The notes beneath the pieces were generated by a model. That model saw only the letters and a program-made list of their open reading frames with translations, searched no databases and was not told the DNA's origin. From Candidatus Woesebacteria bacterium GW2011_GWB1_39_10 (lineage in GTDB: Bacteria; Patescibacteriota; Microgenomatia; UBA8517): a stretch of DNA of 64,000 nucleotides. This document shows positions 1 through 64,000 of the stretch, piece after piece; within the stretch, counting starts at the first letter, position 1, and the number at the start of each line of letters is the position of its first letter. The DNA lies in the NCBI GenBank assembly GCA_000993205.1, contig LBVU01000003.1, positions 161,008-225,007 of the forward strand. Direction: 5' to 3'. The translations under genes and the position numbers were made by a program.

Positions 1-1292
1 CACTTCCACCCTCAATAAAAGTTGTCAACGGAAAAGTTGAAGTGTTTACAGGAAAAGCCGGTACCGAAATCGACCAACAAGGCCTTAGAGCCGAAATCGG
101 AATAAGTCTGTCTTATGCAAAGGAGGGTCAAATTGTCATACCCGTTAAAAAAATTGATACTTCATTAACCAAAAAGGAAGAGGAGGAAGTAAGAACTCTT
201 GCGCAAAAATTTGTAGGCAAAAAAATCATAATAAATTTTGAGTCAAACCAATTCGCGCTTAAAGACACAGACATTTTAAAATTTTTAAATCCCAAAGGAG
301 GTCTCAATGATGAAGCTGTCAATTCCAATCTGGGTAGTATTGCTTCTCAAATAAACAGAAGTCCACAAAACCCAAAATTTAACTTTGACGGGCGTAAGGT
401 TGTAGAATTTTTACCCGCATTGGACGGAATAACTGTTGATACGCACGCTGCAAGAGAAAAAATTATAGATACATTTAACCTTTTAGCTACCAGCGATCAA
501 TTATTGATATCATTTGATTTGCCCGTTGTTCGTAAACCTCCTGAAGTTGCTACAGACGAGGTTAACACTCTTGGTATAAAAGAATTAATTGGACGCGGAA
601 CTTCAACTTACTACCATTCTATCCCCTCGCGTGTTCACAATGTAGTTTTGGCTGCCAGCAGAATTAACGGAACCCTGGTTAAACCAAATGAGACCTTTTC
701 ATTTAACAATACTCTGGGTGATATTTCGGCGTTTACAGGGTACCAACAGGCATATATAATTTCCGGTGGAAAAACAATTCTTGGGGACGGTGGCGGAGTT
801 TGCCAGGTTTCTACAACTCTTTTTAGAGCAATTTTAAACGCCGGTCTTCCTGTTACAGAAAGGACCTCTCATGCATACCGTGTTGGCTACTATGAGCAAA
901 GCTCGCCTCCCGGGCTTGATGCTACGGTATACGGACCCTCTCCCGATTTAAAATTCATTAATGACACATCCAATTATATTTTAATTGAGGCTTTCGCCGA
1001 TCCAAAACGTTATTCTCTGGTCTTTGAGCTTTATGGTACCAATGACGGAAGGATTGCATCCATTTCAAAGCCTGTTGTTTCAAATGTGATTCCTGCCTTA
1101 CCAACCGTGTACCAAGATGATCCCACACTTCCAATTGGTACTCAAAAACAGATTGATTACAGCGCCCCCGGGGCAAAAGTTTCTTTTATTTATCTCGTCA
1201 AGCGAGAAGGTCAAACAATTTATCAAAAAACCTTTGTCAGCAACTACCGCCCTTGGGCGGCGGTCTACCTTCGAGGCACAGCCACGAAATAA
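1..1292 (+). CDS. VanW domain protein (5' partial; frame is open to position 1, first in-window start is GTG at 42)
   Basis: ORF 42..1292; motifs GGGVCQVSTTLFRAILNAGLPVTERTSHAYRVGYY and DATVYGPSPDLKFINDTSNYILIEA match the VanW family; no in-frame stop between 1 and 42. Confidence 0.6.
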   Translation, partial: LPPSIKVVNGKVEVFTGKAGTEIDQQGLRAEIGISLSYAKEGQIVIPVKKIDTSLTKKEEEEVRTLAQKFVGKKIIINFESNQFALKDTDILKFLNPKGGLNDEAVNSNLGSIASQINRSPQNPKFNFDGRKVVEFLPALDGITVDTHAAREKIIDTFNLLATSDQLLISFDLPVVRKPPEVATDEVNTLGIKELIGRGTSTYYHSIPSRVHNVVLAASRINGTLVKPNETFSFNNTLGDISAFTGYQQAYIISGGKTILGDGGGVCQVSTTLFRAILNAGLPVTERTSHAYRVGYYEQSSPPGLDATVYGPSPDLKFINDTSNYILIEAFADPKRYSLVFELYGTNDGRIASISKPVVSNVIPALPTVYQDDPTLPIGTQKQIDYSAPGAKVSFIYLVKREGQTIYQKTFVSNYRPWAAVYLRGTATK

Positions 1293-1308
1293 TTTGAAAT
1301 TAAATCAT

Positions 1309-2373
1309 ATGAGGATTATCAAAATTAACAAATACACAGTTGGTGAAGTTGTCAAAATTTTAAATAATGGCGGACTTGTGATTTACCCCACCGAAACTGT
1401 TTACGGCGCAGCCGTTGATCCTACAAATGGAATTGCGGTTAAAAAACTTGTTGAGTACAAAAACAGACCGTTTGGAAAACCTTTTTCTATAGCCGTTACC
1501 GACATTAAAATGGCGGGCAAATACGTTTATTTAAACAAAACTGCCAAAAACTTGTATGGGGAATTTCTGCCGGGACCGCTTACCATAATCTCCAAGGGAA
1601 AGCATATTGTTTCCCCAGGCGTAGAAAGTGAGGAAGGGACCTTGGGAATTAGAATCCCGGATTATCAATTGGTTATAGACATTGTTAAAGCGTTCAGAAA
1701 ACCAATCACTTCAACTTCAGCTAATGCCAGTTATAAGAAACGCCCTTACAAAATTTCTGATATTTTGGATAATATTTCAGAAAAACAAAAAGGATTGATA
1801 GATCTGATTATCGATATTGGAGAGCTTCCAAAAAACGATCCGTCCACTGTAATCGACACAACCCTCGACGACATTGTAACTTTGCGTCAAGGAAAAGTGA
1901 AGTTTTCAAACAAAAACGAAGTTTTAAGTCGTGGTGAAGAAAACACTAAAAACTTGGCAAAGGAAATCTGGCAAAAATACGAAAGCCATCTTGGTAAACG
2001 CGCCATTATTTTTGCGCTTCAGGGAGAAATGGGGACCGGTAAAACCCAGTTTACAAAAGGTCTTGCCCGCGCTATGGGGATAGAAGAGCTAGTCACCTCC
2101 CCCACTTTTAATCTTGTCAATCACTACTCCGAAGGAGCAAGCTCCGCTTATTCGCTCGACCACATCGATGCGTGGCGAATGGTAAATTCAGACGAACTCA
2201 AAAATCTTGATTTTGAATCTTTTGTTAAAAATAAACATGTGGTCGCCATTGAATGGGCAGAAAGGGTTGCTGATGTCGTACGCGAGTTTGATGACGAAGC
2301 AATAATTATCTGGATAAAGATCGCTCCGGGTAAAACTGAAAATGAGAGGTTGATCAGTTGGGGAAATATTTGA
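1309..2373 (+). CDS. fused t6A-pathway protein: TsaC/YrdC/Sua5-like threonylcarbamoyl-AMP synthase (N-terminal) plus TsaE P-loop ATPase (C-terminal)
   Basis: The N-terminal half has VIYPTETVYGAAVDPTNGIAVKKL and PFGKPFSIAV (YrdC/Sua5 fold). The C-terminal half has LQGEMGTGKTQFTKGLARAMGI, SPTFNLVNHY and HIDAWRM (TsaE hallmarks). ATG at 1309 lies just after the VanW stop at 1292; the ORF-track frame opens at 1117. Confidence 0.75.
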   Translation: MRIIKINKYTVGEVVKILNNGGLVIYPTETVYGAAVDPTNGIAVKKLVEYKNRPFGKPFSIAVTDIKMAGKYVYLNKTAKNLYGEFLPGPLTIISKGKHIVSPGVESEEGTLGIRIPDYQLVIDIVKAFRKPITSTSANASYKKRPYKISDILDNISEKQKGLIDLIIDIGELPKNDPSTVIDTTLDDIVTLRQGKVKFSNKNEVLSRGEENTKNLAKEIWQKYESHLGKRAIIFALQGEMGTGKTQFTKGLARAMGIEELVTSPTFNLVNHYSEGASSAYSLDHIDAWRMVNSDELKNLDFESFVKNKHVVAIEWAERVADVVREFDDEAIIIWIKIAPGKTENERLISWGNI

Positions 2374-2374
2374 T

Positions 2375-3415
2375 ATGAAGATCCTCTGCATTGATACCAG
2401 TTGTGACGAAACAGCGTGTGCTATAACCGAAAACACAAAAATTTTGTCCAATATTATTTGGTCGCAGGCGTCCGCTCACGCTAAATTCGGTGGTGTAATG
2501 CCATCCCTCGCCCAAAGGATGCACGAAGAAAGAATAGACCTTGTCGTAGATAAGGCAATTAAAAATTCAAAATTAATAATTAAAAATTTGGACTGCATCG
2601 CGGTTACAGTAGGACCAGGTCTTTCGATTGCGCTTGGGGTAGGAATTAATAAGGCGAAAGAGTTGGCTCTAAAATACAACAAAAAATTAATTCCTGTAAA
2701 TCACCTTGAGGCTCATGTTCTTTCTCCCTTGGCGAATAACGAGTATCTAGTATCTAATATCAAGTATCCAGCTCTTGGATTGGTGGTCTCCGGTGGGAAC
2801 ACAATTCTAGTCAAAATTAATAAGATCGGAGAATACGAAACTCTGGCCCAAACCGCAGATGACGCGCTGGGAGAGGCGCTAGACAAAGCCGCAAGAATGT
2901 TGGGATTGGGTTACCCGGGTGGCGCGATTTTAGAAAAGTTTGCGAAGTTGGGAGATCCGACAAGATATAAACTTCCAATCCCTATGGTCGGACAGGAAGA
3001 TAGAAAAATTTTTTCATACTCAGGTTTAAAAACTTCAATGATGAGAAAGATACAAGAATTAAGAGTTAAGAATGAAGAAATAAGTAGACAAGACGTTTAC
3101 GACTTGGCCGCTAGTTTCCAAAACGTTGCTTTCTCTCATTTGATCCGTGTCGTGCAGTATGCCATAAGCCATAAGCCATATGGCATAAAACATTTGTTAG
3201 TTGGGGGAGGGGTTTCGGCAAACATTGAAACTAGAAAAAGGCTTCGAAAACTTGGCAAGGAATTTAATATTCAAGTTCACTTCCCCTATTCCAAGAAATT
3301 GACAGGTGACAACGCGGCAATGATTGGAGTCGCCGCTTATTTTAAAGCCAAAAGAGGTGAATTCGTTAATCCTAAAATTATCGATCGAATCCCCAACTTA
3401 AAAATTGGTGGCTAA
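2375..3415 (+). CDS. tsaD: tRNA N6-adenosine threonylcarbamoyltransferase TsaD (Kae1/YgjD family)
   Basis: MKILCIDTSCDETACAI, GVMPSLAQRMHEE, GVSANIETRKRL; start is 1 nt after the upstream stop. Confidence 0.85.
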   Translation: MKILCIDTSCDETACAITENTKILSNIIWSQASAHAKFGGVMPSLAQRMHEERIDLVVDKAIKNSKLIIKNLDCIAVTVGPGLSIALGVGINKAKELALKYNKKLIPVNHLEAHVLSPLANNEYLVSNIKYPALGLVVSGGNTILVKINKIGEYETLAQTADDALGEALDKAARMLGLGYPGGAILEKFAKLGDPTRYKLPIPMVGQEDRKIFSYSGLKTSMMRKIQELRVKNEEISRQDVYDLAASFQNVAFSHLIRVVQYAISHKPYGIKHLLVGGGVSANIETRKRLRKLGKEFNIQVHFPYSKKLTGDNAAMIGVAAYFKAKRGEFVNPKIIDRIPNLKIGG

Positions 3416-3443
3416 TTTTCTCTGATTATATTATAATTCAGCC

Positions 3444-5558
3444 ATGGACCCTCAGTACGATCACACAAGATACGAGTCGAATATTTATGGTATATGGGAG
3501 AAGTCGGGCTCTTTTTCTCCACAGTCCTCTGCTCACGGTTCACCGTTCACTATAATTATGCCCCCACCGAATGCCAACGATCCGCTTCATATCGGACATG
3601 CCAGATTTATAGCTATTGAAGATACACTAATCCGCTACCATCGCATGAAGGGTGAGCAAACTCTATGGCTTCCGGGAAGCGACCATGCAGGCATCGAAAC
3701 TCAGTATGTTTTTGAGAAAAAATTGGCTAAGGAAGATAAAAGCCGATTCGACTTTGACCACGACACTCTTTTTAAAATGATCTGGGATTATGTCCAGGAA
3801 AATACAGGTGTCATGGAGTCCCAGCTTAAAAAGCTCGGGGCTTCTTGTGACTGGAGCAGATTTAAATTCACACTTGACACCGAAATTGTAAAGATTGTTT
3901 ATAAGACATTCAAAAAACTTGAGACTGACGGGCTTCTTTATCGAGGCGAGCGGATTGTTAATTACTGTCCAAGATGCGGTACCGCCTATTCACAACTTGA
4001 GGTAGACTATGTGGAAAGAGACGACAATCTATATTATTTGGACTACGGAACCGTAACCATTGCAACCACCCGACCGGAAACTATATTTGCAGATGTGGCG
4101 GTCGCAGTTAATCCGAAAGATGTAAAATACAAAAAGCTTGTCGGATCAACCGCAAAAATACCGCTAATTAACCGCGACGTTCCGGTAATTACGGATAAGC
4201 TTGTAGATGTAACTTTTGGGACAGGCGCACTTAAGGTTACTCCGGCTCACGATCCTACCGACTTTGAAATAGGAAAATCAAATAAATTACCGCTAATTTC
4301 CGTAATCGATGAAAAAGGCAGGATGACAGGCACGCCGGAGAAATATATTGGCATGAAAGTATTCACCGCCCGTGAAGAAGTGGTTAAAGACCTTGAACTG
4401 GCAGGAAAGATAAAGAAAATTGAAAAAATTCATCATACAGTTGGAGTGTGTTATCGCGATCACGGAATTCTGGAGCCAATGGTTTCAAAACAGTGGTATG
4501 TCAAAGTCGAACCATTGGCCAAAAAAGTATTGACCTCAATCAAAAGCAAAGAAGTTAAGTTTACGGCCAAAAAATATGAAAAGATTGCAATTCATTGGCT
4601 TAAAAACTTAAGGGATTGGAACATTAGCCGCCAAATAGCCTGGGGTATAAGAATTCCTGCGTATAGATGTGGAAGATGTATGGAGTGGACTATCACAGAC
4701 GGTGAAATTCCGACTAAGTGCGACAAATGCGGCAACGGGATTTTGACACAAGACACTGACACTTTTGACACATGGTTTTCTTCCGGACAGTGGCCGTTCG
4801 CTACATTACAAACCACCAACCCGGGGGATTTCGAAAGGTATTACCCAACAAGTGTTATGAATACCGGGTACGACATTCTCCCCTTTTGGGTAATTCGAAT
4901 GCTTATGCTTGGCATTTACACAACAGGAAAGGTTCCTTTTGAAACGGTTTTACTTCACGGACTGGTCCGGGACAAAGAAGGGCTCAAGATCAGTAAATCT
5001 AAAGGAAACGGAATTGATCCTATTCTGATGTCTGAAAAATACGGCGCTGATGCTTTGCGTATGGGACTTCTTTGGGGCGCTTTAGTCGAAAACGACGTGG
5101 CCCTTTCCGAAGACAAAATCAACGGACAAAGAAAATTTGCCAATAAGATTTGGAATATTGCGAGGTTTGTTCTTTCGAACAAACAGAGTGAAAGAGTTAA
5201 AGAGTTAAAGAGTAAAACTAAAAACACGGACGATGAATGGATACTGAAGGAACTCAAAGACACTACAAAGAAGGTTACAAAAGCTCTTGATAAATACAGA
5301 CTTAATGAAGCGACCGAAGAAATCTATGATTTTATTTGGCACAAATTTGCAGATGTTTATATTGAAAAAGCAAAAGAGCCTTTCGATAAAGAGTCCGGTA
5401 AGATAACTGTTCGAAAAGGCGCAATCCCCACTCTCTACAAAGTCCTCGAATCCGGTCTTAAACTCCTTCACCCCTTTATGCCTTTTGTCACGGAACAAAT
5501 CTGGCACGAGATGGGAAACAAGGGTCTTCTAATCACTGCGGACTGGCCGAAGGCGTAG
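3444..5558 (+). CDS. valS: valyl-tRNA synthetase, compact 704-aa form
   Basis: Class I aaRS with HIGH-like motif PPPNANDPLHIGHA, followed by WLPGSDHAGIETQ, DTWFSSGQWPF and KMSKS motif KISKSKGNGIDP. These match the ValRS pattern (PPPN..GxLHxGHA, GTDHAGIATQ, DTWFSS). Confidence 0.75.
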   Translation: MDPQYDHTRYESNIYGIWEKSGSFSPQSSAHGSPFTIIMPPPNANDPLHIGHARFIAIEDTLIRYHRMKGEQTLWLPGSDHAGIETQYVFEKKLAKEDKSRFDFDHDTLFKMIWDYVQENTGVMESQLKKLGASCDWSRFKFTLDTEIVKIVYKTFKKLETDGLLYRGERIVNYCPRCGTAYSQLEVDYVERDDNLYYLDYGTVTIATTRPETIFADVAVAVNPKDVKYKKLVGSTAKIPLINRDVPVITDKLVDVTFGTGALKVTPAHDPTDFEIGKSNKLPLISVIDEKGRMTGTPEKYIGMKVFTAREEVVKDLELAGKIKKIEKIHHTVGVCYRDHGILEPMVSKQWYVKVEPLAKKVLTSIKSKEVKFTAKKYEKIAIHWLKNLRDWNISRQIAWGIRIPAYRCGRCMEWTITDGEIPTKCDKCGNGILTQDTDTFDTWFSSGQWPFATLQTTNPGDFERYYPTSVMNTGYDILPFWVIRMLMLGIYTTGKVPFETVLLHGLVRDKEGLKISKSKGNGIDPILMSEKYGADALRMGLLWGALVENDVALSEDKINGQRKFANKIWNIARFVLSNKQSERVKELKSKTKNTDDEWILKELKDTTKKVTKALDKYRLNEATEEIYDFIWHKFADVYIEKAKEPFDKESGKITVRKGAIPTLYKVLESGLKLLHPFMPFVTEQIWHEMGNKGLLITADWPKA

Positions 5559-5934
5559 CTTCAGGCGAATTCGTAGGCACGGCAGTTTGTATTGGTGTTG
5601 CTACGGGTGTTGGGGTGGGAACCCTTTTCGAAGAACCAACAAAAAACTTTGACCCGACCATATAAGCAACAGCGACGATAAGGGCTACAGCGAGAAGAAC
5701 TACAGAAACAATTAACAAGGGAGGACTTTTTTTGGGTGGAGCCACCGGAGTTGAAGATTGAACTTCAGGAGCTGTAGGAGGGGTCAGTACGGTTGAAGAC
5801 GGAACGGCGGGTGGAGGCACAACTACCGGCTGCGGTGGGGTTTGCTGCACATTCTGTAAATTTTCCCCTTGCGGCGCGGGGTTGTTCGGATCCATAATTA
5901 AGATTACCACATGTCGGACAAAAAGGTCAAACAA
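5533..5934 (-). CDS. hypothetical Pro/Thr-rich single-pass membrane protein
   Basis: ORF with one hydrophobic helix and low-complexity P/T/V-rich tail; overlaps valS 3' end by 26 nt; could be spurious. Confidence 0.25.
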   Translation of the reverse strand: MFDLFVRHVVILIMDPNNPAPQGENLQNVQQTPPQPVVVPPPAVPSSTVLTPPTAPEVQSSTPVAPPKKSPPLLIVSVVLLAVALIVAVAYMVGSKFFVGSSKRVPTPTPVATPIQTAVPTNSPEATPSASPQ

Positions 5935-6197
5935 AGTTTAATTCAATTCCTTATTTACACTACAATACTAAGCATCCTCTTCCTTTCCGCTATTAATGTT
6001 AATACTTCTCTCAGACCGAAAGTAAAAATTTTGGGAGTTGAAACATCGGACAATGATCAGGTTTTCTGGAGTAATTTTATTACTCTCCACCCCAACTACC
6101 TCCCCGGCTGGATAGAACTGGGAAGAACCGAGAAAGTTAGAGAAATAGATCCAAACTACAAGAAATTAGATCAATAGATGAGTAGATCAGTAGAAAA

Positions 6198-6887
6198 TTA
6201 GTTTTTTGATTCTTCCTTAGGGGCTTCTACTTGTTGGCCACCTTTCTGTCCTTCGGCAGGCTCAGGACCTTCGGCAACCACTTCACCTTCAGCACCGACT
6301 GGAACTATTGGGGTCTCCACCACTTCCTCTTTTTGAGGAGGTTCAACTTTGACTACAATTTCATCGGCTCCGGTTTTAATATCAACCTTGGTTCTGTCAA
6401 CCTTCAGGTCTTTAACCAAAATAGATTGATCTACCTCAGCTAACCCGGATGTATCGACAATAAATTTCTCAGGCAAATCGGTGGGAAGCGCTTCTACCTT
6501 AATTTCATTTATATATTGAACTACGGTTCCTACCGCCTGCTTCTCGGCGGGGGATTCCCCGGTAAGCTCAACCGGTACGTCTGCTTCAACTTTTTGTTTA
6601 AGATCGACCTGAAGGAAATCGATATGTACCACCTCGTCTGTTTTTGCGTTCTTCTGAACATTATGCACCAAAACGGACCGCTTCTCCCCGTTTACATCCA
6701 GTTCTACAAGTCCTGTTTCACCAACATCTTTATATATATTTTCGAAGTCTTTCAAAACAACTTGAATCGCGAAGGACTTTATCTTTTTTCCGGATATGTT
6801 TCCTGGAATTAACCCTTTTTGTCTGAGTGTTTTGACTTTCCGTCCTGCAATTTTTCTTTCTTCTGCTTTTAATATTTTTTTCTCCAT
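6198..6887 (-). CDS. rplY: 50S ribosomal protein L25 / general stress protein Ctc
   Basis: N-terminus KAEERKIAGRKVKTLRQKGLIPGNI, VHIDFLQVDLKQKV, acidic C-terminal extension. Confidence 0.8.
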   Translation of the reverse strand: MEKKILKAEERKIAGRKVKTLRQKGLIPGNISGKKIKSFAIQVVLKDFENIYKDVGETGLVELDVNGEKRSVLVHNVQKNAKTDEVVHIDFLQVDLKQKVEADVPVELTGESPAEKQAVGTVVQYINEIKVEALPTDLPEKFIVDTSGLAEVDQSILVKDLKVDRTKVDIKTGADEIVVKVEPPQKEEVVETPIVPVGAEGEVVAEGPEPAEGQKGGQQVEAPKEESKN

Positions 6888-6898
6888 TTTATTTTAAT

Positions 6899-9511
6899 TT
6901 ATTTTAAAAAGATCTTTTGATAAAAGTCCTTACTCAGAACTGTATTATACTCGAAATTCTCTTGTTTGGTCAAGCTGTGACCTAAATTTATGTTCCAGAG
7001 ATCGTCTGTTACACCGGCCTGTTTCCTGACATATATACCGTAACTGGAAGGAAAACCATTCTCCGAAATATCAGATGTCCAACTAAATTTTATATTTAGA
7101 TCTTGTTGGGGTAAAACCGTAAACCATACTCCAACCTCTTTTCTATTCTTGGCTGTTGTTATCTCCGGGGTAATTTGCTCTTCCGTTCCTCCATAAACCT
7201 TTCTTATTGCCCCCGGTTCTGTATCAACGGGCAATAGAACTCTTAAATAAACACCATAACGCCCGGAAGGTCCCAGTGCGGGACTGGAATTGTTATGGTA
7301 GTTTACATCAAGTGTTCTCTCAATCTTTTTATTGTCTAAATTTACCGAAAAATCAACTTGCCTTGCTATAAAGTAATTAGACTTGTTAAATCCCAGGTTG
7401 GCCTCAACCAGACCAACAAAGTCTTGATAACAGTCCTCCCCGCAAGACAGCTCGCCTATCGCCCCTCCCCATCCCAACATCAAAACGGAGTCTTCCACCT
7501 TGTTGTTGTGGAAATACGCCTGTATGTGCCTTCCATCAAGATTTTCTATAAACGATTTAATCAATCCTCCCTTATTTTTACTATTAGTTTTGCCGATTTC
7601 AAAAAGAAGTTGCCTTGAAAGGGCTGTTAAGAAGCTGGCTTTCTTGTGTGTACCTGGAAAAAAATTATCCTGGACTTCACTTTGAGTTTTTTCATACAAG
7701 TTTTTGTCCGAAATCCCCAAGTTAAAATCCGGAAGAAATACCGGACCAGTAAAACTTAGAATGTCTTTAACTATGTTTAGATCCAACGCCACTACTCCAT
7801 CTACTTTTTGATCAGTTTCCTTATTTAAGAACCACTCCGCTCTTTGAGCTGACGTAGGAAAATCAGGGTCCCAATTAGAATCTCTTAACCACCAGTTGGC
7901 CTGTCCTAAATACTCTTTTATAGGACCGGGTGGTTCTACGTGTCCCTTAAGTTGTCCGTCAGCCGAATAAACGTCGTTAACATTTAACTCACTAAGTCTG
8001 CCACCGTCCAATGAAAGAACTCCATACGAACCGATAAAGCCGCCCGTTGGTCGAAGCTCCATATTGTTCTGAAATAAAACAAGGTAAGTTTTCTTCCGTT
8101 CGTTTCCAAGGATGTCCGACAAGTTTTCAGTTAATGTGATCCCTTGAAGTAGCATGTTTTTATATTTCTCAAAATTGATTTTTTCGTGTAGCAACTTTGG
8201 TAATAATAATTTTGACTGAACTCCATCTTGAGTTTCCGCTTGCATTAGAGATATATCTCTGTACAGAAAATCTACATTTACTTTGATGTTTTTGCCACTC
8301 TCAACCGGGTCATATGTTTTATCGCCCAAAACATTACTAAATAATGTTATGCCGTCGTTCACAAGGGCATTGGCAGACAATATCATTTCCGATGATGTTG
8401 TTCCAACAACAGAAGCAAAGGCCGACTCTTTATAGACTCTACCTATCACAGGAACATTCGTAAACATCCTGCTCGAATTTTTCCCAATTGCGAAAAGAGT
8501 TTTTGCCATCAGAATTGAATTAACCCCACCACTCTTCTGTTTAATAAAATGTTGTTTATAATAAAAATAAAACATTCCCCAACCCGCTATATTTATCAAT
8601 ATTGGAAAAGTCAATATGATCAATAGTAGAAACGAAATTCTTCTTATCGCCTTCTGTCGCTTGTTTTCCTGTTTCGGAATTTTTAATTTGGGGATTGTAA
8701 CGGGTTTTAAAACAACCCCTCTTTGATCCTTATATGTAAACCACCTGAACGTCTCACTCAGACAATAGTTCATGTTTGCATTTACCTTTATAACTTCAAA
8801 GCCTTTTGGAATTTCCCGTATTGGGATGTCTTCCCTGTATTTTAGTTTTATGCCCTTCTCTATTCTTTCGTTTTCCTTCCAATAACTTGTAGCTGATATC
8901 TGTGGCCCCAACAGAAATACTTGTTTACCATAAGGACCGAAAGAAAATACCCATTTAGAAATAATCCTGGCGGCATCTGAAACAAATATCGGATAAAGGG
9001 ACCCCCCAATGCCCAACGATAAACTCCTCATGGTTAAAACCTCAGCAATTAATCTGGATGCTGTCAAGTCGCTGTCTAAATCTATTCTCGGCCCAAACAG
9101 GTCACCTACATAAACAACTGACGTGTTCTCGTTAGGCAACGGTTTGATATCGATTTCGAGATAATAACTTTCATAAGGAAAAATCGCAATAACCCTCGAA
9201 TTGTCTACATTCATCTTCTTGTTAAAGAAAAGCAAATCTTTATAGGTGTCTTGGAGTGATAAAAATCCTGAACAAAAAATTGTGTAGTCGGATCTTATAA
9301 GCGGGGCTTTTTTTAAGGAAAAAGTAGAAAAATTTACTCTATTTAGATGTTGGGTGTTTTCGTCCCATCTTTTAACATTGTCGGATACAATATTAATAAA
9401 ACAATTTTTAGAGAGAAGATTCTCAAGAATGTTAACGGCAAGAAAATTTGGTTCTGCAAATAATGTGACCGTCTGTTTAGACCTCTCTAAAGTGTTTATG
9501 GTGTTTTGCAT
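6899..9511 (-). CDS. large (870 aa) membrane-anchored extracytoplasmic protein, DUF4012-like
   Basis: Internal TM stretch LLLIILTFPILINIAGWGMFYFYY; block LVLFQNNMELRPTGGFIGSYGVLSLDGGRLSELNVNDVYSADG resembles DUF4012 (from memory, not searched). Confidence 0.45.
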   Translation of the reverse strand: MQNTINTLERSKQTVTLFAEPNFLAVNILENLLSKNCFINIVSDNVKRWDENTQHLNRVNFSTFSLKKAPLIRSDYTIFCSGFLSLQDTYKDLLFFNKKMNVDNSRVIAIFPYESYYLEIDIKPLPNENTSVVYVGDLFGPRIDLDSDLTASRLIAEVLTMRSLSLGIGGSLYPIFVSDAARIISKWVFSFGPYGKQVFLLGPQISATSYWKENERIEKGIKLKYREDIPIREIPKGFEVIKVNANMNYCLSETFRWFTYKDQRGVVLKPVTIPKLKIPKQENKRQKAIRRISFLLLIILTFPILINIAGWGMFYFYYKQHFIKQKSGGVNSILMAKTLFAIGKNSSRMFTNVPVIGRVYKESAFASVVGTTSSEMILSANALVNDGITLFSNVLGDKTYDPVESGKNIKVNVDFLYRDISLMQAETQDGVQSKLLLPKLLHEKINFEKYKNMLLQGITLTENLSDILGNERKKTYLVLFQNNMELRPTGGFIGSYGVLSLDGGRLSELNVNDVYSADGQLKGHVEPPGPIKEYLGQANWWLRDSNWDPDFPTSAQRAEWFLNKETDQKVDGVVALDLNIVKDILSFTGPVFLPDFNLGISDKNLYEKTQSEVQDNFFPGTHKKASFLTALSRQLLFEIGKTNSKNKGGLIKSFIENLDGRHIQAYFHNNKVEDSVLMLGWGGAIGELSCGEDCYQDFVGLVEANLGFNKSNYFIARQVDFSVNLDNKKIERTLDVNYHNNSSPALGPSGRYGVYLRVLLPVDTEPGAIRKVYGGTEEQITPEITTAKNRKEVGVWFTVLPQQDLNIKFSWTSDISENGFPSSYGIYVRKQAGVTDDLWNINLGHSLTKQENFEYNTVLSKDFYQKIFLK

Positions 9512-9659
9512 AAAAAGGTAGATTCATGTTGCCCGGTGTTTTACCGCAAACTCAGAACGTCTTAAATAGTCAAAAAGAATTGTCTAAAAAAACTTTTTTG
9601 GGGCAGAATTGTAAATCCCGGGGAACGTGAAAGACGCTCCGAAATACACGCCGAATGAA

Positions 9660-10091
9660 TTAGCCGCTCATTCGCCCATCCAATTCTTTATTAACCAAAA
9701 AATCTGCTTCTTTGTTTTGACTTCTTGGAATGTTGTAAAAATTAATTTTTAGCTTATTATTATTTATAATATTTTTGATATTTAAATTAATTTTTTTTAG
9801 GTTTTCGTTTTTTACTTTGTATAAACCGATTATTTGTTTAACTATTAATTCAGAGTCGAGATAAAACGAGATCGTCGTCGTGTTTAAGTCAAACTCTTTC
9901 AGGCGGAGTATCCAATTTAATGCCAGTAAAACTCCCTGATACTCTGCAGCATTATTTGTTGTTTTACCCAAATCGATTGATTCTTTACCAATCAATCCAC
10001 CGTTCTTTTTTGCAACAAATGCGCATGCCGCAGGACCCGGATTTCCCCTGGCGCCTCCGTCTGTGTGAATAATTATTTCGGAAAGTTCCAT
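9660..10091 (-). CDS. rnhA: ribonuclease HI
   Basis: IIIHTDGGARGNPGPAACAFV ... TNNAAEYQGVLLAL, RNase H catalytic signature. Confidence 0.8.
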   Translation of the reverse strand: MELSEIIIHTDGGARGNPGPAACAFVAKKNGGLIGKESIDLGKTTNNAAEYQGVLLALNWILRLKEFDLNTTTISFYLDSELIVKQIIGLYKVKNENLKKINLNIKNIINNNKLKINFYNIPRSQNKEADFLVNKELDGRMSG

Positions 10092-10102
10092 TAAAATGAA
10101 TT

Positions 10103-11341
10103 TTACAATTTAAATCTCTTTAATGAAAGTCCGACAACAAAGGTGTAAAGAAGAATGTTTTGCTGAAGGGTTATCCAATAATGATCAAATAAACCGGTAG
10201 TAAGAATAAAAAGAAAAATTAAAAAGTGCTTTGTCCTTAGTAATTTTAAGAAAAAAAGAAAATACAGAACAAGTCCCAAAAATCCTGTTTCAGAAAAGAC
10301 TAAAAGAAAAATATTGTGTACCGGTTGAAGGATCCATGAGTACGTAAAAATGCCTTCGAATTTTGGAACGTTAACTATATAGGTATTTAAACCCACACCC
10401 TGCAAAAACCGTGAGCTGATCATATTTCCCGAAATATAAGCTAAGTCAATTCTTTCGGTGTATTTTTTTCCAAGAAAATTAAAGTGAGTATAAAAACTTC
10501 GGGTCAAAATAGGCAACAGCAAACTTAAAGTTAAGGAGAGTGTGCAAACAAACAGAACTATTTTTCTTTCCATTTTCTTTTGTGAAACAATTTTGAGAAT
10601 CAAAATTGCTAGAACTAATGATACAAACGCAGAAAGAGAATAGGTCAGCAAAAAACATAATAGAAAAATAGAGATAGCTAGAAACCATTTTTTTCCCAAC
10701 ATCGGCTTTTCGTAAATAGATAGTAAAATAATTACCCCAAGAAAACCGGCTAACGAATTTGGATGGGGAAAAGTAGAATAAGCTCTAATATAGTCCCTTC
10801 CGAAAATTTCAACTAATGCAATCCCGGGAGTTGTCAAGTCAAAAGATCTTTCCCCTAAAAAATAAAAAAGACCTGTTGTTCTTCCCAAAAAAAACTGAAA
10901 TACCCCGATCAGAGAAAATGTCGCAGTAGAAATAAACAAAGTGCTGTAAAGTTTTTTTACTCCAATAGTCGATTTCCTGTGATAGAGATATAAAGCAAAT
11001 AAGACCATTTCTAAAACCTTCATCCACTTCCATAAAGAAATCCAAAGATTTGTAGAAAAAAATGTGTTTACAAAGATAAAGATAAAAAATAAAAGGATTA
11101 CAGTCCTCTTATTTTTAAGAAAAAGCAGAAAAATCTTCCGATCGTTAACGTACCAAAAAATTATCAAACAAAACACTAAAACATCTGTCAAATAAACTGC
11201 GGGGGCCAAATAATCAACTCTTATTCCAAAAACAAAAGCATAGGATGGCCAAAAATGAAGTGCCAGTTGCGTGGGTATAAGAAAAACAAGTAAACATGCA
11301 ATAATTTTTTCAGTCTTTTGAAAAACTTTCGTCAACATCAA
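10103..11341 (-). CDS. O-antigen ligase (Wzy_C)-like polytopic membrane protein
   Basis: About 10 predicted TM helices; STFPHPNSLAGFLGVIILLSI resembles the Wzy_C motif (HN.yL..l.E.G..G). Confidence 0.5.
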   Translation of the reverse strand: MMLTKVFQKTEKIIACLLVFLIPTQLALHFWPSYAFVFGIRVDYLAPAVYLTDVLVFCLIIFWYVNDRKIFLLFLKNKRTVILLFFIFIFVNTFFSTNLWISLWKWMKVLEMVLFALYLYHRKSTIGVKKLYSTLFISTATFSLIGVFQFFLGRTTGLFYFLGERSFDLTTPGIALVEIFGRDYIRAYSTFPHPNSLAGFLGVIILLSIYEKPMLGKKWFLAISIFLLCFLLTYSLSAFVSLVLAILILKIVSQKKMERKIVLFVCTLSLTLSLLLPILTRSFYTHFNFLGKKYTERIDLAYISGNMISSRFLQGVGLNTYIVNVPKFEGIFTYSWILQPVHNIFLLVFSETGFLGLVLYFLFFLKLLRTKHFLIFLFILTTGLFDHYWITLQQNILLYTFVVGLSLKRFKL

Positions 11342-11371
11342 GGAGATTATATATCAAACACTATCCCGGAG

Positions 11372-11830
11372 TTACTTTGCCTTGACCACCAAGTATCTTT
11401 CTTCCCCTTCCCCCATCGATTCACTGATGACATCAGCCCTTTCCGCGAGATGCATATGGACTACTCTTCTTTGCCAAGGTTTTAAATTATAAAGACTTTG
11501 CGGCTCACCTGTTTCTATCGCTCGTTGGGCGGTTGATTCGGCTAAACTTTTCAAATAATCCTCTTCTTTCTCTCTGTAGTCGCCAACATTCACTACTACA
11601 CGGTTCCATTCCCCTGTCTCTTGTTTAAGCATTACTCCAAGGATGGTTTGAATACTATCTAGTGTTTCCCCTTTTTTACCAATCATTAGTCCCGTCTCAT
11701 CTCCAGCATCAACGTTTACCACATAGGCTTCGTTTTCTTTATCAAAAGAAACTTCTGCCGTTGCTTTTGTATACATAAGAGGTAAAAGCTTCTCAACAAT
11801 CTTTTTAAGCGATTCTGTTGTCTTTTTCAT
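11372..11830 (-). CDS. jag: Jag/KhpB-type KH + R3H RNA-binding protein
   Basis: GLMIGKKGETLDSIQTILGVM (KH) and VVHMHLAERADVISESMGEGEERYLVV (R3H); conserved position downstream of yidC. Confidence 0.75.
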   Translation of the reverse strand: MKKTTESLKKIVEKLLPLMYTKATAEVSFDKENEAYVVNVDAGDETGLMIGKKGETLDSIQTILGVMLKQETGEWNRVVVNVGDYREKEEDYLKSLAESTAQRAIETGEPQSLYNLKPWQRRVVHMHLAERADVISESMGEGEERYLVVKAK

Positions 11831-11861
11831 ACTAGTGGAGATTCTAACAAATTTAAGCCTA

Positions 11862-12668
11862 TTAGAGAAGATGCAATTTTTTGGCCAGTGGCGTAAGACT
11901 TCCCCATCCGGACATTCCTACTTGCTGCCAAACATTAACAATAGAAAAAACCAGCCAATAAAGAGCTAGGCCGGAGGGAAACTTAAGACCAAAGACCAAT
12001 GTCATCAACGGAAGCATATAAGTCATCGATTGTGTCATTGCCACCTGCATATCGTCTGTATCAGATTTGGTTTTTTTGGCAATTTTTTCTTCAGCCGAAA
12101 GATAAGGAGCTGTTATCTTAACTGATAAAAACTGAGCGACGGTTGCCAAAAGCAAAAAAAGGCCGGGAAGCGCAAACGGAACCCCTGGAACGTTAAACGA
12201 GTCAGGCTTACTCATATTTAAATAAAGAAATTTGGTATTTAATGTCTCATTTTGGGAAAATTTCAAAGCAGGATAAAGCAATTCGTTAAGTTTGGTTGTA
12301 GTTGTAGCATCTGTGGAGAGAGTGCTCGTAAAAACATTAAAAAGAGCTATCAGAATAATAAATTGCAAAATATAGGGAAGGCACCCGGCACCCGGGTTAA
12401 CCTTGTTTTCCTTGTAAAGACTTGCCTGGGCTTGAGAAAGTTTAAGTTTATCTCCTGCGAATTTCTTTTTAATTTTTGCCATCTGGGGTTCAAGAGCTTT
12501 TATTTTCTTCATTGACTCAAGATATGGTTTAGTTAAAGGCCTAAGGAGAAAAATCAAACAGACACTAAAAACAAGAATTGCTACACCAAGATTACCTCCA
12601 AGAATTTTATAGAACAGAATAAGTCCGTTTGTTAAAGGCTGAACCAGTAATAGTGTAAAAATATCCAT
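11862..12668 (-). CDS. yidC: membrane protein insertase YidC/Oxa1
   Basis: LRPLTKPYLESMKKIKALEPQMAKIKKKF, GAGCLPYILQ, multi-TM; synteny with yidD/rnpA/rpmH. Confidence 0.85.
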   Translation of the reverse strand: MDIFTLLLVQPLTNGLILFYKILGGNLGVAILVFSVCLIFLLRPLTKPYLESMKKIKALEPQMAKIKKKFAGDKLKLSQAQASLYKENKVNPGAGCLPYILQFIILIALFNVFTSTLSTDATTTTKLNELLYPALKFSQNETLNTKFLYLNMSKPDSFNVPGVPFALPGLFLLLATVAQFLSVKITAPYLSAEEKIAKKTKSDTDDMQVAMTQSMTYMLPLMTLVFGLKFPSGLALYWLVFSIVNVWQQVGMSGWGSLTPLAKKLHLL

Positions 12669-12689
12669 AAAATTAATTAATAATTAATA

Positions 12690-12758
12690 ATTAAGAATTA
12701 AGAATTAATAAATAAAAAGGCTCTCGCGTCTTTAATTCTTAACTCTTAGTTCTTAATT
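12690..12758. repeat. long AT-rich imperfect palindrome in the yidD-yidC spacer (includes the yidD stop)
   Basis: aattaagaattaagaattaa ... ttaattcttaactcttagttcttaatt; the arms are reverse-complementary with 2-3 mismatches around a GC-rich loop (ggctctcgcgtc). Confidence 0.4.
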
Positions 12759-12982
12759 GAATCCGGTACCGGATTCCATCCAGATCCTCCCCAAGGGTGG
12801 CACTTCAAAACTCTTTTAAAACCCAAGGAAAATCCCCTAGCCGCTCCAAATCTCTCCAAGGCTTCTATTGTATACTCTGAACACGTAGGAGTAAACCTGC
12901 AAGCTTTTCCGAATACTTGTTCAAAAACAGGAGATATTGTTTTTTTATAAAATTTGATTGCTGCGATTAAGAATTTATTCAT
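12746..12982 (-). CDS. yidD: membrane protein insertion efficiency factor YidD
   Basis: GKACRFTPTCSEYTIEALERFGAARGFSLGFKRVLKCHPWGGSGWNPVP. Confidence 0.85.
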   Translation of the reverse strand: MNKFLIAAIKFYKKTISPVFEQVFGKACRFTPTCSEYTIEALERFGAARGFSLGFKRVLKCHPWGGSGWNPVPDSIKN

Positions 12983-13323
12983 CCAGATATCCCTACCTGT
13001 TTAAGAGACGCTTTAACCTCTTTCATTAAATCGGAGGCGGGTGTTCGTGTAATTAACGATTTTGCCAAAAAAACTACGTCAAAACCGTTTCTAACGTCGA
13101 TTGTCGAAGTTCTTACAGCTTCACTCATGGTACGCTTGAACCTGTTTCTGTCTACTGCGTCTTTCGATATTTTTGTAGAAACCACAAAAGCAAATCTGCT
13201 TGGATTAATGTCCTTTCTATCTATATACGCAATCCCAAAACTTACCGACTGAAAGATGGAACCTTCATCCTGAACCTTTTTAAAGTTTTTTGATCCGGTA
13301 AGTCTAAATTTTTTAGAAAGCAT
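12979..13323 (-). CDS. rnpA: RNase P protein component
   Basis: LSKKFRLTGSKNFKKV...; overlaps yidD by 4 nt; directly downstream of rpmH. Confidence 0.8.
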   Translation of the reverse strand: MLSKKFRLTGSKNFKKVQDEGSIFQSVSFGIAYIDRKDINPSRFAFVVSTKISKDAVDRNRFKRTMSEAVRTSTIDVRNGFDVVFLAKSLITRTPASDLMKEVKASLKQVGISG

Positions 13324-13340
13324 ATTATAAAACTGAAGGA

Positions 13341-13481
13341 TTAGACTGTGAGACGTTTCCTACCCTTCTGACGTCTTGCTTTTAAAACTCTTCTTCCGTT
13401 TTTAGTTTTCATCCTCTCTCTAAAACCGTGGACCCTGACTCGCTTGGTTTTGCTGGGCTGATATGTTCTTTTTGTGCTCAT
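13341..13481 (-). CDS. rpmH: 50S ribosomal protein L34 (46 aa; below the ORF-track cutoff, found by hand translation)
   Basis: Translation [46 protein letters not shown]. Confidence 0.85.
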
Positions 13482-13529
13482 ATAATGATTATAACATTTA
13501 TATTCTATATAACAATTATAAAATGGGGC

Positions 13530-13557
13530 TTGACGAATTGTGGATAACTCTATAAAT
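13530..13557 (+). promoter_or_regulatory. putative dnaA promoter with an overlapping perfect DnaA box
   Basis: TTGACG (13530-13535), about 15-17 nt spacer, TATAAA(T) around 13551-13557; the spacer holds TGTGGATAA (13539-13547), the reverse complement of consensus TTATCCACA, which suggests autoregulation. Confidence 0.45.
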
Positions 13558-13655
13558 AGTACAGAGTACAGAGTACTTAGAAATTAGACGGAAACTTCAT
13601 GCCCTGCATCCGATTCTGACTTCAACTGAGTACTGTGTACTTCGTACTAAGTACT

Positions 13656-15026
13656 ATGAATTTAGATTCAGATTTAAAATCAACATGGAAAGAAGTATTA
13701 GACATCATAAAAGTGTCGGTGTCTCCTGCTACCTTTTCTACCTGGTTCACCCAAACCCATCTATCCTCAGCCAAATTAATCGGAGATAGGTTTTTAACTG
13801 AAGTTGGGTGCAGGACTTTTTATACCAAAAACACAATAGAGACTAGATATTTCGGCCTTATTCAAGACTCTTTAAATAAAGCGCTTGGAAAGCAATGCGA
13901 CCTGGTTTTTATTGTTAAGGAAGATGTTGATAAAAAGAATATTAAAAATGAAATACCTACACCTCTTTTTGAGACAGAAACAAAAAACGACAATTTAATC
14001 GAAATATTACGAAAGGCGCGGATTGCTCCGAATTTTACCTTTGAGAATTTTGCGGTCTCTGGTTCAAATCAAATGGCACACGCGGCGGCCCTTGCAGTTT
14101 CTGACAATCTTGGGTCTACTTATAATCCACTTTTTATTTGGGGCGGGGTGGGGGTTGGAAAAACTCATTTAATGGGATCTGTCGGTAATTCTGCCCTTAG
14201 AAAAAACCCGAATCTAAAAATCTTACTCTGCACCGGAGAAAGCTTTACAAACGACATTATTGAGGGTATTAGAAACAAAACCACCCAAAGCTTCAGAGAC
14301 AAATATCGAAAACTAGACCTCCTCCTTCTTGATGATGTCCAGTTTATTGCAGGTAAAGATACTGCTCAGGAAGAATTTTTTCACACTTTTAATGCGGTAA
14401 CTTCCGCCGGGGGGCAGGTGATATTAACAAGCGATAGACCCCCAAGTGAAATTCCAAAACTGGAAGAAAGACTTAGAAGCAGATTTGAAGCAGGGCTAAT
14501 AGTTGATATTGCGCCCCCTGACTTTGAGCTAAGATGTGCAATAACTCAAATCAAAGCCAAAGAAAAAGGTTTTGCACTTGAAATGAATCAGGTACAAATA
14601 ATTGCAGGGAATGTTGATTCAGCTAGAAAAATTGAAGGAGTTCTTATTAAATTAATAACTGAGACAAAGCTAAAGCATCTGGAATTAACCGACGACCTTA
14701 TTGAATCTGTAATCGGAAAAGGGGTTGAGCAAAGTGGAAAAACGGTTAAAAAAGATCCGGCCGACGTAATTGACGCTGTTTCTTCGTACTATCAAATCGG
14801 TAAAAGGTCGCTTCTGGGAGATTCGCGGGCAAGACCCGTTGCCAGACCTAGACAAATATTGATGTATTTGTTGCGTACGCATCTTGGACTTGCTCTGGAA
14901 GAAGTTGGACGACTTTCGGGAAGAGATCATACAACTGTTATGCATGCTGTGGGTAAGATTACCGAACTGGCCACAAACGATGTGCATATCCGTGAGGATA
15001 TAAGTAAAATCAAGTTGGGGATATGA
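13656..15026 (+). CDS. dnaA: chromosomal replication initiator protein DnaA
   Basis: AAA+ box GGVGVGKTHLMGSVGN, LLLDDVQFIAGKDTAQEEFFHTFN, C-terminal DNA-binding LSGRDHTTVMHAVGKI. ATG at 13656; the ORF-track frame opens at GTG 13635. Confidence 0.9.
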   Translation: MNLDSDLKSTWKEVLDIIKVSVSPATFSTWFTQTHLSSAKLIGDRFLTEVGCRTFYTKNTIETRYFGLIQDSLNKALGKQCDLVFIVKEDVDKKNIKNEIPTPLFETETKNDNLIEILRKARIAPNFTFENFAVSGSNQMAHAAALAVSDNLGSTYNPLFIWGGVGVGKTHLMGSVGNSALRKNPNLKILLCTGESFTNDIIEGIRNKTTQSFRDKYRKLDLLLLDDVQFIAGKDTAQEEFFHTFNAVTSAGGQVILTSDRPPSEIPKLEERLRSRFEAGLIVDIAPPDFELRCAITQIKAKEKGFALEMNQVQIIAGNVDSARKIEGVLIKLITETKLKHLELTDDLIESVIGKGVEQSGKTVKKDPADVIDAVSSYYQIGKRSLLGDSRARPVARPRQILMYLLRTHLGLALEEVGRLSGRDHTTVMHAVGKITELATNDVHIREDISKIKLGI

Positions 15027-15039
15027 GGATGTTTTCTTA

Positions 15040-15267
15040 AAGATATATACTTATCAACATTGTCTTTGTTTTTATACACAAAGTTATAAACAAAACAACA
15101 TGACTAGTATTCACACGAATAAATTCCAAATTCCAGATTCAAGATTCCCTTTTTATACACTTATCCACCGATACTACTACTGCTGCTACTAGTTTAATAT
15201 ATAATAATAAGAACTAAGAGCGAAAAAGGAAAAGTGAAAAGTTTCGGACATTTTTACTTATAATTTT
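15040..15267. promoter_or_regulatory. putative oriC core: DnaA-box cluster plus AT-rich unwinding element between dnaA and dnaN
   Basis: 9-mers within one mismatch of TTATCCACA: TTATCAACA (15051-15059), TTATACACA (15072-15080), TTATACACT (15153-15161), TTATCCACC (15161-15169); AT-rich stretch tttaatatataataataag at 15193-15212. Confidence 0.5.
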
Positions 15268-16392
15268 ATGAAACTACAAATACTTCAGGAAAACTTAGAT
15301 AAAGCAATAAATATTGCTTCCAGATTTGCAAGTACCAGGTCTCAGCTTCCGATCTTGGGAAACATTCTTTTTTCCTGTCAAAAAACAAAAGTGATTATAT
15401 CTTCAACTAATCTGGAAATCTCAGTTGCAATATCAGTCGGAGCCAAAGTGGAAGAAGAAGGAGAGATAAGTATACCGGCTAAAGTCATTTCGGAAATCGT
15501 TGCAAACCTTCCCAAGGAAACCATAGATCTTGAATCGGAGAAGGAGCAACTCAAAATAAGCTCTCCGGGATTTACATCTACAGTACTCGGAATGTCTTCA
15601 TCTGATTTTCCTAAAATCCCAAACACAATCGGAAAGGAAAAATCAATAGTACTTCCTAAAGACGACTTTATTAACGCGCTTTCAAGGGTTATATTTGCTT
15701 CATCTCTTGATGAAACAAGACCCGTTCTAACCGGAGTCCTTTTTGTTTTTTCAAAGGATGAACTTAATTTAGTGGCAACCGACGGTTTCAGGCTTTCTCA
15801 GTGTAAGGTTAAATTACCGGATGCAACTGAAAATTTTAAATTAATCTTGCCTAAAAACATACTTCTCGAGATTGTAAGGTCGAGTACTGATTCGGATGAA
15901 ATTACATTTTCTTTCAATGAGAAAGAAAAACAGGCTCTCTTTGGATTTGGTAACACAATTCTCGTGTCACGTCTTTTGGAAGGGGAGTACCCTGACTTTG
16001 AGAAAATTTTACCCAAAGAGTCAAAAATGTCTGTAAGGTTGGATAAAGAAGAGCTTCTGAGAGCAGTTAAGCTTTCTTCTGTGTTTGCCAGAGATTCTGC
16101 AAATATAGTTAAATTTAAAATACTTAAAGAAAGTATCAAAGTTTCTGCGGAAAGCGGGTCTTCCGGTAGTCAGGATACAAAGGTGGACGCGAAGATTGAA
16201 TCTCGTGACTCGGATCTGGAATCTGGGGGGCTTGAGATTGCATTTAACTATCGATTCCTGGAGGATTTTATCCATTCGGTAAAAGGTGAAGAGGTTGAAA
16301 TTAAATTATCTTCAGAATCTGCGGCTGGAGTATTTAAGGATTCGGGTGAGGTTGATTATCTTCATTTAATAATGCCTGTGAAGGTTCAGTGA
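15268..16392 (+). CDS. dnaN: DNA polymerase III beta sliding clamp
   Basis: MKLQILQENLDKAINIASRF..., three-domain length of 374 aa, position after dnaA. Confidence 0.85.
   Translation: MKLQILQENLDKAINIASRFASTRSQLPILGNILFSCQKTKVIISSTNLEISVAISVGAKVEEEGEISIPAKVISEIVANLPKETIDLESEKEQLKISSPGFTSTVLGMSSSDFPKIPNTIGKEKSIVLPKDDFINALSRVIFASSLDETRPVLTGVLFVFSKDELNLVATDGFRLSQCKVKLPDATENFKLILPKNILLEIVRSSTDSDEITFSFNEKEKQALFGFGNTILVSRLLEGEYPDFEKILPKESKMSVRLDKEELLRAVKLSSVFARDSANIVKFKILKESIKVSAESGSSGSQDTKVDAKIESRDSDLESGGLEIAFNYRFLEDFIHSVKGEEVEIKLSSESAAGVFKDSGEVDYLHLIMPVKVQ
16370..16389 (+). repeat. direct repeat copy 1, TAATGCCTGTGAAGGTTCAG (last codons of dnaN)
   Basis: Perfect 20-nt identity with 17631-17650. 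Confidence 0.7.
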
Positions 16393-16401
16393 GCCTGGGT
16401 G

Positions 16402-16430
16402 TTGACAAAAAAGCGCATTTTTGTCATAAT
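16402..16430 (+). promoter_or_regulatory. sigma-70-like promoter inside the inserted cassette
   Basis: TTGACA (16402-16407), 17-nt spacer, CATAAT (16425-16430); ATG of the ATPase at 16443. Confidence 0.5.
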
Positions 16431-16442
16431 TTTGATACAAAA

Positions 16443-17633
16443 ATGATTAAAAGGCTTTTGTTTTACAAACTTCAAAAATATATAGATAGTAAAGAAGCAA
16501 TTGTGATTACGGGTATGAGGCAGGTAGGCAAAACTACACTAATGAGACAGATGTTTGAAGAATTGGGAACGTCTCCTAAACTTTGGTTTGATTTTGACAA
16601 CCCCATTGACCAGAAGATTTTTGAAGACGTTGATTACAATAATATATTTAAGAGGCTGCAAAATCTGGCAAATTCAGACAAGTTCGCTGTTTTTGTTGAC
16701 GAAATTCAAAATTTTCCGGAAATTACTAAAATTATTAAATACCTGATTGACCATTACTCTGTAAAATTTATAGTAACAGGTTCAAGTAACTATTATATGA
16801 AAAATTTGTTTCCGGAGAGTCTTTCTGGAAGAAAGTTTATATTTGACTTGGCTCCGATGAATTTTCAGGAATATTTATATTTTAAGGAGTCTAAAAAAAT
16901 TGTAAAAGTTTTAAAATATTCAGAATTAGATATTGATAAAGTTGTTTTGGAATCAAATATTTTTGATCACAAAAAATACGAGACTTATTATAACGAATAT
17001 TTAGAATTTGGCGGTTTTCCAGGGGTTGTTGTTGCGAAAGATATTGAAGAAAAGAAAATGATTCTTAAAAATATTTTTAAATCGTTTTTTGAAAAGGATA
17101 TTAAAATGTTAAATGATTATTCAGATATACGCGAGCTTAGAGATTTAATATTGCTTCTCGTTCCGAGAGTTGGTTCAATGCTTGATATTAGTAAAATTGC
17201 ATCTGAACTTGGTGTAAAAAGATCTAAAATTTATAGTTATATCGAGTTTTTGCAAGGAATATATATTATCAAATTGCTACCAAAATTTAGCGAGAGCGTT
17301 GATAAGTCGATTGCTGGTGGAAAGAAAGTTTATTTTAGCGATACCGGGTTATTGAGATCTATTGGAGATATAAATGAAGCTCAGACTTTTGAAAATACCC
17401 TTGCTAATCAACTTTCCCAGTATGGCGATGTCTCGTTCTACAATAAAAGAAATACGTCGGAAATCGATTTTATTATTAATAAAGAAATTGCATTTGAAGC
17501 AAAACTGACAGGAACTGAAGATTATTTGAAAACACTTAAAAAACTTTCAAGCTCTTTAAATATTAATAAAGCATTTATAGTATCTAAACACTTTAGGGAG
17601 GAAGAAGGAATAATATCTCCAACTATTTTTTAA
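16443..17633 (+). CDS. AAA+ ATPase of the DUF4143 (COG1373-like) family
   Basis: Walker A ITGMRQVGKTTLMRQM, Walker B FAVFVDEIQNFPE, C-terminal DUF4143-like region. ATG at 16443 (ORF-track frame opens at 16389). Very low GC compared with neighbours. Confidence 0.7.
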   Translation: MIKRLLFYKLQKYIDSKEAIVITGMRQVGKTTLMRQMFEELGTSPKLWFDFDNPIDQKIFEDVDYNNIFKRLQNLANSDKFAVFVDEIQNFPEITKIIKYLIDHYSVKFIVTGSSNYYMKNLFPESLSGRKFIFDLAPMNFQEYLYFKESKKIVKVLKYSELDIDKVVLESNIFDHKKYETYYNEYLEFGGFPGVVVAKDIEEKKMILKNIFKSFFEKDIKMLNDYSDIRELRDLILLLVPRVGSMLDISKIASELGVKRSKIYSYIEFLQGIYIIKLLPKFSESVDKSIAGGKKVYFSDTGLLRSIGDINEAQTFENTLANQLSQYGDVSFYNKRNTSEIDFIINKEIAFEAKLTGTEDYLKTLKKLSSSLNINKAFIVSKHFREEEGIISPTIF

Positions 17634-17650
17634 TGCCTGTGAAGGTTCAG
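17631..17650 (+). repeat. direct repeat copy 2, TAATGCCTGTGAAGGTTCAG (supplies the ATPase stop codon)
   Basis: Identical to 16370-16389. Confidence 0.7.
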
Positions 17651-17658
17651 GGTTAAGA

Positions 17659-18237
17659 TCAATAAGTAACTTCCGTTGACTTACTTAGGGAATAATCTTT
17701 CCCCCATGTAGTGATGAAATTACCGATGGTTGTGGGTTGAAAGTACCATATTTCCAGAAGTCCACCGTCTTTATGTCCGAGGTAAGCTATGCCGTTTGCA
17801 GGATAAACATAAAGATCAAAAGTTGAATTTGGATATTTATTGTAAAGAATATTAGGAGCGGTTCCGTAAATACTTACAATATTAGGAGATTTTATTGTAT
17901 CGTGAGCGCTTACAATTTCTTTAATAAAAACAACTTTGCCGCTCTGAATAATCGCAATATGATGCCTAAGTTCGCTTGTAGATTTATATTCGTCTGTTTT
18001 TTCTGAACCATTGATGGTTGTTCTAAGGGGGGTGCCTAAAATCTTATTTAATTCTTCTTCTGTGGCCACTCCGGGAATAATATCTTTATAAGAAGCTGTT
18101 TTCGGTGCCGGAGTGGGTGAGGCAGAAGGAACATTTTTTTCTCTTGTTAGATAGGCATCGCCGACAATTGCAATGAGAACTATAATTATTATCCAAACCC
18201 AAGCGTATTTTTTAAAAAAAGAAACTATTTTTTGCAT
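17659..18237 (-). CDS. hypothetical N-terminally anchored membrane protein
   Basis: N-terminal TM WVWIIIIVLIAIVG, Pro-rich linker, then a domain with no recognisable motif. Confidence 0.4.
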   Translation of the reverse strand: MQKIVSFFKKYAWVWIIIIVLIAIVGDAYLTREKNVPSASPTPAPKTASYKDIIPGVATEEELNKILGTPLRTTINGSEKTDEYKSTSELRHHIAIIQSGKVVFIKEIVSAHDTIKSPNIVSIYGTAPNILYNKYPNSTFDLYVYPANGIAYLGHKDGGLLEIWYFQPTTIGNFITTWGKDYSLSKSTEVTY

Positions 18238-18269
18238 ACTTATTAATTATATATCACAAGCACTCTGTG

Positions 18270-27545: not shown

Positions 27546-27554
27546 TGGTATAAT
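27546..27554 (+). promoter_or_regulatory. extended -10 promoter element (TGgTATAAT) 6 nt upstream of the ATG, giving a probable leaderless transcript
   Basis: tggtataat at 27546-27554; ATG at 27561. Confidence 0.35.
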
Positions 27555-27560
27555 TTAGCC

Positions 27561-27854
27561 ATGACAATTCCTTCTTTTTTGCAAACATATCTCCCTTCCT
27601 ACGACATTAAAAATCTTGACGGAAAAGATGTTTCTGTCGCAAATGAAATTATTACTAAAGTTCTAAATTTGGGGGATGAAAAAGCTGTTTCCTGGGTTTT
27701 TGACAACTACACAATAGATAAAATACGCGAAGTAGTGGGTAATCCAAAAAAAGGTGTTTGGAACGAGGAGTCTTTAAATTATTGGATGAGCATCCTCAAG
27801 ATTGATCAGGTTCGTGAGAAAAATAAAGCTATTTTAAACATTAACCCTGTATGA
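27561..27854 (+). CDS. small protein partner (putative antitoxin) of the AbiEii-like nucleotidyltransferase, pair 1
   Basis: 97 aa from the ATG at 27561 (ORF-track frame from 27501); overlaps the downstream gene by 4 nt; paralogous to 37230..37496 (shared ..I.E.VLN.G...Y.I..IR.....LNY pattern). Confidence 0.45.
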   Translation: MTIPSFLQTYLPSYDIKNLDGKDVSVANEIITKVLNLGDEKAVSWVFDNYTIDKIREVVGNPKKGVWNEESLNYWMSILKIDQVREKNKAILNINPV

Positions 27855-28489
27855 TTTACAAAAATATTTTAAGCGAAAAACATTTGGAAGTTTTAAAAAA
27901 ATTAAAATCTCTTCCAAAAGGAACATATATGGCTGGGGGAACCGCTTTGGCACTTCAATTGGGACACAGAACCTCCTTGGACTTTGATTTTTGTACAAAA
28001 GAACACTTTGAAACTGAAATTGTTTTAAAAAGTTTTCAACAAGACATACCTAACATAAAAATTGAAAGAGTTGCAAAAGATACACTTATTCTTGATGCGG
28101 ACGGAATAATCGTTTCACTTTTTTATTATCCCTACGAACTCATACGGAATTTGGTATCGTTTGAGAAAATAAACCTGGCTTCAACAGAGGATGTTGCCGC
28201 AATGAAAATAGTGGCAGTGTCTATGAGAGGGAAAAGGCGTGATTTTATTGATGTTTATTATTTATTGCAAAAATTTAGCCTTGAAGAAATCGTAAAATTT
28301 ACAATTGAAAAATATCCAAGCTATCAGCCGATGGTTATTCTTAAGGGTCTTATTTATTTTAAAGATGTCGAGGAAGAAGATTTTTCAAGGGGAATAAAAG
28401 TTTTTGATAAAGATTTTTCTTGGGAGAAAGTTAAGAAAAAGATCTTTGAAGAAGTAGAAAAGTACCAGGCTTCAATAGCAAATATTTAG
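27851..28489 (+). CDS. nucleotidyltransferase of the AbiEii/AbiGii toxin family (type IV TA-like), pair 1
   Basis: LEVLKKLKSLPKGTYMAGGTALALQLGHRTSLDFDFCT, the AbiEii N-terminal nucleotidyltransferase signature. Confidence 0.65.
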   Translation: MIYKNILSEKHLEVLKKLKSLPKGTYMAGGTALALQLGHRTSLDFDFCTKEHFETEIVLKSFQQDIPNIKIERVAKDTLILDADGIIVSLFYYPYELIRNLVSFEKINLASTEDVAAMKIVAVSMRGKRRDFIDVYYLLQKFSLEEIVKFTIEKYPSYQPMVILKGLIYFKDVEEEDFSRGIKVFDKDFSWEKVKKKIFEEVEKYQASIANI

Positions 28490-28490
28490 A

Positions 28491-28893
28491 AATTAGTAGT
28501 TAGAAGTTAGGAATTAGAGAGACTTTTAACCAACCCCGACAGCATTTTCGATATCTCCTCGTTTCTTTTGATGAACTCTGCAACCTTAATTTTATTAAAT
28601 CCGTTTGTTTCCAAAATTATTTCCAACCAACAATTAACCTCAAAAATTGTTTAAAACTTTTTCGAGAATTCCTGCCATACCCCTCAGCAATGTTTGCGGG
28701 GATCGAGCCAACGGCACGAAAAAGTTGATTAAGTAAAAATTGTTTAGAAATTGGCAGTCTGTAATCCGAAAAGTGTTGAATGATGTCAACCGTTAGTTGT
28801 TTTGATTTTTGATAAACTAGCAGATCTTTGTATGAAGTAATTGGCACCTTCATATTATACTAATTCCTAATTTCTATTTCCTAATTACTCTAC
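28491..28893. repeat. cassette C: imperfect inverted repeats bracketing the frameshifted four-helix-bundle gene
   Basis: Left aattagtagttagaagttaggaattagagag against reverse-complemented right aattaggaaatagaaattaggaattagta (28858-28893). Confidence 0.45.
28501..28853 (-). pseudogene. four-helix-bundle protein gene copy C, disrupted by a frameshift
   Basis: N-terminal 78-aa ORF 28617..28853 (LFRAVGSIPANIAEGYGRNSRKSFKQFLRLIVGW) stops early; the conserved C-terminal part (...EIILETNGFNKIKVAEFIKRNEEISKMLSGLVKSL*) continues in another frame at 28504-28620. Confidence 0.5.
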
Positions 28894-28905
28894 TCGTGCT
28901 ACAAT

Positions 28906-31842
28906 TTGGGCATGCCCGACGGTATGTCACCAGAAAAAACATCAATTGATGCTACGAGGAACTTTGGTGCAATTCAAGGCCATGAAAACCCAAAGATACC
29001 CCAGCCTTTTGGTATATCTGAATCTTCAGCGAGGATGTTAAAAGAACACAATAAACTTTGGGAGGCTCAGGCTGTAAATATTCCCCAAACCGCACTCGTT
29101 GAACATAAAATTGTAAATCTTCTTAATCCAGCCGATCCAAATTACGACCCTCGCGCAGAAGCGGAAATGAGGGGAATGTTTCAGGAGAGAGACAGGCACG
29201 AGAGAGACCCTTTGGGTTTATATTCCGCCGCGTCAAATTATGCAGATTCGATGCTTAGATATGCAAAATTGCCCCTTGTTGGATCTGCCGAATTTGATTT
29301 AGAAGTAGAGAGAATTGCGACAAAAATGGCCAGAACCTCTGGTGGCAAGAAAGGGAACCCGGATATGAACATTCTACGAAACACAGCTATACAGGAGCTT
29401 ACGGTTAACGAGATGGGGATGATAGTTGAGCTTGACAGAAATTTTGGCATGGCCGTTGGAGCGGGAAACAGAAGTGTTATGGAAACTCTTGGAATGCTTG
29501 AGGCGTTTGTTCCACCAAAGCCGTTTGAAGCCAATATGCAGGAAAGACATTTATCCGGGGCGACAGAAATGCTTGAAGCGATGGCACTTTATCACAGAGG
29601 TAAAATACCAGAAAGGCTTGCTGGTTGGTATAGGGTTTATGATGCGGTGAATGAGCAACAACGTGCATTGTTTAATATCCTCTGTGCTGCGGGTGGGGGA
29701 ATGGAAGGATATTATGATGCTTTAAAACAAGCGGGTGAATCTTTAATTTCGAGAGCTAGATATCATGCGAACGCACACGATTTTAGAGCTGCATACACAA
29801 TGGACGATCCGGGTGTTTCCACAAATGAACTGTCGGCTGGTGAGCGGGCACATATAAAAGATACTCTGGCTTCTACAGAAATAAAAGAACTTCAAGTGGA
29901 AATGCTTAGCCAGGCAAGGAGGTTAATTATGTTCAATGTTGATGCGGCCCAGGTTGATGTGGACAAGCCCGTAGGAAAAGACGGCCTGATGACTGAATCA
30001 GACGAAGTAATCAATAGATATATCCAAAAACTTAGAAAAAAAGCGGATGCATTTAGGGACGCCGGGGACGAAGAAGGCGCTCTTCGTGTTGAAAAACATT
30101 TACCATCAGTCGAAAATGTCAAGAATTTGAATATTTCTAGTCACAGAGAATTTATGAAACTTGTGTTTGGTGAGTTGGATAAATCTAAGTGGGTAACATG
30201 GAAATCTCCTGACTCCAAGAGGGATATCACAACACCAAGAGAAATTCTGACATGGTATGGAAGTAGTGACAAACTTGGAGAGAGGGAAGTATGGCTTTCA
30301 AAGATGTTGGCGGTGCTTACATGGAAAGACGCCAGTGGTAAGGGTATATCAGATTTTCTTCAAACAGCAAGCGATGCTCAAATCTTAGCTTTGGCAAAAG
30401 AAATTGTGCAAAGATCCTTCAAGATTAGAAACAACATAGGAGATAAAGTGATGAATTCAGATCCGGCATTTACAACTGCTAAGATAGCACTTATTTCTTG
30501 GATAGAAAAAGACAAAGGTTTTCAGGTCTCTGGGTCATTGGCTTGGATAAATAAATATGGTGACTTTATTGCTGGTAAAAAATTGACTGAGATTGTCAGA
30601 ATGTATGATGCTGGTGGTCTGTATAAATCTTATGATTCTGTCAACCTTTGGGCATATTGGCGCCGGTGGGCAACATATAAAGCTGGATGGAAATCTGCCA
30701 CTCAATTTTTTGGACCTGCAAGCGATGCTTGGAGAAGAGATGTAGCGAAACACGGCCCAGATTGGCTCCCCCCGCTTGACAGATTAAGAAAGAACAAGAA
30801 GATAAGCAAACTTCACGATAGGTTTTTTACAGACGGAGATACAGCAAGTGGAGATGATAAAGTAAATTTTCTCCTATGGAGAGCAAAAAGACTGACAGGT
30901 AATAACAAACTTTCATTAGCAGAAATGAACACTTTGATTGCCGGAGGTAAACTAAAAACACCAAGTATTGATAAGACCTTCATTAATAAACTCTTGGAAG
31001 TGGGATGGACGATGGAGTCTGCTTGGGGAGACGTTCCAATCCCTATGTATATGCCTAAGAATTTTAAAATTAATGTTTTCGAAATGATGGTGGATAAATC
31101 GACTGGAGATACTGTTTGGGATTTAATGAGGGTTGGAATAATGCCTAAAGATATCGATTGGGACGCTTATAACTATGAAACACTAGATAGGATGTGGGTT
31201 AGTATGAGCATGCTTGTTAGATTTGCCCATCTTTTTATAGACCCATATGAAGCACAGAGAGACCCGAGTTATATTGGTTTCTTTGGAGAACCAAGTCCTC
31301 AAAGTATTGCAGAGATGTCCAAAAGGGTATATTTGGCATTTAGAGATTTACCAGAGGGTTACCAACAATATATCGTGGCAATTGTTCCTTTTATGATTGC
31401 ACAAAACACCGCCAGCGCTGTTGGTTTAACTTCGCCGGAGTTGGGTTCGGGTAACAAAGAAAAAGTTATGAAGCAGTGGAACCTGATGATGGCACAATGG
31501 AAAAGGGCGGCAATGTGGATGCCTCAAGTAATACTTGATGATGAACAGCTATATAATGGCAAAGCGGCTGATATTCAAAGTCTACGTAATGACATTGCAT
31601 TGATGATTGAATATTATCAACATGTTTTTGAAAAGTTGGGACAAGCAGCCTTTAAAGCCGACAAAGGAAAATTGGCGTCTTACTATGCCGATCAGCTTGG
31701 TTTGTATAAAGAATCATTGGCAGAAGAAATGGCCGCTGACCCAGGCGAAGCAAGTCTTGATTTTGGAGCTGCCAAGATAATCGAGTCCTTTACCGGTGGG
31801 GAAAAGGCGGTTATGGCGGCGCTTTTTGGGGAGAAGAGGTAG
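28906..31842 (+). CDS. large (978 aa) soluble hypothetical protein, noticeably higher GC than its surroundings
   Basis: No TM or signal peptide and no recognisable catalytic motif; TTG at 28906, possible ATG at 28912. Confidence 0.5.
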   Translation: MGMPDGMSPEKTSIDATRNFGAIQGHENPKIPQPFGISESSARMLKEHNKLWEAQAVNIPQTALVEHKIVNLLNPADPNYDPRAEAEMRGMFQERDRHERDPLGLYSAASNYADSMLRYAKLPLVGSAEFDLEVERIATKMARTSGGKKGNPDMNILRNTAIQELTVNEMGMIVELDRNFGMAVGAGNRSVMETLGMLEAFVPPKPFEANMQERHLSGATEMLEAMALYHRGKIPERLAGWYRVYDAVNEQQRALFNILCAAGGGMEGYYDALKQAGESLISRARYHANAHDFRAAYTMDDPGVSTNELSAGERAHIKDTLASTEIKELQVEMLSQARRLIMFNVDAAQVDVDKPVGKDGLMTESDEVINRYIQKLRKKADAFRDAGDEEGALRVEKHLPSVENVKNLNISSHREFMKLVFGELDKSKWVTWKSPDSKRDITTPREILTWYGSSDKLGEREVWLSKMLAVLTWKDASGKGISDFLQTASDAQILALAKEIVQRSFKIRNNIGDKVMNSDPAFTTAKIALISWIEKDKGFQVSGSLAWINKYGDFIAGKKLTEIVRMYDAGGLYKSYDSVNLWAYWRRWATYKAGWKSATQFFGPASDAWRRDVAKHGPDWLPPLDRLRKNKKISKLHDRFFTDGDTASGDDKVNFLLWRAKRLTGNNKLSLAEMNTLIAGGKLKTPSIDKTFINKLLEVGWTMESAWGDVPIPMYMPKNFKINVFEMMVDKSTGDTVWDLMRVGIMPKDIDWDAYNYETLDRMWVSMSMLVRFAHLFIDPYEAQRDPSYIGFFGEPSPQSIAEMSKRVYLAFRDLPEGYQQYIVAIVPFMIAQNTASAVGLTSPELGSGNKEKVMKQWNLMMAQWKRAAMWMPQVILDDEQLYNGKAADIQSLRNDIALMIEYYQHVFEKLGQAAFKADKGKLASYYADQLGLYKESLAEEMAADPGEASLDFGAAKIIESFTGGEKAVMAALFGEKR

Positions 31843-31875
31843 CTCACAGAGGACCAAGTAGTTTTATCCCCTCGC

Positions 31876-33597
31876 TTAGTTGTGCTTTTGTAATCCCTCT
31901 AGTGCTTTTTCAAGTCCAGCCATGAACCGACCAAGTTTGCCTTGGTCTTTTCCTTGATCTTGAAGTTTCTTGTTATATGCGACTACTTGTTCAATTGACC
32001 TATTCACACCATAGTTCATAGCAGTGCCTTGGGCCGTCCCTCCAACCATCTTTCCAACGGTTCCTGCGGGTCCACTAATAGGTCCAAACGCTTCTCCAAT
32101 CGCAGTGCCATATGCAAACGGCCTGCCGCTTAGAAGTCCTTGAATAACTTCTGTGGCCTTTGGAATAAGAGTAAAAAGAACAAAACTAACACCGACGAAC
32201 AATAACCCTAAAGCGCCACTGCTTCCTATCAAAGGTGGCCACGATTGTGAGGAAACTACGTGTTGGGTTAAATATGAACCAAACAAGAAAGTTGATATTG
32301 CAACACCAAGAGATTGAGTGTCTCCAACAGTAGCCATTGCCATTAATAGAAAAATAAAAGCAAACAAAAATAAAACGCTTGTGACTATAAAGACAGATAA
32401 GTTAGATATAAAACTTTTTAACCAGGCGCCAAATCCCAAACTTGGGACCAAAACCCCAGCAACTATCTGGAGAGGTGCAAAAATTGTTAAAAGCATCAGG
32501 TTTGCATAAGCTTTCAATATTGCCCAAAAGGTTTTAATTGCGTGCCAAATAGCAATAAGAACAACAACGAGAATTATGAAAGCCATAAACACGATTATAA
32601 AAATACCTATTGGGCTAACAAGACCTATAACCAAAAACGCTGTAGCTAGTATACTTATCAAGGCTCCGAAAGTTAAAACAAGTACTATACCCAATACGAG
32701 CGGGAAAACAATTAAATAAAAAATAACTAAACCGAACACACCAAGCTCAGCCCCAGCTACTTTACCTTGAACCAGAAAATTAAAAACTGCCGTTGTTGAA
32801 ACATTTCCAGAAAGATATCCTTTTCCAGCAATGCTCATAAGTCCATAAAAAACGTACATTAAGTCCACCAAAAATCCTGCTATGGCGTAAGAAAATGTAA
32901 CCAAAACAAGAGCCGTAATTATTTTAGGAAGAGCTGATTGAACAGAAATAACTACCTGTGGAGAGAGCTTAACCCTGAACATTATCATGAAGGCAAATAT
33001 TATAGCTACCAACACAAATAATCCAAAAGAAATGTCCCTTGAGGCCCTCCACATATCTTGAACAGGTGAGAGTGCGGTATTAAAACCAAAACCTACCGTT
33101 TGAGCTTTGGCGGTTGGCACAAGGCTATAGTTTTGGACTTTTTCCTTGACATAACCTATTCCTGAAAACGGTCTATCTGTAGCAAAAACCAACCCCCATA
33201 AATTTTGGTCTTGCTGTTTGGGGTTGGCAGCCAAAGCTATTTTCGTTGGAACCGGCGCTTTTACAATAAGCTTGAGGCATGCGCTAATATCTACAGAACT
33301 AGAAAATAGACATTGTGTGACCTGGGGGCTGATAAACAAATTGAGAAAGAACGACAAGGTTCCCCAGAATACCCATTGCACCTGCGCTGCTGTATAACGC
33401 TCTCCAAATATGTCGCTGGGGTTTTTGGTATCGTAAACTTTACCGTAGAAATCGCCAAAACTTTGGTTGTACCAAGTCGGAGCGGAAGAGGGGGCGGGGG
33501 AAGGGGCGGGGCTCTGGGCGTTTACAGAAAAAGGAAACAGCAAAGAATTAAGAATTAAGAATGAAGAGATTAAGATCAAGAGCAGTTTTTTCATCAA
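31876..33597 (-). CDS. polytopic membrane protein with a signal peptide and an extracytoplasmic N-domain, possibly a VirB6/TrbL-like channel component
   Basis: Signal peptide MMKKLLLILISSFLILNSLLFPFSVNA; at least 8 hydrophobic helices in the C-terminal 380 aa. The VirB6 assignment rests on topology only. Confidence 0.4.
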   Translation of the reverse strand: MMKKLLLILISSFLILNSLLFPFSVNAQSPAPSPAPSSAPTWYNQSFGDFYGKVYDTKNPSDIFGERYTAAQVQWVFWGTLSFFLNLFISPQVTQCLFSSSVDISACLKLIVKAPVPTKIALAANPKQQDQNLWGLVFATDRPFSGIGYVKEKVQNYSLVPTAKAQTVGFGFNTALSPVQDMWRASRDISFGLFVLVAIIFAFMIMFRVKLSPQVVISVQSALPKIITALVLVTFSYAIAGFLVDLMYVFYGLMSIAGKGYLSGNVSTTAVFNFLVQGKVAGAELGVFGLVIFYLIVFPLVLGIVLVLTFGALISILATAFLVIGLVSPIGIFIIVFMAFIILVVVLIAIWHAIKTFWAILKAYANLMLLTIFAPLQIVAGVLVPSLGFGAWLKSFISNLSVFIVTSVLFLFAFIFLLMAMATVGDTQSLGVAISTFLFGSYLTQHVVSSQSWPPLIGSSGALGLLFVGVSFVLFTLIPKATEVIQGLLSGRPFAYGTAIGEAFGPISGPAGTVGKMVGGTAQGTAMNYGVNRSIEQVVAYNKKLQDQGKDQGKLGRFMAGLEKALEGLQKHN

Positions 33598-33613
33598 ATT
33601 AAGTTAAAATTTA

Positions 33614-34062
33614 AAAGGCAAAAATCAAAAATACAAGTAAAAATTTAAAATCAATTTTGACCTTTAACTTCAAAGTTTTGACTTTAGTTTTAGTATACCA
33701 GAAGCTATCATGTTTGATAACTCGGTTACTTCTCTTAGTAAGTCTATTGTATCAACTTTTTGGGAATCATTTAAGAGCATCAACCAATATTTGGATTCGT
33801 TTGCACTCTTTAAGGCTATTTCGTGGAACTTTTTAAATTCCAACCTTGAACTGGAAGCGGTTGCTTCAACCAGGTTTGCACCGATACTTGTTCCACTTCT
33901 AACTAGTTGGTCAGAAATCGCCCAAGAACTTCTTTTATTGGGAAGTGTGTCGAGTAGGGCAATCAAATTCAAACTGAATCTGTAACACCTGTCTTGTAAA
34001 TTGCTTTTATAATTTTGATTACTCATATAATTTTTACTTTTGAATTGTATTTTTGACTTTTA
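33614..34062. repeat. cassette D: imperfect about 35-nt inverted repeats bracketing four-helix-bundle gene copy D
   Basis: Left aaaaggcaaaaatcaaaaatacaagtaaaaattt against reverse-complemented right aaaagtcaaaaatacaattcaaaagtaaaaatta. Confidence 0.45.
33670..34026 (-). CDS. four-helix-bundle protein (23S rRNA IVS protein / Avd-like), copy D
   Basis: ISDQLVRSGTSIGANLVEATASSSRLEFKKFHEIALKSANESKYWLMLLND. Confidence 0.7.
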   Translation of the reverse strand: MSNQNYKSNLQDRCYRFSLNLIALLDTLPNKRSSWAISDQLVRSGTSIGANLVEATASSSRLEFKKFHEIALKSANESKYWLMLLNDSQKVDTIDLLREVTELSNMIASGILKLKSKL

Positions 34063-34081
34063 ATTTTTAACTTTTTAGTTA

Positions 34082-36877
34082 TTAATTCCCATGTGCCACA
34101 TCATAAACACACGCATTGTGGCTGGTGTTGCCGGAGTCGCCGTTGTGTTCACAGAAGTCCCCGCCGTTACAGGCCGCCGCAGCGCCCCCACCGGCAGCAC
34201 AACTTCCCGGAAGTGTTGCGCAAGTATAAGTTGAATCGTATGCAGTACCGAATTCCCAAACCCTAATAGAAGTCTCATATTGATCGTCGGACCAGTCACA
34301 GGAAGACGGGACAGTAGAACTCATTGTTATTCCATAACAAGTCTTACCTGTTAGTGCGGAGGACCCTCCCGCATTGTTGTGTAAATCTTTGGCCAAAGCA
34401 AAAGTTGCATCCAACAAATTGCACGGATCGGCTTGGGTTTTAGCCGGGTCTATCCCTTGAAGGTCCGGAAGAATTTCTGTTGCTAAATTGTCCCAATATG
34501 TACCAAAAAAAGGCACAATGCTGTTTATTGGGTCGGCGCTTGCGGAACAATTTGGCAAAGGCTCGCATGTTGCCCAATTTTTTACGTTTTGGTCAGTCCA
34601 GTTATACCTTGTGTAGTTGCCGCTAGCATCTGTGTTAAAAGCCCCTTCGCCGTACATAACACCCAAAATAAGATTGGGCGGAACGCTGTATGTTTGGGCC
34701 GCCGCAGATACGATATCTTTTAAAGATTGTGGAATATTTCCAACTTTAGAACTAACCCCACCCAAGTTACAGGAACCGGAAGCTTTGGGTAATTCTGGCA
34801 ATTCTCCACAAGCAACATTTGTACAATATTGTCCGTTTTGAGGTTGACCCGGCCCAAAACCCTTAGGGCGCAGGGCTTGTTGGATTCCATTTAGGAAATA
34901 ATCTAGAACACTTCCATAATGAGGATAGTAGAGTTGGGCATCAATCGAGTCAGATCCTTGGGCTCCGCCGGGACCTGTCACAGAGCTTTTGTCCGGTTCA
35001 ATTATTCTCCAAAGTGACACGTCTTTATCTGAGGTATTTTTATTCACAGTGTAGGTGGCCTTAGACTGGGCAGGGATATCTGCAATACAGCGGATGGGAG
35101 CACCGACGCCGGTTTTGGGGTAAATTCTTCTGAAGATTGAGTCATTTCCTGCAACTGTGTTGTTCCAAATCTCATTTGCCATGGGTGTTTTTGACACGGT
35201 CGCGACAGTTGCGTAAACATCGGATGAACAATTGGCTTCGAAATGGGTAGTATTACAAGCCGTGTCGTCGCAAACCTCGTGAATGTTTGAGCATTGGATC
35301 TCAGACACATGATAGGAGACGTCAACTTCAATGTGGCTTTTGGGATCATCAAAAGTTGCATCATCCCCGGGGTTACTTCTGCTTGGAATAATTCTACAGC
35401 CACTTAAACCGGAGCTTATGTTGTTTTCAACATCATTCGGAGTGGTTGCGCCGGCACTGTTCGAATCGGCTCTGGGAAGATAAGTATTTTTAAGTAAACC
35501 AGAAAGCTGATAATTTTCTATAGAATGAGCCAAATAAAGCTGAGGGTTGTGAATAATGCTATAACACCCTTGCGGACCGCATTCAATTGTTGCCCTTGGC
35601 GCTTCAAGATGCGTGCCTATTATGGCGTGGGCTCCCTTTTTATCAACATTATTAGCAAGAGGGACGTATTGGAAAAGATCAGAATATACATTGGGAACAA
35701 AAATATTTTCTACACAGGCAACTAAATTTACCACCGGGATTAATATGCAAGTTTTGCCACGCCACTCGTTGTATGCCTTTTGATATAAAGCATCGTTTGT
35801 AAATGGTTTTCCATCTTTGTCGCTCCAGGGGAGTGGGGGGAGGCGGCTGTTCCAATGGTCGCCAACAGACCGTTGGATAATATCTGCGGCGACATTTGGG
35901 AAAAGTACTGTTAGACCATTTACGATATCATTTATTATCGTATTCCAGAAAGAAAGATCCCCGTCCCAGCCTTCTTGTCTGTCGATGGCCGTTCCTAACA
36001 CTCCGCCAGCAGACTGCAATCTGAAGACTTTGTCATTTGCCTTTTTACCACCTCCGTCGTAGCATTCAACCGGAGTATAGGTGCCAACAACAAGCCAATT
36101 TCCGATTAAAAATGGAGCGTTGCTTTTGGCGCAGGCAACAATCTGATTATGATTTTCTGCTTCTGTTACTTGTTCTTCGGTTTCGCTGTCGGTGTAAGTT
36201 ACCTCACTGTTTGCAGAGTTAACTGTTGCAGATCTTGTAGCCTCCTGAATAACTGATGGTAGGAGACGTCTTGTTGGACCGGAAAAGTCGACGGTTCTTG
36301 AAAGACCTTCAGGTGTAGTTGCAGACGCCGGATACTCGGCTCTATTGTCCACTCCGCCCAAATACCAGGCAACATAATCACTCACTTTTGTTCCGTCATC
36401 TATATCACTTGAACTCTGGCTGTTTTTGGTATCGTTTGTATTGCCCAAAATTGGCAATTCGACATTTGTTAAATCAATATCTATTTTTTGGTTTTTGGTA
36501 ATATCTGCCGGGCAGGAATTGGCCTGACCACCACTTTCGTCGCAATAATCAACTTGGACAGTTCCCAATATCACAACTACGTCATTGCCGCACCAGTAGG
36601 TTATGGGAGTGTCTCCGCAAGGAGAAGCTTGATAGGGTCTGTCTGAAGCGTATTCCGGGTCGCTACCCGAAACAGGGTTTCCTAAGAGATCCTTTTCTAT
36701 TTCACAGGGAATCCGGCCGGGGGGGGGAATGGCGTTTGCCGCTTTTGCGGCGGCAGGTAAAAGGTAAAAAGTAAAAGTTAAAAGCGTTAAAAACAGGAAC
36801 AACAGAAAGAAATTAAATATTTTTGAAATTTGGGGCGCAGATTTTGTTTTGACCATAATTTCTGATTCATGATTCAA
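34082..36877 (-). CDS. very large (931 aa) secreted or anchored Cys-rich protein, hypothetical
   Basis: N-terminal hydrophobic anchor FNFFLLFLFLTLLTFTFYLL; many Cys and low complexity; no recognisable enzymatic motif. Confidence 0.5.
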   Translation of the reverse strand: MNHESEIMVKTKSAPQISKIFNFFLLFLFLTLLTFTFYLLPAAAKAANAIPPPGRIPCEIEKDLLGNPVSGSDPEYASDRPYQASPCGDTPITYWCGNDVVVILGTVQVDYCDESGGQANSCPADITKNQKIDIDLTNVELPILGNTNDTKNSQSSSDIDDGTKVSDYVAWYLGGVDNRAEYPASATTPEGLSRTVDFSGPTRRLLPSVIQEATRSATVNSANSEVTYTDSETEEQVTEAENHNQIVACAKSNAPFLIGNWLVVGTYTPVECYDGGGKKANDKVFRLQSAGGVLGTAIDRQEGWDGDLSFWNTIINDIVNGLTVLFPNVAADIIQRSVGDHWNSRLPPLPWSDKDGKPFTNDALYQKAYNEWRGKTCILIPVVNLVACVENIFVPNVYSDLFQYVPLANNVDKKGAHAIIGTHLEAPRATIECGPQGCYSIIHNPQLYLAHSIENYQLSGLLKNTYLPRADSNSAGATTPNDVENNISSGLSGCRIIPSRSNPGDDATFDDPKSHIEVDVSYHVSEIQCSNIHEVCDDTACNTTHFEANCSSDVYATVATVSKTPMANEIWNNTVAGNDSIFRRIYPKTGVGAPIRCIADIPAQSKATYTVNKNTSDKDVSLWRIIEPDKSSVTGPGGAQGSDSIDAQLYYPHYGSVLDYFLNGIQQALRPKGFGPGQPQNGQYCTNVACGELPELPKASGSCNLGGVSSKVGNIPQSLKDIVSAAAQTYSVPPNLILGVMYGEGAFNTDASGNYTRYNWTDQNVKNWATCEPLPNCSASADPINSIVPFFGTYWDNLATEILPDLQGIDPAKTQADPCNLLDATFALAKDLHNNAGGSSALTGKTCYGITMSSTVPSSCDWSDDQYETSIRVWEFGTAYDSTYTCATLPGSCAAGGGAAAACNGGDFCEHNGDSGNTSHNACVYDVAHGN

Positions 36878-36883
36878 GATTCA

Positions 36884-37165
36884 CTATTTTGGCAGCACAA
36901 TATTAAATGTACCAACATCAACTCCTGTGATGGTTTTAATCAGAACCAAGATAAGATAAGAAATTAAGATTATGATTAGTCCTCCTATTGCATAAGTTAA
37001 TGTTTTCTGCGCGCCCTCAACCGCCTTTGGGTCGCCACCGCTGGTTATGTATTTAAACCCTCCCATTAAAAGAAGCGCAAAAAGAGCGATTCCGGCAAAG
37101 CCCAAAAGAGCCCCGACCAGGCTTTGAAAAACTGTTCCTAAATCTTCAATTGTGGCAATTTTCAT
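36884..37165 (-). CDS. small pilin-like membrane protein (putative T4SS pilin, VirB2/TrbC-like), paralogue 1
   Basis: FKYITSGGDPKAVEGAQKTLTYAIGGLIIILISYLIL, two hydrophobic helices around a conserved GGD[PK]xxxExA motif. Confidence 0.5.
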   Translation of the reverse strand: MKIATIEDLGTVFQSLVGALLGFAGIALFALLLMGGFKYITSGGDPKAVEGAQKTLTYAIGGLIIILISYLILVLIKTITGVDVGTFNIVLPK

Positions 37166-37229
37166 ACAATAACAATTCTAAACTAGTAGACAACTTTGAG
37201 CAAGCTCCTTTGTTTGATATACTTAACGG

Positions 37230-37496
37230 GTGGCAAAAACTCGGTTGATACAAGAATTGGTTAAAAAAAAGCCGTATCTTATATGGCATACCAAAAATTA
37301 TGAACATCTTTCTGAGAGAAGTATTGTAGAAAATGTTTTAAATTATGGAAGCTGGGAGGATTATCTCTTTTTGGAAAAAGTTCTTGGTGTAAAGCAACTA
37401 CGCGGTTTTTTTGAAGACATAAAAAATAAAAAAAGGACAAACCTTAGACCTCAAACAATCAATTATTTTAGCAATTACTTCGGAAAATATGCATGA
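37230..37496 (+). CDS. small protein partner (putative antitoxin) of the AbiEii-like nucleotidyltransferase, pair 2
   Basis: 88 aa; overlaps the downstream nucleotidyltransferase gene by 8 nt; paralogue of 27561..27854. Confidence 0.45.
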   Translation: MAKTRLIQELVKKKPYLIWHTKNYEHLSERSIVENVLNYGSWEDYLFLEKVLGVKQLRGFFEDIKNKKRTNLRPQTINYFSNYFGKYA

Positions 37497-38118
37497 ACAG
37501 CACAAATATAAAGAGGTCTTGTCGAAAAAACAAATTGAACTGTTGGGGCTGGTCAAAAAGTTTTCGGATGAGTTTGGGCTGGTCGGCGGTACCGCAATTG
37601 CCATTCAATTAGGTAAAAGAAGATCAGTCGATTTTGATTTGTTTACAACTTCTGATTTTGACAGTGATCACATTAGAAAAATTATCAGAGAAGAATTTGA
37701 AATACAGTCTGTTTTAGTTGAAATTCCGGGGGAACTTACGGTGATTGTTAATGGTGTCAAGCTTACTTTTTGCAAATATCCTTTTAAAATTACCTTTACT
37801 GAGGAATTTGAAGATGTCATTAAAATGCCGGATTTATTAACTCTTGCCGCAATGAAGGCCTTTGCATTAGGCAGACGCTCAAAATGGAAAGATTATGTGG
37901 ATTTGCACTTTATGTTTAAAGAATGTCAGTTTTTAAGAGTTGTAAAAAGGGCAGGTGAACTATTTGGAGGAGAATTTAACGAAAAATTGTTCAGAGAACA
38001 ACTTTCGTACTTTAACGACATGGATTTTTCTGAGGAGGTTGACTATTTGGAAGGCTTTGAAATAAGTGATGAGTCAATAAAAGAAAAACTAAAAGAAATT
38101 AGTTTGCAAAAGGATTAA
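37489..38118 (+). CDS. nucleotidyltransferase of the AbiEii/AbiGii toxin family, pair 2
   Basis: IELLGLVKKFSDEFGLVGGTAIAIQLGKRRSVDFDLFT; paralogue of 27851..28489. Confidence 0.65.
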   Translation: MHEQHKYKEVLSKKQIELLGLVKKFSDEFGLVGGTAIAIQLGKRRSVDFDLFTTSDFDSDHIRKIIREEFEIQSVLVEIPGELTVIVNGVKLTFCKYPFKITFTEEFEDVIKMPDLLTLAAMKAFALGRRSKWKDYVDLHFMFKECQFLRVVKRAGELFGGEFNEKLFREQLSYFNDMDFSEEVDYLEGFEISDESIKEKLKEISLQKD

Positions 38119-38137
38119 AATTTTGAGCAAGCGTGAA

Positions 38138-38479
38138 TTACACTGAGGGGATAGCGAGGGAGAAGATATCGATTTTAAAGAAAGTGTTTATTAAGGCAAC
38201 AATTGCCCATGCTGCAAAAACTATCACAAGCCCGACCAAAGCGGCCGTAATTTGATTTCTGGCGGCTTCTGTTTGGGCTTTATCTCCACCGGAGGCGATC
38301 CAGCGAATTCCACCAATTACTAAAATAAAGAAGAAGACTATTGCGGCGACAACTACAGTAAGTCTGATCAGCGCTGAAACAATTGAAGGAACCGTAAGAC
38401 CACCGAGCTGAGCAAATTGTGTGTTGCTAGGTGGTTGTAAGTTAATCGAGTCGCTTGTAACTGCTAATAAATTTGTCAT
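38138..38479 (-). CDS. pilin-like small membrane protein, paralogue 2
   Basis: IRWIASGGDKAQTEAARNQITAALVGLVIVFAAWAIV. Confidence 0.5.
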   Translation of the reverse strand: MTNLLAVTSDSINLQPPSNTQFAQLGGLTVPSIVSALIRLTVVVAAIVFFFILVIGGIRWIASGGDKAQTEAARNQITAALVGLVIVFAAWAIVALINTFFKIDIFSLAIPSV

Positions 38480-38487
38480 TATGTATA

Positions 38488-38868
38488 TTATTGAATTACC
38501 AACGGACCAATGTCAATAGTCAGAATGTTTAAACCGAAAAACGTTTCTACAACATTTATAACGGCAAATGCTCCCAAAAGAATTACAATTCCGATCACCG
38601 CGCTTGTAATTCTGCCGCGCGCCGACTCAAGCGCTTGTTTATCACCGCCGGAGCTTATCCACTGAACGGCTCCCCAAATGAGCATGAAGAAGAATACCAA
38701 GACTCCAATGACAAACACCAAACCAATAAAGTTTGGGATAAAAGTTGACAAAAAACCGGTTGGACCGGAGGAATAAACACCCTGCAAACCGGGACCAAAG
38801 ATTGGGTTTTGTATTTCGCTACTTTCGTTAGCCCCAGCCAGTAGTTTGTATGAATTAGTTAATAACAT
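38488..38868 (-). CDS. pilin-like small membrane protein, paralogue 3
   Basis: VQWISSGGDKQALESARGRITSAVIGIVILLGAF. Confidence 0.5.
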   Translation of the reverse strand: MLLTNSYKLLAGANESSEIQNPIFGPGLQGVYSSGPTGFLSTFIPNFIGLVFVIGVLVFFFMLIWGAVQWISSGGDKQALESARGRITSAVIGIVILLGAFAVINVVETFFGLNILTIDIGPLVIQ

Positions 38869-39244
38869 TATTGCCCGTTAATACTGAAAATAGAGAAACG
38901 AAATTTAATATATCGGGAATGCCGATTAAATATCCAATAAATCTGATTATGAATATTCCGAATATACAAACCATGAGTCCAATGAGACCGCTCATGATTT
39001 TTTTCCTTGCAGTCTCCAAGGACTGTTTATCCCCGCCAGCGGTCATAAACGCGAAAGACCCCGTAGTCACCAAGAACACAAACCAAATAATTGCGATTAG
39101 CGTAACAAGGCCGATTGCGGAGGAAATGAAATTTGTGAAGACGACACTGGCGTCCATAGCTGGAGCCGTTTCAAGTCCGAGTTTACCAAAACCTTTAAAC
39201 CCTCCGTCAGGGAATATATTTATCTGTGCTAAAGTGTTGTTCAT
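38855..39244 (-). CDS. pilin-like small membrane protein, paralogue 4
   Basis: FMTAGGDKQSLETARKKIMSGLIGLMVCIFGIF; 14-nt overlap with paralogue 3. Confidence 0.5.
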   Translation of the reverse strand: MNNTLAQINIFPDGGFKGFGKLGLETAPAMDASVVFTNFISSAIGLVTLIAIIWFVFLVTTGSFAFMTAGGDKQSLETARKKIMSGLIGLMVCIFGIFIIRFIGYLIGIPDILNFVSLFSVLTGNNVIN

Positions 39245-39591
39245 AGTGTTGGAATAGACGGGCTAAGAATAAAGTCCCAACTGCCAAATACAAATTGTCC
39301 AATCAGGGCGGCTAGAACAAATGCCCCGGCCGAGAAAGCTAATCCTATTATTGTCTGATAAATTTTTGCCCAAGCACCCTCCACTTTTTTGGCATCATCC
39401 CCAGCGGACATAAAGGCATATCCTGCAAGCACCAAATTGAAAAGGGCATAAATTCCGGCGCCGACAATAAGAAACTGAAGCACTTTTTCGATTAGACCAC
39501 CAATGGCGGGGCCTGCGTCTGTTCCATATTGAGAGAGAGCTGTAGGGGCTTTAATTGTTCCAAAAGGATTCGCGTCTGATAAGAGTTTCAT
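39241..39591 (-). CDS. pilin-like small membrane protein, paralogue 5
   Basis: YAFMSAGDDAKKVEGAWAKIYQTIIGLAFSAGAF; 4-nt overlap with paralogue 4. Confidence 0.5.
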   Translation of the reverse strand: MKLLSDANPFGTIKAPTALSQYGTDAGPAIGGLIEKVLQFLIVGAGIYALFNLVLAGYAFMSAGDDAKKVEGAWAKIYQTIIGLAFSAGAFVLAALIGQFVFGSWDFILSPSIPTL

Positions 39592-39888
39592 TTATTGATT
39601 TGGTAAAATTGGAACATTGGTAATATTCCCAACTAATTGTACTATCCAGTAGGATGCAAATACAATAACAAAGCCAATAATGGCACTTGTAACGGTTTTT
39701 TTGGCTTGTTCTGCCTTTTGCGGATCGGATTGCCCCGCGCTTGCAATCATTCCGATCCCGCCCATGATAAAGAAAAATAGGAGGATTAAACCGGAAACAA
39801 CAAAAGCAATATTGAGAAAGAGGGAAACAAGATCTCCTATCTTTCCGATTTCTCCGAAGGGAGATTTGAACATTGCGTTTATATTCAT
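39592..39888 (-). CDS. pilin-like small membrane protein, paralogue 6
   Basis: IGMIASAGQSDPQKAEQAKKTVTSAIIGFVIVFASYWIV; the overlapping 138-aa ORF 39551..39967 in another frame is judged spurious. Confidence 0.5.
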   Translation of the reverse strand: MNINAMFKSPFGEIGKIGDLVSLFLNIAFVVSGLILLFFFIMGGIGMIASAGQSDPQKAEQAKKTVTSAIIGFVIVFASYWIVQLVGNITNVPILPNQ

Positions 39889-39893
39889 AAATT

Positions 39894-40229
39894 TTATTTG
39901 TTAAAAGGTTCACCGAATCCTCCCGTGCCAGTTGATTTAAAAATCTGTGCAAGTAATTGAACGACAAGAAAGGCTGTTATGACTATTACAAATCCAATTA
40001 GAGCGTTGGTAATTTTACCTTGTGCTCCTTGAATGGCTTTTGGGTCACCGCGGGACGTCATCATCTGCAGACCTCCCATGACTAAATAAATTAATAATGC
40101 AATACCGGCGGCTCCAAAAATGTATGGCAATACAGCACCCATTATATCTGCAAGCTTGGAATCCGGACCAAAAGTTGCGTCTGGTAGACCGTTGGTTTGA
40201 ATACTATTTAAATCTAATTGTGCGAGCAT
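39894..40229 (-). CDS. pilin-like small membrane protein, paralogue 7
   Basis: LQMMTSRGDPKAIQGAQGKITNALIGFVIVITAFLVV. Confidence 0.5.
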   Translation of the reverse strand: MLAQLDLNSIQTNGLPDATFGPDSKLADIMGAVLPYIFGAAGIALLIYLVMGGLQMMTSRGDPKAIQGAQGKITNALIGFVIVITAFLVVQLLAQIFKSTGTGGFGEPFNK

Positions 40230-40337
40230 TTATAAAATTATTCTAATTGACGTAATTATACTAGAAAATTGTTCTAATTATTTTAATTATACTAATTATT
40301 CTAAATAATACCCAACACCCAGTTTCCAATTTAGAGC

Positions 40338-40768
40338 AATTAGAAATTAGAATAATTAGGTTAATTTACCCATCTTCTGGTAAATCGAATTAAATATTAA
40401 GTTTAGCTCTTTTGCTTCTGTCCAGATAACTTTTATTTTCTCTTTTTGCCCAGGACAAGCCGTTGCCAGCATTCTTAGAAAATGTTTTGACTCTCTTGCC
40501 TCCTTTTTGCAAATTCCAATTTTATGCTTAAAATCTTTACCACTTTCTGCGTCGTCTGCTTCGCAATAATTTGCACCGACACTTGTTGAACATCTCACCA
40601 ACTGGCTAACTAGGGGGTCTGTAATTATACTTTTGGACAATTCTTTGCAGAACTTAATTACATTTTCTCCAAACTTGGCAGTTCTTTCTTCCAGGTCATA
40701 TTTTTTTGAAGCTTCAGACATTGGTTTTTATTTAGGTCAATTAGGAATTAGAATAATTAGGTTAATTG
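40338..40768. repeat. cassette E: 29-nt direct repeats (28/29 identical) flanking four-helix-bundle gene copy E, plus an inverted partial copy at about 40293-40305
   Basis: aattagAaattagaataattaggttaatt at 40338-40366 and aattagGaattagaataattaggttaatt at 40740-40768; the first copy contains the gene's stop codon; ctaattattctaa at 40293-40305 is the reverse complement of the core. Confidence 0.55.
40356..40721 (-). CDS. four-helix-bundle protein (23S rRNA IVS protein / Avd-like), copy E
   Basis: LVRCSTSVGANYCEADDAESGKDFKHKIGICKKEARESKHFLRMLA. Confidence 0.7.
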   Translation of the reverse strand: MSEASKKYDLEERTAKFGENVIKFCKELSKSIITDPLVSQLVRCSTSVGANYCEADDAESGKDFKHKIGICKKEARESKHFLRMLATACPGQKEKIKVIWTEAKELNLIFNSIYQKMGKLT

Positions 40769-40773
40769 TCAGT

Positions 40774-41166
40774 TTACTTTCCAAAGCCAAACTCATTCAG
40801 ACCTAGTATATCAACTCCTATGAATTTGAGTATAAAAATGGAAAAAATAAGTAAAATCAGGCCGGAAATTGCACTTGTTAAAAGTTCCTGCCCGGCCTTA
40901 AGGCGTTCCGGGTCTCCAGCTGATGTCATTACCATAAAACCGGCATAGACAATCAAAAGGAAGGCAATTCCGCCACCAACCCCAACTGCCCACTTAAGAA
41001 GACTTCCAAGAAACTGTTCCTGACTGCTCAGAACATTAAGGCAACCTATTGCAGTATTTATTCCGTTACCCCCATCGCACATAAGATCATCCGCACGAAC
41101 TGGCATAACAGACAATCTAAGGAGAAACACAAATCCGAGTAAGATGGGTAGTATTTTTTTCTTCAT
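40774..41166 (-). CDS. pilin-like small membrane protein with a cleavable signal peptide, paralogue 8
   Basis: Signal peptide MKKKILPILLGFVFLLRLSVMPVRA, then FMVMTSAGDPERLKAGQELLTSAISGLILLIFSIFIL. Confidence 0.5.
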   Translation of the reverse strand: MKKKILPILLGFVFLLRLSVMPVRADDLMCDGGNGINTAIGCLNVLSSQEQFLGSLLKWAVGVGGGIAFLLIVYAGFMVMTSAGDPERLKAGQELLTSAISGLILLIFSIFILKFIGVDILGLNEFGFGK

Positions 41167-41205
41167 CCATAACTATTTTATCATTTTTGGCTGGTATAAT
41201 GAAAT

Positions 41206-41637
41206 ATGGCGGACTATACAAAAAATTTTGACGGTTGGATTGTCAAGAAAAAAAAATACCACTATCAGAAATTGTTACCTCCAATGTTTAAAGAAAGAGA
41301 TATCTGGTGGGTTTCAATTGGGGTTAATGTGGGCTATGAAGAAGATGGCAAACACGATAAGTTTCTAAGGCCCGTTCTGGTACTCAGGAAGTTTAACAGG
41401 GAGTTGTTTTTGGGAATCCCAATGAGTACTAAGATTAAAGATAACCGTTATTACACTCAAGTTACTGTTCAAGACGAAACCGTATCGGTTTTGATCTCCC
41501 AAATTAGAGTTTTTAGCGCAAAAAGAATACAAGACAAACTAGCTGAACTAGATAGGGGTGACTTCAAAAAAGTACAAGATGAAGTAGTAAAGATGATTAC
41601 TTTCTCTCCTCTGCCTAAGCAAAGGAGCCGTGGCTAG
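41206..41637 (+). CDS. PemK/MazF-family toxin-like endoribonuclease, apparently orphan
   Basis: DIWWVSIG...KFLRPVLVLRKFNRELFLGIPMSTKIKDNRYYTQV...SQIRVFSAKRI fits the MazF/PemK pattern; no convincing antitoxin ORF adjacent. Confidence 0.55.
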   Translation: MADYTKNFDGWIVKKKKYHYQKLLPPMFKERDIWWVSIGVNVGYEEDGKHDKFLRPVLVLRKFNRELFLGIPMSTKIKDNRYYTQVTVQDETVSVLISQIRVFSAKRIQDKLAELDRGDFKKVQDEVVKMITFSPLPKQRSRG

Positions 41638-43420
41638 TGCCAATTTGGCCTATTATAACATAATGAGCATAAAAATCAAGTTTTTGGTATTTGTAAGTTT
41701 TGTATTGTTTGGGATTTGTGTTTTGAAATTTGGCAGTTTGGTGCTTGCTCTCGATTGTTCAGATCCAAACGCAAAGCTATCTGGTACAGATGCCGGTATT
41801 TGTTATGATCAAATAGAGTCTTTAAAGAACCAATATACTTCGGCTCAAACAACTAACAAAAAAAATTTGGCACAACTCCGGTCTCAACTGGACAATTTAA
41901 ACAAGAGGGTTAAGGCGATGGTGATTCAGTTAGATAATTTTGCCAAGGATATTGTAAAAAGAGAGATAGATTTGGCCTTTACAAAAGAAATTTTCGAGGG
42001 AAAGGCTAAAGATCATTATACCTTCCTTAGACTTTACGACCCCATTACTCCGTTTATCTTTTCCGATAGCGCTTCACAAGCATTCCAAGAAATTAGTTTT
42101 AGACAAAAAGCGGCGGATGAAGACAGAAAAACCATGGAGAAATACGGACTTGATTTAGCAAAACTCAAAACTGACAAAGAAGCTTTAGAAAAGAATAAGG
42201 CATCGTTGGCAGTGGTTCAAAAACAAGTATCTGAGCAAACAGTTTTTTTGGCAGGAGAGGTTGCGAAAGTTGAGTCTTATTTAGCAGTTCTTTCCTCGAG
42301 ACAACAATCTTTTTTGGCTCAAAAACTTGAATCTCTTGGACTTTCCAGATCTGCCTATAACATGAAAGGCGGTTGTTCTAGTGACATAAATCCCTTTAAA
42401 AGCCCCGGTTTTAGTCCCGCAGTTGGATTTTTCAGTTTTGGTGTTCCAAACAGGGTGGGTATGAATCAATTTGGAGCGAAAGGAAGATCCGAAGCGGGAC
42501 AAGACTTCGAAGAAATACTTAGGGCCTATTATAACGCTGACATAACAAGAGGTTATAACACCGGGATAACAATTCACATTTCCGGTAAAAACGAATTTGG
42601 ACAATCGTTCAACGAAGACTGGAACATAGAAGACTATGTAAAACATGTTTACGAAATGCCCACAAGCTGGACCGCGAAAGACTCGGCGGCTCTTAAAGCG
42701 CAAGCGATAGCCGCTAGATCTTACGCTCTCTCATATACAAATAACGGAGCAAAATCAATTTGTCCGAGTCAAAGCTGTCAAGTTGTCAAGAGAGAGCTAA
42801 ATGACAATGCCTGGCAGGCCGCAGTTGATGCAACGCGCGGAATCGTTCTTACGAATGGAGGAAAACCTATTACGGCCTGGTTCTCTTCGACCCATGGTGG
42901 TTATGCGTATACATCGGGAGACATTGGGTGGAGCAACACTGCATGGACAAAAAGACTTCAGGACTCAACGGGGGGTATTAACGGTTTTTCTGATTTATTT
43001 AATAATGCCTACGATAAGTCTTCTCCAACATTCTACTGTGATTGGGGGTCACGCAGTCAATATAACAAAACTGCTTGGTTAAAACCCGAAGAGGTTGCTG
43101 ATATTGCGAATGTTATCCTTCTTGCCAAAGCCGACGGTTCAACACAAAAACATCTTGCACAACCAGATAAAACTAATCCTGATGGGGTCGATACTTGGGA
43201 TTCTGGTCGGGTTAAAAACGAACTTAAAAGTCGTGGAATTACACCTTTAGAAAATGCATCTGATATATCAATCAGCGCAGATTTTGGAAGCGGAAAAACA
43301 ACAACGGTTAGTGTTAATGGTAGAAGTTTTGATGGACAGGATTTCAAAACATATTTCAACCTTCGCGCCCCAGCCAATATTCAAATAGTTGGCCCTCTAT
43401 ATAATGTAGAAAAAAGATAA
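41630..43420 (+). CDS. SpoIID/LytB-domain protein with an N-terminal membrane anchor and coiled-coil (peptidoglycan-remodelling enhancer)
   Basis: ALKAQAIAARSYALSYTNNGAKSICPSQSCQVVKR...VDATRGIVLTNGGKPITAWFSSTHGGYAYTSGDIGW is a SpoIID signature; N-terminal TM plus heptad-rich region. Confidence 0.65.
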   Translation: MASANLAYYNIMSIKIKFLVFVSFVLFGICVLKFGSLVLALDCSDPNAKLSGTDAGICYDQIESLKNQYTSAQTTNKKNLAQLRSQLDNLNKRVKAMVIQLDNFAKDIVKREIDLAFTKEIFEGKAKDHYTFLRLYDPITPFIFSDSASQAFQEISFRQKAADEDRKTMEKYGLDLAKLKTDKEALEKNKASLAVVQKQVSEQTVFLAGEVAKVESYLAVLSSRQQSFLAQKLESLGLSRSAYNMKGGCSSDINPFKSPGFSPAVGFFSFGVPNRVGMNQFGAKGRSEAGQDFEEILRAYYNADITRGYNTGITIHISGKNEFGQSFNEDWNIEDYVKHVYEMPTSWTAKDSAALKAQAIAARSYALSYTNNGAKSICPSQSCQVVKRELNDNAWQAAVDATRGIVLTNGGKPITAWFSSTHGGYAYTSGDIGWSNTAWTKRLQDSTGGINGFSDLFNNAYDKSSPTFYCDWGSRSQYNKTAWLKPEEVADIANVILLAKADGSTQKHLAQPDKTNPDGVDTWDSGRVKNELKSRGITPLENASDISISADFGSGKTTTVSVNGRSFDGQDFKTYFNLRAPANIQIVGPLYNVEKR

Positions 43421-43482
43421 AACAACCTATTTAACATTTTTAGTTTTTATTTCTTCGCTTAACTTGATATAATCAAGTTATA

Positions 43483-44139
43483 ATGCCGGATATATTCATC
43501 TCTCCCGAAGAAACAAAGATTGAACCGCAAGACATCCCTCAGGAATCATCAGATGTTCCCGCCACTCCGCCAAAAACAGAAACTCAAAGAATGGGCGTTC
43601 CAGGACACTCTCATAGCAGGTGGTCTTCTTTTAGCCTTTACCCTGACGATATTGACTTTGAGACAAAAGCCAGTAAGGAACAGATAATTTTAATGCTCAG
43701 ACAGCACCCGGTAGTAAATCTAAAATGGATTGTTACTTCTATCTTGATGCTCTCAGGTCCCACACTCCTAAACCTTTTTGGAATATTTGCGCTTTTGCCT
43801 GCCGGGTTTTCGCTTGTAATAACTCTTTCATGGTACTTGGTAACAAGCACTTATGCGATCGAAGGATTTCTGGATTGGTATTTTAATGTTTACTTTATTA
43901 CGGACCAGAGGATAGTCGATGTCGATTTTTACAACCTTATAAACAAAAGAGTTTCGAATGCTGAGATAGAGAAAATAGAGGACGTAAGTTATACAACCGG
44001 CGGGGTGATACGGACCCTGCTTAATTATGGAGATGTTTTTATTCAGACAGCTGCGGAGGTGTCGGAATTTGATTTTTTTGCGGTTCCGAACCCGGAACGG
44101 GCTGTAAAAATATTGGACGATCTAAGGTCAAAGGTTTAA
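43483..44139 (+). CDS. membrane protein with a bacterial PH (YdbS/YdbT-like) domain
   Basis: Two TM helices, then DQRIVDVDFYNLINKRVSNAEIEKIEDVSYTTGGVIRTLLNYGDVFIQT. Confidence 0.5.
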   Translation: MPDIFISPEETKIEPQDIPQESSDVPATPPKTETQRMGVPGHSHSRWSSFSLYPDDIDFETKASKEQIILMLRQHPVVNLKWIVTSILMLSGPTLLNLFGIFALLPAGFSLVITLSWYLVTSTYAIEGFLDWYFNVYFITDQRIVDVDFYNLINKRVSNAEIEKIEDVSYTTGGVIRTLLNYGDVFIQTAAEVSEFDFFAVPNPERAVKILDDLRSKV

Positions 44140-44141
44140 AC

Positions 44142-44363
44142 ATGGAAACTTTAATTACAAATATTAATATGTGGATGATTGCTAAAATTTTTGCCCTGAT
44201 TTTGCTGGGAATGTATCTGGTATTTGCTTTGGTTGTCGTTAGGCAGGTCAAAATGATGACGGATACATTACAGTTGGGTTTTGAGAGCTTGGCAAAAACG
44301 TTAAGTTGGCTACACTTGGGATTTGCGATTTTAGTCTTTTTAACGGCTTTGGTAATTCTTTAG
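44142..44363 (+). CDS. small two-TM membrane protein, hypothetical
   Basis: 73 aa, hydrophobic; tightly coupled to its neighbours (3-nt and 1-nt gaps). Confidence 0.3.
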   Translation: METLITNINMWMIAKIFALILLGMYLVFALVVVRQVKMMTDTLQLGFESLAKTLSWLHLGFAILVFLTALVIL

Positions 44364-44364
44364 A

Positions 44365-46209
44365 ATGTTTGAGATTGTTAGTGCAAAATTAACAGGAGTT
44401 CCGAAAGGACCCGGATGGGCCGAGTCCTATGATTTTGTACCCGAAGGTATTGAGCAGAAATCTCTCCGCGGACACTTATTTGTCGTCTTGTCTACTTCGC
44501 AAGTTGAAGGCCACGGTGTTGAAACTATTTCTGTCGGGCGTACCCTAATAGCGAAATTCCGGGAGGATTATTTTGATGACTTAACAATAAAAGCATTTAA
44601 CGCCCTCAAGTCTGCGGTAGAAAATTTGGCCAAGGGTTTTAAAGAATCATGGGGAGATGTGGAAATAGCGGCGGCAAGCATTTGCGGCGACGTTGTTTAT
44701 TCTGCCGCGGTGGGTGGGGCGGAGGTAATAATTTGCAGAGGGGGGTCAATCGGAACAATTCTGAAAAGTGTTGGTAGCGAGACGATTGTTTCTTCAGGTT
44801 TTCCTAAAGAGGGAGATGTAATGCTTATCGGAACCAAATCTTTTTATGATGGAACCTCACCCGGCATTATTAAGGCTGCTCTTTCGGCTGAAAGCCCCGA
44901 ATCGGCAATTGAGATATTTACCCCCGGAAACCCGGCAGCCATAGTTCTCCGGTTTTCTCAGGAACAGGTCAAGGTATTTGAAACTACTCCAATTATAAAT
45001 AGTTTCAGCCTACCTCAGAAAAGTTTCAAACAAAAAGTGTTCAACACAATTGCCGTATTTTTGAAAAAATTACCTCAAAAACAACTTTATGTGAAAAACG
45101 AAGTAAATGACGAATACTCGTCACAAAACAAAAAATTGACTTTTTCGGTGGCTTTAATCCTTATTTTTATTCTGGCTGTAAGTATAGGGTTTGGAATAAG
45201 GCAGAAAAAAATTAACGATGTTAAAAGCAAATATCAGGGAATCCTCCAACAAGTTCAAAGTGAGATAGATGAAGCAATTAGTTTGGCAAGTGTAAGCCCC
45301 GAAAGGTCGAGGGAACTTTTTTACGATGCCGAACAAAAACTCGCTTCGATTGAGGACCTTAAGATAAAGGATCCAAAATACGATGATATAAGAAAAAAAA
45401 TAGATTCAAGCCGGGCCTCAATTTTGGGCGAGTTTTTAGCTACCCCGGAACTTTTCTTGGACTTGGGACTTCTTTCCTCTGGATTTAAAGGAGATGCGTT
45501 AACTGTATCGGGAGGAAATATTTTTATTTTGGATAAAGCTGGCAAAAGGATTGTTAGTATTGCCATTTCTACAAAGAAAAGTAAGGTGGTGGCAGGCCCG
45601 GGAGTGATTGACGAGGCTTTCGACCTTGCCTCCTATGAGGATAGAGCATTTATTTTGGCAGGCGACGGAGTTTACGAAGTTGATAAGCAAAAGAACAAGG
45701 TTATTGAAAAAAGTTGGGAGGGAAAAGCTTTAATAAAAGCGTTTGCTGGTAATATTTATGTGCTGGATGAGTCCGGTAATCAAATATACAGGTACGCCGG
45801 AGTTGGGGGAGCTTTTCCCAATAAAACAAACTGGTTGTCGGCAAGCATCAAGGCCGATTTTTCGGGAGTTAGACAATGGGTGATAGACGGAGCGGTTTAT
45901 ACGCTTTTCCCCAATTCAAAAATTTTGAAATATAGTCAGGGAAGCCCCCAGAGCTTTAGAATTATCGGTGTTACCCCTGAAATTGGCAACGTCGACGCCA
46001 TGTTTGCAGGAGACGATACCCAATACATCTATTTGCTCGACCGCGCCGGTAAAAGAGTGGTGGTTACGGATAAAAAGGGAACATATAAAGCCCAGTATCT
46101 AAGCGAATCTATTTCCGGAGCCTCCAACGTTATAGTATCTGAAGCTGACAAAAAGATAATACTTCTGACCGGGGACAAGCTTTTCTCGATTGAGATCAGG
46201 CACATTTGA
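44365..46209 (+). CDS. hypothetical bitopic protein (cytoplasmic N-domain, one TM at about residue 250, repeat-rich extracytoplasmic C-domain)
   Basis: TM LTFSVALILIFILAVSIGFGI; the C-terminal region has recurring GN.IYVLD / G.RVVVTD-like beta-repeat units; no catalytic motif recognised. Confidence 0.45.
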   Translation: MFEIVSAKLTGVPKGPGWAESYDFVPEGIEQKSLRGHLFVVLSTSQVEGHGVETISVGRTLIAKFREDYFDDLTIKAFNALKSAVENLAKGFKESWGDVEIAAASICGDVVYSAAVGGAEVIICRGGSIGTILKSVGSETIVSSGFPKEGDVMLIGTKSFYDGTSPGIIKAALSAESPESAIEIFTPGNPAAIVLRFSQEQVKVFETTPIINSFSLPQKSFKQKVFNTIAVFLKKLPQKQLYVKNEVNDEYSSQNKKLTFSVALILIFILAVSIGFGIRQKKINDVKSKYQGILQQVQSEIDEAISLASVSPERSRELFYDAEQKLASIEDLKIKDPKYDDIRKKIDSSRASILGEFLATPELFLDLGLLSSGFKGDALTVSGGNIFILDKAGKRIVSIAISTKKSKVVAGPGVIDEAFDLASYEDRAFILAGDGVYEVDKQKNKVIEKSWEGKALIKAFAGNIYVLDESGNQIYRYAGVGGAFPNKTNWLSASIKADFSGVRQWVIDGAVYTLFPNSKILKYSQGSPQSFRIIGVTPEIGNVDAMFAGDDTQYIYLLDRAGKRVVVTDKKGTYKAQYLSESISGASNVIVSEADKKIILLTGDKLFSIEIRHI

Positions 46210-46224
46210 TGTACAATCTTAAGT

Positions 46225-46686
46225 ATGAAGATGTTTAATAAGCGCGCCAGATTTGAGTATGAACTCATGGGAGAGGGGATTGAGGCCGGTATTTCCCTAA
46301 AGGGAGCTGAGGCTAAGTCTATCCGTGAGAACCGTGGGGATATCTCCAGATCTAGCGTGAGAATCCTAAACGGGGAGGCTTATTTAATTAATGCAAACAT
46401 ACCGGCCACCGGAATTCAGAAATACGATCCGACGAGGACACGCAAGCTCTTGTTGCATAAAAGGGAAATAATCTCTATTTTGACAAAAGCCAAGCAGCAA
46501 AAGTTGCAAATCGTGCCTGTTAGGGTGTATAATAAGCGTAGCTTGCGACCCAATGGTCGTAAAAGCCGCTTAATCAAGATTTATCTGGAACTCGGCAAGT
46601 CAAAACGCAAGTTCGAAAAGAAAGAGTCAATTAAGCTAAAAGACGTCCAAAGGGACATCGAAACAGAGCTTAAAAACTCTGTGTAG
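46225..46686 (+). CDS. smpB: SsrA-binding protein SmpB
   Basis: NKRARFEYELMGEGIEAGISLKGAEAKSIRENRGDIS..., followed directly by tmRNA. Confidence 0.85.
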   Translation: MKMFNKRARFEYELMGEGIEAGISLKGAEAKSIRENRGDISRSSVRILNGEAYLINANIPATGIQKYDPTRTRKLLLHKREIISILTKAKQQKLQIVPVRVYNKRSLRPNGRKSRLIKIYLELGKSKRKFEKKESIKLKDVQRDIETELKNSV

Positions 46687-46689
46687 TGA

Positions 46690-47059
46690 GGGGACGATCG
46701 GTTTCGACGAGAGCTCTTTAACAAAACTGCAAGCGGACTTTTATCTGTAGTCCTTAAAAATTGATTAAAAAACAAAAGCTAAATCTTATGATTCAGCTTC
46801 TGATTACGCGGGCAATTTTGCCTTCGCATAATCGGTGTCCTTTAATTTGATTCTCGACCGAATTAAATGGGCATAAACCCGTTCGGGATGCTGTTTGAAT
46901 CTTAACGATTTAAAGATTCACGCAAAAGACAAATAAATCTTACATCGAGCGTTCCTGTTGGCTGGATAAGCTCGATGAAAATTTAAAAACCAAATAAGCT
47001 TGTAGATGTTTTGTTTTAATGTTTTTCGGACGCGGGTTCGATTCCCGCCGTCTCCACAC
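46690..47059 (+). ncRNA. ssrA: tmRNA (SsrA)
   Basis: 5' GGGGACGAUCGGUUUCGACG; 3' tRNA-like end GGACGCGGGUUCGAUUCCCGCCGUCUCCA pairing with the 5' acceptor strand. Candidate tag reading frame from GCU (46778) to UAA (46829-46831) encoding AKSYDSASDYAGNFAFA. Ends are approximate. Confidence 0.8.
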
Positions 47060-47063
47060 ATAG

Positions 47064-47092
47064 AAATCCAGGATTTAATCCTGGATTTTTTG
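47064..47092 (+). terminator. rho-independent terminator after tmRNA
   Basis: aaatccagg-attta-cctggattt followed by TTTTTT. Confidence 0.6.
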
Positions 47093-47218
47093 TGTTTGGA
47101 GGGAAGAGAATTTATTCGATGGTGAAATTTTGCGACTCCGAAATCTTTAAATGAAGGACAAAGCAAACTGAGACATATGAAATTTCCGAATTTCATATTC
47201 CCGATGATAGTATAAGTA

Positions 47219-47893
47219 GTGTCACTTCTTGATCTAATTTTTCCCAAAACCTGCCTTTCCTGCGGGAAAGAGGGCAAATACATTTGTGAGAACTGTCTTG
47301 GAAAGGCCCGAATTTTAAAGCCTGCGTGCCCCTATTGCGAGAAACCTTCAATTGACGGATTTACTCATACTAAATGTGGGAAAAAGTATGGTTTGGACGG
47401 CTTAACTTCTTTCTGGAAATATGAAGGCGTATTAAAAAAAGCAATTTGGGCATTGAAATTTAAATATGCCACCCAAGTTGGAGGTGAACTGGCCAGCATT
47501 CTTGTCCGGGAGCTCGTGACAGGGTCGCACCCTGTCAATGGCACACTGGTTCCTATACCAATATATTGGCAGAGGGAAAACGTTCGGGGATTTAATCAAT
47601 CGGAAGAAATTGGGAAGCTTATTGCTAAAGAAATGGGGTGGAAATTTATCCCGGATTTATTAATAAAAAATAAATCAACAAAATCTCAAGTTGAGTTGAC
47701 CGTTGAGGGCCGCAAGCAAAATCTTCGCGGCGTTTTTTGTATTGATCCCTATCATAAATCTGCAATCTTAAATCTTAAATCTGTTATTTTGTTCGACGAT
47801 GTCTTCACCACCGGCTCCACCCTTAAGGAGGCTGCTAAAGTGTTAAAGAGGGCGGGAGTTGAAAAAGTGTGGGGGATGACGATTGCAAGATGA
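47219..47893 (+). CDS. comF: ComF-family phosphoribosyltransferase-domain protein
   Basis: N-terminal Cys clusters (CLSCG...CENC...CPYC) and C-terminal PRTase motif VILFDDVFTTGSTLKEAAKVL; GTG start. Confidence 0.7.
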   Translation: MSLLDLIFPKTCLSCGKEGKYICENCLGKARILKPACPYCEKPSIDGFTHTKCGKKYGLDGLTSFWKYEGVLKKAIWALKFKYATQVGGELASILVRELVTGSHPVNGTLVPIPIYWQRENVRGFNQSEEIGKLIAKEMGWKFIPDLLIKNKSTKSQVELTVEGRKQNLRGVFCIDPYHKSAILNLKSVILFDDVFTTGSTLKEAAKVLKRAGVEKVWGMTIAR

Positions 47894-48117
47894 TTGCTTA
47901 TCTTTCTGATTTATTTCCTACAGATCTTACTGCTTTGGCATTAGGACTAGAGGGCTGGACAATCCCATTAACGTTAGGATTTTTAATAGCCCTTTTTAGA
48001 AATTCGATCTCTTTTTCTCCTGCGCGTTTAGAAAAAACAGCCTCAAAAACTGGAAGCTCAGTTGTCATTGTTTGAATTTACATCTATTTAACCCGTTTAA
48101 TATATATAATTTGTTTG

Positions 48118-48205
48118 CGGTGAGGGTGGGATTCGGACCCACGGTAGGGAAAAACCCTACAAAGGTTTTCAAGACCTTCGCACTAGACCGCTATGCGACC
48201 TCACC
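48118..48205 (-). tRNA. tRNA-Ser (anticodon UGA)
   Basis: Hand-folded: acceptor GGUGAGG/CCUCACC, anticodon loop CUUGAAA, long variable arm, T-loop UUCGAAU, discriminator G; CCA not encoded. Confidence 0.75.
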
Positions 48206-48328
48206 TCGTCGAAATGGATTTCGCTTTCGAGTTTACCGCTATCGCTGAAACTCTATCGCTTCATCATTTCTCCTCTCAAAATTTCTAATGAAATTTTGTT
48301 GCTATTCTTCAGTTTAGCTTCGACGCGG

Positions 48329-48416
48329 CGGAGGAGGCGGGATTCGAACCCACGCGAGTCTATTAGACTCAGAAGTTTAGCGAACTTCCGCAATGGACCA
48401 GCTATGCGACTCCTCC
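48329..48416 (-). tRNA. tRNA-Ser (anticodon GCU, with an unusual C at position 33)
   Basis: Acceptor GGAGGAG/CUCCUCC, anticodon stem GAAGU/ACUUC with loop UCGCUAA, long variable arm, T-arm GUGGG-UUCGAAU-CCCGC. Confidence 0.6.
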
Positions 48417-48463
48417 AATTACACTCTGCAATTATATCAGGTTTTGGGGTATAATACGTTCAT

Positions 48464-48997
48464 ATGGATCCTGCCAAAGATCAAGAAAGTCAGCCACAAG
48501 CTGTGGTTGTTAGGCGCGAACCCGAGAGGGAATTGGTCAGCTGGACCGCGCCAGCCCGCCCATTTAAGCGGCGTGATAAACAATTTTTTGTGACAGTTTT
48601 TGCGATGGCCGGGATTTTGGGATTGGTACTTTTTTTTGCTGAAGGGTTTATGCCCGTACTTTTAATTATTGCGCTTGTTTTTTTGTATTATGTTCTTTCT
48701 ACGGTGGAGCCGGAAAGAATCGAATACAAAATAACCAGTAAAGGGATAAAAATCGGTAGCAAATTGACCGAATGGAGCTTTTTGAATAGATTTTGGTTTA
48801 CCAAAAGGTTCGATCAGGAACTGATGGTTATCGATACGGGTTTGATTCCGGGAAGAATCGAGATGGTTGTGGATCTGGCAGTAAAAGAAAAAATTACAAA
48901 AGAGATCTCTGCCTACCTGCCGCTTGAAGAAATGCCCGCATCCGGAATTGATAAATTTACGGATTGGATAGGGAAAAAGCTGCCAGGAAATAGTTAA
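48464..48997 (+). CDS. hypothetical two-TM membrane protein
   Basis: 177 aa, central hydrophobic hairpin FFVTVFAMAGILGLVLFFAEGFMPVLLIIALVFLYYVL. Confidence 0.4.
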   Translation: MDPAKDQESQPQAVVVRREPERELVSWTAPARPFKRRDKQFFVTVFAMAGILGLVLFFAEGFMPVLLIIALVFLYYVLSTVEPERIEYKITSKGIKIGSKLTEWSFLNRFWFTKRFDQELMVIDTGLIPGRIEMVVDLAVKEKITKEISAYLPLEEMPASGIDKFTDWIGKKLPGNS

Positions 48998-49012
48998 ATT
49001 ACTAGTAGACTC

Positions 49013-49086
49013 GTACCCGTAGCTTAATTGGATTAAGCATCAGGTTGCGGACCTGAAGATTGTGAGTCCGAGTCTCACCGGGTACA
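49013..49086 (+). tRNA. tRNA-Arg (anticodon read as GCG)
   Basis: Acceptor GUACCCG/CGGGUAC, D-stem GCUU/AAGC, anticodon stem UCAGG/CCUGA with loop UUGCGGA, T-loop UCCGAGU (unusual C55), discriminator A. Confidence 0.55.
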
Positions 49087-49139
49087 CACTGGAGGATGGG
49101 CGGGACGGTAACGCGTTGGTTTCGAATCCCGCGTAGAGC

Positions 49140-49224
49140 GGAGGGTTCGCATAGCGGCCAATTGCACGAGTTTCGAAAACTCGAGGGAGTAATCCCTACA
49201 CAGGTTCAAATCCTGTACCCTCCG
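49140..49224 (+). tRNA. tRNA-Ser (anticodon CGA)
   Basis: Acceptor GGAGGGU/ACCCUCC, anticodon stem CGAGU/ACUCG with loop UUCGAAA, long variable arm, T-arm ACAGG-UUCAAAU-CCUGU. Confidence 0.75.
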
Positions 49225-49264
49225 CTCGGTGCGGGACGACTCCTGTATCACGGGACTGAATAAT

Positions 49265-49723
49265 ATGATTACACCAAAACAAAATCAACAAATTTTAATA
49301 GGAATTGCCATTATTTTCAGAGACAACCGTGGAAAGAGGCAGTGGTTTGTAGTTAAACAAAAAGAAGACGGCGAATGGGAGTTGCCAAAGGTGACTGTCA
49401 GGAAAGGCGAATCCTCAGTTCGGGCCGTGATCCGCTTAACCGGAGAGCAAGCCGGAATGGCAACAAAAGTTTTGGAGGAAGCGGGTCGCGCTACCGGAAC
49501 AACCATAGTAAACGGAAAATCCATTTCCCAAAAATTTTATTATTATTTAATGATTCTTAAAGCTGGTGGAGCCGATGCGATAGGTTTTAACGATTTTATT
49601 TGGTTGGAGAACGCCCAGGCAATGAAAAAGGTAACCATTAAGAGGGAAAGGGAAATGTTAAGAAGTGCCAAAGATATACTAAAAGAGTGGGAAAAAACGC
49701 ACAACAAAAAACAACAGTTCTAA
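49265..49723 (+). CDS. NUDIX hydrolase
   Basis: Nudix-box-like GESSVRAVIRLTGEQAGM; ATG at 49265 (ORF-track frame from 49229 overlaps the tRNA). Confidence 0.55.
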   Translation: MITPKQNQQILIGIAIIFRDNRGKRQWFVVKQKEDGEWELPKVTVRKGESSVRAVIRLTGEQAGMATKVLEEAGRATGTTIVNGKSISQKFYYYLMILKAGGADAIGFNDFIWLENAQAMKKVTIKREREMLRSAKDILKEWEKTHNKKQQF

Positions 49724-50208
49724 GAGAGTTCTCTTCCGGTGGAGTAGTCTACGAAAAATTCAAGATTCCAGACTCCAGATTCGAATTTCGGTGGCTTGTT
49801 AGATCTACCACGCCAAGTACGCTCTTCCCCGAAAAATATTGGACTCTTCCAAAGGGATGGTTGGATGATGAGAGTGAAGGAATTCCGGGCCCTATGGCCA
49901 GTGGAATCAAAAAAGCAGATGAAAAAACTCTTCGAGAAACGGCCCTACGAGAAGTAAGAGAAGAAGGTGGGGTTGAAGCTAAAATAGTTGGTAAAATTGG
50001 TACCTCTACCTTTTTTTATACACATCCGGCCCGCGGAAAAATTATGAAGTTTGTAACATTTTATTTGATGGAATATTTGCGCAATTTGCCGGAAGGGTTT
50101 GATGGTGAAACCTCGGAAGTTGCATGGCTTGCGTACGATGAAGCATACAAAAGATTATCGTTCACAAAGGAAAAAGAAATACTTAAAAAGGCGAAAGATC
50201 TTCAGTAA
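49687..50208 (+). CDS. NUDIX hydrolase, second copy
   Basis: WTLPKGWLDDESEG...TLRETALREVREEGGVEAKIV (Nudix box REx2EExGU). Confidence 0.6.
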   Translation: MGKNAQQKTTVLREFSSGGVVYEKFKIPDSRFEFRWLVRSTTPSTLFPEKYWTLPKGWLDDESEGIPGPMASGIKKADEKTLRETALREVREEGGVEAKIVGKIGTSTFFYTHPARGKIMKFVTFYLMEYLRNLPEGFDGETSEVAWLAYDEAYKRLSFTKEKEILKKAKDLQ

Positions 50209-50284
50209 AGAACTGTCCTAATTTTTACGACTTTTTACAAATTAAGTCAATACTTGAAAAGAATATTTTGCTTTCTATAATAAG

Positions 50285-52294
50285 GTGGAAATGAAAGAAA
50301 GATTACCAGAGCTGCAACTTAAATTTATTGACAAAGGTCGCCCGACTTTTGACAAGGTTCAGGTAAAACTTGACAATCTTCATCGTTTAAAACAAGAAAT
50401 TGACGATGATATGAGTTTGCTGTGCGATTCGGTCGAGCTAAATATAAAGTTTGATGAACCTGTCAGAATAATTCCTATTTCTGACACACACCTTTTTGCT
50501 GTGCAAACAGATACAACCAAGGCCAACGAACTTCTTGGCAAACTTCGGGAGCTAAACACATTCGGTATTATTATGGGGGACTTTATCGAGGGAGCAAACC
50601 CAAAGATTGTCGACCATATTAATAATGTAGAGATAGGATTTACCCAGCAGGTAATAGCGGCAAAGAAGATAATTGAACCTTTTGTTAAAACAGGAAAGAT
50701 AATTTGTATGGTGGGAACCTTTACCGGACACGAAGGTTGGGGGGACACGACATTGGGACTAGATGTTGTTCAATTGATTGCACATGGTTTCAGTCAACCT
50801 GACGGCACCGATTTGAAAGTTTTGTATAACGGGGGGAAACTGATTATCCATCTTAACAACGGAGTAACTTATTCACAGCTGATCTACCATGCTCCAGGCG
50901 GGGGTGGATCAGATGAGATCAACCCCCTTGGTGCCCAGAGGAACCGTCTTTGGGAGCATATTAGCCATCGTGGCCCTACAGATGGAGCAGGTGGTGGCGA
51001 TTGGCACCATAGAGCGGGGGTTTCTAAAGAAACGGTGTTCGATTTAAAAGATGGAAAAGAAAGGAGCCATCTTCTGTTTTCAAACGGGACATCAAAAGGG
51101 AACGACCCGAATAGGCCCGATACCTTTTTAACTAAGATGGCGAAAGGGCCGACTCTGGCACCCGGGGTCCAACTAATTCTTAACCAACCGGCACGACAAA
51201 AAAATGACGGCAGAAACGGAGAATATGCTTGGTTGTCTTATGGATTTAATAAAGGCGAGATTTTGTATGAGGCGGCTAAGTTGTTGGATAAAACTGAAAA
51301 ACAGAAAAAAACAGGAGAATTAATTGAAGAAATAATAGACAGATCAAGAAAGCCCAAAGCAGAATTTGACAGGAAAAGTTCCAGGACAAAAATCAAAGAC
51401 AATCAGTTTGATACTCCCATGTTCGAAAACTTCAAATGGAAATTTGAGGACTCCGGCAGTATCCCGAGGATGGTATTTCTTTTGGCGGGAGCCAGATATT
51501 CAAGTACCAGTTTTGAAAAAAGGGACAAAGAGAAGTTATTTGAAATTGTCAAACAAATAGAAAGTAATCCTTTTCAATACGGTCTTGTAATGAGACATTT
51601 TATTGATCCGGATGTGGCCAAAATGTACAGCAGGGATTATGTCTTGGATCGGATGATTAATGACCTTTCGCCGATTGTTAACAAAGACCGGCTTTTAGGT
51701 TTTATGATGTCCTCCAGTTTATTGGACGACAGATGGAAGAAAGATGTTTTGGGAAATGTCATAAAAATTAAAGACAGTAGGGGAAAAATTCATTTTGAGA
51801 GAGAAAGGAAGTCTCGTTTGTATCCGGGAACTTATATTTATAGGGCGTTTTCCAAAAAAGTGCCTTTGTATCTTAACCAATCCTTGATGTATTTGGATTT
51901 CGGAAAGGCCTCATATGAATTTTTGCTTATGGACCATTTAGCCAACTCCGGAAGCGAATTTGACCCCTTTAGGGGTTTGGTGCAGGCCAGACGCAAGGCA
52001 CTCTTGAGATCCGATGTTGTTGCAGGCGGACACATGCTGGGTGGAGGTTTTATGACTACACCGGATGCAGATTATGTTGCCCCGGGCTGGTTTTCTGAAT
52101 ACGATTCCGGAGGAAAATCCAACAAAAAGAGGGCGCCGTTGGGGGGGCAGGCAGTGATCCTTTTCCCGGATCAGAAATTGGTTATTCCAACATCAACCTT
52201 GTTGGAGTCGGTAGATACCCATGAGGCATTAATTCTTCTAAAAGGACTGAGAAAAGAAGAAAAAGAGAAGATAATGAGTAAGAAAGTTAGATAA
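50285..52294 (+). CDS. calcineurin-like metallophosphoesterase domain protein with a 400-aa C-terminal extension of unknown function
   Basis: Motifs in order: IPISDTHL (DxH), IIMGDFIEG (GDxxD-like), VGTFTGHEGW (GNHE-like), GGDWHHRAG (GH.H). Confidence 0.5.
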   Translation: MEMKERLPELQLKFIDKGRPTFDKVQVKLDNLHRLKQEIDDDMSLLCDSVELNIKFDEPVRIIPISDTHLFAVQTDTTKANELLGKLRELNTFGIIMGDFIEGANPKIVDHINNVEIGFTQQVIAAKKIIEPFVKTGKIICMVGTFTGHEGWGDTTLGLDVVQLIAHGFSQPDGTDLKVLYNGGKLIIHLNNGVTYSQLIYHAPGGGGSDEINPLGAQRNRLWEHISHRGPTDGAGGGDWHHRAGVSKETVFDLKDGKERSHLLFSNGTSKGNDPNRPDTFLTKMAKGPTLAPGVQLILNQPARQKNDGRNGEYAWLSYGFNKGEILYEAAKLLDKTEKQKKTGELIEEIIDRSRKPKAEFDRKSSRTKIKDNQFDTPMFENFKWKFEDSGSIPRMVFLLAGARYSSTSFEKRDKEKLFEIVKQIESNPFQYGLVMRHFIDPDVAKMYSRDYVLDRMINDLSPIVNKDRLLGFMMSSSLLDDRWKKDVLGNVIKIKDSRGKIHFERERKSRLYPGTYIYRAFSKKVPLYLNQSLMYLDFGKASYEFLLMDHLANSGSEFDPFRGLVQARRKALLRSDVVAGGHMLGGGFMTTPDADYVAPGWFSEYDSGGKSNKKRAPLGGQAVILFPDQKLVIPTSTLLESVDTHEALILLKGLRKEEKEKIMSKKVR

Positions 52295-52333
52295 CTTCGA
52301 AACCTTCCTTCTTTGATATAATACGCTTTACAA

Positions 52334-52417
52334 GGTGGGGTGTCCGAGTGGTTCAAGGAGCACGATTGGAAATCGTGTGGTCGAAAGGCCTCGCAGGTTC
52401 GAATCCTGTCCCCACCG
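52334..52417 (+). tRNA. tRNA-Ser (anticodon GGA)
   Basis: Acceptor GGUGGGG/CCCCACC, anticodon stem CACGA/UCGUG with loop UUGGAAA, long variable arm, T-arm GCAGG-UUCGAAU-CCUGU. Confidence 0.75.
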
Positions 52418-52418
52418 C

Positions 52419-53156
52419 TTGAAAATAATCTTTCTAAATATCTGGCATGGACACGTCTGGGACAAGCTTCAGGAATTTATATTGGGTGAGGCCGTTACGA
52501 CCGACGCTTTCTGTTTTACTGAGGTTGGCCCCGAGCTTCAAACAAAACTGGCAAATCTTTTACCGGATTACCGACCGTTTTATGACGAATTAATCAGAAC
52601 CGATTATTTAGATGGTGGAATCGACGGACAAGGCATATTTGTCAAAAGCGGTATTAATGTTGAGAACAACGGAAAACAATATGTTTACAAAGTTACTAAA
52701 AAAGATTGCGGAGTGCTCCAGACGATGGAAATTGTAATTAATAGTAGAAGGGTTTTGATAGGCAGTATTCATGGCAAAGCCCAGCCCGGACATAAGTTGG
52801 ATACAAAGGCCAGAATCGCACAATCCAAAAAAACAATTGAGTTTTTTAAAAACAAAAACGGCCCAAAAATCATAGGAGGAGACTTCAATCTAATGCCCGA
52901 CACAAAGAGTATAGAGATGTTTGAGAAAGCGGGGTACCGGAATTTGATTAGCGATTTCAAAATAAAATCTACGAGGAATCATTTTTCCTGGGAGCAGGCC
53001 GAGAGGCAATATAAAGAAAACGGAGATCCGTTTTTTGAACGCCAAGATTTTGCCGATTATGTATTTGTGTCACCTGGTGTAAAAGTTAAAAGTTTTGAAG
53101 TTCCAAATATCGAAATCTCCGACCATTTGCCGTTAATTTTAGATTTTGATATCTAA
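52419..53156 (+). CDS. endonuclease/exonuclease/phosphatase (EEP) family protein
   Basis: IFLNIWHG, GGDFNLMPDT, SDHLPLILDFDI. The ORF-track frame (from 52335) overlaps the tRNA; a TTG at 52419 just after the tRNA is the most plausible start. Confidence 0.55.
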   Translation: MKIIFLNIWHGHVWDKLQEFILGEAVTTDAFCFTEVGPELQTKLANLLPDYRPFYDELIRTDYLDGGIDGQGIFVKSGINVENNGKQYVYKVTKKDCGVLQTMEIVINSRRVLIGSIHGKAQPGHKLDTKARIAQSKKTIEFFKNKNGPKIIGGDFNLMPDTKSIEMFEKAGYRNLISDFKIKSTRNHFSWEQAERQYKENGDPFFERQDFADYVFVSPGVKVKSFEVPNIEISDHLPLILDFDI

Positions 53157-53195
53157 AGTATTGACAATCTGTACAGAATTATGTAATATAAAGAT

Positions 53196-53477
53196 ATGAC
53201 AAAAACGCTATCCATTACTAAAGCCAGAGAGGATCTCACCAACTTGGTCGATCGTGCCAACAGACTTCTTGACGAATTTGTAATAACTGTAAACGGTTCT
53301 CCCGCTGCTGTTATCATGTCTGCCGCAGAGTATGAGTCGTGGAAGGAGACCAACGAGATTATGTCTGACCCTGGTTTGATGAAATCTATTCGAAAAGGAG
53401 AAAAAGAACTTAACGAAGGTAAGGGCCTTGATTGGGAAGAAGTTAAAAAAGAATTAAAGCTAAATGTACAAGATTGA
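53196..53477 (+). CDS. Phd/YefM-family antitoxin
   Basis: ITKAREDLTNLVDRANRLLDEFVITVNGSPAAVIMSAAEYESWKET. Confidence 0.7.
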   Translation: MTKTLSITKAREDLTNLVDRANRLLDEFVITVNGSPAAVIMSAAEYESWKETNEIMSDPGLMKSIRKGEKELNEGKGLDWEEVKKELKLNVQD

Positions 53478-53715
53478 GATCGCTCCACAAGCTAAAAAAC
53501 AGCTTAAAGATTTAAAAATAAGACACAAACTTTCCCTCCTTTCGATAATAGAAGACCTAAAAGACAACCTCTTTGCTGGGAAGGCTCTAACAAGAGATTT
53601 TAGCGGTAAATATTCCTACCGTGTCGGGGTTTACAGAATTATTTATAGAATAAATGTTAAAACTAAACTGGTAGAAATAATTTCTGCTGGTCATAGATCG
53701 ATTGTTTATAATTAG
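53464..53715 (+). CDS. RelE/ParE-family toxin
   Basis: YSYRVGVYRIIYRINVKTKLVEIISAGHR; 14-nt overlap with the antitoxin gene. Confidence 0.65.
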   Translation: MYKIEIAPQAKKQLKDLKIRHKLSLLSIIEDLKDNLFAGKALTRDFSGKYSYRVGVYRIIYRINVKTKLVEIISAGHRSIVYN

Positions 53716-53748
53716 GTATTTCTTCGGGTCTGGTATAATCGATTTAGA

Positions 53749-55551
53749 ATGGACAATCAAGTTGCTGAGATTAAATCAAAGATAGATATAGTTTCCATTA
53801 TTGGGGAAAGAATCGATCTTAAAAAGGCCGGTAGAAATTATAAGGCAAACTGCCCTTTCCACGGCGAAAAAACTCCGTCCTTTATGGTTTCTCCAGAACT
53901 TCAAATTTTTAAATGTTTCGGTTGTTCTGAGAGCGGCGACGCTTTCTCCTTCTTGGAAAAATATGAGGGAATGGATTTTCCTGAGGCGTTAAAATACCTG
54001 GCGGACAAAATTGGAATTAAACTTCAAAAGACGGGAATTGGGCAATCAACCGATCGTGAAAGGCTGATCGAAGTCAATTCTCAAGCCCTGAGATTTTATA
54101 ATTACCTTCTTTTAGAACATCCGGTCGGGAAGAAAGCTTTGGAATATCTAGTTCACGATAGAGGATTGAAACCAGATACAATCAAAGAATTCCAATTAGG
54201 GTTTTCTCCGGAAAACTCCTATTCCCTCAAGAAATTTTTAATTGACAAGAAAAAGTTTTTACCAAGCGATATTGAAAGGGCGGGTATAGGGTTAATTCGT
54301 GGGTCAAATATTTACGACAGATTCAATGGACGCATAACTTTTCCGCTTTTTGACCATAGGGGTAATCCGATTGGTTTTGCAGGAAGAATTTTGCCCTGGG
54401 ATAAACGCGAAACCGGAAAATATATAAATTCTCCCGAAACCCCGCTCTATCACAAGAGTAGTGTTTTATATGCATTGAATCTGACACGAGGTTGGATTAA
54501 AAAGAAAAAGGTTGCAATTATCGTTGAGGGAGAGCTTGATGCAATTTCTTCTTATCAGGCCGGAATTAAAAATGTGGTTGCGATTAAAGGATCGGCCCTG
54601 ACAGAAGAGCAAATCCGTCTTCTTTCCCGTTTTGCACCTAAGTTTATTTTAGCGCTTGACGCCGATATGGCTGGGGACGCAGCTTCTCGCCGAGGACTTA
54701 CTATTGCTGGTAATGCAGGAATTGAGGTAAAGATTGCCAAATTAAGTAATTTTAAAGACCCAGATGAGGCTGCGAGACACGACCTTGCAGGTTATAAAAA
54801 AGACCTAATTGAGGCAGAAGGATCTTGGGACTATCTGATTAACTCTGTATTTTCCAGGTTCAATTCATCAACCGGTTCCGGTAAGGCAAAAATTTCAAAA
54901 GAATTAATACCAATTTTATCAGAGATTGGAGATAGGATTGTCCAGGCGCACTATGCCAATGTTATCGCCAGGCGCTTAGATGTGCCCCTTATGGCAGTAA
55001 CAGACGAAGTGGATAAAAATAAGAAGGCAGTCGCTCTTCCCAAGATTTTGACTGAATCTGAAATCGGATCCGACAAAGACAGGAAAGTTCTTCTGGAGGA
55101 AAGGCTTCTTGCAATGGGATTTCAGACAGATCCGAAAATTTTCCTTTCTGAAAGTGTTTCCAAACTTATTTCAACACCTTTAAATATAAGAATTTTGGAA
55201 GAGTATATGAAATTTTCGTCGTTAAACAAGGACTTTGATCTTTCGGTATTTGCAAGCTCGTTGTCTAAAGAGCTGTTTGACGGTTTTGCCCAAATGGTTT
55301 TGGGTGGGAATGAAGAAGAGTTTTTTGACCCGGACCTCTTTAAAAAAGAATTTGATTTGGTTCAAAAAGAGCTTAAAATATTTTCCATAAAGGATAATCT
55401 TAAATTTCTGGCCTCCGAAATGCGGAATTTGGAAAAAGATGGCGATAAAGACAAGCTTTTTAAAGTTCAAAATGAATTCGGAAAACTTGCTGAACAATTG
55501 TCCGGGTATACTGAGGCCGACGGAGGGGGTATAATACTCAAAGAACCATAG
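53749..55551 (+). CDS. dnaG: DNA primase
   Basis: CHC2 zinc finger CPFHGEKTPSFMVSPELQIFKCFGC; Toprim IVEGELDAISSYQAG and LALDADMAGD. Confidence 0.85.
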   Translation: MDNQVAEIKSKIDIVSIIGERIDLKKAGRNYKANCPFHGEKTPSFMVSPELQIFKCFGCSESGDAFSFLEKYEGMDFPEALKYLADKIGIKLQKTGIGQSTDRERLIEVNSQALRFYNYLLLEHPVGKKALEYLVHDRGLKPDTIKEFQLGFSPENSYSLKKFLIDKKKFLPSDIERAGIGLIRGSNIYDRFNGRITFPLFDHRGNPIGFAGRILPWDKRETGKYINSPETPLYHKSSVLYALNLTRGWIKKKKVAIIVEGELDAISSYQAGIKNVVAIKGSALTEEQIRLLSRFAPKFILALDADMAGDAASRRGLTIAGNAGIEVKIAKLSNFKDPDEAARHDLAGYKKDLIEAEGSWDYLINSVFSRFNSSTGSGKAKISKELIPILSEIGDRIVQAHYANVIARRLDVPLMAVTDEVDKNKKAVALPKILTESEIGSDKDRKVLLEERLLAMGFQTDPKIFLSESVSKLISTPLNIRILEEYMKFSSLNKDFDLSVFASSLSKELFDGFAQMVLGGNEEEFFDPDLFKKEFDLVQKELKIFSIKDNLKFLASEMRNLEKDGDKDKLFKVQNEFGKLAEQLSGYTEADGGGIILKEP

Positions 55552-55611
55552 TTTTAATGGTTGTAGTTTCGTGCTCATGGGGCACGATAACTGCAATCAT
55601 TTGTTTCACAA

Positions 55612-56691
55612 ATGATACGAAAACCTGTTTTAGATTTAATTAAAAAAGGACGCGATCAGGGATTTTTAACCCAAGATGAAATTTTGGATGTTTTTTCTGA
55701 TGCTGAAGAACGAGTAATTGAGCTTGACGAACTTTACGAAAAACTTCTTGGCGAAGGCATTGACGTCTTTGAATCGGTAACCCCCGGGGAAATTGAAAGT
55801 GACGAAAAAGCCAAAGAGAAGCTTGACCGTGAGATCGAACTTCTTACAAAACTTGAAGGAATTGAGTCTACAGACCCCGTCAGGCAATATCTTAGGGAAA
55901 TAGGACGGGTTCCGCTTCTTTTGGCCGAGGATGAGGTTGAGCTTGCCAAAAGATACGAAAAGGCCGATAAAAGAGCAAAAGACAAGCTAACCGAGAGCAA
56001 TTTGCGTTTGGTCGTTTCTATTGCCAAGAAATATATTGGGCGCGGCCTATCGCTTCTGGATCTTATTCAGGAAGGGAACCAGGGGTTAATCCGTGCAGTA
56101 GAAAAGTATGACTGGAGAAAGGGTTACAAATTTTCGACATATGCAACCTGGTGGATAAGACAGGCCATAACCCGCGCCATTGCTGATCAGGCCAGAACCA
56201 TTAGAATTCCTGTCCACATGGTTGAGACGATCAATAAAATTTACAGGACCTCAAGACGCTTGATGCAGGAACTTGGCAGGGAACCCACCCCGGAAGAAAT
56301 TGGAGGAGAACTTGAATTGGACGGGGACCGTGTCCGGGAGATATTTAAGATTGCACAGGAAACAACTTCGCTTGAAGCTCCAGTTGGGGAAGATCAGGAG
56401 AGTTTTTTGGGGGACTTTATTCCTGACGAAAACGCGCTTTCTCCCGTAGACCAAGCCAGTAAACAACTTCTTAAAGATCATTTGGAAGAAGTTTTGGGTA
56501 CTTTGTCCGAGAGAGAAGCCAAAGTCCTTAAACTCAGGTTCGGTTTGGAGGGAAGCAAGGCAATGACACTTGAAGAGGTGGGTAAGGTTTTTGGTGTTAC
56601 TCGCGAACGTATTCGTCAAATTGAAGCAAAGGCCCTAAGAAAATTAAAACACCCCTCGCGTCGTAAGAAACTCCAAGACTATTTGGACTAA
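55612..56691 (+). CDS. rpoD: RNA polymerase primary sigma factor (sigma-70)
   Basis: [16 protein letters not shown], region 2 [50 protein letters not shown], region 4 [27 protein letters not shown]. Confidence 0.9.
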
Positions 56692-56745
56692 CCACTTTAG
56701 GTTGTCAGTGGTTGCTTCAAACCAATATTCTGGTATGATATTGGC

Positions 56746-57894
56746 ATGATTCTATACGAATTTGAAGGAAAAAAACTTCTTTCGGATAAAGGTATTAAAG
56801 TTCCTCCGTTTCAGATTGTGGATTCGGCTACAAATAAGGTCAGAATAAAATTTCCGTTAGTTCTTAAGGCCCAGGTCCTTTCCGGTAAAAGAAAAGATGC
56901 CGGTGGAATTATTTTTGTAAACAAAAAAGAAGAATTCAAATCTAAGGTTAAAAAACTTTTGGGTAAAAAAATAAACGGAGAAGTTGTTACGGAAATACTT
57001 GCGGAGGAAATAATTAAACACAGACGCGAATTTTATTTGGCTTTATCATACGACACTGGTCGCAGTGGACCTGTTTTAACTTTTTCTGAATCGGGAGGGA
57101 CCGGAATTGAAACCAGGGAATCCAAAATTGTTCCATTAAATATCCTTAGTCCCCAAAAAACAAAAATCGCGCTTCCCACAAAAATCCAAAAAATATTACC
57201 CAAATTAATCAAGTCGTTCTTGGATAACGACTTGGTGCTTCTAGAAATTAACCCTCTTGTAATTGATGAAAAAGGAAATGTTTATGCGCTTGATGCCAAG
57301 GTCAAATTGGATGATTCCGCAATCGGACGTCATAAAGAGTGGACTTATTCACCCAGGTCTATCCCCGGTCATAATCCTACAATAAGAGAAATTGCCGCCA
57401 AGAAAATTGATGAAGGTGATTATCGGGGCACGGCGGGGTCCACATATATTGATTTACCGGGGGATATTGCGGTGCTTGCATCCGGAGGGGGAGCCTCGTT
57501 AACTGCGATGGATGCGTTGGTTAAAGCAGGTGGCGCTCCAGCCAACTATACCGAATATTCAGGAAACCCCTCCAAGGAAAAAGTGGCAAAATTAACCAAG
57601 ATTGTACTATCTAAAAAAGGAATAAACGGCCTTTGGGTGGTTGGGGCCATTGCCAACTTTACCAATATTTTTGAGACGCTTACAGGGTTTGTAGAATCAT
57701 TGAGAAACATTAAACCCAAGCCGGAATACCCAATTGTAATTAGGCGCGGCGGCCCGCACGACAAAGAAGCTTTTGCCATGCTTAGGAAAGTTAAGGATTT
57801 TGATTTGCATCTTTACGGTGAGAAAACATCTATCGCCGAGTCGGCTAAAATTGTGTCCCGTCTGGCAAAAAAATATGCATCTACCAAAAAGTAA
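56746..57894 (+). CDS. SucC-like ATP-grasp subunit (succinyl-CoA / citryl-CoA synthetase beta-type subunit)
   Basis: MILYEFEGKKLLSDKGIKVPPFQIV (compare SucC MNLHEYQAK.L....G.PVP), ATP-grasp plus CoA-ligase domains in 382 aa. Confidence 0.6.
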   Translation: MILYEFEGKKLLSDKGIKVPPFQIVDSATNKVRIKFPLVLKAQVLSGKRKDAGGIIFVNKKEEFKSKVKKLLGKKINGEVVTEILAEEIIKHRREFYLALSYDTGRSGPVLTFSESGGTGIETRESKIVPLNILSPQKTKIALPTKIQKILPKLIKSFLDNDLVLLEINPLVIDEKGNVYALDAKVKLDDSAIGRHKEWTYSPRSIPGHNPTIREIAAKKIDEGDYRGTAGSTYIDLPGDIAVLASGGGASLTAMDALVKAGGAPANYTEYSGNPSKEKVAKLTKIVLSKKGINGLWVVGAIANFTNIFETLTGFVESLRNIKPKPEYPIVIRRGGPHDKEAFAMLRKVKDFDLHLYGEKTSIAESAKIVSRLAKKYASTKK

Positions 57895-58777
57895 TTCAAA
57901 ATTCATAGGACAGGGGTTAACAGGAACGGAGGGTTCAACCTCTTTGGCGCACATGCTGGGTTATGGAACAAAGATTGTAGCCGGAGTAACACCGGGTAAG
58001 GGTGGGCAAGAGGTACAAGGAGTACCAATATTCAATACAGTAAAAGAAGCTCTAAAAAAGGTTGGGAAAGTGGATGGAACGGTGCAATTTGTTCCGCCAC
58101 TATTTACCAAAGGGGCAGTGGTGGAGGCAATTGACGCAGGAATAAAATTTATATTAATTGGCGCCGAAAAAGTACCGACAAGGGATGCTGCTGAAATGTT
58201 TGCGCTTGCCAAGAAGAAAAGAGTAACAATAATCGGTCCGAGTTCTGTAGGGATTATTTCTCCTAAAAACAAAATCAAACTGGGCCAAATTGGAGGAGGA
58301 ACTCCGGAGAGGGTTTTTGTTAAGGGCAATATCGGAGTTATATCCAAATCCGGCGGAATGACTTCCGAGCTTGGTTTAATTCTTAAAAATAACGGAATGG
58401 GAGTTTCCTGGGCGGTAGGCATCGGTGGAGACAGAATAATATGTACCGACTTTACGGACTTTTTGATGGAATTAGAACAAGATAAGGATACGAAAGCCTC
58501 GGTCGTTTTTGGAGAACTTGGAGGAAAGTATGAAGAAAAAATTGCCGAATATGTAAGGAAAGGGAAAATAAAAAAACCGGTTGTTGCATTCATTGCCGGA
58601 GAATTTACCAACAAATTACCGAGTGATGTTCAATTTGGTCATGCGGGAGCTATAATAGAAGGGAAGCGTGGTCTTCCTTCGGAAAAAAGGAAGATTTTGA
58701 AAGAAGCCGGAATTTTGGTTGCTGAGAATTTTGATGAGATCCCTGTATTATTGAGGAAGATCCTATCGTCGAGCTGA
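57875..58777 (+). CDS. SucD-like CoA-binding subunit (succinyl-CoA / citryl-CoA synthetase alpha-type subunit)
   Basis: KFIGQGLTGTEGSTSLAHMLGYGTKIVAGVTPGKGG, SGGMTSELG, VGIGGD, phospho-His loop QFGHAGAI. ATG at 57875 overlaps the upstream gene by 20 nt (ORF-track frame from 57773). Confidence 0.7.
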   Translation: MHLPKSNSKFIGQGLTGTEGSTSLAHMLGYGTKIVAGVTPGKGGQEVQGVPIFNTVKEALKKVGKVDGTVQFVPPLFTKGAVVEAIDAGIKFILIGAEKVPTRDAAEMFALAKKKRVTIIGPSSVGIISPKNKIKLGQIGGGTPERVFVKGNIGVISKSGGMTSELGLILKNNGMGVSWAVGIGGDRIICTDFTDFLMELEQDKDTKASVVFGELGGKYEEKIAEYVRKGKIKKPVVAFIAGEFTNKLPSDVQFGHAGAIIEGKRGLPSEKRKILKEAGILVAENFDEIPVLLRKILSSS

Positions 58778-58797
58778 GCTCGACTCCAGGATGACGT

Positions 58798-59463
58798 ATG
58801 ACAAAAACTATCGTACATAAAAATAATTTGCCATATTTTGGAAATGAAAACCTATTGGAAATTGCTCCCAAGAGAAGTTTTGCAGGTATGATCTTTGAAC
58901 TTCTTAGCGGAAAAGAAGCTGATAGTCATCAGCTCAAGGTTTTTGAAACAATCCTCAATACTTCCATAGATCACGGAGAAGAAACCCCATCGGCTACGGA
59001 AACGATTAGGGCAGCAAAAGATGGAAAAACCATAAGTGAGTCCGTTGCTGCCGGAATTTTGCAAATAAACGATACACACGGCGGGGCGATTGAACCGGCG
59101 ATGGCGATGTTTTACGAAATTCGAAATTCGAAGCACGAAATACGAAACTTTGTGAAGGAACAGTTGGAACAGGGAAAGAGACTGTCGGGATTTGGGCATA
59201 GAATCTATGAAGTAGACCCCAGGAGCCAGCTTCTTTTTAAACTTGCCAAAGATGAAGGAATCTCAGATGAATATATAAATTTGGCCCGTGATATCGAAAG
59301 GGAGCTTTTGGAGCAAAAAGGCAAAGTTTTGCCGGTAAATATAGACGGGGCAATTGCAGCCATCCTCTGCGCTTTTGGTTGGGAACCAAAATTGGGTAAA
59401 GCCGTCTTCATCATCGCCCGCACCCCTGGGCTATGCGGACAGTTTCTAAATTCTTCAAAATAG
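58798..59463 (+). CDS. short citrate-synthase-like protein (citryl-CoA lyase Ccl-like / AclA C-terminal domain-like)
   Basis: HGEETPSATETIRAAKDGKTISESVAAGILQINDTHGGAIE and GFGHRIYEVDPRS correspond to the citrate synthase catalytic His/Asp region; only 221 aa. Confidence 0.55.
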   Translation: MTKTIVHKNNLPYFGNENLLEIAPKRSFAGMIFELLSGKEADSHQLKVFETILNTSIDHGEETPSATETIRAAKDGKTISESVAAGILQINDTHGGAIEPAMAMFYEIRNSKHEIRNFVKEQLEQGKRLSGFGHRIYEVDPRSQLLFKLAKDEGISDEYINLARDIERELLEQKGKVLPVNIDGAIAAILCAFGWEPKLGKAVFIIARTPGLCGQFLNSSK

Positions 59464-59554
59464 CTTTGCAAGTGTAAAATTGAGCAAACTTAGACTATAA
59501 TAGCTTCAGAGAATTATAAATTTTAAATTATTAACTCTAAATTGCACTTTATAA

Positions 59555-59626
59555 TCCCCTGTAGCTCAATGGTAGAGCAGAATCCTGTTAAGATTAAGGT
59601 TGCTGGTTCGAATCCAGCCGGGGGAG
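59555..59626 (+). tRNA. tRNA-Asn (anticodon GUU)
   Basis: Acceptor UCCCCUG/CGGGGGA, D-arm GCUC-AAUGGUA-GAGC, anticodon loop CUGUUAA, T-arm GCUGG-UUCGAAU-CCAGC, discriminator G. Confidence 0.75.
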
Positions 59627-61105
59627 CAAGTGGCTCCTTATTATAATGTGGTTCTGCCTACGTAAGGTTGCAAACACGGGTGTTTCAACAACTCTTGTAA
59701 TCTCCTTATCTTTGATATAAATGCCCTCAAAGAAGAATCTTAAGTAATGTCTCTTTAGGTGGGGTGGGGCCTCCAGATATGTCTGATGGATATTTCTTGT
59801 AAGAGCAAGAACTTCGTCGACAAGATTTATATCCAGTTTTTGCCGACCCTCCAATTCAACCAGCCGGTCATTAAGATTATTTATCTGTTCCTGAAGTTTG
59901 ATGTGTTGCCTTTTGAAAACATCCCTGCCTATAACACCCTCAACCAGAAGGTCTTCTAATTTATTCCTATGCTTTTCGATGGCTCTTTTTTGATTGACGA
60001 TTATTTGCCTTTCTGATTTGAAGGTTTTTCTTCCGCCTTCGAAGTGCTTTCTAATCTTTTGTCTTACAAGTTCAGTAAATTCTTGGCCGAATTGGAAGTT
60101 TTTGAAGAGATTGGCAACTCTTTTTTCCATGTCCTCTAATTCAATAAACGATCCAGGACAACCACCCGGAGTATAGCAGTGATAGTAACCAATCCGATCC
60201 TTTTTATAACCATTGTGATGGTAATAATGCCATTCTGCGGTCAGTCTGGAGGAGTGCTCCGAACAAAAAACAATTCCCCTTAAAAGGAAATTGTGCTTTC
60301 TCTGTCGAATTAAAAATTGTCTGTGCTTTGCCGCTGTAAGTTGGCATTGGTCGAACAAGGCCTTGGTTATTAAAGGTGTGTGGTTTCCCGTCTTCTCTGT
60401 TCCTCCCCATTTCATTAAACCGTAAAAGAAGGGGTTGGATAGTAATTGTTGGAGGCTGCTATCACAAAACATCTTTCCGTTCCTTGCAGTAAGACCTTTT
60501 GAGAACATCTCCTTCGACAGCCGTACATAAGAGTAATTGCCTGTGGAATATAGATTAAATGTTTCTTCTACCAATGGTGCCGTAATTGGATCAGGCACGA
60601 CTATTTTTTTATTATTCTTCCTTATGTTTTTGTATCCCACTGGAGCCCAACCCGGCCACCATCCATCCCTATACTTCTGCCTCAGAGCATCTTTTGTTCT
60701 TTGTCCGTTGACCTCACTTTCCCATTCGGCTACTGAGGCAAATATATTGCCAATTAGTCCGTTTCCCACGTCTCCACCCTCAACAATGGAAATTAAACTG
60801 ACTCCTTTATTCCTGAACTCCTTTCTTATCCTCGAGAAGTCAGCAACATTCCTGGCAAATCTGTCAATCTTATAAACAATTACAGAATCGACAGGGTTAT
60901 CGTCAACGGCCTTAAGAAGTTTTTGGAATTCCGGTCTCTCTACGGTTCTGGCACTTTTTCCTTCCTCCAAAAAAGCACTCTTTATTTGGTATCCATTATT
61001 TTTGGCATACTCAACACAAGCCCTTTTTTGGTTATCGAGAGAAAAACCTTCCTTAGCCTGTTCATCCGTGCTCACGCGTAAATAGATATAGCAAGCCTTA
61101 TTCAT
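59594..61105 (-). CDS. large serine recombinase (resolvase/invertase catalytic domain plus recombinase and zinc-ribbon domains)
   Basis: CYIYLRVSTDEQAKEGFSLDNQ (catalytic Ser in RVSTDEQ), DSVIVYKIDRFARN, 503 aa, C-terminal Cys/His-rich region. Confidence 0.8.
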   Translation of the reverse strand: MNKACYIYLRVSTDEQAKEGFSLDNQKRACVEYAKNNGYQIKSAFLEEGKSARTVERPEFQKLLKAVDDNPVDSVIVYKIDRFARNVADFSRIRKEFRNKGVSLISIVEGGDVGNGLIGNIFASVAEWESEVNGQRTKDALRQKYRDGWWPGWAPVGYKNIRKNNKKIVVPDPITAPLVEETFNLYSTGNYSYVRLSKEMFSKGLTARNGKMFCDSSLQQLLSNPFFYGLMKWGGTEKTGNHTPLITKALFDQCQLTAAKHRQFLIRQRKHNFLLRGIVFCSEHSSRLTAEWHYYHHNGYKKDRIGYYHCYTPGGCPGSFIELEDMEKRVANLFKNFQFGQEFTELVRQKIRKHFEGGRKTFKSERQIIVNQKRAIEKHRNKLEDLLVEGVIGRDVFKRQHIKLQEQINNLNDRLVELEGRQKLDINLVDEVLALTRNIHQTYLEAPPHLKRHYLRFFFEGIYIKDKEITRVVETPVFATLRRQNHIIIRSHLLPRLDSNQQP

Positions 61106-61281
61106 ATGTAAAATACGTGATGGCAGTTAGGACATACAAAAGTGTCGGTATATTTAAAATCTTCAGATGTAGCGTCAGTGATAGATAAATCTTTGGTAAT
61201 TAAAATCGTGCCATAGCAATAAGGACATTCAACCACCCTCGGATCAACGGTCAGAACAATGGCTTGTTTGTGTTTATTCAT
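61102..61281 (-). CDS. small (59 aa) zinc-ribbon protein immediately upstream of, and overlapping, the recombinase start (possible directionality factor or regulator)
   Basis: Hand-translated MNKHKQAIVLTVDPRVVECPYCYGTILITKDLSITDATSEDFKYTDTFVCPNCHHVFYI*; CxxC...CxxC; below the ORF-track cutoff. Confidence 0.4.
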   Translation of the reverse strand: MNKHKQAIVLTVDPRVVECPYCYGTILITKDLSITDATSEDFKYTDTFVCPNCHHVFYI

Positions 61282-61300
61282 TTCGTGTCACATCCATCCG

Positions 61301-61552
61301 CTAGTCATCTTCGGTAAATACATTGAAAGCGAGCCAAAAGCTGCCTCGGCTGGTATAGTCTCCATCGTTCCAAAAATCTGTAAACTTTCCGAAATTATCA
61401 AATGACTTGCCGTAACTTACCTTTAGATAGACTTTTAAACCCTTAATCCTCCAGTTTATTAGGCGTGCCTTTTTTAAAAAAAGCCTTTTCTTTCCAGTTC
61501 TGTACTTATCCATTAACTTCCTGTTTTTGTATATTTTTATTAAAAATTTCAT
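61301..61552 (-). CDS. hypothetical small protein (mobile-element cargo)
   Basis: ORF only. Confidence 0.3.
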   Translation of the reverse strand: MKFLIKIYKNRKLMDKYRTGKKRLFLKKARLINWRIKGLKVYLKVSYGKSFDNFGKFTDFWNDGDYTSRGSFWLAFNVFTEDD

Positions 61553-61689
61553 ACCTAAATAAGTTCCTATTGATAACCATTTTTTGTGTTGCTATCCTAT
61601 CCATACAAACAGGACGTTGCCACTAAAACGGCGCAACCTATGCGTAAAATAGAGGTTCTTAGTTTCTAGCTGGAGCCTCTATTTTTTGG

Positions 61690-61995
61690 TTAATTAATTT
61701 TATGTACTCTTAGATCAAAATATAAGATACAAATACCCCATAGGAAAATATCCATGAATATAGCCAATGGAACCAGAGAAAAATTGGATTTATATGTAGT
61801 ATCGATAATCTTTTGATTATCGATACCGCGAGCGGTTTCGGGCGCTCGCGAGATACCTTCAGAGACAGATCCTTCATTAAAAAGATTCATATTATTATTT
61901 AGGTGGAAACCCATTTCCCTTGGAAACAGGAAGGCAAATTCCTCTACAAGCGGAATGATGTTACCCATTTGAAAAGCGGAAATATTTTTCCTCAT
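61690..61995 (-). CDS. hypothetical small protein (mobile-element cargo)
   Basis: ORF only; 4-nt overlap with the upstream gene. Confidence 0.3.
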   Translation of the reverse strand: MRKNISAFQMGNIIPLVEEFAFLFPREMGFHLNNNMNLFNEGSVSEGISRAPETARGIDNQKIIDTTYKSNFSLVPLAIFMDIFLWGICILYFDLRVHKIN

Positions 61996-62312
61996 GTTAA
62001 TTTTTGTTCTAATAGTTCGGATAAATCATATTGATTGGAATTCAGTTTGCCTTTGGTTTTGGGATTAAAGGCGCCCCTTTTCCAAGTAATGAGACCCCTT
62101 CTTCTAAGCGCTACGAGATGATTTCTGACTTGCCTTGCGGATAGACCAATATCTTTTGCTATCCTTTCTTGTGAGGGAAACGAGTAATTTTTTCCTCCCA
62201 GCCTACTTATAAGGTTGTATAGAACTAATTTTGCTCCAGGGGGAATATTTTTATCCTGCATAACTTTCTTGAATGTATATGTATCTAATTTAAATTTGTT
62301 TTCCATATTCAT
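61992..62312 (-). CDS. winged-helix DNA-binding protein
   Basis: ISRLGGKNYSFPSQERIAKDIGLSARQVRNHLVALRRRGLITWKRG is helix-turn-helix/wing-like. Confidence 0.4.
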   Translation of the reverse strand: MNMENKFKLDTYTFKKVMQDKNIPPGAKLVLYNLISRLGGKNYSFPSQERIAKDIGLSARQVRNHLVALRRRGLITWKRGAFNPKTKGKLNSNQYDLSELLEQKLT

Positions 62313-62334
62313 CTCAATCGAAACACTCTCTTTG

Positions 62335-62586
62335 TCAGATTTCGTAATCTCTGTGAATCAAACCTTTTAAGTAATCAAAATTGTCAAATAGGAGACGGGG
62401 GTTTGCGGATGCCCTGTTTGTCCAGTATCGCTGAAGCAGGTTCTTGACCTCCGGAGTGTTAGGAAAGCAAAAGTGAACTTTTTGTGGGTCGCTTTTGATT
62501 ATTTTTACAATAGATATACCCTCCGTAAGAAGATATGCGGACGATTTGATATCAGAAGTCTTAAATAATTCAGTTTGTTTCTCCAT
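62335..62586 (-). CDS. hypothetical small protein
   Basis: ORF only. Confidence 0.3.
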   Translation of the reverse strand: MEKQTELFKTSDIKSSAYLLTEGISIVKIIKSDPQKVHFCFPNTPEVKNLLQRYWTNRASANPRLLFDNFDYLKGLIHRDYEI

Positions 62587-62769
62587 GGTTAATCTTAATA
62601 ATCTTTTTGTTTCTTCTGGTTTTTATGTATGTAGTGTGTAACTCCAGCATTTTGGCAACCAACTCTGCCGCTGCATCAATCTCTTTGTTATCAATCTCAA
62701 TAGGCTTTTCCATAAATGAATAATTTATGTCTTAATTTTCCTATAAAAAGAAGTTGTTAGGTTGGAAAA

Positions 62770-63468
62770 CTAGAAAGCTGGAGCCTTCTCAACAAGAGAT
62801 TTGTATGTTTCGACACCTTTCCTGATTGTGCTTTCGTTGAAGCAAGTACACCCTTTGGGTTTGTTTCTACCAATGTCGTGAGGTTCTTTAATTGGGCACG
62901 CTTCTGTTTCTCCATCGGCAATATCTTTAAATGGTTTTCTTGATCTATAAGCAAGGTACCACTCTCGGTATTTTTTAATTGATGGTTTCTTTTTATCAAC
63001 CTTCCATACAGGATTGATGTACTCGTATTCTGGAACACCCTTTTCGTTTCCAATTTTATCTGCGTATTCCCAGTAGGCTTTAAGTACATCCTCATTTCTA
63101 ACACCTGGAGAAAGGACTATAAAATATGTCTCGTCGAGCATCTTCCCCTCGGTATCGAAGGTATCAAGAGTAGAGTCGAGATAGGCTGGTAGATAATCCC
63201 CGTCGGAAATTGCCCCACATAAGGCCGCCTTCTCGATTACTCGTCTAAAGACAATTGGTAAATAAAGACGTTTCCTGCTTTTTTCCACCTCTTTTTCTAG
63301 AAATTTTTCATCACCTGCAAATTGGTTATATTTATCTTGGGGGAGGAGGGTGCTAATTCCTACAACCGTTCTTATCCTCCCAATCTCTTTCGAGAATTTA
63401 TCCCGGTCAACAACGGGTGCAACATCCGCAAACAGCCTGTCATCGGTTATATCAATCTTAATATCCAT
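62770..63468 (-). CDS. hypothetical protein with a C-terminal Cys cluster
   Basis: 232 aa; ...ETEACPIKEPHDIGRNKPKGCTCFNE; no family recognised. Confidence 0.35.
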   Translation of the reverse strand: MDIKIDITDDRLFADVAPVVDRDKFSKEIGRIRTVVGISTLLPQDKYNQFAGDEKFLEKEVEKSRKRLYLPIVFRRVIEKAALCGAISDGDYLPAYLDSTLDTFDTEGKMLDETYFIVLSPGVRNEDVLKAYWEYADKIGNEKGVPEYEYINPVWKVDKKKPSIKKYREWYLAYRSRKPFKDIADGETEACPIKEPHDIGRNKPKGCTCFNESTIRKGVETYKSLVEKAPAF

Positions 63469-63785
63469 CTGGTTGGAATTATAATCCTTTCAACAACAGA
63501 GTTGTCTCAAAATTAGCATGTATATTGAGGCCAGTACGGCAAAATTCAGGGGAGTTTTGAGAGCAAAAACGCCAAAAATTGTATATTTGTTTATTCAGCC
63601 TGCAGTACATATAATAAGACCATCAGATTACCTAAACCCATTTAGGGCATGGTAGCAAATCCTTGAGAGGAGAAAGCCCGTCATCGAGCACCTCTCAAGG
63701 TCGTATGGGGAAACCCGTACGGGTAGCGCAAGCTATCACGGTGGCGGGCTTTTTGTTCGCCACCCACAGAGTAGGGGGTGAAACT

Positions 63786-64000: not shown

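Follow-up and report, generated by a model that had tools for sequence, protein, structure and literature searches.

A single-gene ATPase cassette between 20-bp direct repeats at the 3′ end of dnaN, and its repeat-flanked relatives in CPR genomes

Insertion with long target duplication has a precedent in restriction–modification (R–M) systems (2000, Gene 259:99; Furuta, Abe and Kobayashi 2010, PMC2853133), and in the literature found this repeat-flanked mode of mobility is described only for them. Furuta et al. 2010 considered inserts of less than 20 kb without a mobility gene for which a related genome carries an empty site with one copy of the repeat; the segment at the end of dnaN analyzed here is 1241 bp long, holds no mobility gene and has such a site in the related genome L001. 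As in R–M inserts, a candidate defence unit of nuclease type lies between direct repeats with a single copy at the related empty site, transposase, integrase and terminal inverted repeats are lacking, GC content differs from that of the host, and the repeat varies in length by locus from tens to hundreds of base pairs, often overlapping the 3′ end of a neighboring gene. Unlike in R–M inserts, the cargo is a single STAND-like ATPase–nuclease gene with no methyltransferase, one site is filled in two divergent genomes, cassettes form arrays, the hosts are CPR bacteria, and the repeat in the window (the whole 64,000-nucleotide stretch of DNA that was analyzed) is 20 bp (24/26 when extended), below the 30-bp cut-off of Furuta et al. 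(PMC2853133). Long, variable target duplications, of 19–26 bp, are also on record for IS1630 (cited in PMC2853133). The footprint at dnaN matches “insertion with long, variable target duplication” as known for R–M systems.

Some integrative elements, such as prophages and islands that enter tRNA or protein genes, bring a substitute for the 3′ end of the gene they enter, as phage 21 does in icd. The cassette is like them in that a conserved gene end is targeted, kept functional and left forming direct repeats, with the differences between copies mostly synonymous; unlike them, it has no integrase, comprises 1.2 kb and one gene, and has repeats whose lengths and sequences are unrelated between loci. 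IS1634, like IS1630, makes long, variable target duplications, and the length-variable duplication of about 20 bp seen here recalls IS1630-type insertion sequences, but these have a DDE transposase and defined ends and the cassette has neither. Single-ORF units, co-oriented arrays and short repeated elements between them are shared with integron gene cassettes, whereas each cassette here has its own promoter, the spacers are target-derived and locus-specific, and the stop codon marks the right-hand boundary without an attC-like palindrome behind it; the window yielded no integron integrase. Free-standing homing endonuclease genes occupy one conserved target in divergent genomes, of which there are only two cases here, and their break repair proceeds without target duplication, whereas both occupied dnaN sites carry repeats of 20–22 bp.

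The features of the locus, in window coordinates, are the following.

15268–16392, forward strand: dnaN (beta clamp, 374 aa; TIGR00663, 3e-81; three Pfam DNA_pol3_beta domains)
16370–16389, forward strand: left direct repeat TAATGCCTGTGAAGGTTCAG, DnaN codons ending I M P V K V Q
16390–17630, forward strand: inserted cassette, 1241 bp unique (1261 bp with one repeat copy), GC 0.297
16402–16430, forward strand: sigma-70-type promoter, TG-extended, its position conserved in homologous cassettes
16403–16426, forward strand: palindrome TGACAAAAAAGC/GCATTTTTGTCA overlapping the promoter
16443–17633, forward strand: AAA_14 + DUF4143 gene, 396 aa, with Walker A GMRQVGKT, Walker B DE and a winged-helix region
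17631–17650, forward strand: right direct repeat, its first three bases being the ATPase stop codon TAA (17631–17633)
17651–17656, forward strand: GGT TAA, the displaced ancestral dnaN end (Gly-stop), matching GGC TAA of the empty site
17659–18237, reverse strand: convergent 192-aa gene p192, function unassigned, the original right-hand neighbor of dnaN

The sequence-only reading had reported the 20-mer TAATGCCTGTGAAGGTTCAG twice, and the two copies indeed lie on the forward strand, 1261 bp apart and without a mismatch, while no third copy occurs in the 64-kb window even with up to three mismatches. The left copy consists of the 20 nt just before the dnaN stop codon TGA (16390–16392), which forms the first three bases of the insert. 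The repeat can be extended only to 24/26 identity (16364–16389 versus 17625–17650), and it is sharply bounded, as the 80 nt on each side are no more alike than shuffled sequences. Chance or faulty assembly, to which only the AT-rich background lends anything, can be set aside as a source of the pair: the chance expectation is 0.01, two or more matches appeared in 0 of 100 shuffles, and both copies recur at identical spacing in five independent assemblies (L017–L021), with the structure present in deposited genomes as well. Because these five assemblies agree and the empty-site genome, a complete chromosome, has a single copy, the repeat structure is not an assembly artefact, and this explanation is already refuted. 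No known RNA was found in 12500–19000.

The insert comprises one intact gene and a near-consensus promoter with a palindrome, and nothing else. The promoter proposed earlier, TTGACA-17-CATAAT, agrees with the consensus at 11 of 12 positions and bears a TG extension. The palindrome overlapping it, also written TGACAAAAAAGCGCATTTTTGTCA, has an equivalent, typically TTACAAATnTGCGTAAATTTGTAA, 25–35 nt 5′ of the ATG in most homologous cassettes compared and in L102; judged from sequence, it is probably an operator through which the gene would regulate its own expression. The ATPase gene had also been called markedly AT-richer, and its GC of 0.294 is the lowest among the 25 window ORFs of at least 250 aa used as the composition reference (mean 0.402, s.d. 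0.036), with a GC3 of 0.257 versus 0.364 for long window ORFs. No transposase or integrase domain is encoded in the 1241 bp, and neither terminal inverted repeats, scored in 29 junction pairs, nor conserved cassette ends rose above shuffles. The sole recombinase among window ORFs of at least 180 aa is a large serine recombinase (59594–61105), 42 kb distant. Inserts in the family are mostly 1.2–1.4 kb long, with no inverted-repeat signal, and the cassette is a single-gene unit; the window holds no second copy of the ATPase.

The assignment of the product to AAA+/DUF4143 ATPases was borne out by matches to PF13173 (AAA_14; 9.2e-31, residues 17–145) and PF13635 (DUF4143; 1.5e-22, residues 217–354), both above gathering scores and together giving the AAA_14 + DUF4143 (COG1373) architecture. 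An alignment of 38 sequences, the window protein among them, shows no variation at G24-M-R-Q-V-G-K30-T31 and D86-E87, nor at E352 and K354 of a C-terminal PD-(D/E)xK-type motif (D342..E352-x-K354), with D342 present in at least 90% of sequences. The predicted model (pLDDT 89) runs H312–327, E330–335, E339–345, E349–354, H359–371 and E376–381, which fits the alpha-beta-beta-beta-alpha-beta core of PD-(D/E)xK enzymes and makes the C terminus a predicted nuclease domain; DUF4143 was placed in that superfamily by Steczkiewicz et al. 2012 (PMC3424549). The fold is nearest to STAND/NLR-type sensors and not to known transposition ATPase–nuclease pairs. Compared with STAND/NLR-like NTPases (SSO1545, 2fna; PABY2304, 2qen; CED-4; plant resistosomes; Avs5), the window protein has no repeat-type sensor domain and ends in a small PD-(D/E)xK domain. 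No solved structure of the AAA_14–DUF4143 family was found by sequence search. The 396-aa protein is a STAND-like AAA+ ATPase with a winged helix and a putative PD-(D/E)xK nuclease domain, from a slow-evolving family with about 60% identity across CPR.

The segment 16390–17630 is an insertion at the end of the dnaN gene of a Woesebacteria (CPR) genome, and a close relative has the site unoccupied. The closest genome found to the window by DnaN, CP066686.1 (L001; DnaN 91% identical), carries the 20-mer once, at 7103–7122, as expected of the empty site that the sequence-only reading had proposed to look for. Its dnaN ends CAG GGC TAA (..VKVQG*) and directly abuts a homologue of p192 (77% identical), and the right junction of the window, CAG|GGTTAA, is this ancestral dnaN tail. 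All 16 related genomes retrieved (L001–L016) lack an ATPase after dnaN, and in the sister contig L107 the 50 nt that remain after dnaN contain no cassette promoter. Within the same species no empty allele was found, all 13 contigs being filled. The earlier interpretation as a target-site duplication or site-specific insertion is thus supported by empty site, ancestral tail, composition and domains; its idea that the DnaN C terminus is preserved holds up to the last codon but not beyond, as the terminal Gly is lost and the tail is variable among relatives.

Among the related genomes retrieved, only L102 shares the cassette and has an ATPase after dnaN. There, a 79%-identical cassette sits at this very position of dnaN between repeats of its own of 22 bp (20/22), in the order dnaN, ATPase, p192 (66% identical), p970. 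DnaN of L102 is only 61% identical to that of the window, whereas relatives at 91% have the empty site; the right repeat begins at the ATPase stop codon in both genomes, and same-site occupancy at dnaN rests on these two. Insertion would have been called into question by a copy of the gene downstream of dnaN that lacked the repeat and had comparable composition; none was encountered among related genomes. The homologous ATPase at the same site and the conserved synteny could instead point to an ancestral gene, common to L102, that other lineages deleted precisely via the repeat; repeat recombination would yield exactly the empty site of L001, and in so slow-evolving a family 79% identity could be old. 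We consider this very unlikely. L001 and L002 would both have had to lose the gene, as would all 14 sampled relatives at greater distance, with nothing in the 50 nt of L107 either, and the gene is a compositional outlier. Moreover, the non-coding right repeats are still 20/20 (window) and 20/22 (L102), each resembling its own genome’s dnaN and not the other’s, whereas cassette groups that look vertically inherited have lost their repeats.

Related CPR cassettes are mobile, as seen in their flanking repeats, their arrays and their frequent position at gene 3′ ends. Of 47 ATPase genes, 19 (about 40%) lie between direct repeats that are peculiar to the locus and measure 20 to about 300 bp, versus 2 of 48 non-ATPase neighbors (Fisher p = 1.5e-5), six seeming control positives being divergent AAA_14 + DUF4143 genes themselves. 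Exact flanking repeats are 20–66 bp long and differ in sequence in each locus, with no motif shared across loci, and local alignments across the flanks reach 20–298 bp in 24 of 76 loci; among mismatched locus pairs the repeat was at most 14 bp in 398 of 400. Repeats longer than 30 bp (maximum 298 bp) occur in 19 of the 24 related ATPase loci scoring at least 40 and in five divergent paralogue cassettes. ATPases 83–89% identical sit in unrelated flanks, and closely related cassettes are found at a dozen or so unrelated sites. In the arrays, paralogues are just 23–29% identical while the spacers between them are 78–93% identical, so that tandem gene duplication is ruled out as their origin. Between L082 and L088 a paralogous cassette was gained or lost very recently, and no repeat at all accompanies it. 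Outside CPR, a repeat flanks only one of four plasmid homologues (Treponema), and our claim is therefore confined to CPR.

Several individual repeats have peculiarities of their own. The L088 “repeat” is doubtful, being a hairpin terminator whose second copy reads equally well as inverted, and that of L085, part of which recurs a third time, may be a repetitive element that was there beforehand. Those of L050/L053 and L076 are built from 8-bp microsatellites, although their unique cores still match, and these cassettes may have inserted by chance between existing repeats. For L090, with the longest coding repeat (298 bp), an empty-site relative was sought that might show a chimeric donor/recipient pattern, but the nearest orthologue is 79% identical and the single identical contig breaks inside the repeat.

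The enrichment of repeats around the family, even around paralogues of about 25% identity, would suit an autonomous element whose ATPase–nuclease makes two staggered breaks, with gap repair yielding a true target-site duplication of 20–300 bp, that is, a new one-gene transposable class. The only protein encoded in the cassette combines a conserved PD-(D/E)xK motif with a predicted DNA-binding winged helix, close cassettes lie at many unrelated sites with a repeat of their own each, the window repeat is perfect and sharply bounded, and DNA breakage was proposed as the common factor in R–M insertions (PMC2853133). The reading is nevertheless an unlikely one, as there are no conserved ends or inverted repeats for an enzyme to recognize, no ruler is apparent in repeats that span 20 to about 300 bp, and the fold is nearest to STAND/NLR sensors and not to transposition ATPase–nuclease pairs. 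The spacer module of the L076 array also stands on both sides of an AbiEii gene, and R–M systems of all types leave the same footprint (PMC2853133), so the process looks independent of its cargo.

In 12 of 30 cassettes the repeats run into the 3′ end of an adjoining ORF or tRNA, including the duplicated 3′ end of tRNA-Cys in L108. A conserved gene, or a tRNA such as this one, whose 3′ end has been rebuilt is the classical footprint of integrases, and the cassette might be non-autonomous, the 20-mer serving as att core for recombination of a circular cassette with the dnaN 3′ end by a tyrosine-type integrase encoded elsewhere (chromosome, phage or conjugative element). Integrase-less satellites in tycheposon islands resemble such a scenario, one site is used in two divergent genomes, and the arrays contain repeated target fragments between cassettes. 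We find it rather improbable all the same: neither the cassette nor the window ORFs of at least 180 aa encode an integrase, bar the serine recombinase 42 kb off, and the att sites of serine recombinases have only a few bases of identity in common. The repeats also share no motif and reach about 300 bp, unlike the core of one recombinase.

The explanation that we prefer, with a probability of roughly 55%, is a horizontally acquired single-gene cassette at the dnaN end with a 20-bp target duplication, for which we infer homology-guided integration. Where repeat copies differ within real flanking genes, 33 of 49 differences are at third codon positions (p = 1e-6), the pattern to be expected had one copy evolved elsewhere, as the working end of a gene in a different genome. 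Together with the same site in L102 and the overlap with gene 3′ ends, this bias argues for a homology-guided or site-specific component, and we favor Campbell-type integration by short homology as the way in which the cassette joined the conserved end of dnaN. The cassette would bring along a short sequence that matches that end exactly and guides integration: this patch, borne on a circular or concatemeric intermediate, would undergo one Campbell-type crossover with the chromosome, possibly assisted by RecA or the cassette’s own nuclease. The patch would thereby be duplicated, dnaN kept whole up to its last codon and the old tail pushed downstream, and the flanking repeats would also permit precise excision. 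Against this, 20 bp of identity lies at the bottom of what homologous recombination can use (the minimal efficient processing segment). At a brand-new site the first arrival must use some illegitimate joining step, and the dozen or so unrelated sites would each need a new patch, for which a staggered break accounts more simply; the third-position bias could also have arisen by later allelic replacement of the functional copy. Against the integration model, no circular or excised form was seen, and there were no free circular cassettes among short contigs. The lack of an empty allele among the 13 same-species contigs, the sharing of the dnaN site by two genomes only, the repeat-free change between L082 and L088 and the single repeat among four non-CPR plasmid homologues weigh against it as well.

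The window protein matches seven PADLOC models of PDC-S01 (PDLC04787 at 4.2e-59 and six further ones), and by this similarity the gene is a candidate phage-defence gene, which may serve the cell in defence or be purely selfish. PDC-S01 has the common ATPase plus PD-(D/E)xK architecture as a single-gene unit; it was one of eight candidates tried in E. coli against T4, T5 and T7 and not among the four that protected (Payne et al. 2024 preprint, 10.1101/2024.01.29.577857; PMC12988326). PDC-S01 or DUF4143 ATPases are reported to be the fourth most common ‘defence’ type in prokaryotes. One homologue lies within a cas operon on an Arcobacter plasmid, whereas the window gene, unlike embedded PDC-S01 genes, adjoins no defence system and stands between dnaN and p192. 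No IMG/VR relative carried the family’s two peptide patterns, and GenBank phage records gave only nine distant matches (identity at most 29%). Repeat-flanked mobility is not mentioned in those PDC-S01 papers and excerpts that were searched.

What is new here is the same-site cassette in L102, the family-wide flanking by repeats and the arrays of divergent paralogues with near-identical spacers. It is a doubtful but consequential idea that AAA_14–DUF4143 (PDC-S01) genes are mainly one-gene autonomous mobile elements, their own ATPase–nuclease inserting them with long variable target duplications, and not primarily defence genes; if so, the abundance of PDC-S01 and its ‘embedding’ in defence loci would be consequences of mobility. 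‘Guilt by embedding’ may partly reflect insertion behavior instead of defence function. The window is an unusually clean case: the site is known both filled and empty, its 20-bp repeat is perfect and the target is the end of an essential gene. The second occupied site, with DnaN only 61% identical, can be used for experiment design. PDC-S01 or DUF4143 ATPases are reported among the most abundant unexplained ‘defence candidate’ genes and are present across many CPR lineages, whose reduced genomes have few classical mobile elements. Promoter-plus-ORF cassettes with target-derived repeats offer a testable handle on how compact accessory genes spread in such genomes, and they extend a poorly understood mode of mobility, earlier tied to R–M systems, to another kind of cargo and into a further part of the tree.

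A whole-window search located the 20-mer TAATGCCTGTGAAGGTTCAG at 16370-16389 and 17631-17650, with no further copy at three or fewer mismatches; chance matches in shuffled sequence averaged 0.01, and no shuffle contained two. These perfect direct repeats, which the sequence-only reading had proposed as the bounds of an inserted ATPase cassette, were recovered with identical spacing in five independent metagenome assemblies. Gapless extension of the dnaN-end repeat stopped at 24/26 and the 80 nt flanking each copy were no more alike than shuffled sequence; the repeat is therefore short and sharply bounded. A 16/17 match to the dnaN-end TTCATTTAATAATGCCT at 42994-43010, within a SpoIID-domain ORF, is probably due to chance. 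The genes concerned are as follows:

15268-16392, dnaN (TIGR00663, 3e-81)
16443-17633, ATPase ORF of 396 aa (AAA_14, 9e-31; DUF4143, 1.5e-22, confirming the suggested family)
17659-18237 (-), p192, a convergent gene of 192 aa

The end of dnaN forms the left copy, which encodes ..IMPVKVQ and is followed by TGA; the right copy opens with TAA, the stop codon of the ATPase ORF. The 53 nt between the left repeat and the ATPase ORF contain the anticipated consensus-type promoter, TTGACA-17-CATAAT (11/12, with a TG extension), overlapped by a 12+12 nt palindrome. The ATPase gene was also found to be AT-richer, as claimed, with a GC of 0.294 (GC3 0.257), the lowest GC among the 25 window ORFs of at least 250 aa (mean 0.402, sd 0.036). 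The surrounding order, rpmH, rnpA- and yidD-like ORFs, yidC and then dnaA-dnaN, is the standard origin arrangement (rpmH taken from the annotation of the homologous contig L019, the rnpA- and yidD-like ORFs assigned by eye). The cumulative GC-skew minimum near 13.6 kb places the cassette approximately 3 kb from the likely origin.

Scanning the window DnaN against one genome per species returned 16 relatives, all Woesebacteria/Microgenomates-type CPR. None of the 16 carries the ATPase after dnaN, and none therefore shows it there without a repeat, as ancestral synteny would have it. The closest, the complete chromosome CP066686.1 (L001; DnaA 94% and DnaN 91% identical), displays the expected empty site: a single copy of the 20-mer, a dnaN ending in ..GTT CAG GGC TAA (..VKVQG*) and a convergent p192 homologue within a few bases of that end. 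The right junction in the window, CAG|GGT TAA GATCAATAAGTAAC.., reads as the ancestral dnaN tail plus intergenic sequence, as in L001. Together, the empty site and this tail indicate an insertion of 1261 bp at the 3' end of dnaN, made up of 1241 unique bp and one copy of the repeat; the finding is real and the insertion interpretation holds. Preservation of the DnaN C terminus was borne out up to the last residue, as the terminal Gly alone was lost and the TGA is supplied by the insert. This loss is probably harmless because the residues after MPVK(V/I) differ among relatives (VKI*, VKV*, VKVQS*, VRVQG*).

Three sister lineages were sampled at 91-92% DnaN identity (L001, L002 and L107). The cassette is absent from L001 and L002, and its promoter was not found in the 50 nt between dnaN and the contig end in L107. 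All 13 contigs with the window's own DnaN sequence encode the 374-aa (filled) form, and the window and L001 make up the one clean filled/empty pair. In L002 (CAZBTH010000004), DnaA and DnaN are 91-94% identical to those of the window, whereas in the adjoining region (L002 7150-8700 versus window 17659-19300) the p192 homologue is 39% identical and the C-terminal third of the homologue of p970, the gene beyond p192, is 31% identical. The region after dnaN thus looks like a hot spot of recombination or replacement. Toward the C terminus of the window p970 there is an HEVTHH (HExxH-like) motif, and the gene also has a GC-rich Ala/Gly-rich stretch at ~19200-19950.

The same position is filled in one other genome. 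P0003 (79%) is the sole close relative of the window ATPase in a 5.8-billion-protein collection, and on its contig (L102) dnaN ends in ..CAC ATA ATC ATG CCT GTG AGA GTC TAA. There follow a promoter and palindrome nearly identical to those of the window, an ATPase ending in ..GTT TTT, the sequence TAATAATGCCTGTGAGAGTTTAG and homologues of p192 (66%) and p970 (75%). The DnaN of L102 is 61% identical to that of the window; the 91% relatives are empty. The L102 cassette has its own repeat (20/22), and in both genomes the ATPase stop codon is the exact start of the right copy. The L102 dnaN end and the copy displaced from it disagree at three codons (ATC/ATA, GTC/GTT and TAA/TAG), each time silently for dnaN. 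In each genome the right, non-coding copy resembles the genome's own dnaN and not the other's, and no repeats were detectable in cassette groups with shared flanks (49-89%) and ATPases at 73-86%, which seem to be inherited vertically. Both observations disfavor one ancient insertion with many losses, and we read the two genomes (n = 2) as carrying separate, fairly recent insertions at one conserved target.

A metagenome scan with the family alignment yielded 80 further loci (ATPases 57-65% identical), mostly on short contigs. When the 300 nt preceding each start were compared with the 300 nt following the end, the longest exact match was 20-66 bp in 16 of these 80 loci, with a different sequence every time; in mismatched locus pairs it did not exceed 14 bp in 398/400 trials. 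By local alignment, 24 of the 76 loci that could be scored, the window included, have repeats of 20-298 bp at 81-100% identity. Some repeats (L050/L053, L076, L085 and L088) lie on microsatellites or hairpins or perhaps pre-existed. With near-duplicate loci removed, 300 nt needed on both sides and a score of at least 40 taken as positive, 19/47 ATPase genes were positive compared to 8/54 similar-sized neighboring ORFs. Six of the eight control positives are themselves divergent AAA_14+DUF4143 genes (the others being a DDE transposase and a DNA-alkylation repair gene), so the comparison becomes 19/47 versus 2/48 (p = 1.5e-5). One of four non-CPR homologues sampled had a repeat. A close empty-site relative was not found for L090.

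Most inserts measure 1.2-1.4 kb and thus amount to one gene; the smallest 5' part (53 nt; window and L025) comprises only the promoter with its palindrome. Most cassettes displayed retain this palindrome, typically as TTACAAATnTGCGTAAATTTGTAA, 25-35 nt ahead of the ATG, and in about one third of cases no more than ~8 nt separate the right boundary from the stop codon. Neither terminal inverted repeats nor a conserved left end was seen among the cassettes compared. Among 30 cassettes with flanking repeats, 12 have a repeat that overlaps a neighboring ORF or tRNA at its 3' end. These targets include dnaN (two genomes), tRNA-Cys, several uncharacterized ORFs and genes identified by Pfam as encoding a GH100-like enzyme, a LamG-domain protein, a LigT-like protein, a PLP-dependent enzyme and mannose-6-phosphate isomerase. 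The ATPase is more AT-rich than its flanks in 49/51 loci, and the two compositions are correlated (r = 0.86).

Members of one ATPase clade, 83-89% mutually identical, sit in unrelated flanks (L024, L028, L031, L033, L035, L038, L039, L043, L054, L059, L065 and L071). In the L076 array, three AAA_14+DUF4143 genes (23-28% identical) and an AbiEii gene are parted by an 82-142 bp module (78-93% identical), with an ATPase_2/DUF234 gene after the last module. Spacers >90% identical between ~25%-identical proteins exclude tandem gene duplication. L108 has three divergent AAA_14-DUF4143 genes in a row between pheS/tRNA-Cys and dnaB; the first cassette (2632-4404), beside tRNA-Cys, contains no integrase and lies between copies of the tRNA 3' end that form a 35-bp repeat (31/35). 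Cassette pairs occur in L044, L042, L025 and L116. Judged from these sequences, the arrays are successive insertions at one target. In the L076 spacers (800-6500) a unique core is surrounded by microsatellites with 8-bp units, (GGTGAAAC)n and (ACAGTCCT)n, and the cassette of L050/L053 has a similar 8-mer repeat in its flanks; the window has AT-rich 7-mer runs (AATTAAG-like) at 12672-12716 and five other places. L082 (2005-3915) and L088 (3914-3915), with flanks 97-99% identical, differ by an extra AAA_14-DUF4143 gene (442 aa) immediately upstream of the resident cassette's promoter, with 19 nt replaced and no repeat around it. This is a recent paralogue gain or loss by a repeat-free route, and more than one route therefore exists.

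Several other window features were recorded:

21187-24762 (-), TraG/VirB4-like P-loop ATPase split by an intein (Intein_splicing, 7.8e-18) that carries a LAGLIDADG homing endonuclease (LAGLIDADG_3, 4.2e-19)
25967-27028, PrgI-like ORF near the TraG/VirB4-like gene
27851-28489 (+) and 37489-38118 (+), AbiEii-type toxin-like ORFs (an AbiEii gene also lies within the repeat-separated L076 array)
40356-40721 (-), 121-aa ORF, by eye like the four-helix-bundle '23S rRNA intervening-sequence protein' type

Small paralogous ORFs, membrane or pilin-like, form a row around the 121-aa ORF, which is bracketed by a 38-nt direct repeat (35/38; 40329-40366 and 40730-40767); 40329-40767 would be a second one-gene unit with flanking repeats.

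Aligning 38 members of the family, which share 59-79% identity with the window protein, showed the Walker A GMRQVGKT, the Walker B DE and a C-terminal D342..E352-x-K354 to be invariant or nearly so. The AlphaFold model (pLDDT 89, pTM 0.88) comprises P-loop, helical and winged-helix domains; at its C terminus is an alpha-beta-beta-beta-alpha-beta unit, in which D342 and E352/K354 lie on adjacent strands. The modeled unit has a PD-(D/E)xK arrangement and is a putative nuclease; DUF4143 is listed in that superfamily without assigned function (PMC3424549). The protein matches the PADLOC PDC-S01 models (4e-59). PDC-S01, in which an ATPase and a PD-(D/E)xK domain are described as fused, is a candidate single-gene defence system from 'guilt by embedding' and is reportedly the fourth most common defence type across prokaryotes (PMC12988326). 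It was among eight candidates assayed in E. coli against T4, T5 and T7, but not one of the four that reportedly protected. On Arcobacter cloacae plasmid pACLO, the cas3 and cas4 genes of a type I-B CRISPR-Cas operon enclose a distant, 27% identical member (L126, 2441-3700), where no flanking repeat was detected.

The comparisons establish that a single-gene unit was inserted, that its repeats are target-derived and variable in length and that the cassette encodes no classical recombinase. Close relatives occupy many different targets, one lineage re-uses one target and arrays form. An integrase might act in trans; the sole recombinase among window ORFs of at least 180 aa is 42 kb off:

59594-61105 (-), large serine recombinase (Resolvase, Recombinase and Zn_ribbon_recom)

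Staggered breaks with fill-in, perhaps cut by the cassette's own putative nuclease, would produce a true target duplication and easily explain new targets, but require breaks up to ~300 bp apart and leave re-use of the same site without explanation. Also fitting is a model in which a patch identical to the target lies beside the cassette on a circular or concatemeric intermediate and recombines with the chromosome by a single crossover. Such a crossover accounts for the dnaN-to-dnaN behavior, the arrays, the ~20 bp lower bound and the tendency to insert at the 3' ends of genes, because a gene stays intact only if the patch extends to its end. Repeat-copy differences in real flanking genes fall at the third codon position in 33/49 cases (p = 1e-6; 23/36 without the largest case), which the crossover explains, since changes accumulating in a dead remnant as it diverges from a live gene should be blind to codon position; however, later allelic replacement of the live copy could produce the same bias. 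The crossover also leaves acquisition of a new patch without explanation, and no circles were seen. We favor a hybrid, in which rare illegitimate founding events would be followed by homology-guided spread, the window insertion being of the latter kind.

The same footprint was described by Furuta, Abe and Kobayashi, after Nobusato et al., for R-M systems of types I-IV, among them a solitary mcrA and orphan methyltransferases, with repeats from about 45 to >400 bp, often over a neighboring gene's 3' end (PMC2853133). Most cases came from naturally competent species, and DNA breakage was suggested as a common factor, with no mechanism identified (PMC2853133). The present cassettes differ in cargo, carrying another nuclease-bearing gene, and the 20-bp window repeat is below the 30-bp cut-off of that study but within the 19-26 bp duplication range it quotes for IS1630 (PMC2853133). 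The part of the PDC-S01 literature covered by our search does not mention flanking repeats or such mobility; an earlier description may exist elsewhere. The cassette is a variant of a known, mechanistically unexplained gene mobility, whose cargo here is one of the most abundant uncharacterized 'defence candidate' genes and whose target is the end of an essential replication gene, left undamaged.

Follow-up and report, generated by a model that had tools for sequence, protein, structure and literature searches.

Eight tandem pilin-like genes of a Woesebacteria-like Patescibacterium, an ultra-small bacterium, appear from their sequences to make up an entire pilin operon, with the genes lettered A to H as they are transcribed. 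The set is ancient and fixed, each gene having its own orthologue in related species, and is not a recent expansion. The genes are encoded at 36884-41166 on the minus strand of a 64,000-nucleotide stretch of Candidatus Woesebacteria bacterium GW2011_GWB1_39_10 (LBVU01000003.1:161008-225007), referred to here as the window, and accompany a T4SS gene cluster. A prior reading of the sequence alone (the sequence-only reading) had recognized the eight ORFs as paralogues and had attributed their number to antigenic or host-range diversification. The first of these proposals is upheld by the analysis described below; the second is not.

The Pilin Array

The window holds exactly eight copies, each a minus-strand ORF of 93-130 aa. 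Gene A (40774-41166, 130 aa), the first gene of the operon, is alone in carrying a Sec-type signal-like segment at its N-terminus, in agreement with the signal peptide previously assigned to this distal copy. The segment begins with MKKK, continues through a hydrophobic run to VRA|DD, registers as a third hydrophobic segment (residues 3-25) in a hydropathy scan, and is kept in orthologues. A short ectodomain with two Cys residues follows, and then the hairpin. Among orthologues, the core of A is 83-92% conserved, and the Cys-rich N-terminal extension ranges from ~25 to 130 aa.

Genes B (39894-40229, 111 aa), C (39592-39888, 98 aa), D (39241-39591, 116 aa), E (38855-39244, 129 aa), F (38488-38868, 126 aa), and G (38138-38479, 113 aa) constitute a six-gene block, and gene H (36884-37165, 93 aa) is the last and shortest copy. 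The block had been described as packed with overlaps of 0-14 nt. It is indeed tight, but only two of its five junctions (+8, −14, −4, 0, and +5 nt) are overlaps, both involving gene E (4 nt with D and 14 nt with F), while one is an abutment and two are short gaps. The stop/start overlaps suggest coupled translation.

Family Assignment and Fold

T4SS_pilin (PF18895) was the top Pfam match for all eight copies. With membership defined as a score at or above the curated gathering cutoff of 26.6 bits, six of the eight qualify (27.7-43.7 bits): A (36.2), B (38.0), C (43.7), F (33.8), G (34.1), and H (27.7). Genes D (13.9 bits), a divergent copy with the loop AGDDAKKVEGAW, and E (17.2 bits) score below the cutoff and are tied to the family by positional orthology and by leave-one-out HMMs, in which a model built from seven copies was used to seek the eighth against a background of 686 window ORFs. 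Every copy was recovered at E ≤ 3e-13 (3e-13 to 4e-25; 3.1e-13 for D and 2.9e-18 for E), with the best unrelated window ORF at ~0.3-0.8, which marks the eight ORFs as true paralogues, well beyond chance. The shared core motif of the sequence-only reading thus reflects a real family, although only one Asp and one Gly of that motif are invariant across all eight copies and pairwise identity is 12-38% (alignment A1; upon realignment, mean 27% and range 16-37%).

The proposed two-helix design was also recovered. A hydropathy scan of all eight copies displayed two hydrophobic segments around a polar, basic loop, and in the AlphaFold2 model of C (pLDDT 80.5), residues 11-52 and 56-90 form the two helices of a helix-loop-helix. 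Fold searches returned generic helical hairpins only, including ATP synthase subunit c, and a PDB sequence search with the pilins gave no match. The earlier assignment to a VirB2/TrbC-like T4SS pilin holds as regards PF18895 membership, the hairpin, and the T4SS gene cluster, but similarity to PF04956 (TrbC/VirB2) is not demonstrable: none of the eight copies matched that profile at E ≤ 1, hhalign against Agrobacterium tumefaciens VirB2 yielded a probability of 0.2%, and, when 48 pilins were compared by hhalign with 120 VirB2 homologues, a narrow set from Rhizobiales, the probability was 0.4% (P = 0.16). A remote link may exist via other TrbC branches, beyond the Rhizobiales VirB2 set compared. 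The type IV pilus (T4P) prepilin was also considered as a candidate and rejected, given that the class III motif (G|F/M-x-x-x-E) occurs in none of the eight copies and that each has two hydrophobic helices without a globular domain.

The T4SS Gene Cluster

Several minus-strand genes downstream of the array encode recognizable or candidate T4SS components. Just 6 nt separate the stop of H from the start of a 931-aa ORF (34082-36877) with an N-terminal anchor, acidic composition, and 30 Cys residues, which is directly downstream of H and therefore probably shares the operon. It has no Pfam or PDB sequence match, and a syntenic orthologue of 784-920 aa follows H in the related loci L001 and L004-L007; we regard it as a candidate surface or cell-wall-active partner. 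Next is a 573-aa protein (31876-33597) with a signal-like N-terminus and ~6-7 hydrophobic segments by hydropathy scan, which lacks Pfam and PDB matches, is syntenic in relatives, and is a VirB6-like candidate by topology only. Further downstream are a fusion of PrgI (VirB3-like) with a CarboxypepD_reg-like domain (25967-27028; PF12666 at 27.6 bits, cutoff 27; two hydrophobic segments) and a TraC-like/TrsD-like protein of 228 aa (24835-25521), which has no direct match in the Pfam copy searched and is 87% identical to an L004 protein displaying PF26593 (TraC-like). A VirB4-like T4SS ATPase (21187-24762; TraG P-loop, E = 3.5e-24; AAA_10) is encoded 12 kb downstream of the array on the same strand, in an ORF interrupted by an intein (Intein_splicing, E = 7.8e-18) with a LAGLIDADG homing endonuclease (LAGLIDADG_3, E = 4.2e-19).

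Housekeeping genes flank the cluster, with dnaA/dnaN at 13635-16392, and no relaxase or VirD4 Pfam match was obtained for any scanned window ORF of 100 aa or more. The linkage from SpoIID through the eight pilins, the large ORF, and the polytopic ORF, and on to PrgI, the TraC-like protein, and VirB4, is kept in all relatives examined. We take the cluster to be a chromosomal, relaxase-free, conjugation-independent T4SS of the Gram-positive type (MPF-FATA-like).

A Proposed Pilin Assembly

The explanation that we favor, and consider probable, is that the eight pilins are non-redundant subunits coassembling into one T4SS-associated structure. Once inserted, each hairpin would turn its basic loop toward the cell interior and leave its two termini exposed on the outside, and the eight pilins would be made together. 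The downstream-encoded machinery (VirB4, the VirB3-like protein, and the polytopic membrane protein) would then draw them from the membrane to build a single heteromeric structure, either envelope-spanning or extracellular (a pilus or conduit), used in host-cell contact. Each pilin would have a distinct, non-redundant role instead of serving as an interchangeable antigenic variant, with A as the best candidate for the distal, host-facing subunit. We infer co-expression, stoichiometry, and co-assembly of the eight. Single polypeptides with 2-14 hairpins or more exist among protein-catalogue sequences, some in an A-B-H type order, and by a Rosetta-stone argument such natural fusions point to co-assembly. 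The T4SS pilin series of Ca. Southlakia epibionticum, comprising six pilins, is essential by Tn-seq (Wang et al. 2023, PMC10633639). For Patescibacteria, no T4SS pilus has been observed, and a pilus has been named as a possibility (PMC12857230).

In a different architecture, the hairpins would be membrane-resident T4SS components rather than pilins. Remaining in the cytoplasmic membrane or the zone of the cell wall, they could surround the translocon as a ring, tube, or scaffold of set composition, much as ATPase c-subunits form hairpin rings, and no extracellular filament would arise. Gram-positive-type T4SSs are generally without pili (PMC10633639, PMC12102498), the set size is fixed at eight, the fold searches match generic membrane hairpins such as ATP synthase subunit c, and fusions of up to 14 or more hairpins suit a closed oligomer better than subunit-by-subunit growth of a pilus. 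Pulling the other way are the naming and use of the Pfam family as pilin (annotation only), the structure-based annotation of the S. epibionticum homologues as pilins (PMC10633639), and the variable exposed tails together with the secreted Cys-rich ectodomain of A, which suggest environmental exposure. Although the present tests do not discriminate cleanly between membrane-resident components and a coassembled pilin set, we judge the former unlikely.

Orthology, Conservation, and Selection

The eight-gene array is unbroken in CP066686.1 and four other genomes, and at least 26 species-level genomes besides that of the window keep the genes in the sequence ABCDEFGH. In comparisons between genomes, the best match was the positional orthologue every time (240 of 240), with identities of 52-78% between orthologues versus 26-28% between paralogues. 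Positional orthologues were found for D (mean identity 69%), F, and H, and for B in every genome compared; C orthologues within Woesebacteria share 63-92% identity. Gene G is the best-conserved copy, with an orthologue mean identity of 78% (loop 96%, TM2 98%) and a dN/dS of 0.022. Against L001, dN/dS was 0.02-0.16 in seven of the eight orthologue pairs, values that are approximate given dS near saturation, and none was obtained for E; purifying selection is thus indicated wherever measurable (7/8). By region, conservation between species is 83% for the loop, 73-75% for the helices, and 40-49% for the N- and C-terminal tails; loops and helices are conserved, and the tails vary. Each paralogue type also has its own conserved loop signature. 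Within the clade, no copy gain or loss was seen; in more distant Microgenomatia, array size is 4-11 genes.

These data bear directly on the view that the pilins are interchangeable variants, deployed as one major pilin at a time or as mixtures, whose repertoire confers antigenic or host-range versatility. A versatility reading has also been suggested in PMC12102498, by analogy with the VirB2 paralogues of Bartonella and Anaplasma. It would accommodate the high divergence of the paralogues (12-38% identity), the concentration of between-species variation in the predicted exposed tails as opposed to the loop, the hypervariable length of the A ectodomain, and the range of array sizes in more distant Microgenomatia. 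Strict one-to-one orthology in fixed order across at least 26 species, a constant copy number within the clade, dN/dS of 0.02-0.16 in the seven computable copies, and type-specific loop signatures all speak against it, and the overlapping junctions imply co-expression. Nor is there a substrate for the recombination among copies that had been envisaged: apart from the physical E/F overlap, the copies have at most 12 nt of continuous DNA in common, no simple-sequence or homopolymer tracts occur in the pilin genes, and no phase-variation repeats in the array or invertible elements able to drive switching were found. We consider interchangeable variants quite improbable.

Inserted Cassettes

Alignment with relatives indicates that both gaps in the window array arose when toxin-antitoxin and IVP cassettes inserted there. 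Between A and B lies an IVP cassette (40329-40767, minus strand) containing a 23S_rRNA_IVP/bAvd-like gene (40356-40721; PF05635, E = 3.1e-13) and bracketed by 38-nt direct repeats (40329-40366 and 40730-40767) that are 92% identical, with zero matches expected by chance. L001 and L004-L007 lack the cassette, and their A and B genes directly adjoin or overlap. Between G and H, an AbiE-type toxin-antitoxin cassette (37193-38131, plus strand) encodes a DUF6922-like protein (37230-37496; a weak match of 17 bits) and AbiEii (37489-38118; Pfam E = 9.7e-12), the latter confirming the AbiEii neighbor noted earlier for one of the copies. Two copies of GCTTGCTCAAA(A/G)TT flank the cassette; in L001 the motif is single-copy (11753-11766). 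A PemK/MazF-like toxin gene (41206-41637, plus strand; PF02452, E = 1.1e-12) is likewise an insertion, located between SpoIID and pilin A relative to L001 in the window-L001 alignment.

Since relatives have eight contiguous genes and the gaps in the window are cassettes, the six-plus-two layout is secondary. With the cassettes in place, A and H might no longer be coupled to B-G. Adjoining toxin-antitoxin genes could also suggest that the ORFs are unrelated small membrane proteins (holin-like, immunity, or T4P prepilin-like) lying beside T4SS genes by chance, a notion rendered barely credible by the SpoIID-pilins-to-VirB4 linkage kept in all relatives examined, the specific PF18895 assignment, the absence of those toxin-antitoxin insertions from relatives, and the presence in each copy of two hydrophobic helices, not one, without a class III prepilin motif.

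Relation to Known Systems

Likenesses between the coassembled pilin set favored here and T4P or type II secretion pseudopilus systems, with their major and minor pilins, are by analogy only. In both, the genes for several small, paralogous, non-redundant subunits lie together, and in a working model the eight pilins would, as in T4P sets, form one fiber with specialized tip, initiation, and shaft roles. Fold and machinery differ: T4P pilins combine a class III signal peptide with a single N-terminal helix and a globular domain, features absent from the window pilins.

VirB2/TrbC pilins (PF04956; Agrobacterium T-pilus, RP4 TrbC, F TraA) are likewise small proteins in which a short polar, basic loop connects two hydrophobic helices; a VirB4 ATPase is encoded alongside, and both termini are predicted to lie outside. 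In sequence and profile searches, nothing linked the window pilins to them at a significant level. The window pilins further differ in that they possess a loop ~7 residues longer with a conserved S-G-G-D-P/K motif, lack a cleavable leader in seven of the eight copies, and comprise eight distinct paralogues rather than one major pilin, in a monoderm host with no pilus observed. Bartonella and Anaplasma, which depend on a host, likewise have several divergent pilin-like genes in tandem at an effector T4SS locus, their VirB2 paralogues (cited in PMC12102498). Those are read as lineage-specific amplification for antigenic variation, whereas copy number and order are fixed here, orthologues are conserved, and no recombination substrate is present.

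Pilin families had been said to occur in reduced-genome bacteria, and such arrays are indeed already published for Patescibacteria (PMC12102498, PMC10633639; reviewed in PMC12857230). A recent survey (Quinonero-Coronel et al. 2025, PMC12102498) counted 441 arrays, with 2-11 pilins apiece, whose members share a mean identity of ~25% (maximum 54%) and whose systems are chromosomal, without a relaxase or adjacent coupling protein, and often near dnaA; the six pilins of S. epibionticum are essential (PMC10633639). The present locus belongs among them, with no categorical difference. It shares tandem PF18895 genes, a comparable mean paralogue identity (~27% here, 25% there), a chromosomal location near virB4/PrgI/TrsD-like genes and dnaA without a relaxase, a copy number within 2-11, and a Microgenomatia lineage, in which arrays are reported to be abundant. 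It differs in being split by the IVP and toxin-antitoxin cassettes. What is new here is an eight-gene set that is position-wise orthologous, conserved in order, and under purifying selection, a combination that argues against the versatility reading of PMC12102498.

The pilin family of the window

Eight minus-strand ORFs, termed here A to H in order of transcription, were found in the ORF listing of 35.5-42.5 kb exactly where the sequence-only reading had placed them: A (40774-41166, 130 aa), B (39894-40229, 111 aa), C (39592-39888, 98 aa), D (39241-39591, 116 aa), E (38855-39244, 129 aa), F (38488-38868, 126 aa), G (38138-38479, 113 aa), and H (36884-37165, 93 aa). Each protein contains two hydrophobic segments and, between them, a polar loop with the motif S-G-G-D-P/K; of the longer core motif first described, just a single Asp and a single Gly recur in all eight. 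Likewise, some junctions in the B-G block overlap, not all (+8, -14, -4, 0, and +5 nt). In A alone, a further hydrophobic segment, its third, lies at the N-terminus and has a KKK n-region and a VRA|DD site, in agreement with the signal peptide that had been noted on a distal copy. Pairwise identity among the eight is 12-38%, and their similarity is far above chance: HMMs built from any seven copies recover the eighth with E = 3e-13 to 4e-25, whereas among the 686 stop-to-stop ORFs of the window no unrelated sequence scores better than E ~0.3-0.8; the window therefore holds exactly eight copies.

PF18895 (T4SS_pilin, gathering score 26.6 bits) is the best Pfam match for all eight copies, with six above the gathering score (27.7-43.7 bits) and D (13.9 bits) and E (17.2 bits) under it, confirming the proposed assignment to the T4SS pilins. 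For the VirB2/TrbC part of that proposal no support was found: PF04956 yields no match at E <= 1 for any copy. A PDB sequence search with the eight-copy profile returned spurious membrane- and designed-protein matches (E >= 0.16) and no conjugative pilin. Alignment by hhalign of a C-centered alignment with A. tumefaciens VirB2 (the query being 98% identical to a UniRef entry and scoring 63 bits on PF04956) gave a probability of 0.2%, without significance; 48 pilins against 120 VirB2 homologues gave 0.4% (P = 0.16), in topological register and again without significance. "VirB2-like" is therefore a statement on architecture and context, not demonstrated family membership. An AlphaFold2 model of C, based on an alignment that combined C with its homologues and its seven paralogues from the window, forms a helix-loop-helix (residues 11-52 and 56-90; pLDDT 80.5). 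The loops of A-H contain 2-4 Lys/Arg each, the N-tails are neutral or acidic, and in A a secretory leader precedes the N-tail, which together fit a predicted topology that leaves the loop inside and the two termini outside. Other identities were discarded: type IV prepilins by the absence of a class III motif, and holins or immunity proteins by the conserved T4SS synteny. A 2026 preprint on the "Pam pilus" of CPR bacteria describes an unrelated Ig-like pilus and leaves T4SS unmentioned.

Pilin arrays of this kind have been surveyed. Quinonero-Coronel et al. 2025 used PF04956 and PF18895 to screen 3,035 Patescibacteria genomes, retrieving 441 arrays of 2-11 pilin genes each, especially in Microgenomatia and Saccharimonadia; the array-bearing systems often lie near dnaA and mostly lack relaxases (PMC12102498). 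A T4SS pilin system from Ca. Southlakia epibionticum, with an array of six pilins, was published by Wang et al., and in the one genetically tractable Patescibacteria species the T4SS and the pilin series are essential (PMC10633639). A 2025 review stresses that a pilus has not yet been seen (PMC12857230). The window array matches the published system; hence the family assignment is right, the feature type is known, and the array itself is not new.

Genomic context and insertions

The window is chromosomal, and flanking genes include yidC, rnpA, dnaA (13635-15026), dnaN, smpB, tmRNA, dnaG, and rpoD. The strand that carries the array encodes, downstream of it, an acidic 931-aa ORF product with 30 Cys and an N-terminal anchor, a 573-aa protein that has ~6-7 hydrophobic segments and a signal-like N-terminus, a PrgI/VirB3-like protein, a 228-aa protein sharing 87% identity with a relative's TraC-like (PF26593) protein, and a VirB4-like ATPase (21187-24762). 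The ATPase is split by an intein bearing a LAGLIDADG homing endonuclease (1191 aa vs ~611 aa in a relative). Pfam (E <= 5) and PDB phmmer searches with the 931-, 573-, 978-, and 228-aa ORFs gave no matches, so that the 573-aa protein is a VirB6-like candidate by topology and hydropathy alone. No relaxase or VirD4-type coupling protein was matched among the scanned window ORFs of >= 100 aa. Scanning 33.5-41.8 kb for promoters and terminators returned counts equal to shuffled expectation, and operon boundaries are therefore unreadable from these.

The "six plus two" layout of the array is secondary. Relative to the complete Ca. Woesebacteria genome CP066686.1, the window carries three insertions: a PemK/MazF gene between SpoIID and A; an IVP/bAvd-like gene (PF05635, 40329-40767) between A and B, which has a 38-nt direct repeat on either side and is absent from relatives; and an AbiE toxin-antitoxin cassette (37193-38131) between G and H, consisting of a DUF6922-like gene and AbiEii. 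On both sides of the AbiE cassette stands GCTTGCTCAAA(A/G)TT, a duplicated sequence present just once in CP066686.1; judged against that genome, this duplication of ~13 nt resembles a target-site duplication. The AbiEii neighbor described at first is real, and the association is incidental because the cassette is an insertion. A functional tie of the pilins to the AbiE, PemK, or IVP genes was rejected, these insertions being missing from relatives.

A second AbiE-type module (DUF6922-like gene and AbiEii) is located at 27501-28489. The IVP/bAvd-like gene at 40329-40767 is one of four PF05635 (23S_rRNA_IVP) genes inside the T4SS cluster, the others lying at 25521-25963, 27040-27482, and 33600-34081. 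These other three lie between long inverted repeats that are AT-rich (31-53 nt, 75-79% complementary). All four genes look like IVS-like mobile cassettes settling in the intergenic spacers of the T4SS operon. At 28488-28889, a 30-nt inverted-repeat pair (83% complementary) surrounds 342 nt without an annotated gene; as the geometry equals that of the IVP cassettes, it may represent an empty or decayed one.

Conservation of the array among relatives

Woesebacteria harbor abundant homologues of C, with 63-92% identity. The window was compared with CP066686.1, to which it is 78-87% identical in nucleotide sequence over the array region, and with four other long contigs. All five genomes contain eight contiguous pilin genes of matching lengths, with SpoIID on one side and a large Cys-rich ORF on the other. 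In all-versus-all comparison of the six genomes, the same-position protein was the best cross-genome match in 240 of 240 cases. Mean identity between orthologues is 65% for A, 59% for B, 67% for C, 69% for D, 52% for E, 54% for F, 78% for G, and 73% for H; the paralogue mean within one genome is 26-28%, compared with a mean of 25% inside published Patescibacteria arrays (PMC12102498). For a wider survey, one genome per GTDB species was scanned with G orthologues, yielding 42 loci whose pilin ORFs were classified by position-specific HMMs, and the order ABCDEFGH was found in 26 fully covered genomes. Among Microgenomatia that are less closely related, such as Levybacteria and Daviesbacteria (loci L039 and L042-L048), arrays comprise 4-11 genes; most still begin with an A-type gene, which encodes a signal peptide, and end with one of H type. 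Kilobase-sized insertions separate the array genes of locus L038, as in the window. In another metagenomic lineage (locus L050, 486-2755), each gene of a four-gene pilin array encodes its own Sec-type signal peptide, whereas in the window array only A does.

When the window is compared with CP066686.1, seven of the copies have a dN/dS of 0.02-0.16 with dS near saturation; for E, saturated dS makes the ratio uncomputable. Across orthologues, mean identity is 40% in the N-tail, 75% in helix 1, 83% in the loop, 73% in helix 2, and 49% in the C-tail, and the Cys-rich ectodomain of A ranges from ~25 to 130 residues. Between species, only the tails, predicted to be exposed, and the A ectodomain vary, and the eight ordered orthogroups are conserved, with purifying selection on the seven for which the ratio was obtained. 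Such positional orthology and an order fixed in 26 genomes disfavor the picture of a recently expanded repertoire of alternative variants, and with it the earlier suggestion of antigenic or host-range diversification. Recombination or switching among the copies likewise finds no sequence trace: paralogous genes share at most 12 identical nt in a row, aside from the physical E/F overlap, and neither simple-sequence nor homopolymer tracts occur in the window pilin genes.

Multi-hairpin relatives

Scanned in full by HMMER with the profile of the eight sequences, the protein catalogue yielded 90,005 cluster representatives at E <= 1e-3, of which 24,795 reached E <= 1e-10. The best 150 matches (catalogue proteins P0121-P0270) are all polypeptides with 2-14 PF18895 hairpin modules by domain count, reaching up to 1775 aa; they were ranked by total score, which favors multi-hairpin proteins, so the frequency of fused proteins is not readable from them. 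P0121 displays one signal-like peptide followed by six hairpins, P0127-P0129 present hairpin types in A-B-H order, and some of the fused proteins possess a single signal peptide and a Cys motif before the first module. At the DNA level no fusion was found: among the 300 pilin ORFs of the retrieved Microgenomatia loci none is fused, and a metagenome scan with P0121 identified only an array of separate genes, 38% identical. These catalogue-only fusions, if real, would speak for several hairpins acting next to each other within a single assembly.

A proposed heteromeric assembly

Patescibacteria depend on host cells. The evidence favors the view that the eight are non-redundant subunits, co-produced and built into a single structure by the neighboring T4SS; this structure may be an extracellular pilus or a conduit embedded in the membrane or wall. 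A, and perhaps also the neighboring 931-aa protein, would face the host. Tentatively, and at somewhat less than even odds, we propose that A-H form the fixed set of components for one heteromeric tube or pilus associated with the T4SS, with A as the host-contact subunit and the polyproteins of 2-14 hairpins as single-chain versions. The eight would then have a defined composition rather than form a pool of alternative pilins, and host contact would fall to A, given its signal peptide and variable ectodomain. If true, this would be a conjugative-pilus-like structure of many distinct subunits in a monoderm, serving an essential epibiotic function and not DNA transfer. The comparative result is the new part, turning a vague idea into a testable hypothesis on what the Patescibacteria T4SS "pilins" build. 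From the conserved orthogroups, tail-only variation, and fused relatives, the copies are predicted to be co-expressed, individually required, and co-purifying in one structure; A and the adjacent 931-aa Cys-rich protein are, on the same evidence, candidates for host specificity. Variation of the exposed tails between species leaves room for host adaptation, among orthologues and not paralogues.

Other features of the window

A large serine recombinase (59594-61105) abuts tRNA-Asn (59555-59627), with an HTH/replication-like gene nearby (61992-62312), and 59555-62312 may mark one boundary of an integrated element. RNA matches comprise a LOOT motif (63629-63737, 83 bits) and tmRNA (46690-47059, 148 bits). 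At 56746-59463, three adjacent genes carry ATP-citrate-lyase/citryl-CoA-like domains (ATP-grasp_2 and Citrate_bind; CoA_binding and Ligase_CoA; the C-terminal part of Citrate_synt), which are unexpected in a reduced Patescibacteria genome.

Follow-up and report, generated by a model that had tools for sequence, protein, structure and literature searches.

Three adjacent genes in Ca. Woesebacteria bacterium GW2011_GWB1_39_10, a genome of the candidate phyla radiation (CPR) under which the exact proteins are recorded, raise the question of which enzymes they encode and which reactions those enzymes catalyze. The genes occupy positions 56746-59463 of the 64-kb window (the whole stretch of DNA analyzed here), exactly the interval from the start of ORF1 to the stop of ORF3, and all three lie on the same (+) strand. 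In GenBank and UniRef, the exact proteins are labeled "Succinyl-CoA synthetase, beta subunit" (ORF1), hypothetical protein (ORF2), and "Citrate synthase" (ORF3); an orthologue in CP066686 is named "acetate--CoA ligase family protein" by NCBI. A sequence-only reading described a SucC-like, SucD-like, and short citrate-synthase-like trio, resembling either citryl-CoA synthetase (CcsAB) plus citryl-CoA lyase (Ccl) or a split ATP-citrate lyase (AclAB). The trio itself is found at this position, with Pfam E-values far beyond chance.

Sequence comparisons suggest that the trio is probably one operon for two-step, ATP-dependent citrate cleavage by a citryl-CoA synthetase (CCS) and a citryl-CoA lyase (CCL). 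In Hydrogenobacter thermophilus, these enzymes are EC 6.2.1.18 and EC 4.1.3.34 (PDB 6HXQ and 6HXP, respectively). Such genes had been called unexpected metabolic content. That description is only partly justified: earlier literature mentions both genes of the CCS/CCL type in CPR and citrate cleavage of the ACL type in Patescibacteria. A literature search found no characterized CPR member of the CCS/CCL family.

Genomic setting and distribution

Directly upstream of ORF1 are dnaG (53749-55551) and then rpoD (55612-56691), in agreement with the location beside rpoD that had been reported for the trio. The rpoD-ORF1 intergenic region (56692-56745, + strand, 54 nt), as read directly from the sequence, contains a short hairpin at 56692-56711 and a TG-extended -10-like element, TGGTATGAT, at 56731-56739, 6 nt 5' of the ORF1 ATG. 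This region is a possible candidate for the trio's own promoter or for a leaderless start; a promoter/terminator consensus scan of positions 55400-59800 gave promoter-like sites in the rpoD-ORF1 gap, with site counts not above those of shuffled sequence. ORF2 overlaps the preceding ORF1 by 20 nt, and a gap of 20 nt separates it from ORF3. Between the ORF3 stop and a tRNA-Asn gene lie 91 nt of AT-rich, non-coding DNA. The GC content of the trio is 0.417, compared to 0.397 across the window, and thus gives no sign of recent acquisition.

In the naming used by the PDB, the large subunit CcsA is the counterpart of ORF1 and the small subunit CcsB that of ORF2, which makes the gene order ccsA-ccsB-ccl. 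The earlier view of a three-gene system holds, but not the order CcsB, CcsA, Ccl that it gave. Among 80 GTDB loci, the same order and strand are found in practically all of those that have enough upstream DNA, and the order extends across CPR, Nanohalarchaeota, Chloroflexota, and other phyla. This synteny across phyla argues for a functional unit or a shared pathway. The lyase and CoA-binding subunit genes are separate in all related CPR loci, and where other genes interrupt the trio, as in some loci, they have no relation to it (GIY-YIG, HAD, nitrilase-like). In an all-against-all clustering of 32 CPR loci, the recurring neighbors are housekeeping genes only (TrpRS, FtsH, DnaG, RpoD, and PolA), and a Pfam survey of 30 large ORFs of the window found no further central-metabolism gene.

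The probable synthetase subunits

ORF1 (56746-57894, + strand, 382 aa) is predicted to be the CcsA-like large (beta) subunit, with an ATP-grasp domain and an ACL-type citrate-binding domain. Its Pfam matches include ATP-grasp_2 (1.1e-26) and, in the C-terminal half, Citrate_bind (PF16114; 2.2e-24, 86 bits vs a cut-off of 26.8); Ligase_CoA is not among the Pfam matches reported. The best PDB sequence match is 6hxq_B CcsA (6e-47), ahead of 6hxj_A AclB (7e-41) and of the beta subunit of succinyl-CoA synthetase (SCS-beta, 6e-31). The ATP-grasp residues K41, E95, E167, N169, and D183 are kept. The citrate site of ORF1 (G273, N304-F305-T306, and R334) is invariant among 28 homologues and aligns to G309, N346-F347-T348, and R379 of human ACLY. 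Of these human residues, G309, N346, T348, and R379 are reportedly the citrate contacts that Sun et al. listed in 2010.

The motifs of ORF1 are ANFT (within the loop GAIANFTN) and then RRGGP, whereas SCS beta has VRCD (the GGIVRCD loop) and RLEG instead. In ATP-citrate lyase (AclAB, 6HXJ and 6HXI; human ACLY), which has the same overall chemistry as that proposed for the trio, EYSG, ANFT, and RRGGP are identical to their counterparts in the trio. The citrate loop of ORF1 is thus ACL-like, whereas in H. thermophilus CcsA it reads ANNT rather than ANFT.

A bootstrapped neighbor-joining (NJ) phylogeny of the large subunit against SucCD, AclAB, and CcsAB, as the sequence-only reading had proposed, places ORF1 outside the SCS-beta sequences of E. 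coli, Thermus, and Campylobacter (98% bootstrap) and groups it with H. thermophilus CcsA and the ACL beta subunits. In this rough tree, the ACL beta subunits are nested among CPR sequences (97%). The predicted model of ORF1 (pLDDT 83.8, pTM 0.53) matches SCS-beta, CcsA, and ACL in a fold search at similar E-values; the fold of ORF1 therefore cannot decide its family, and the motifs do.

ORF2 (57875-58777, + strand, 300 aa) is predicted to be the CcsB-like small (alpha) subunit, with a CoA-binding Rossmann domain and a phosphohistidine loop (Pfam CoA_binding 2e-21, Ligase_CoA 3.1e-14). The longest ORF2 frame begins at TTG 57773, and the homology-supported start is ATG 57875. Some public gene calls start the gene at TTG 57944; the ATG is preferred over this codon because the N-terminal GxTGxxG motif needs it. 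The residue H256 lies within VQFGHAGA, a motif shared with CcsB and identical in human ACLY, and aligns to ACLY H760; E98 aligns to ACLY E599. The best PDB match of ORF2 is an archaeal SCS-alpha (6e-69), with CcsB at 1.6e-63, and branch supports for ORF2 in an NJ tree of the alpha subunit are 37-57%. Two insertions (IGGG and LPS) are common to ORF2, CcsB, and ACLY and are missing in all four SCS-alpha sequences compared. ORF2 alone is thus ambiguous by score and tree, and the shared insertions and VQFGHAGA favor a CcsB/ACLY affinity.

The NCBI name of the CP066686 orthologue raises another possibility, namely that ORF1 and ORF2 form an ADP-forming acetate-CoA ligase and that ORF3 is functionally unrelated. 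NCBIfam acetate-CoA ligase models for the alpha subunit do match, but weakly and far under their threshold (74 bits vs a cut-off of 567), and the domain order is SCS/CCS-like, not ACD-like. Given also the citrate-binding domain with its residues and the strict three-gene synteny with a lyase across phyla, this assignment is very unlikely. Two other ligases were rejected on score: malate-CoA ligase (117 vs 604) and 3-hydroxypropionate-CoA ligase (24 vs 1300).

The probable short lyase

ORF3 (58798-59463, + strand, 221 aa) resembles citrate synthase (CS) and 2-methylcitrate synthase in its catalytic large-domain fold. In contrast to citrate synthases of about 360-430 aa, however, it has neither the CS N-terminal region nor the arm that carries R407. 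The Pfam match to Citrate_synt (2.9e-31) covers profile positions 138-346 of 357 only, and both motifs that had been noted in this 221-aa frame are located in it (HGGAIE at aa 94-99 and GFGHRIYEVDPR at aa 131-142). The top four NCBIfam matches of ORF3 are citryl-CoA lyase models, the best at 3.5e-48. The best CCL model, NF004869, gives 164.2 bits, which is below its curated cut-off of 212 (as are all NCBIfam scores of the trio below theirs), and CS models give at most 78 bits against cut-offs above 330. Among PDB sequences, 6hxp CCL (2.2e-39, 138 bits) is well ahead of the best citrate synthase (7e-20, 75 bits). The AF2 model of ORF3 (pLDDT 93.2) has 6HXP as its top Foldseek match (TMq 0.94, rmsd 1.8 Å), with the citrate synthases (TMq at most 0.76) all ranking lower, as do 39 ACL lyase modules, and the placement of ORF3 in the NJ tree also counted in favor of citryl-CoA lyase.

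Seven of eight citrate-synthase active-site residues are present in ORF3, and all seven are invariant in 29 sequences. These are H59, H94, H134, R142, D183, F204, and R208, which align to E. coli CS H229, H264, H305, R314, D362, F383, and R387 (residue list for the CS family from PMC13147460). Homologues number more than 100, extending down to 57% identity, and they keep both the short length (219-232 aa within the clade) and the catalytic residues. ORF3 is full length for its clade and under evident purifying selection. The earlier reading had left room for a degraded citrate synthase fragment; with its best matches to CCL families and 6HXP, and with its length and catalytic residues conserved, ORF3 is instead identified, from sequence and predicted structure, as a citryl-CoA lyase and not a decayed citrate synthase.

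These features of ORF3 also bear on the public annotation of the locus, in which an ordinary succinyl-CoA synthetase (SucCD) would be followed by a decaying citrate synthase fragment. Beyond the GenBank/UniRef names of the exact proteins, the best NCBIfam names of both ORF1 and ORF2 are SCS models, and an archaeal SCS-alpha heads the PDB matches of ORF2. SucCD is similar to the trio in two-subunit architecture, ATP-grasp residues, phosphohistidine loop, and overall fold. The SCS scores of both subunits nevertheless fall under the cut-offs: 177-183 bits vs 370-375.55 for ORF1 (183 vs 375 at best) and 280-287 bits vs 336-353 for ORF2 (287 vs 353). The trio differs further from SucCD by the Citrate_bind domain and the citrate-type beta loop and arginine of ORF1, where the ACL citrate motif replaces the succinate-site motif, and by the two ORF2 insertions. 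With ORF1 also split from SCS-beta in the tree and ORF3 a conserved protein with a CCL fold, SucCD plus a fragment is extremely improbable.

The reading as CcsAB plus Ccl is instead supported by the tree position and citrate motifs of ORF1, the insertions of ORF2, and the CCL match of ORF3. The split AclAB that had been offered beside it fits less well, because the score of the lyase against free-standing CCL (138 bits) far exceeds any against ACL lyase modules (at most 56 bits). In ATP-citrate lyase, moreover, the lyase is fused to the CoA-binding subunit, whereas ORF2 stops at 58777 and ORF3 runs from 58798 in another frame; the HGGA histidine of the CS/CCL type is kept in ORF3 and is a Phe in human ACLY. 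In H. thermophilus, too, CcsA, CcsB, and Ccl are individual chains, and their domains match those of the trio. The trio also has the two catalytic His residues and the Asp of the lyase, as well as the synthetase's phosphohistidine. Identity to the H. thermophilus proteins is only about 31-36%, and the proteins of the trio are shorter (382, 300, and 221 aa vs PDB chains of 429, 353, and 268 aa). The hosts differ as well, one being a TCA-less CPR fermenter and the other an rTCA autotroph.

ORF3 is short at its C-terminal end; free-standing CCLs are usually roughly 260 aa long. The protein ends 13 residues past R208 and has no arginine to match E. coli CS R407 (pig CS R421'). In CS, R407 reaches into the active site of the partner subunit. 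About 30-40 C-terminal residues that are present in ACLY, CS, and H. thermophilus CCL (whose tail reads ...VYEELTTEKPFSKRLDEERDVEYTG) are missing from ORF3 altogether. CCLs from other CPR, from Nanohalarchaeota, and from outside CPR also have the tail, whereas the whole Woesebacteria/Daviesbacteria lyase clade is without the R407 equivalent. A frameshifted tail downstream of ORF3 was considered and rejected, given the non-coding nature of the 91 nt before tRNA-Asn and the conservation of the short length. At the opposite end of the protein, the N-terminal 20 residues differ from canonical CCL and include a clade-invariant His7.

Substrate and direction of the reaction

The residues and domains for citrate cleavage are present and conserved in the trio, and the chemistry would be that of the homologous SCS, CCS, and ACL enzymes. 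ATP in the ATP-grasp domain of ORF1 would first phosphorylate His256 of ORF2. The phosphohistidine loop would then swing to the CoA site and pass the phosphate to citrate, held by G273, N304, T306, and R334 of ORF1, to form citryl phosphate. Attack by CoA would give (3S)-citryl-CoA, and ORF3 would cleave this intermediate in a retro-Claisen reaction to acetyl-CoA and oxaloacetate, with D183 as the base together with H94 and H134.

Because the lyase has lost the C-terminal arm, whose arginine binds the substrate carboxylate in CS, the substrate could instead be a different hydroxy-, di-, or tricarboxylate (e.g., 2-methylcitrate or a smaller acid that, as its CoA ester, is split into acetyl-CoA and a 2-oxoacid other than oxaloacetate). 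The absence of the R407 equivalent throughout the Woesebacteria/Daviesbacteria clade, the divergent N-terminus with its invariant histidine, and the sub-threshold NCBIfam scores are all compatible with such a shift. In other phyla, a related long-form trio has lost citrate-site residues, and specificity therefore varies within the superfamily. ORF1, however, which selects the acid, keeps all of the ACL citrate contacts, with ANFT, RRGGP, and EYSG identical and clade-invariant, and the lyase shows no variation in the other seven CS active-site residues. Another substrate is accordingly quite unlikely, and citrate is preferred.

The direction of flux is a separate matter. The reaction energies of CCS, CCL, and ACL are -5.9, -2.1, and -8.0 kJ/mol, respectively (PMC13147460), and the CCS and CCL pair is thus close to equilibrium. 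Patescibacteria are without a citrate cycle (PMC7137472), and citrate cross-feeding has been proposed for them (PMC13014828). We infer that this TCA-less organism may well gain acetyl-CoA and a C4 acid by cleaving citrate from its host or community. Against this reading, neither a citrate transporter nor any enzyme making or using oxaloacetate turned up in the 64-kb window or among the neighbors conserved in the 32 CPR loci.

The same enzymes could also run with net reverse flux, in which acetyl-CoA + oxaloacetate + ADP + Pi would yield citrate + ATP + CoA. The trio would then act as an ATP-conserving "citrate synthase" that provides substrate-level phosphorylation in a fermenter. ATP-citrate lyase of Desulfobacter postgatei reportedly works in the citrate-forming direction, a finding said to date from the 1987 work of Möller, Schauder, Fuchs, and Thauer. 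The near-equilibrium energies of both steps would permit such flux, CPR are fermenters that rely on substrate-level phosphorylation without a citrate cycle, and no citrate transporter adjoins the operon. Reverse flux would, however, spend one C4 acceptor per ATP and depend on a constant inflow of oxaloacetate and on the export of citrate, and neither an oxaloacetate-supply nor a citrate-export gene is seen in the window. Routes from acetyl-CoA to acetate yield the same ATP without a co-substrate, and for Patescibacteria, citrate cleavage is the one reading that has been published (PMC13014828). Net citrate formation is rather unlikely, and cleavage remains the preferred direction.

A bolder proposal, made tentatively and with some doubt, is that the Woesebacteria/Daviesbacteria trio could be the smallest known ATP-dependent citrate-cleaving system, with a lyase that works without the inter-subunit arm. 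An episymbiont without a TCA cycle that feeds on citrate released by its host or community would then obtain its acetyl-CoA (and a C4 acid) mainly or only from the trio. If so, the trio would do in a prokaryote what ACLY does in the eukaryotic cytosol; in a variant of this proposal, the trio runs backwards as an ATP-yielding citrate synthase. As a corollary of the rough tree, the ancestor of the fused ATP-citrate lyase would have the unfused CPR-type enzymes as its nearest living relatives.

Current understanding is not overturned by these findings. They would, however, correct the annotation of a widely used CPR genome set, in which "succinyl-CoA synthetase beta", "hypothetical protein", and "citrate synthase" would together be a citryl-CoA synthetase/lyase operon. 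Metabolic surveys would be misled if the trio were counted as a TCA-cycle remnant or as a marker of rTCA carbon fixation. The conserved loss of the lyase arm and the compact subunits would make the trio a handy minimal system for asking which parts of the ACL and CS active sites are dispensable. In many Microgenomates without a citrate cycle, the operon would link citrate, acetyl-CoA, oxaloacetate, and ATP near equilibrium, a link that fits ideas of organic-acid cross-feeding.

The three-gene locus and the surrounding window

The interval 56746-59463, which the sequence-only reading took for a three-gene citrate-cleavage system beside rpoD, consists of exactly three co-directional ORFs, with dnaG and rpoD immediately upstream. 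ORF1 (56746-57894, + strand, 382 aa) encodes a SucC-like large (beta) synthetase subunit, ORF2 (ATG start at 57875, + strand, 300 aa) a SucD-like small (alpha) subunit, and ORF3 (58798-59463, + strand, 221 aa) a short citrate-synthase-like lyase. There is a 20-nt overlap between ORF1 and ORF2 and a 20-nt gap between ORF2 and ORF3, which is an operon layout; at 0.417, the trio's GC content is near that of the window (0.397). The ATG start of ORF2 is backed by homology. Mechanical ORF calling puts the start at TTG 57773, and several public gene calls put it at TTG 57944, behind an in-frame GGAGG (277 aa), a start that removes the conserved GxTGxxG CoA-binding motif. Public records of Candidatus Woesebacteria bacterium GW2011_GWB1_39_10 and of related assemblies from Rifle groundwater list the exact proteins under the names “Succinyl-CoA synthetase, beta subunit” (ORF1), [quoted passage not shown] (ORF2), and “Citrate synthase” (ORF3).

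Downstream of the trio are a tRNA-Asn (59555-59627, + strand) and the gene of a large serine recombinase (59594-61105, - strand, 503 aa) that overlaps the 3' end of the tRNA. The stretch beyond the recombinase, up to position 64000, has small ORFs, which in the identical locus L001 are HTH_36- and DUF5659-like, and a LOOT RNA (63629-63737; Rfam RF03000, 83 bits). In a 94%-related Woesebacteria chromosome (L008), the tRNA-Asn is missing after the trio. The region 59555-64000 looks like a mobile element or prophage integrated at tRNA-Asn.

The rest of the window includes dnaA and dnaN, translation genes, a type-IV-secretion-like cluster, toxin-antitoxin genes, and many unknowns; no other central-metabolism gene occurs among the 30 large ORFs surveyed in the 64 kb. 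Since dnaA (13635-15026) and dnaN (15268-16392) lie beside the cumulative GC skew minimum (about 12-14 kb), the replication origin probably lies within the window. The type-IV-secretion/conjugation-like cluster (18270-27028, - strand) contains a TraG/VirB4-like P-loop ATPase (21187-24762, - strand, 1191 aa), split by an intein that carries a LAGLIDADG endonuclease domain, and a PrgI-like protein (25967-27028, - strand); several large ORFs nearby have no Pfam match. Two separate AbiEii-toxin-like ORFs are found at 27851-28489 and 37489-38118, and a PhdYeFM antitoxin/ParE toxin pair (53196-53715) lies just upstream of dnaG. The smpB gene (46225-46686) is directly followed by the tmRNA gene (46690-47059; tag AKSYDSASDYAGNFAFA). 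Four tRNA-Ser genes and one tRNA-Arg are clustered at 48117-52418; the mechanical ORF at 52335 begins inside tRNA-Ser(gga), and therefore the true start of this Exo_endo_phos gene is further downstream.

The two synthetase subunits

ORF1 has an ATP-grasp_2 domain, and its C-terminal half matches the citrate-binding domain of ATP-citrate lyase (ACL) (PF16114, 86 bits against a cut-off of 26.8); the Ligase_CoA domain is absent from its reported Pfam hits. Although its best NCBIfam names are succinyl-CoA synthetase (SCS) beta models, these score only 177-183 bits, with cut-offs at 370-375.55. Among PDB sequences, the Hydrogenobacter thermophilus citryl-CoA synthetase (CCS) subunit CcsA (6e-47) ranks above Chlorobium AclB (7e-41) and SCS-beta (6e-31 and weaker). 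These PDB sequences were aligned with ORF1, together with E. coli SucC and human ACLY (matching PDB 6poe_A end to end, 2550 bits). The ATP-grasp residues are conserved (K41, E95, E167, N169, D183), and G273, N304, F305, T306, and R334 align with ACLY G309, N346, F347, T348, and R379, reportedly the citrate contacts (Sun et al. 2010). The EYSG, ANFT, and RRGGP motifs of ORF1 are identical in ACL, whereas SCS-beta has GG, VRCD, and RLEG, and the citrate-site residues are invariant across 28 homologues (60-66% identity). Branching within true succinyl-CoA synthetases would have contradicted the initial interpretation; ORF1 instead falls outside SCS-beta in a bootstrapped neighbor-joining tree (98%) and groups with CcsA and the ACL beta subunits.

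By overall score, ORF2 is about equally close to archaeal SCS-alpha (6e-69) and CcsB (1.6e-63) in the PDB, and its neighbor-joining tree gave no clear placement. Its phosphohistidine (H256) sits in the octapeptide VQFGHAGA, the same as in human ACLY, and it has the equivalent of the ACLY glutamate E599. ORF2 also shares two insertions with CcsB and ACLY, IGGG following the KIG strand and LPS ahead of the histidine loop; both are lacking in the SCS-alpha of E. coli, Thermus, Aeropyrum, and Methanocaldococcus. These features suggest that ORF2 is the partner of CcsB type, an assignment less secure than that of ORF1.

A citryl-CoA lyase without the C-terminal arm

The top four NCBIfam matches of ORF3 are all citryl-CoA lyase (CCL) models (best 164 bits, under the cut-off of 212); citrate-synthase models reach at most 78 bits. 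Its best PDB sequence match is H. thermophilus CCL (2.2e-39), ahead of citrate synthase (7e-20 at best) and ACL lyase modules (3.5e-14). A confident AlphaFold model (pLDDT 93.2, 29 homologues as input) retrieves 6HXP first in Foldseek (TMq 0.94, rmsd 1.8 Å); next come 39 ACL lyase-module chains, and citrate synthases rank below these (TMq ≤0.76). Seven of the eight listed E. coli citrate-synthase active-site residues (PMC13147460) are present and invariant in ORF3 (H59, H94, H134, R142, D183, F204, R208).

Canonical CCLs have about 30-40 additional C-terminal residues (E-E-x5-[KR]-P-x-R-[RK]...Y-x-G-P) that correspond in alignment to the C-terminal arm of both citrate synthase and ACLY and include the equivalent of E. 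coli R407. This tail is present in H. thermophilus CCL, in Curtiss-, Uhr-, and Parcubacteria, in Nanohalarchaeota, and in all homologues outside the candidate phyla radiation (CPR), but is wholly missing in the Woese/Daviesbacteria lyase clade (96% bootstrap). The short ORF is not the decayed fragment that was initially considered: cluster representatives, over 100 of them and as distant as 57% identity, are nearly all 219-233 aa long, and the proteins of Woese-, Davies-, and Woykebacteria at GTDB loci stop within a few residues of one another. A frameshift is also ruled out as the cause, since the 91 nt between the stop and tRNA-Asn are AT-rich and non-coding. The missing arm is the one real departure of ORF3 from a canonical CCL. 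The family is small: among 1.84 billion cluster representatives, only 28 clusters match with E-values up to 1e-30 and 501 with E-values up to 1e-10. The nearest are 226-227 aa, most others 240-270 aa, and a few 555-725-aa proteins aligned in their C-terminal part.

Distribution, relatives, and proposed role

A scan with the CCL alignment, using one genome per GTDB species, yielded 80 loci; in practically every one with enough upstream DNA, tblastn finds genes resembling ORF1, ORF2, and ORF3, in that order and on one strand. The trio occurs in Patescibacteria (Woese-, Davies-, Woyke-, Curtiss-, Taylor-, Uhrbacteria, and others), one Nanohalarchaeote, many Anaerolineae/Chloroflexota, Deferribacteres, Acidobacteriota, Coatesbacteria, and others. 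Around the CPR loci there are no conserved partners except recurring housekeeping genes, and rpoD adjacency is limited to close relatives.

A set of non-CPR loci (L045, 7423-10702; L052, 7387-10699; and about 40 others in Anaerolineae, Deferribacteres, Acidobacteriota, Coatesbacteria, and other groups) has the same layout. Their beta subunit (about 510-520 aa) ends in a tail bearing two ferredoxin-like CxxCxxCxxxC motifs. The citrate-site residues of ACL are missing from it, with GVASQEQ and RLGGN in place of ANFT and RRGGP, and it reaches only 20-28 bits with Citrate_bind; in the alpha subunit, Asp replaces the catalytic Glu and the motif is FSHAGA. These long-beta trios may represent a distinct acid-CoA synthetase/lyase system with another substrate.

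The closest characterised system to the window trio is CcsAB/Ccl of H. thermophilus (structures 6HXQ and 6HXP), reportedly described by Aoshima and colleagues in 2004. With 382, 300, and 221 aa versus PDB chains of 429, 353, and 268 aa, the trio is a compact variant. The citrate loop of ORF1 and the histidine motif of ORF2 are nearer the ACL type, whereas ORF3 is unfused and CCL-like. In a neighbor-joining tree of 31 sequences, the beta subunits of Chlorobium, Methanothrix, and human ACL fall among the CPR large subunits to the exclusion of H. thermophilus CcsA (97% bootstrap); because the method is crude, this is no more than a hint as to where fused ACL came from. According to a 2022 preprint, sequences from CPR and DPANN that carry SCS or citrate synthase annotations are monophyletic with CCS and CCL (10.1101/2022.10.25.513756), and in JGI and recent NCBI annotations the names “citryl-CoA synthetase large subunit” and “citryl-CoA lyase” are already given to some homologues. 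The citrate-cleavage potential of Patescibacteria has already been reported (PMC13014828); in the literature searched, no CPR member has been studied biochemically and a tail-less lyase is nowhere described.

The residues needed for each step are present. By homology, ORF1 and ORF2 would most likely convert citrate, ATP, and CoA to citryl-CoA via phosphohistidine and then citryl phosphate, and ORF3 would cleave citryl-CoA to acetyl-CoA and oxaloacetate. Altered substrate specificity tied to the truncated lyase is improbable. Both reactions are near equilibrium (-5.9 and -2.1 kJ/mol for CCS and CCL; PMC13147460), and sequence therefore cannot give direction; operation in the ATP-yielding reverse direction, the main alternative, seems unlikely. 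Patescibacteria lack the citrate cycle (PMC7137472), and a groundwater study proposed that Patescibacteria and DPANN with an ACL module import citrate that other organisms release, turning it into acetyl-CoA and oxaloacetate (PMC13014828). Such use of others' citrate is the leading candidate role for the trio, held with about even confidence. Domains, citrate-site motifs, the ORF1 tree, and the CCL matches and fold of ORF3 bear out the original CcsAB-plus-Ccl interpretation as real and correct: the trio, mis-annotated in public records, belongs to the known CCS/CCL kind with a modest structural twist.
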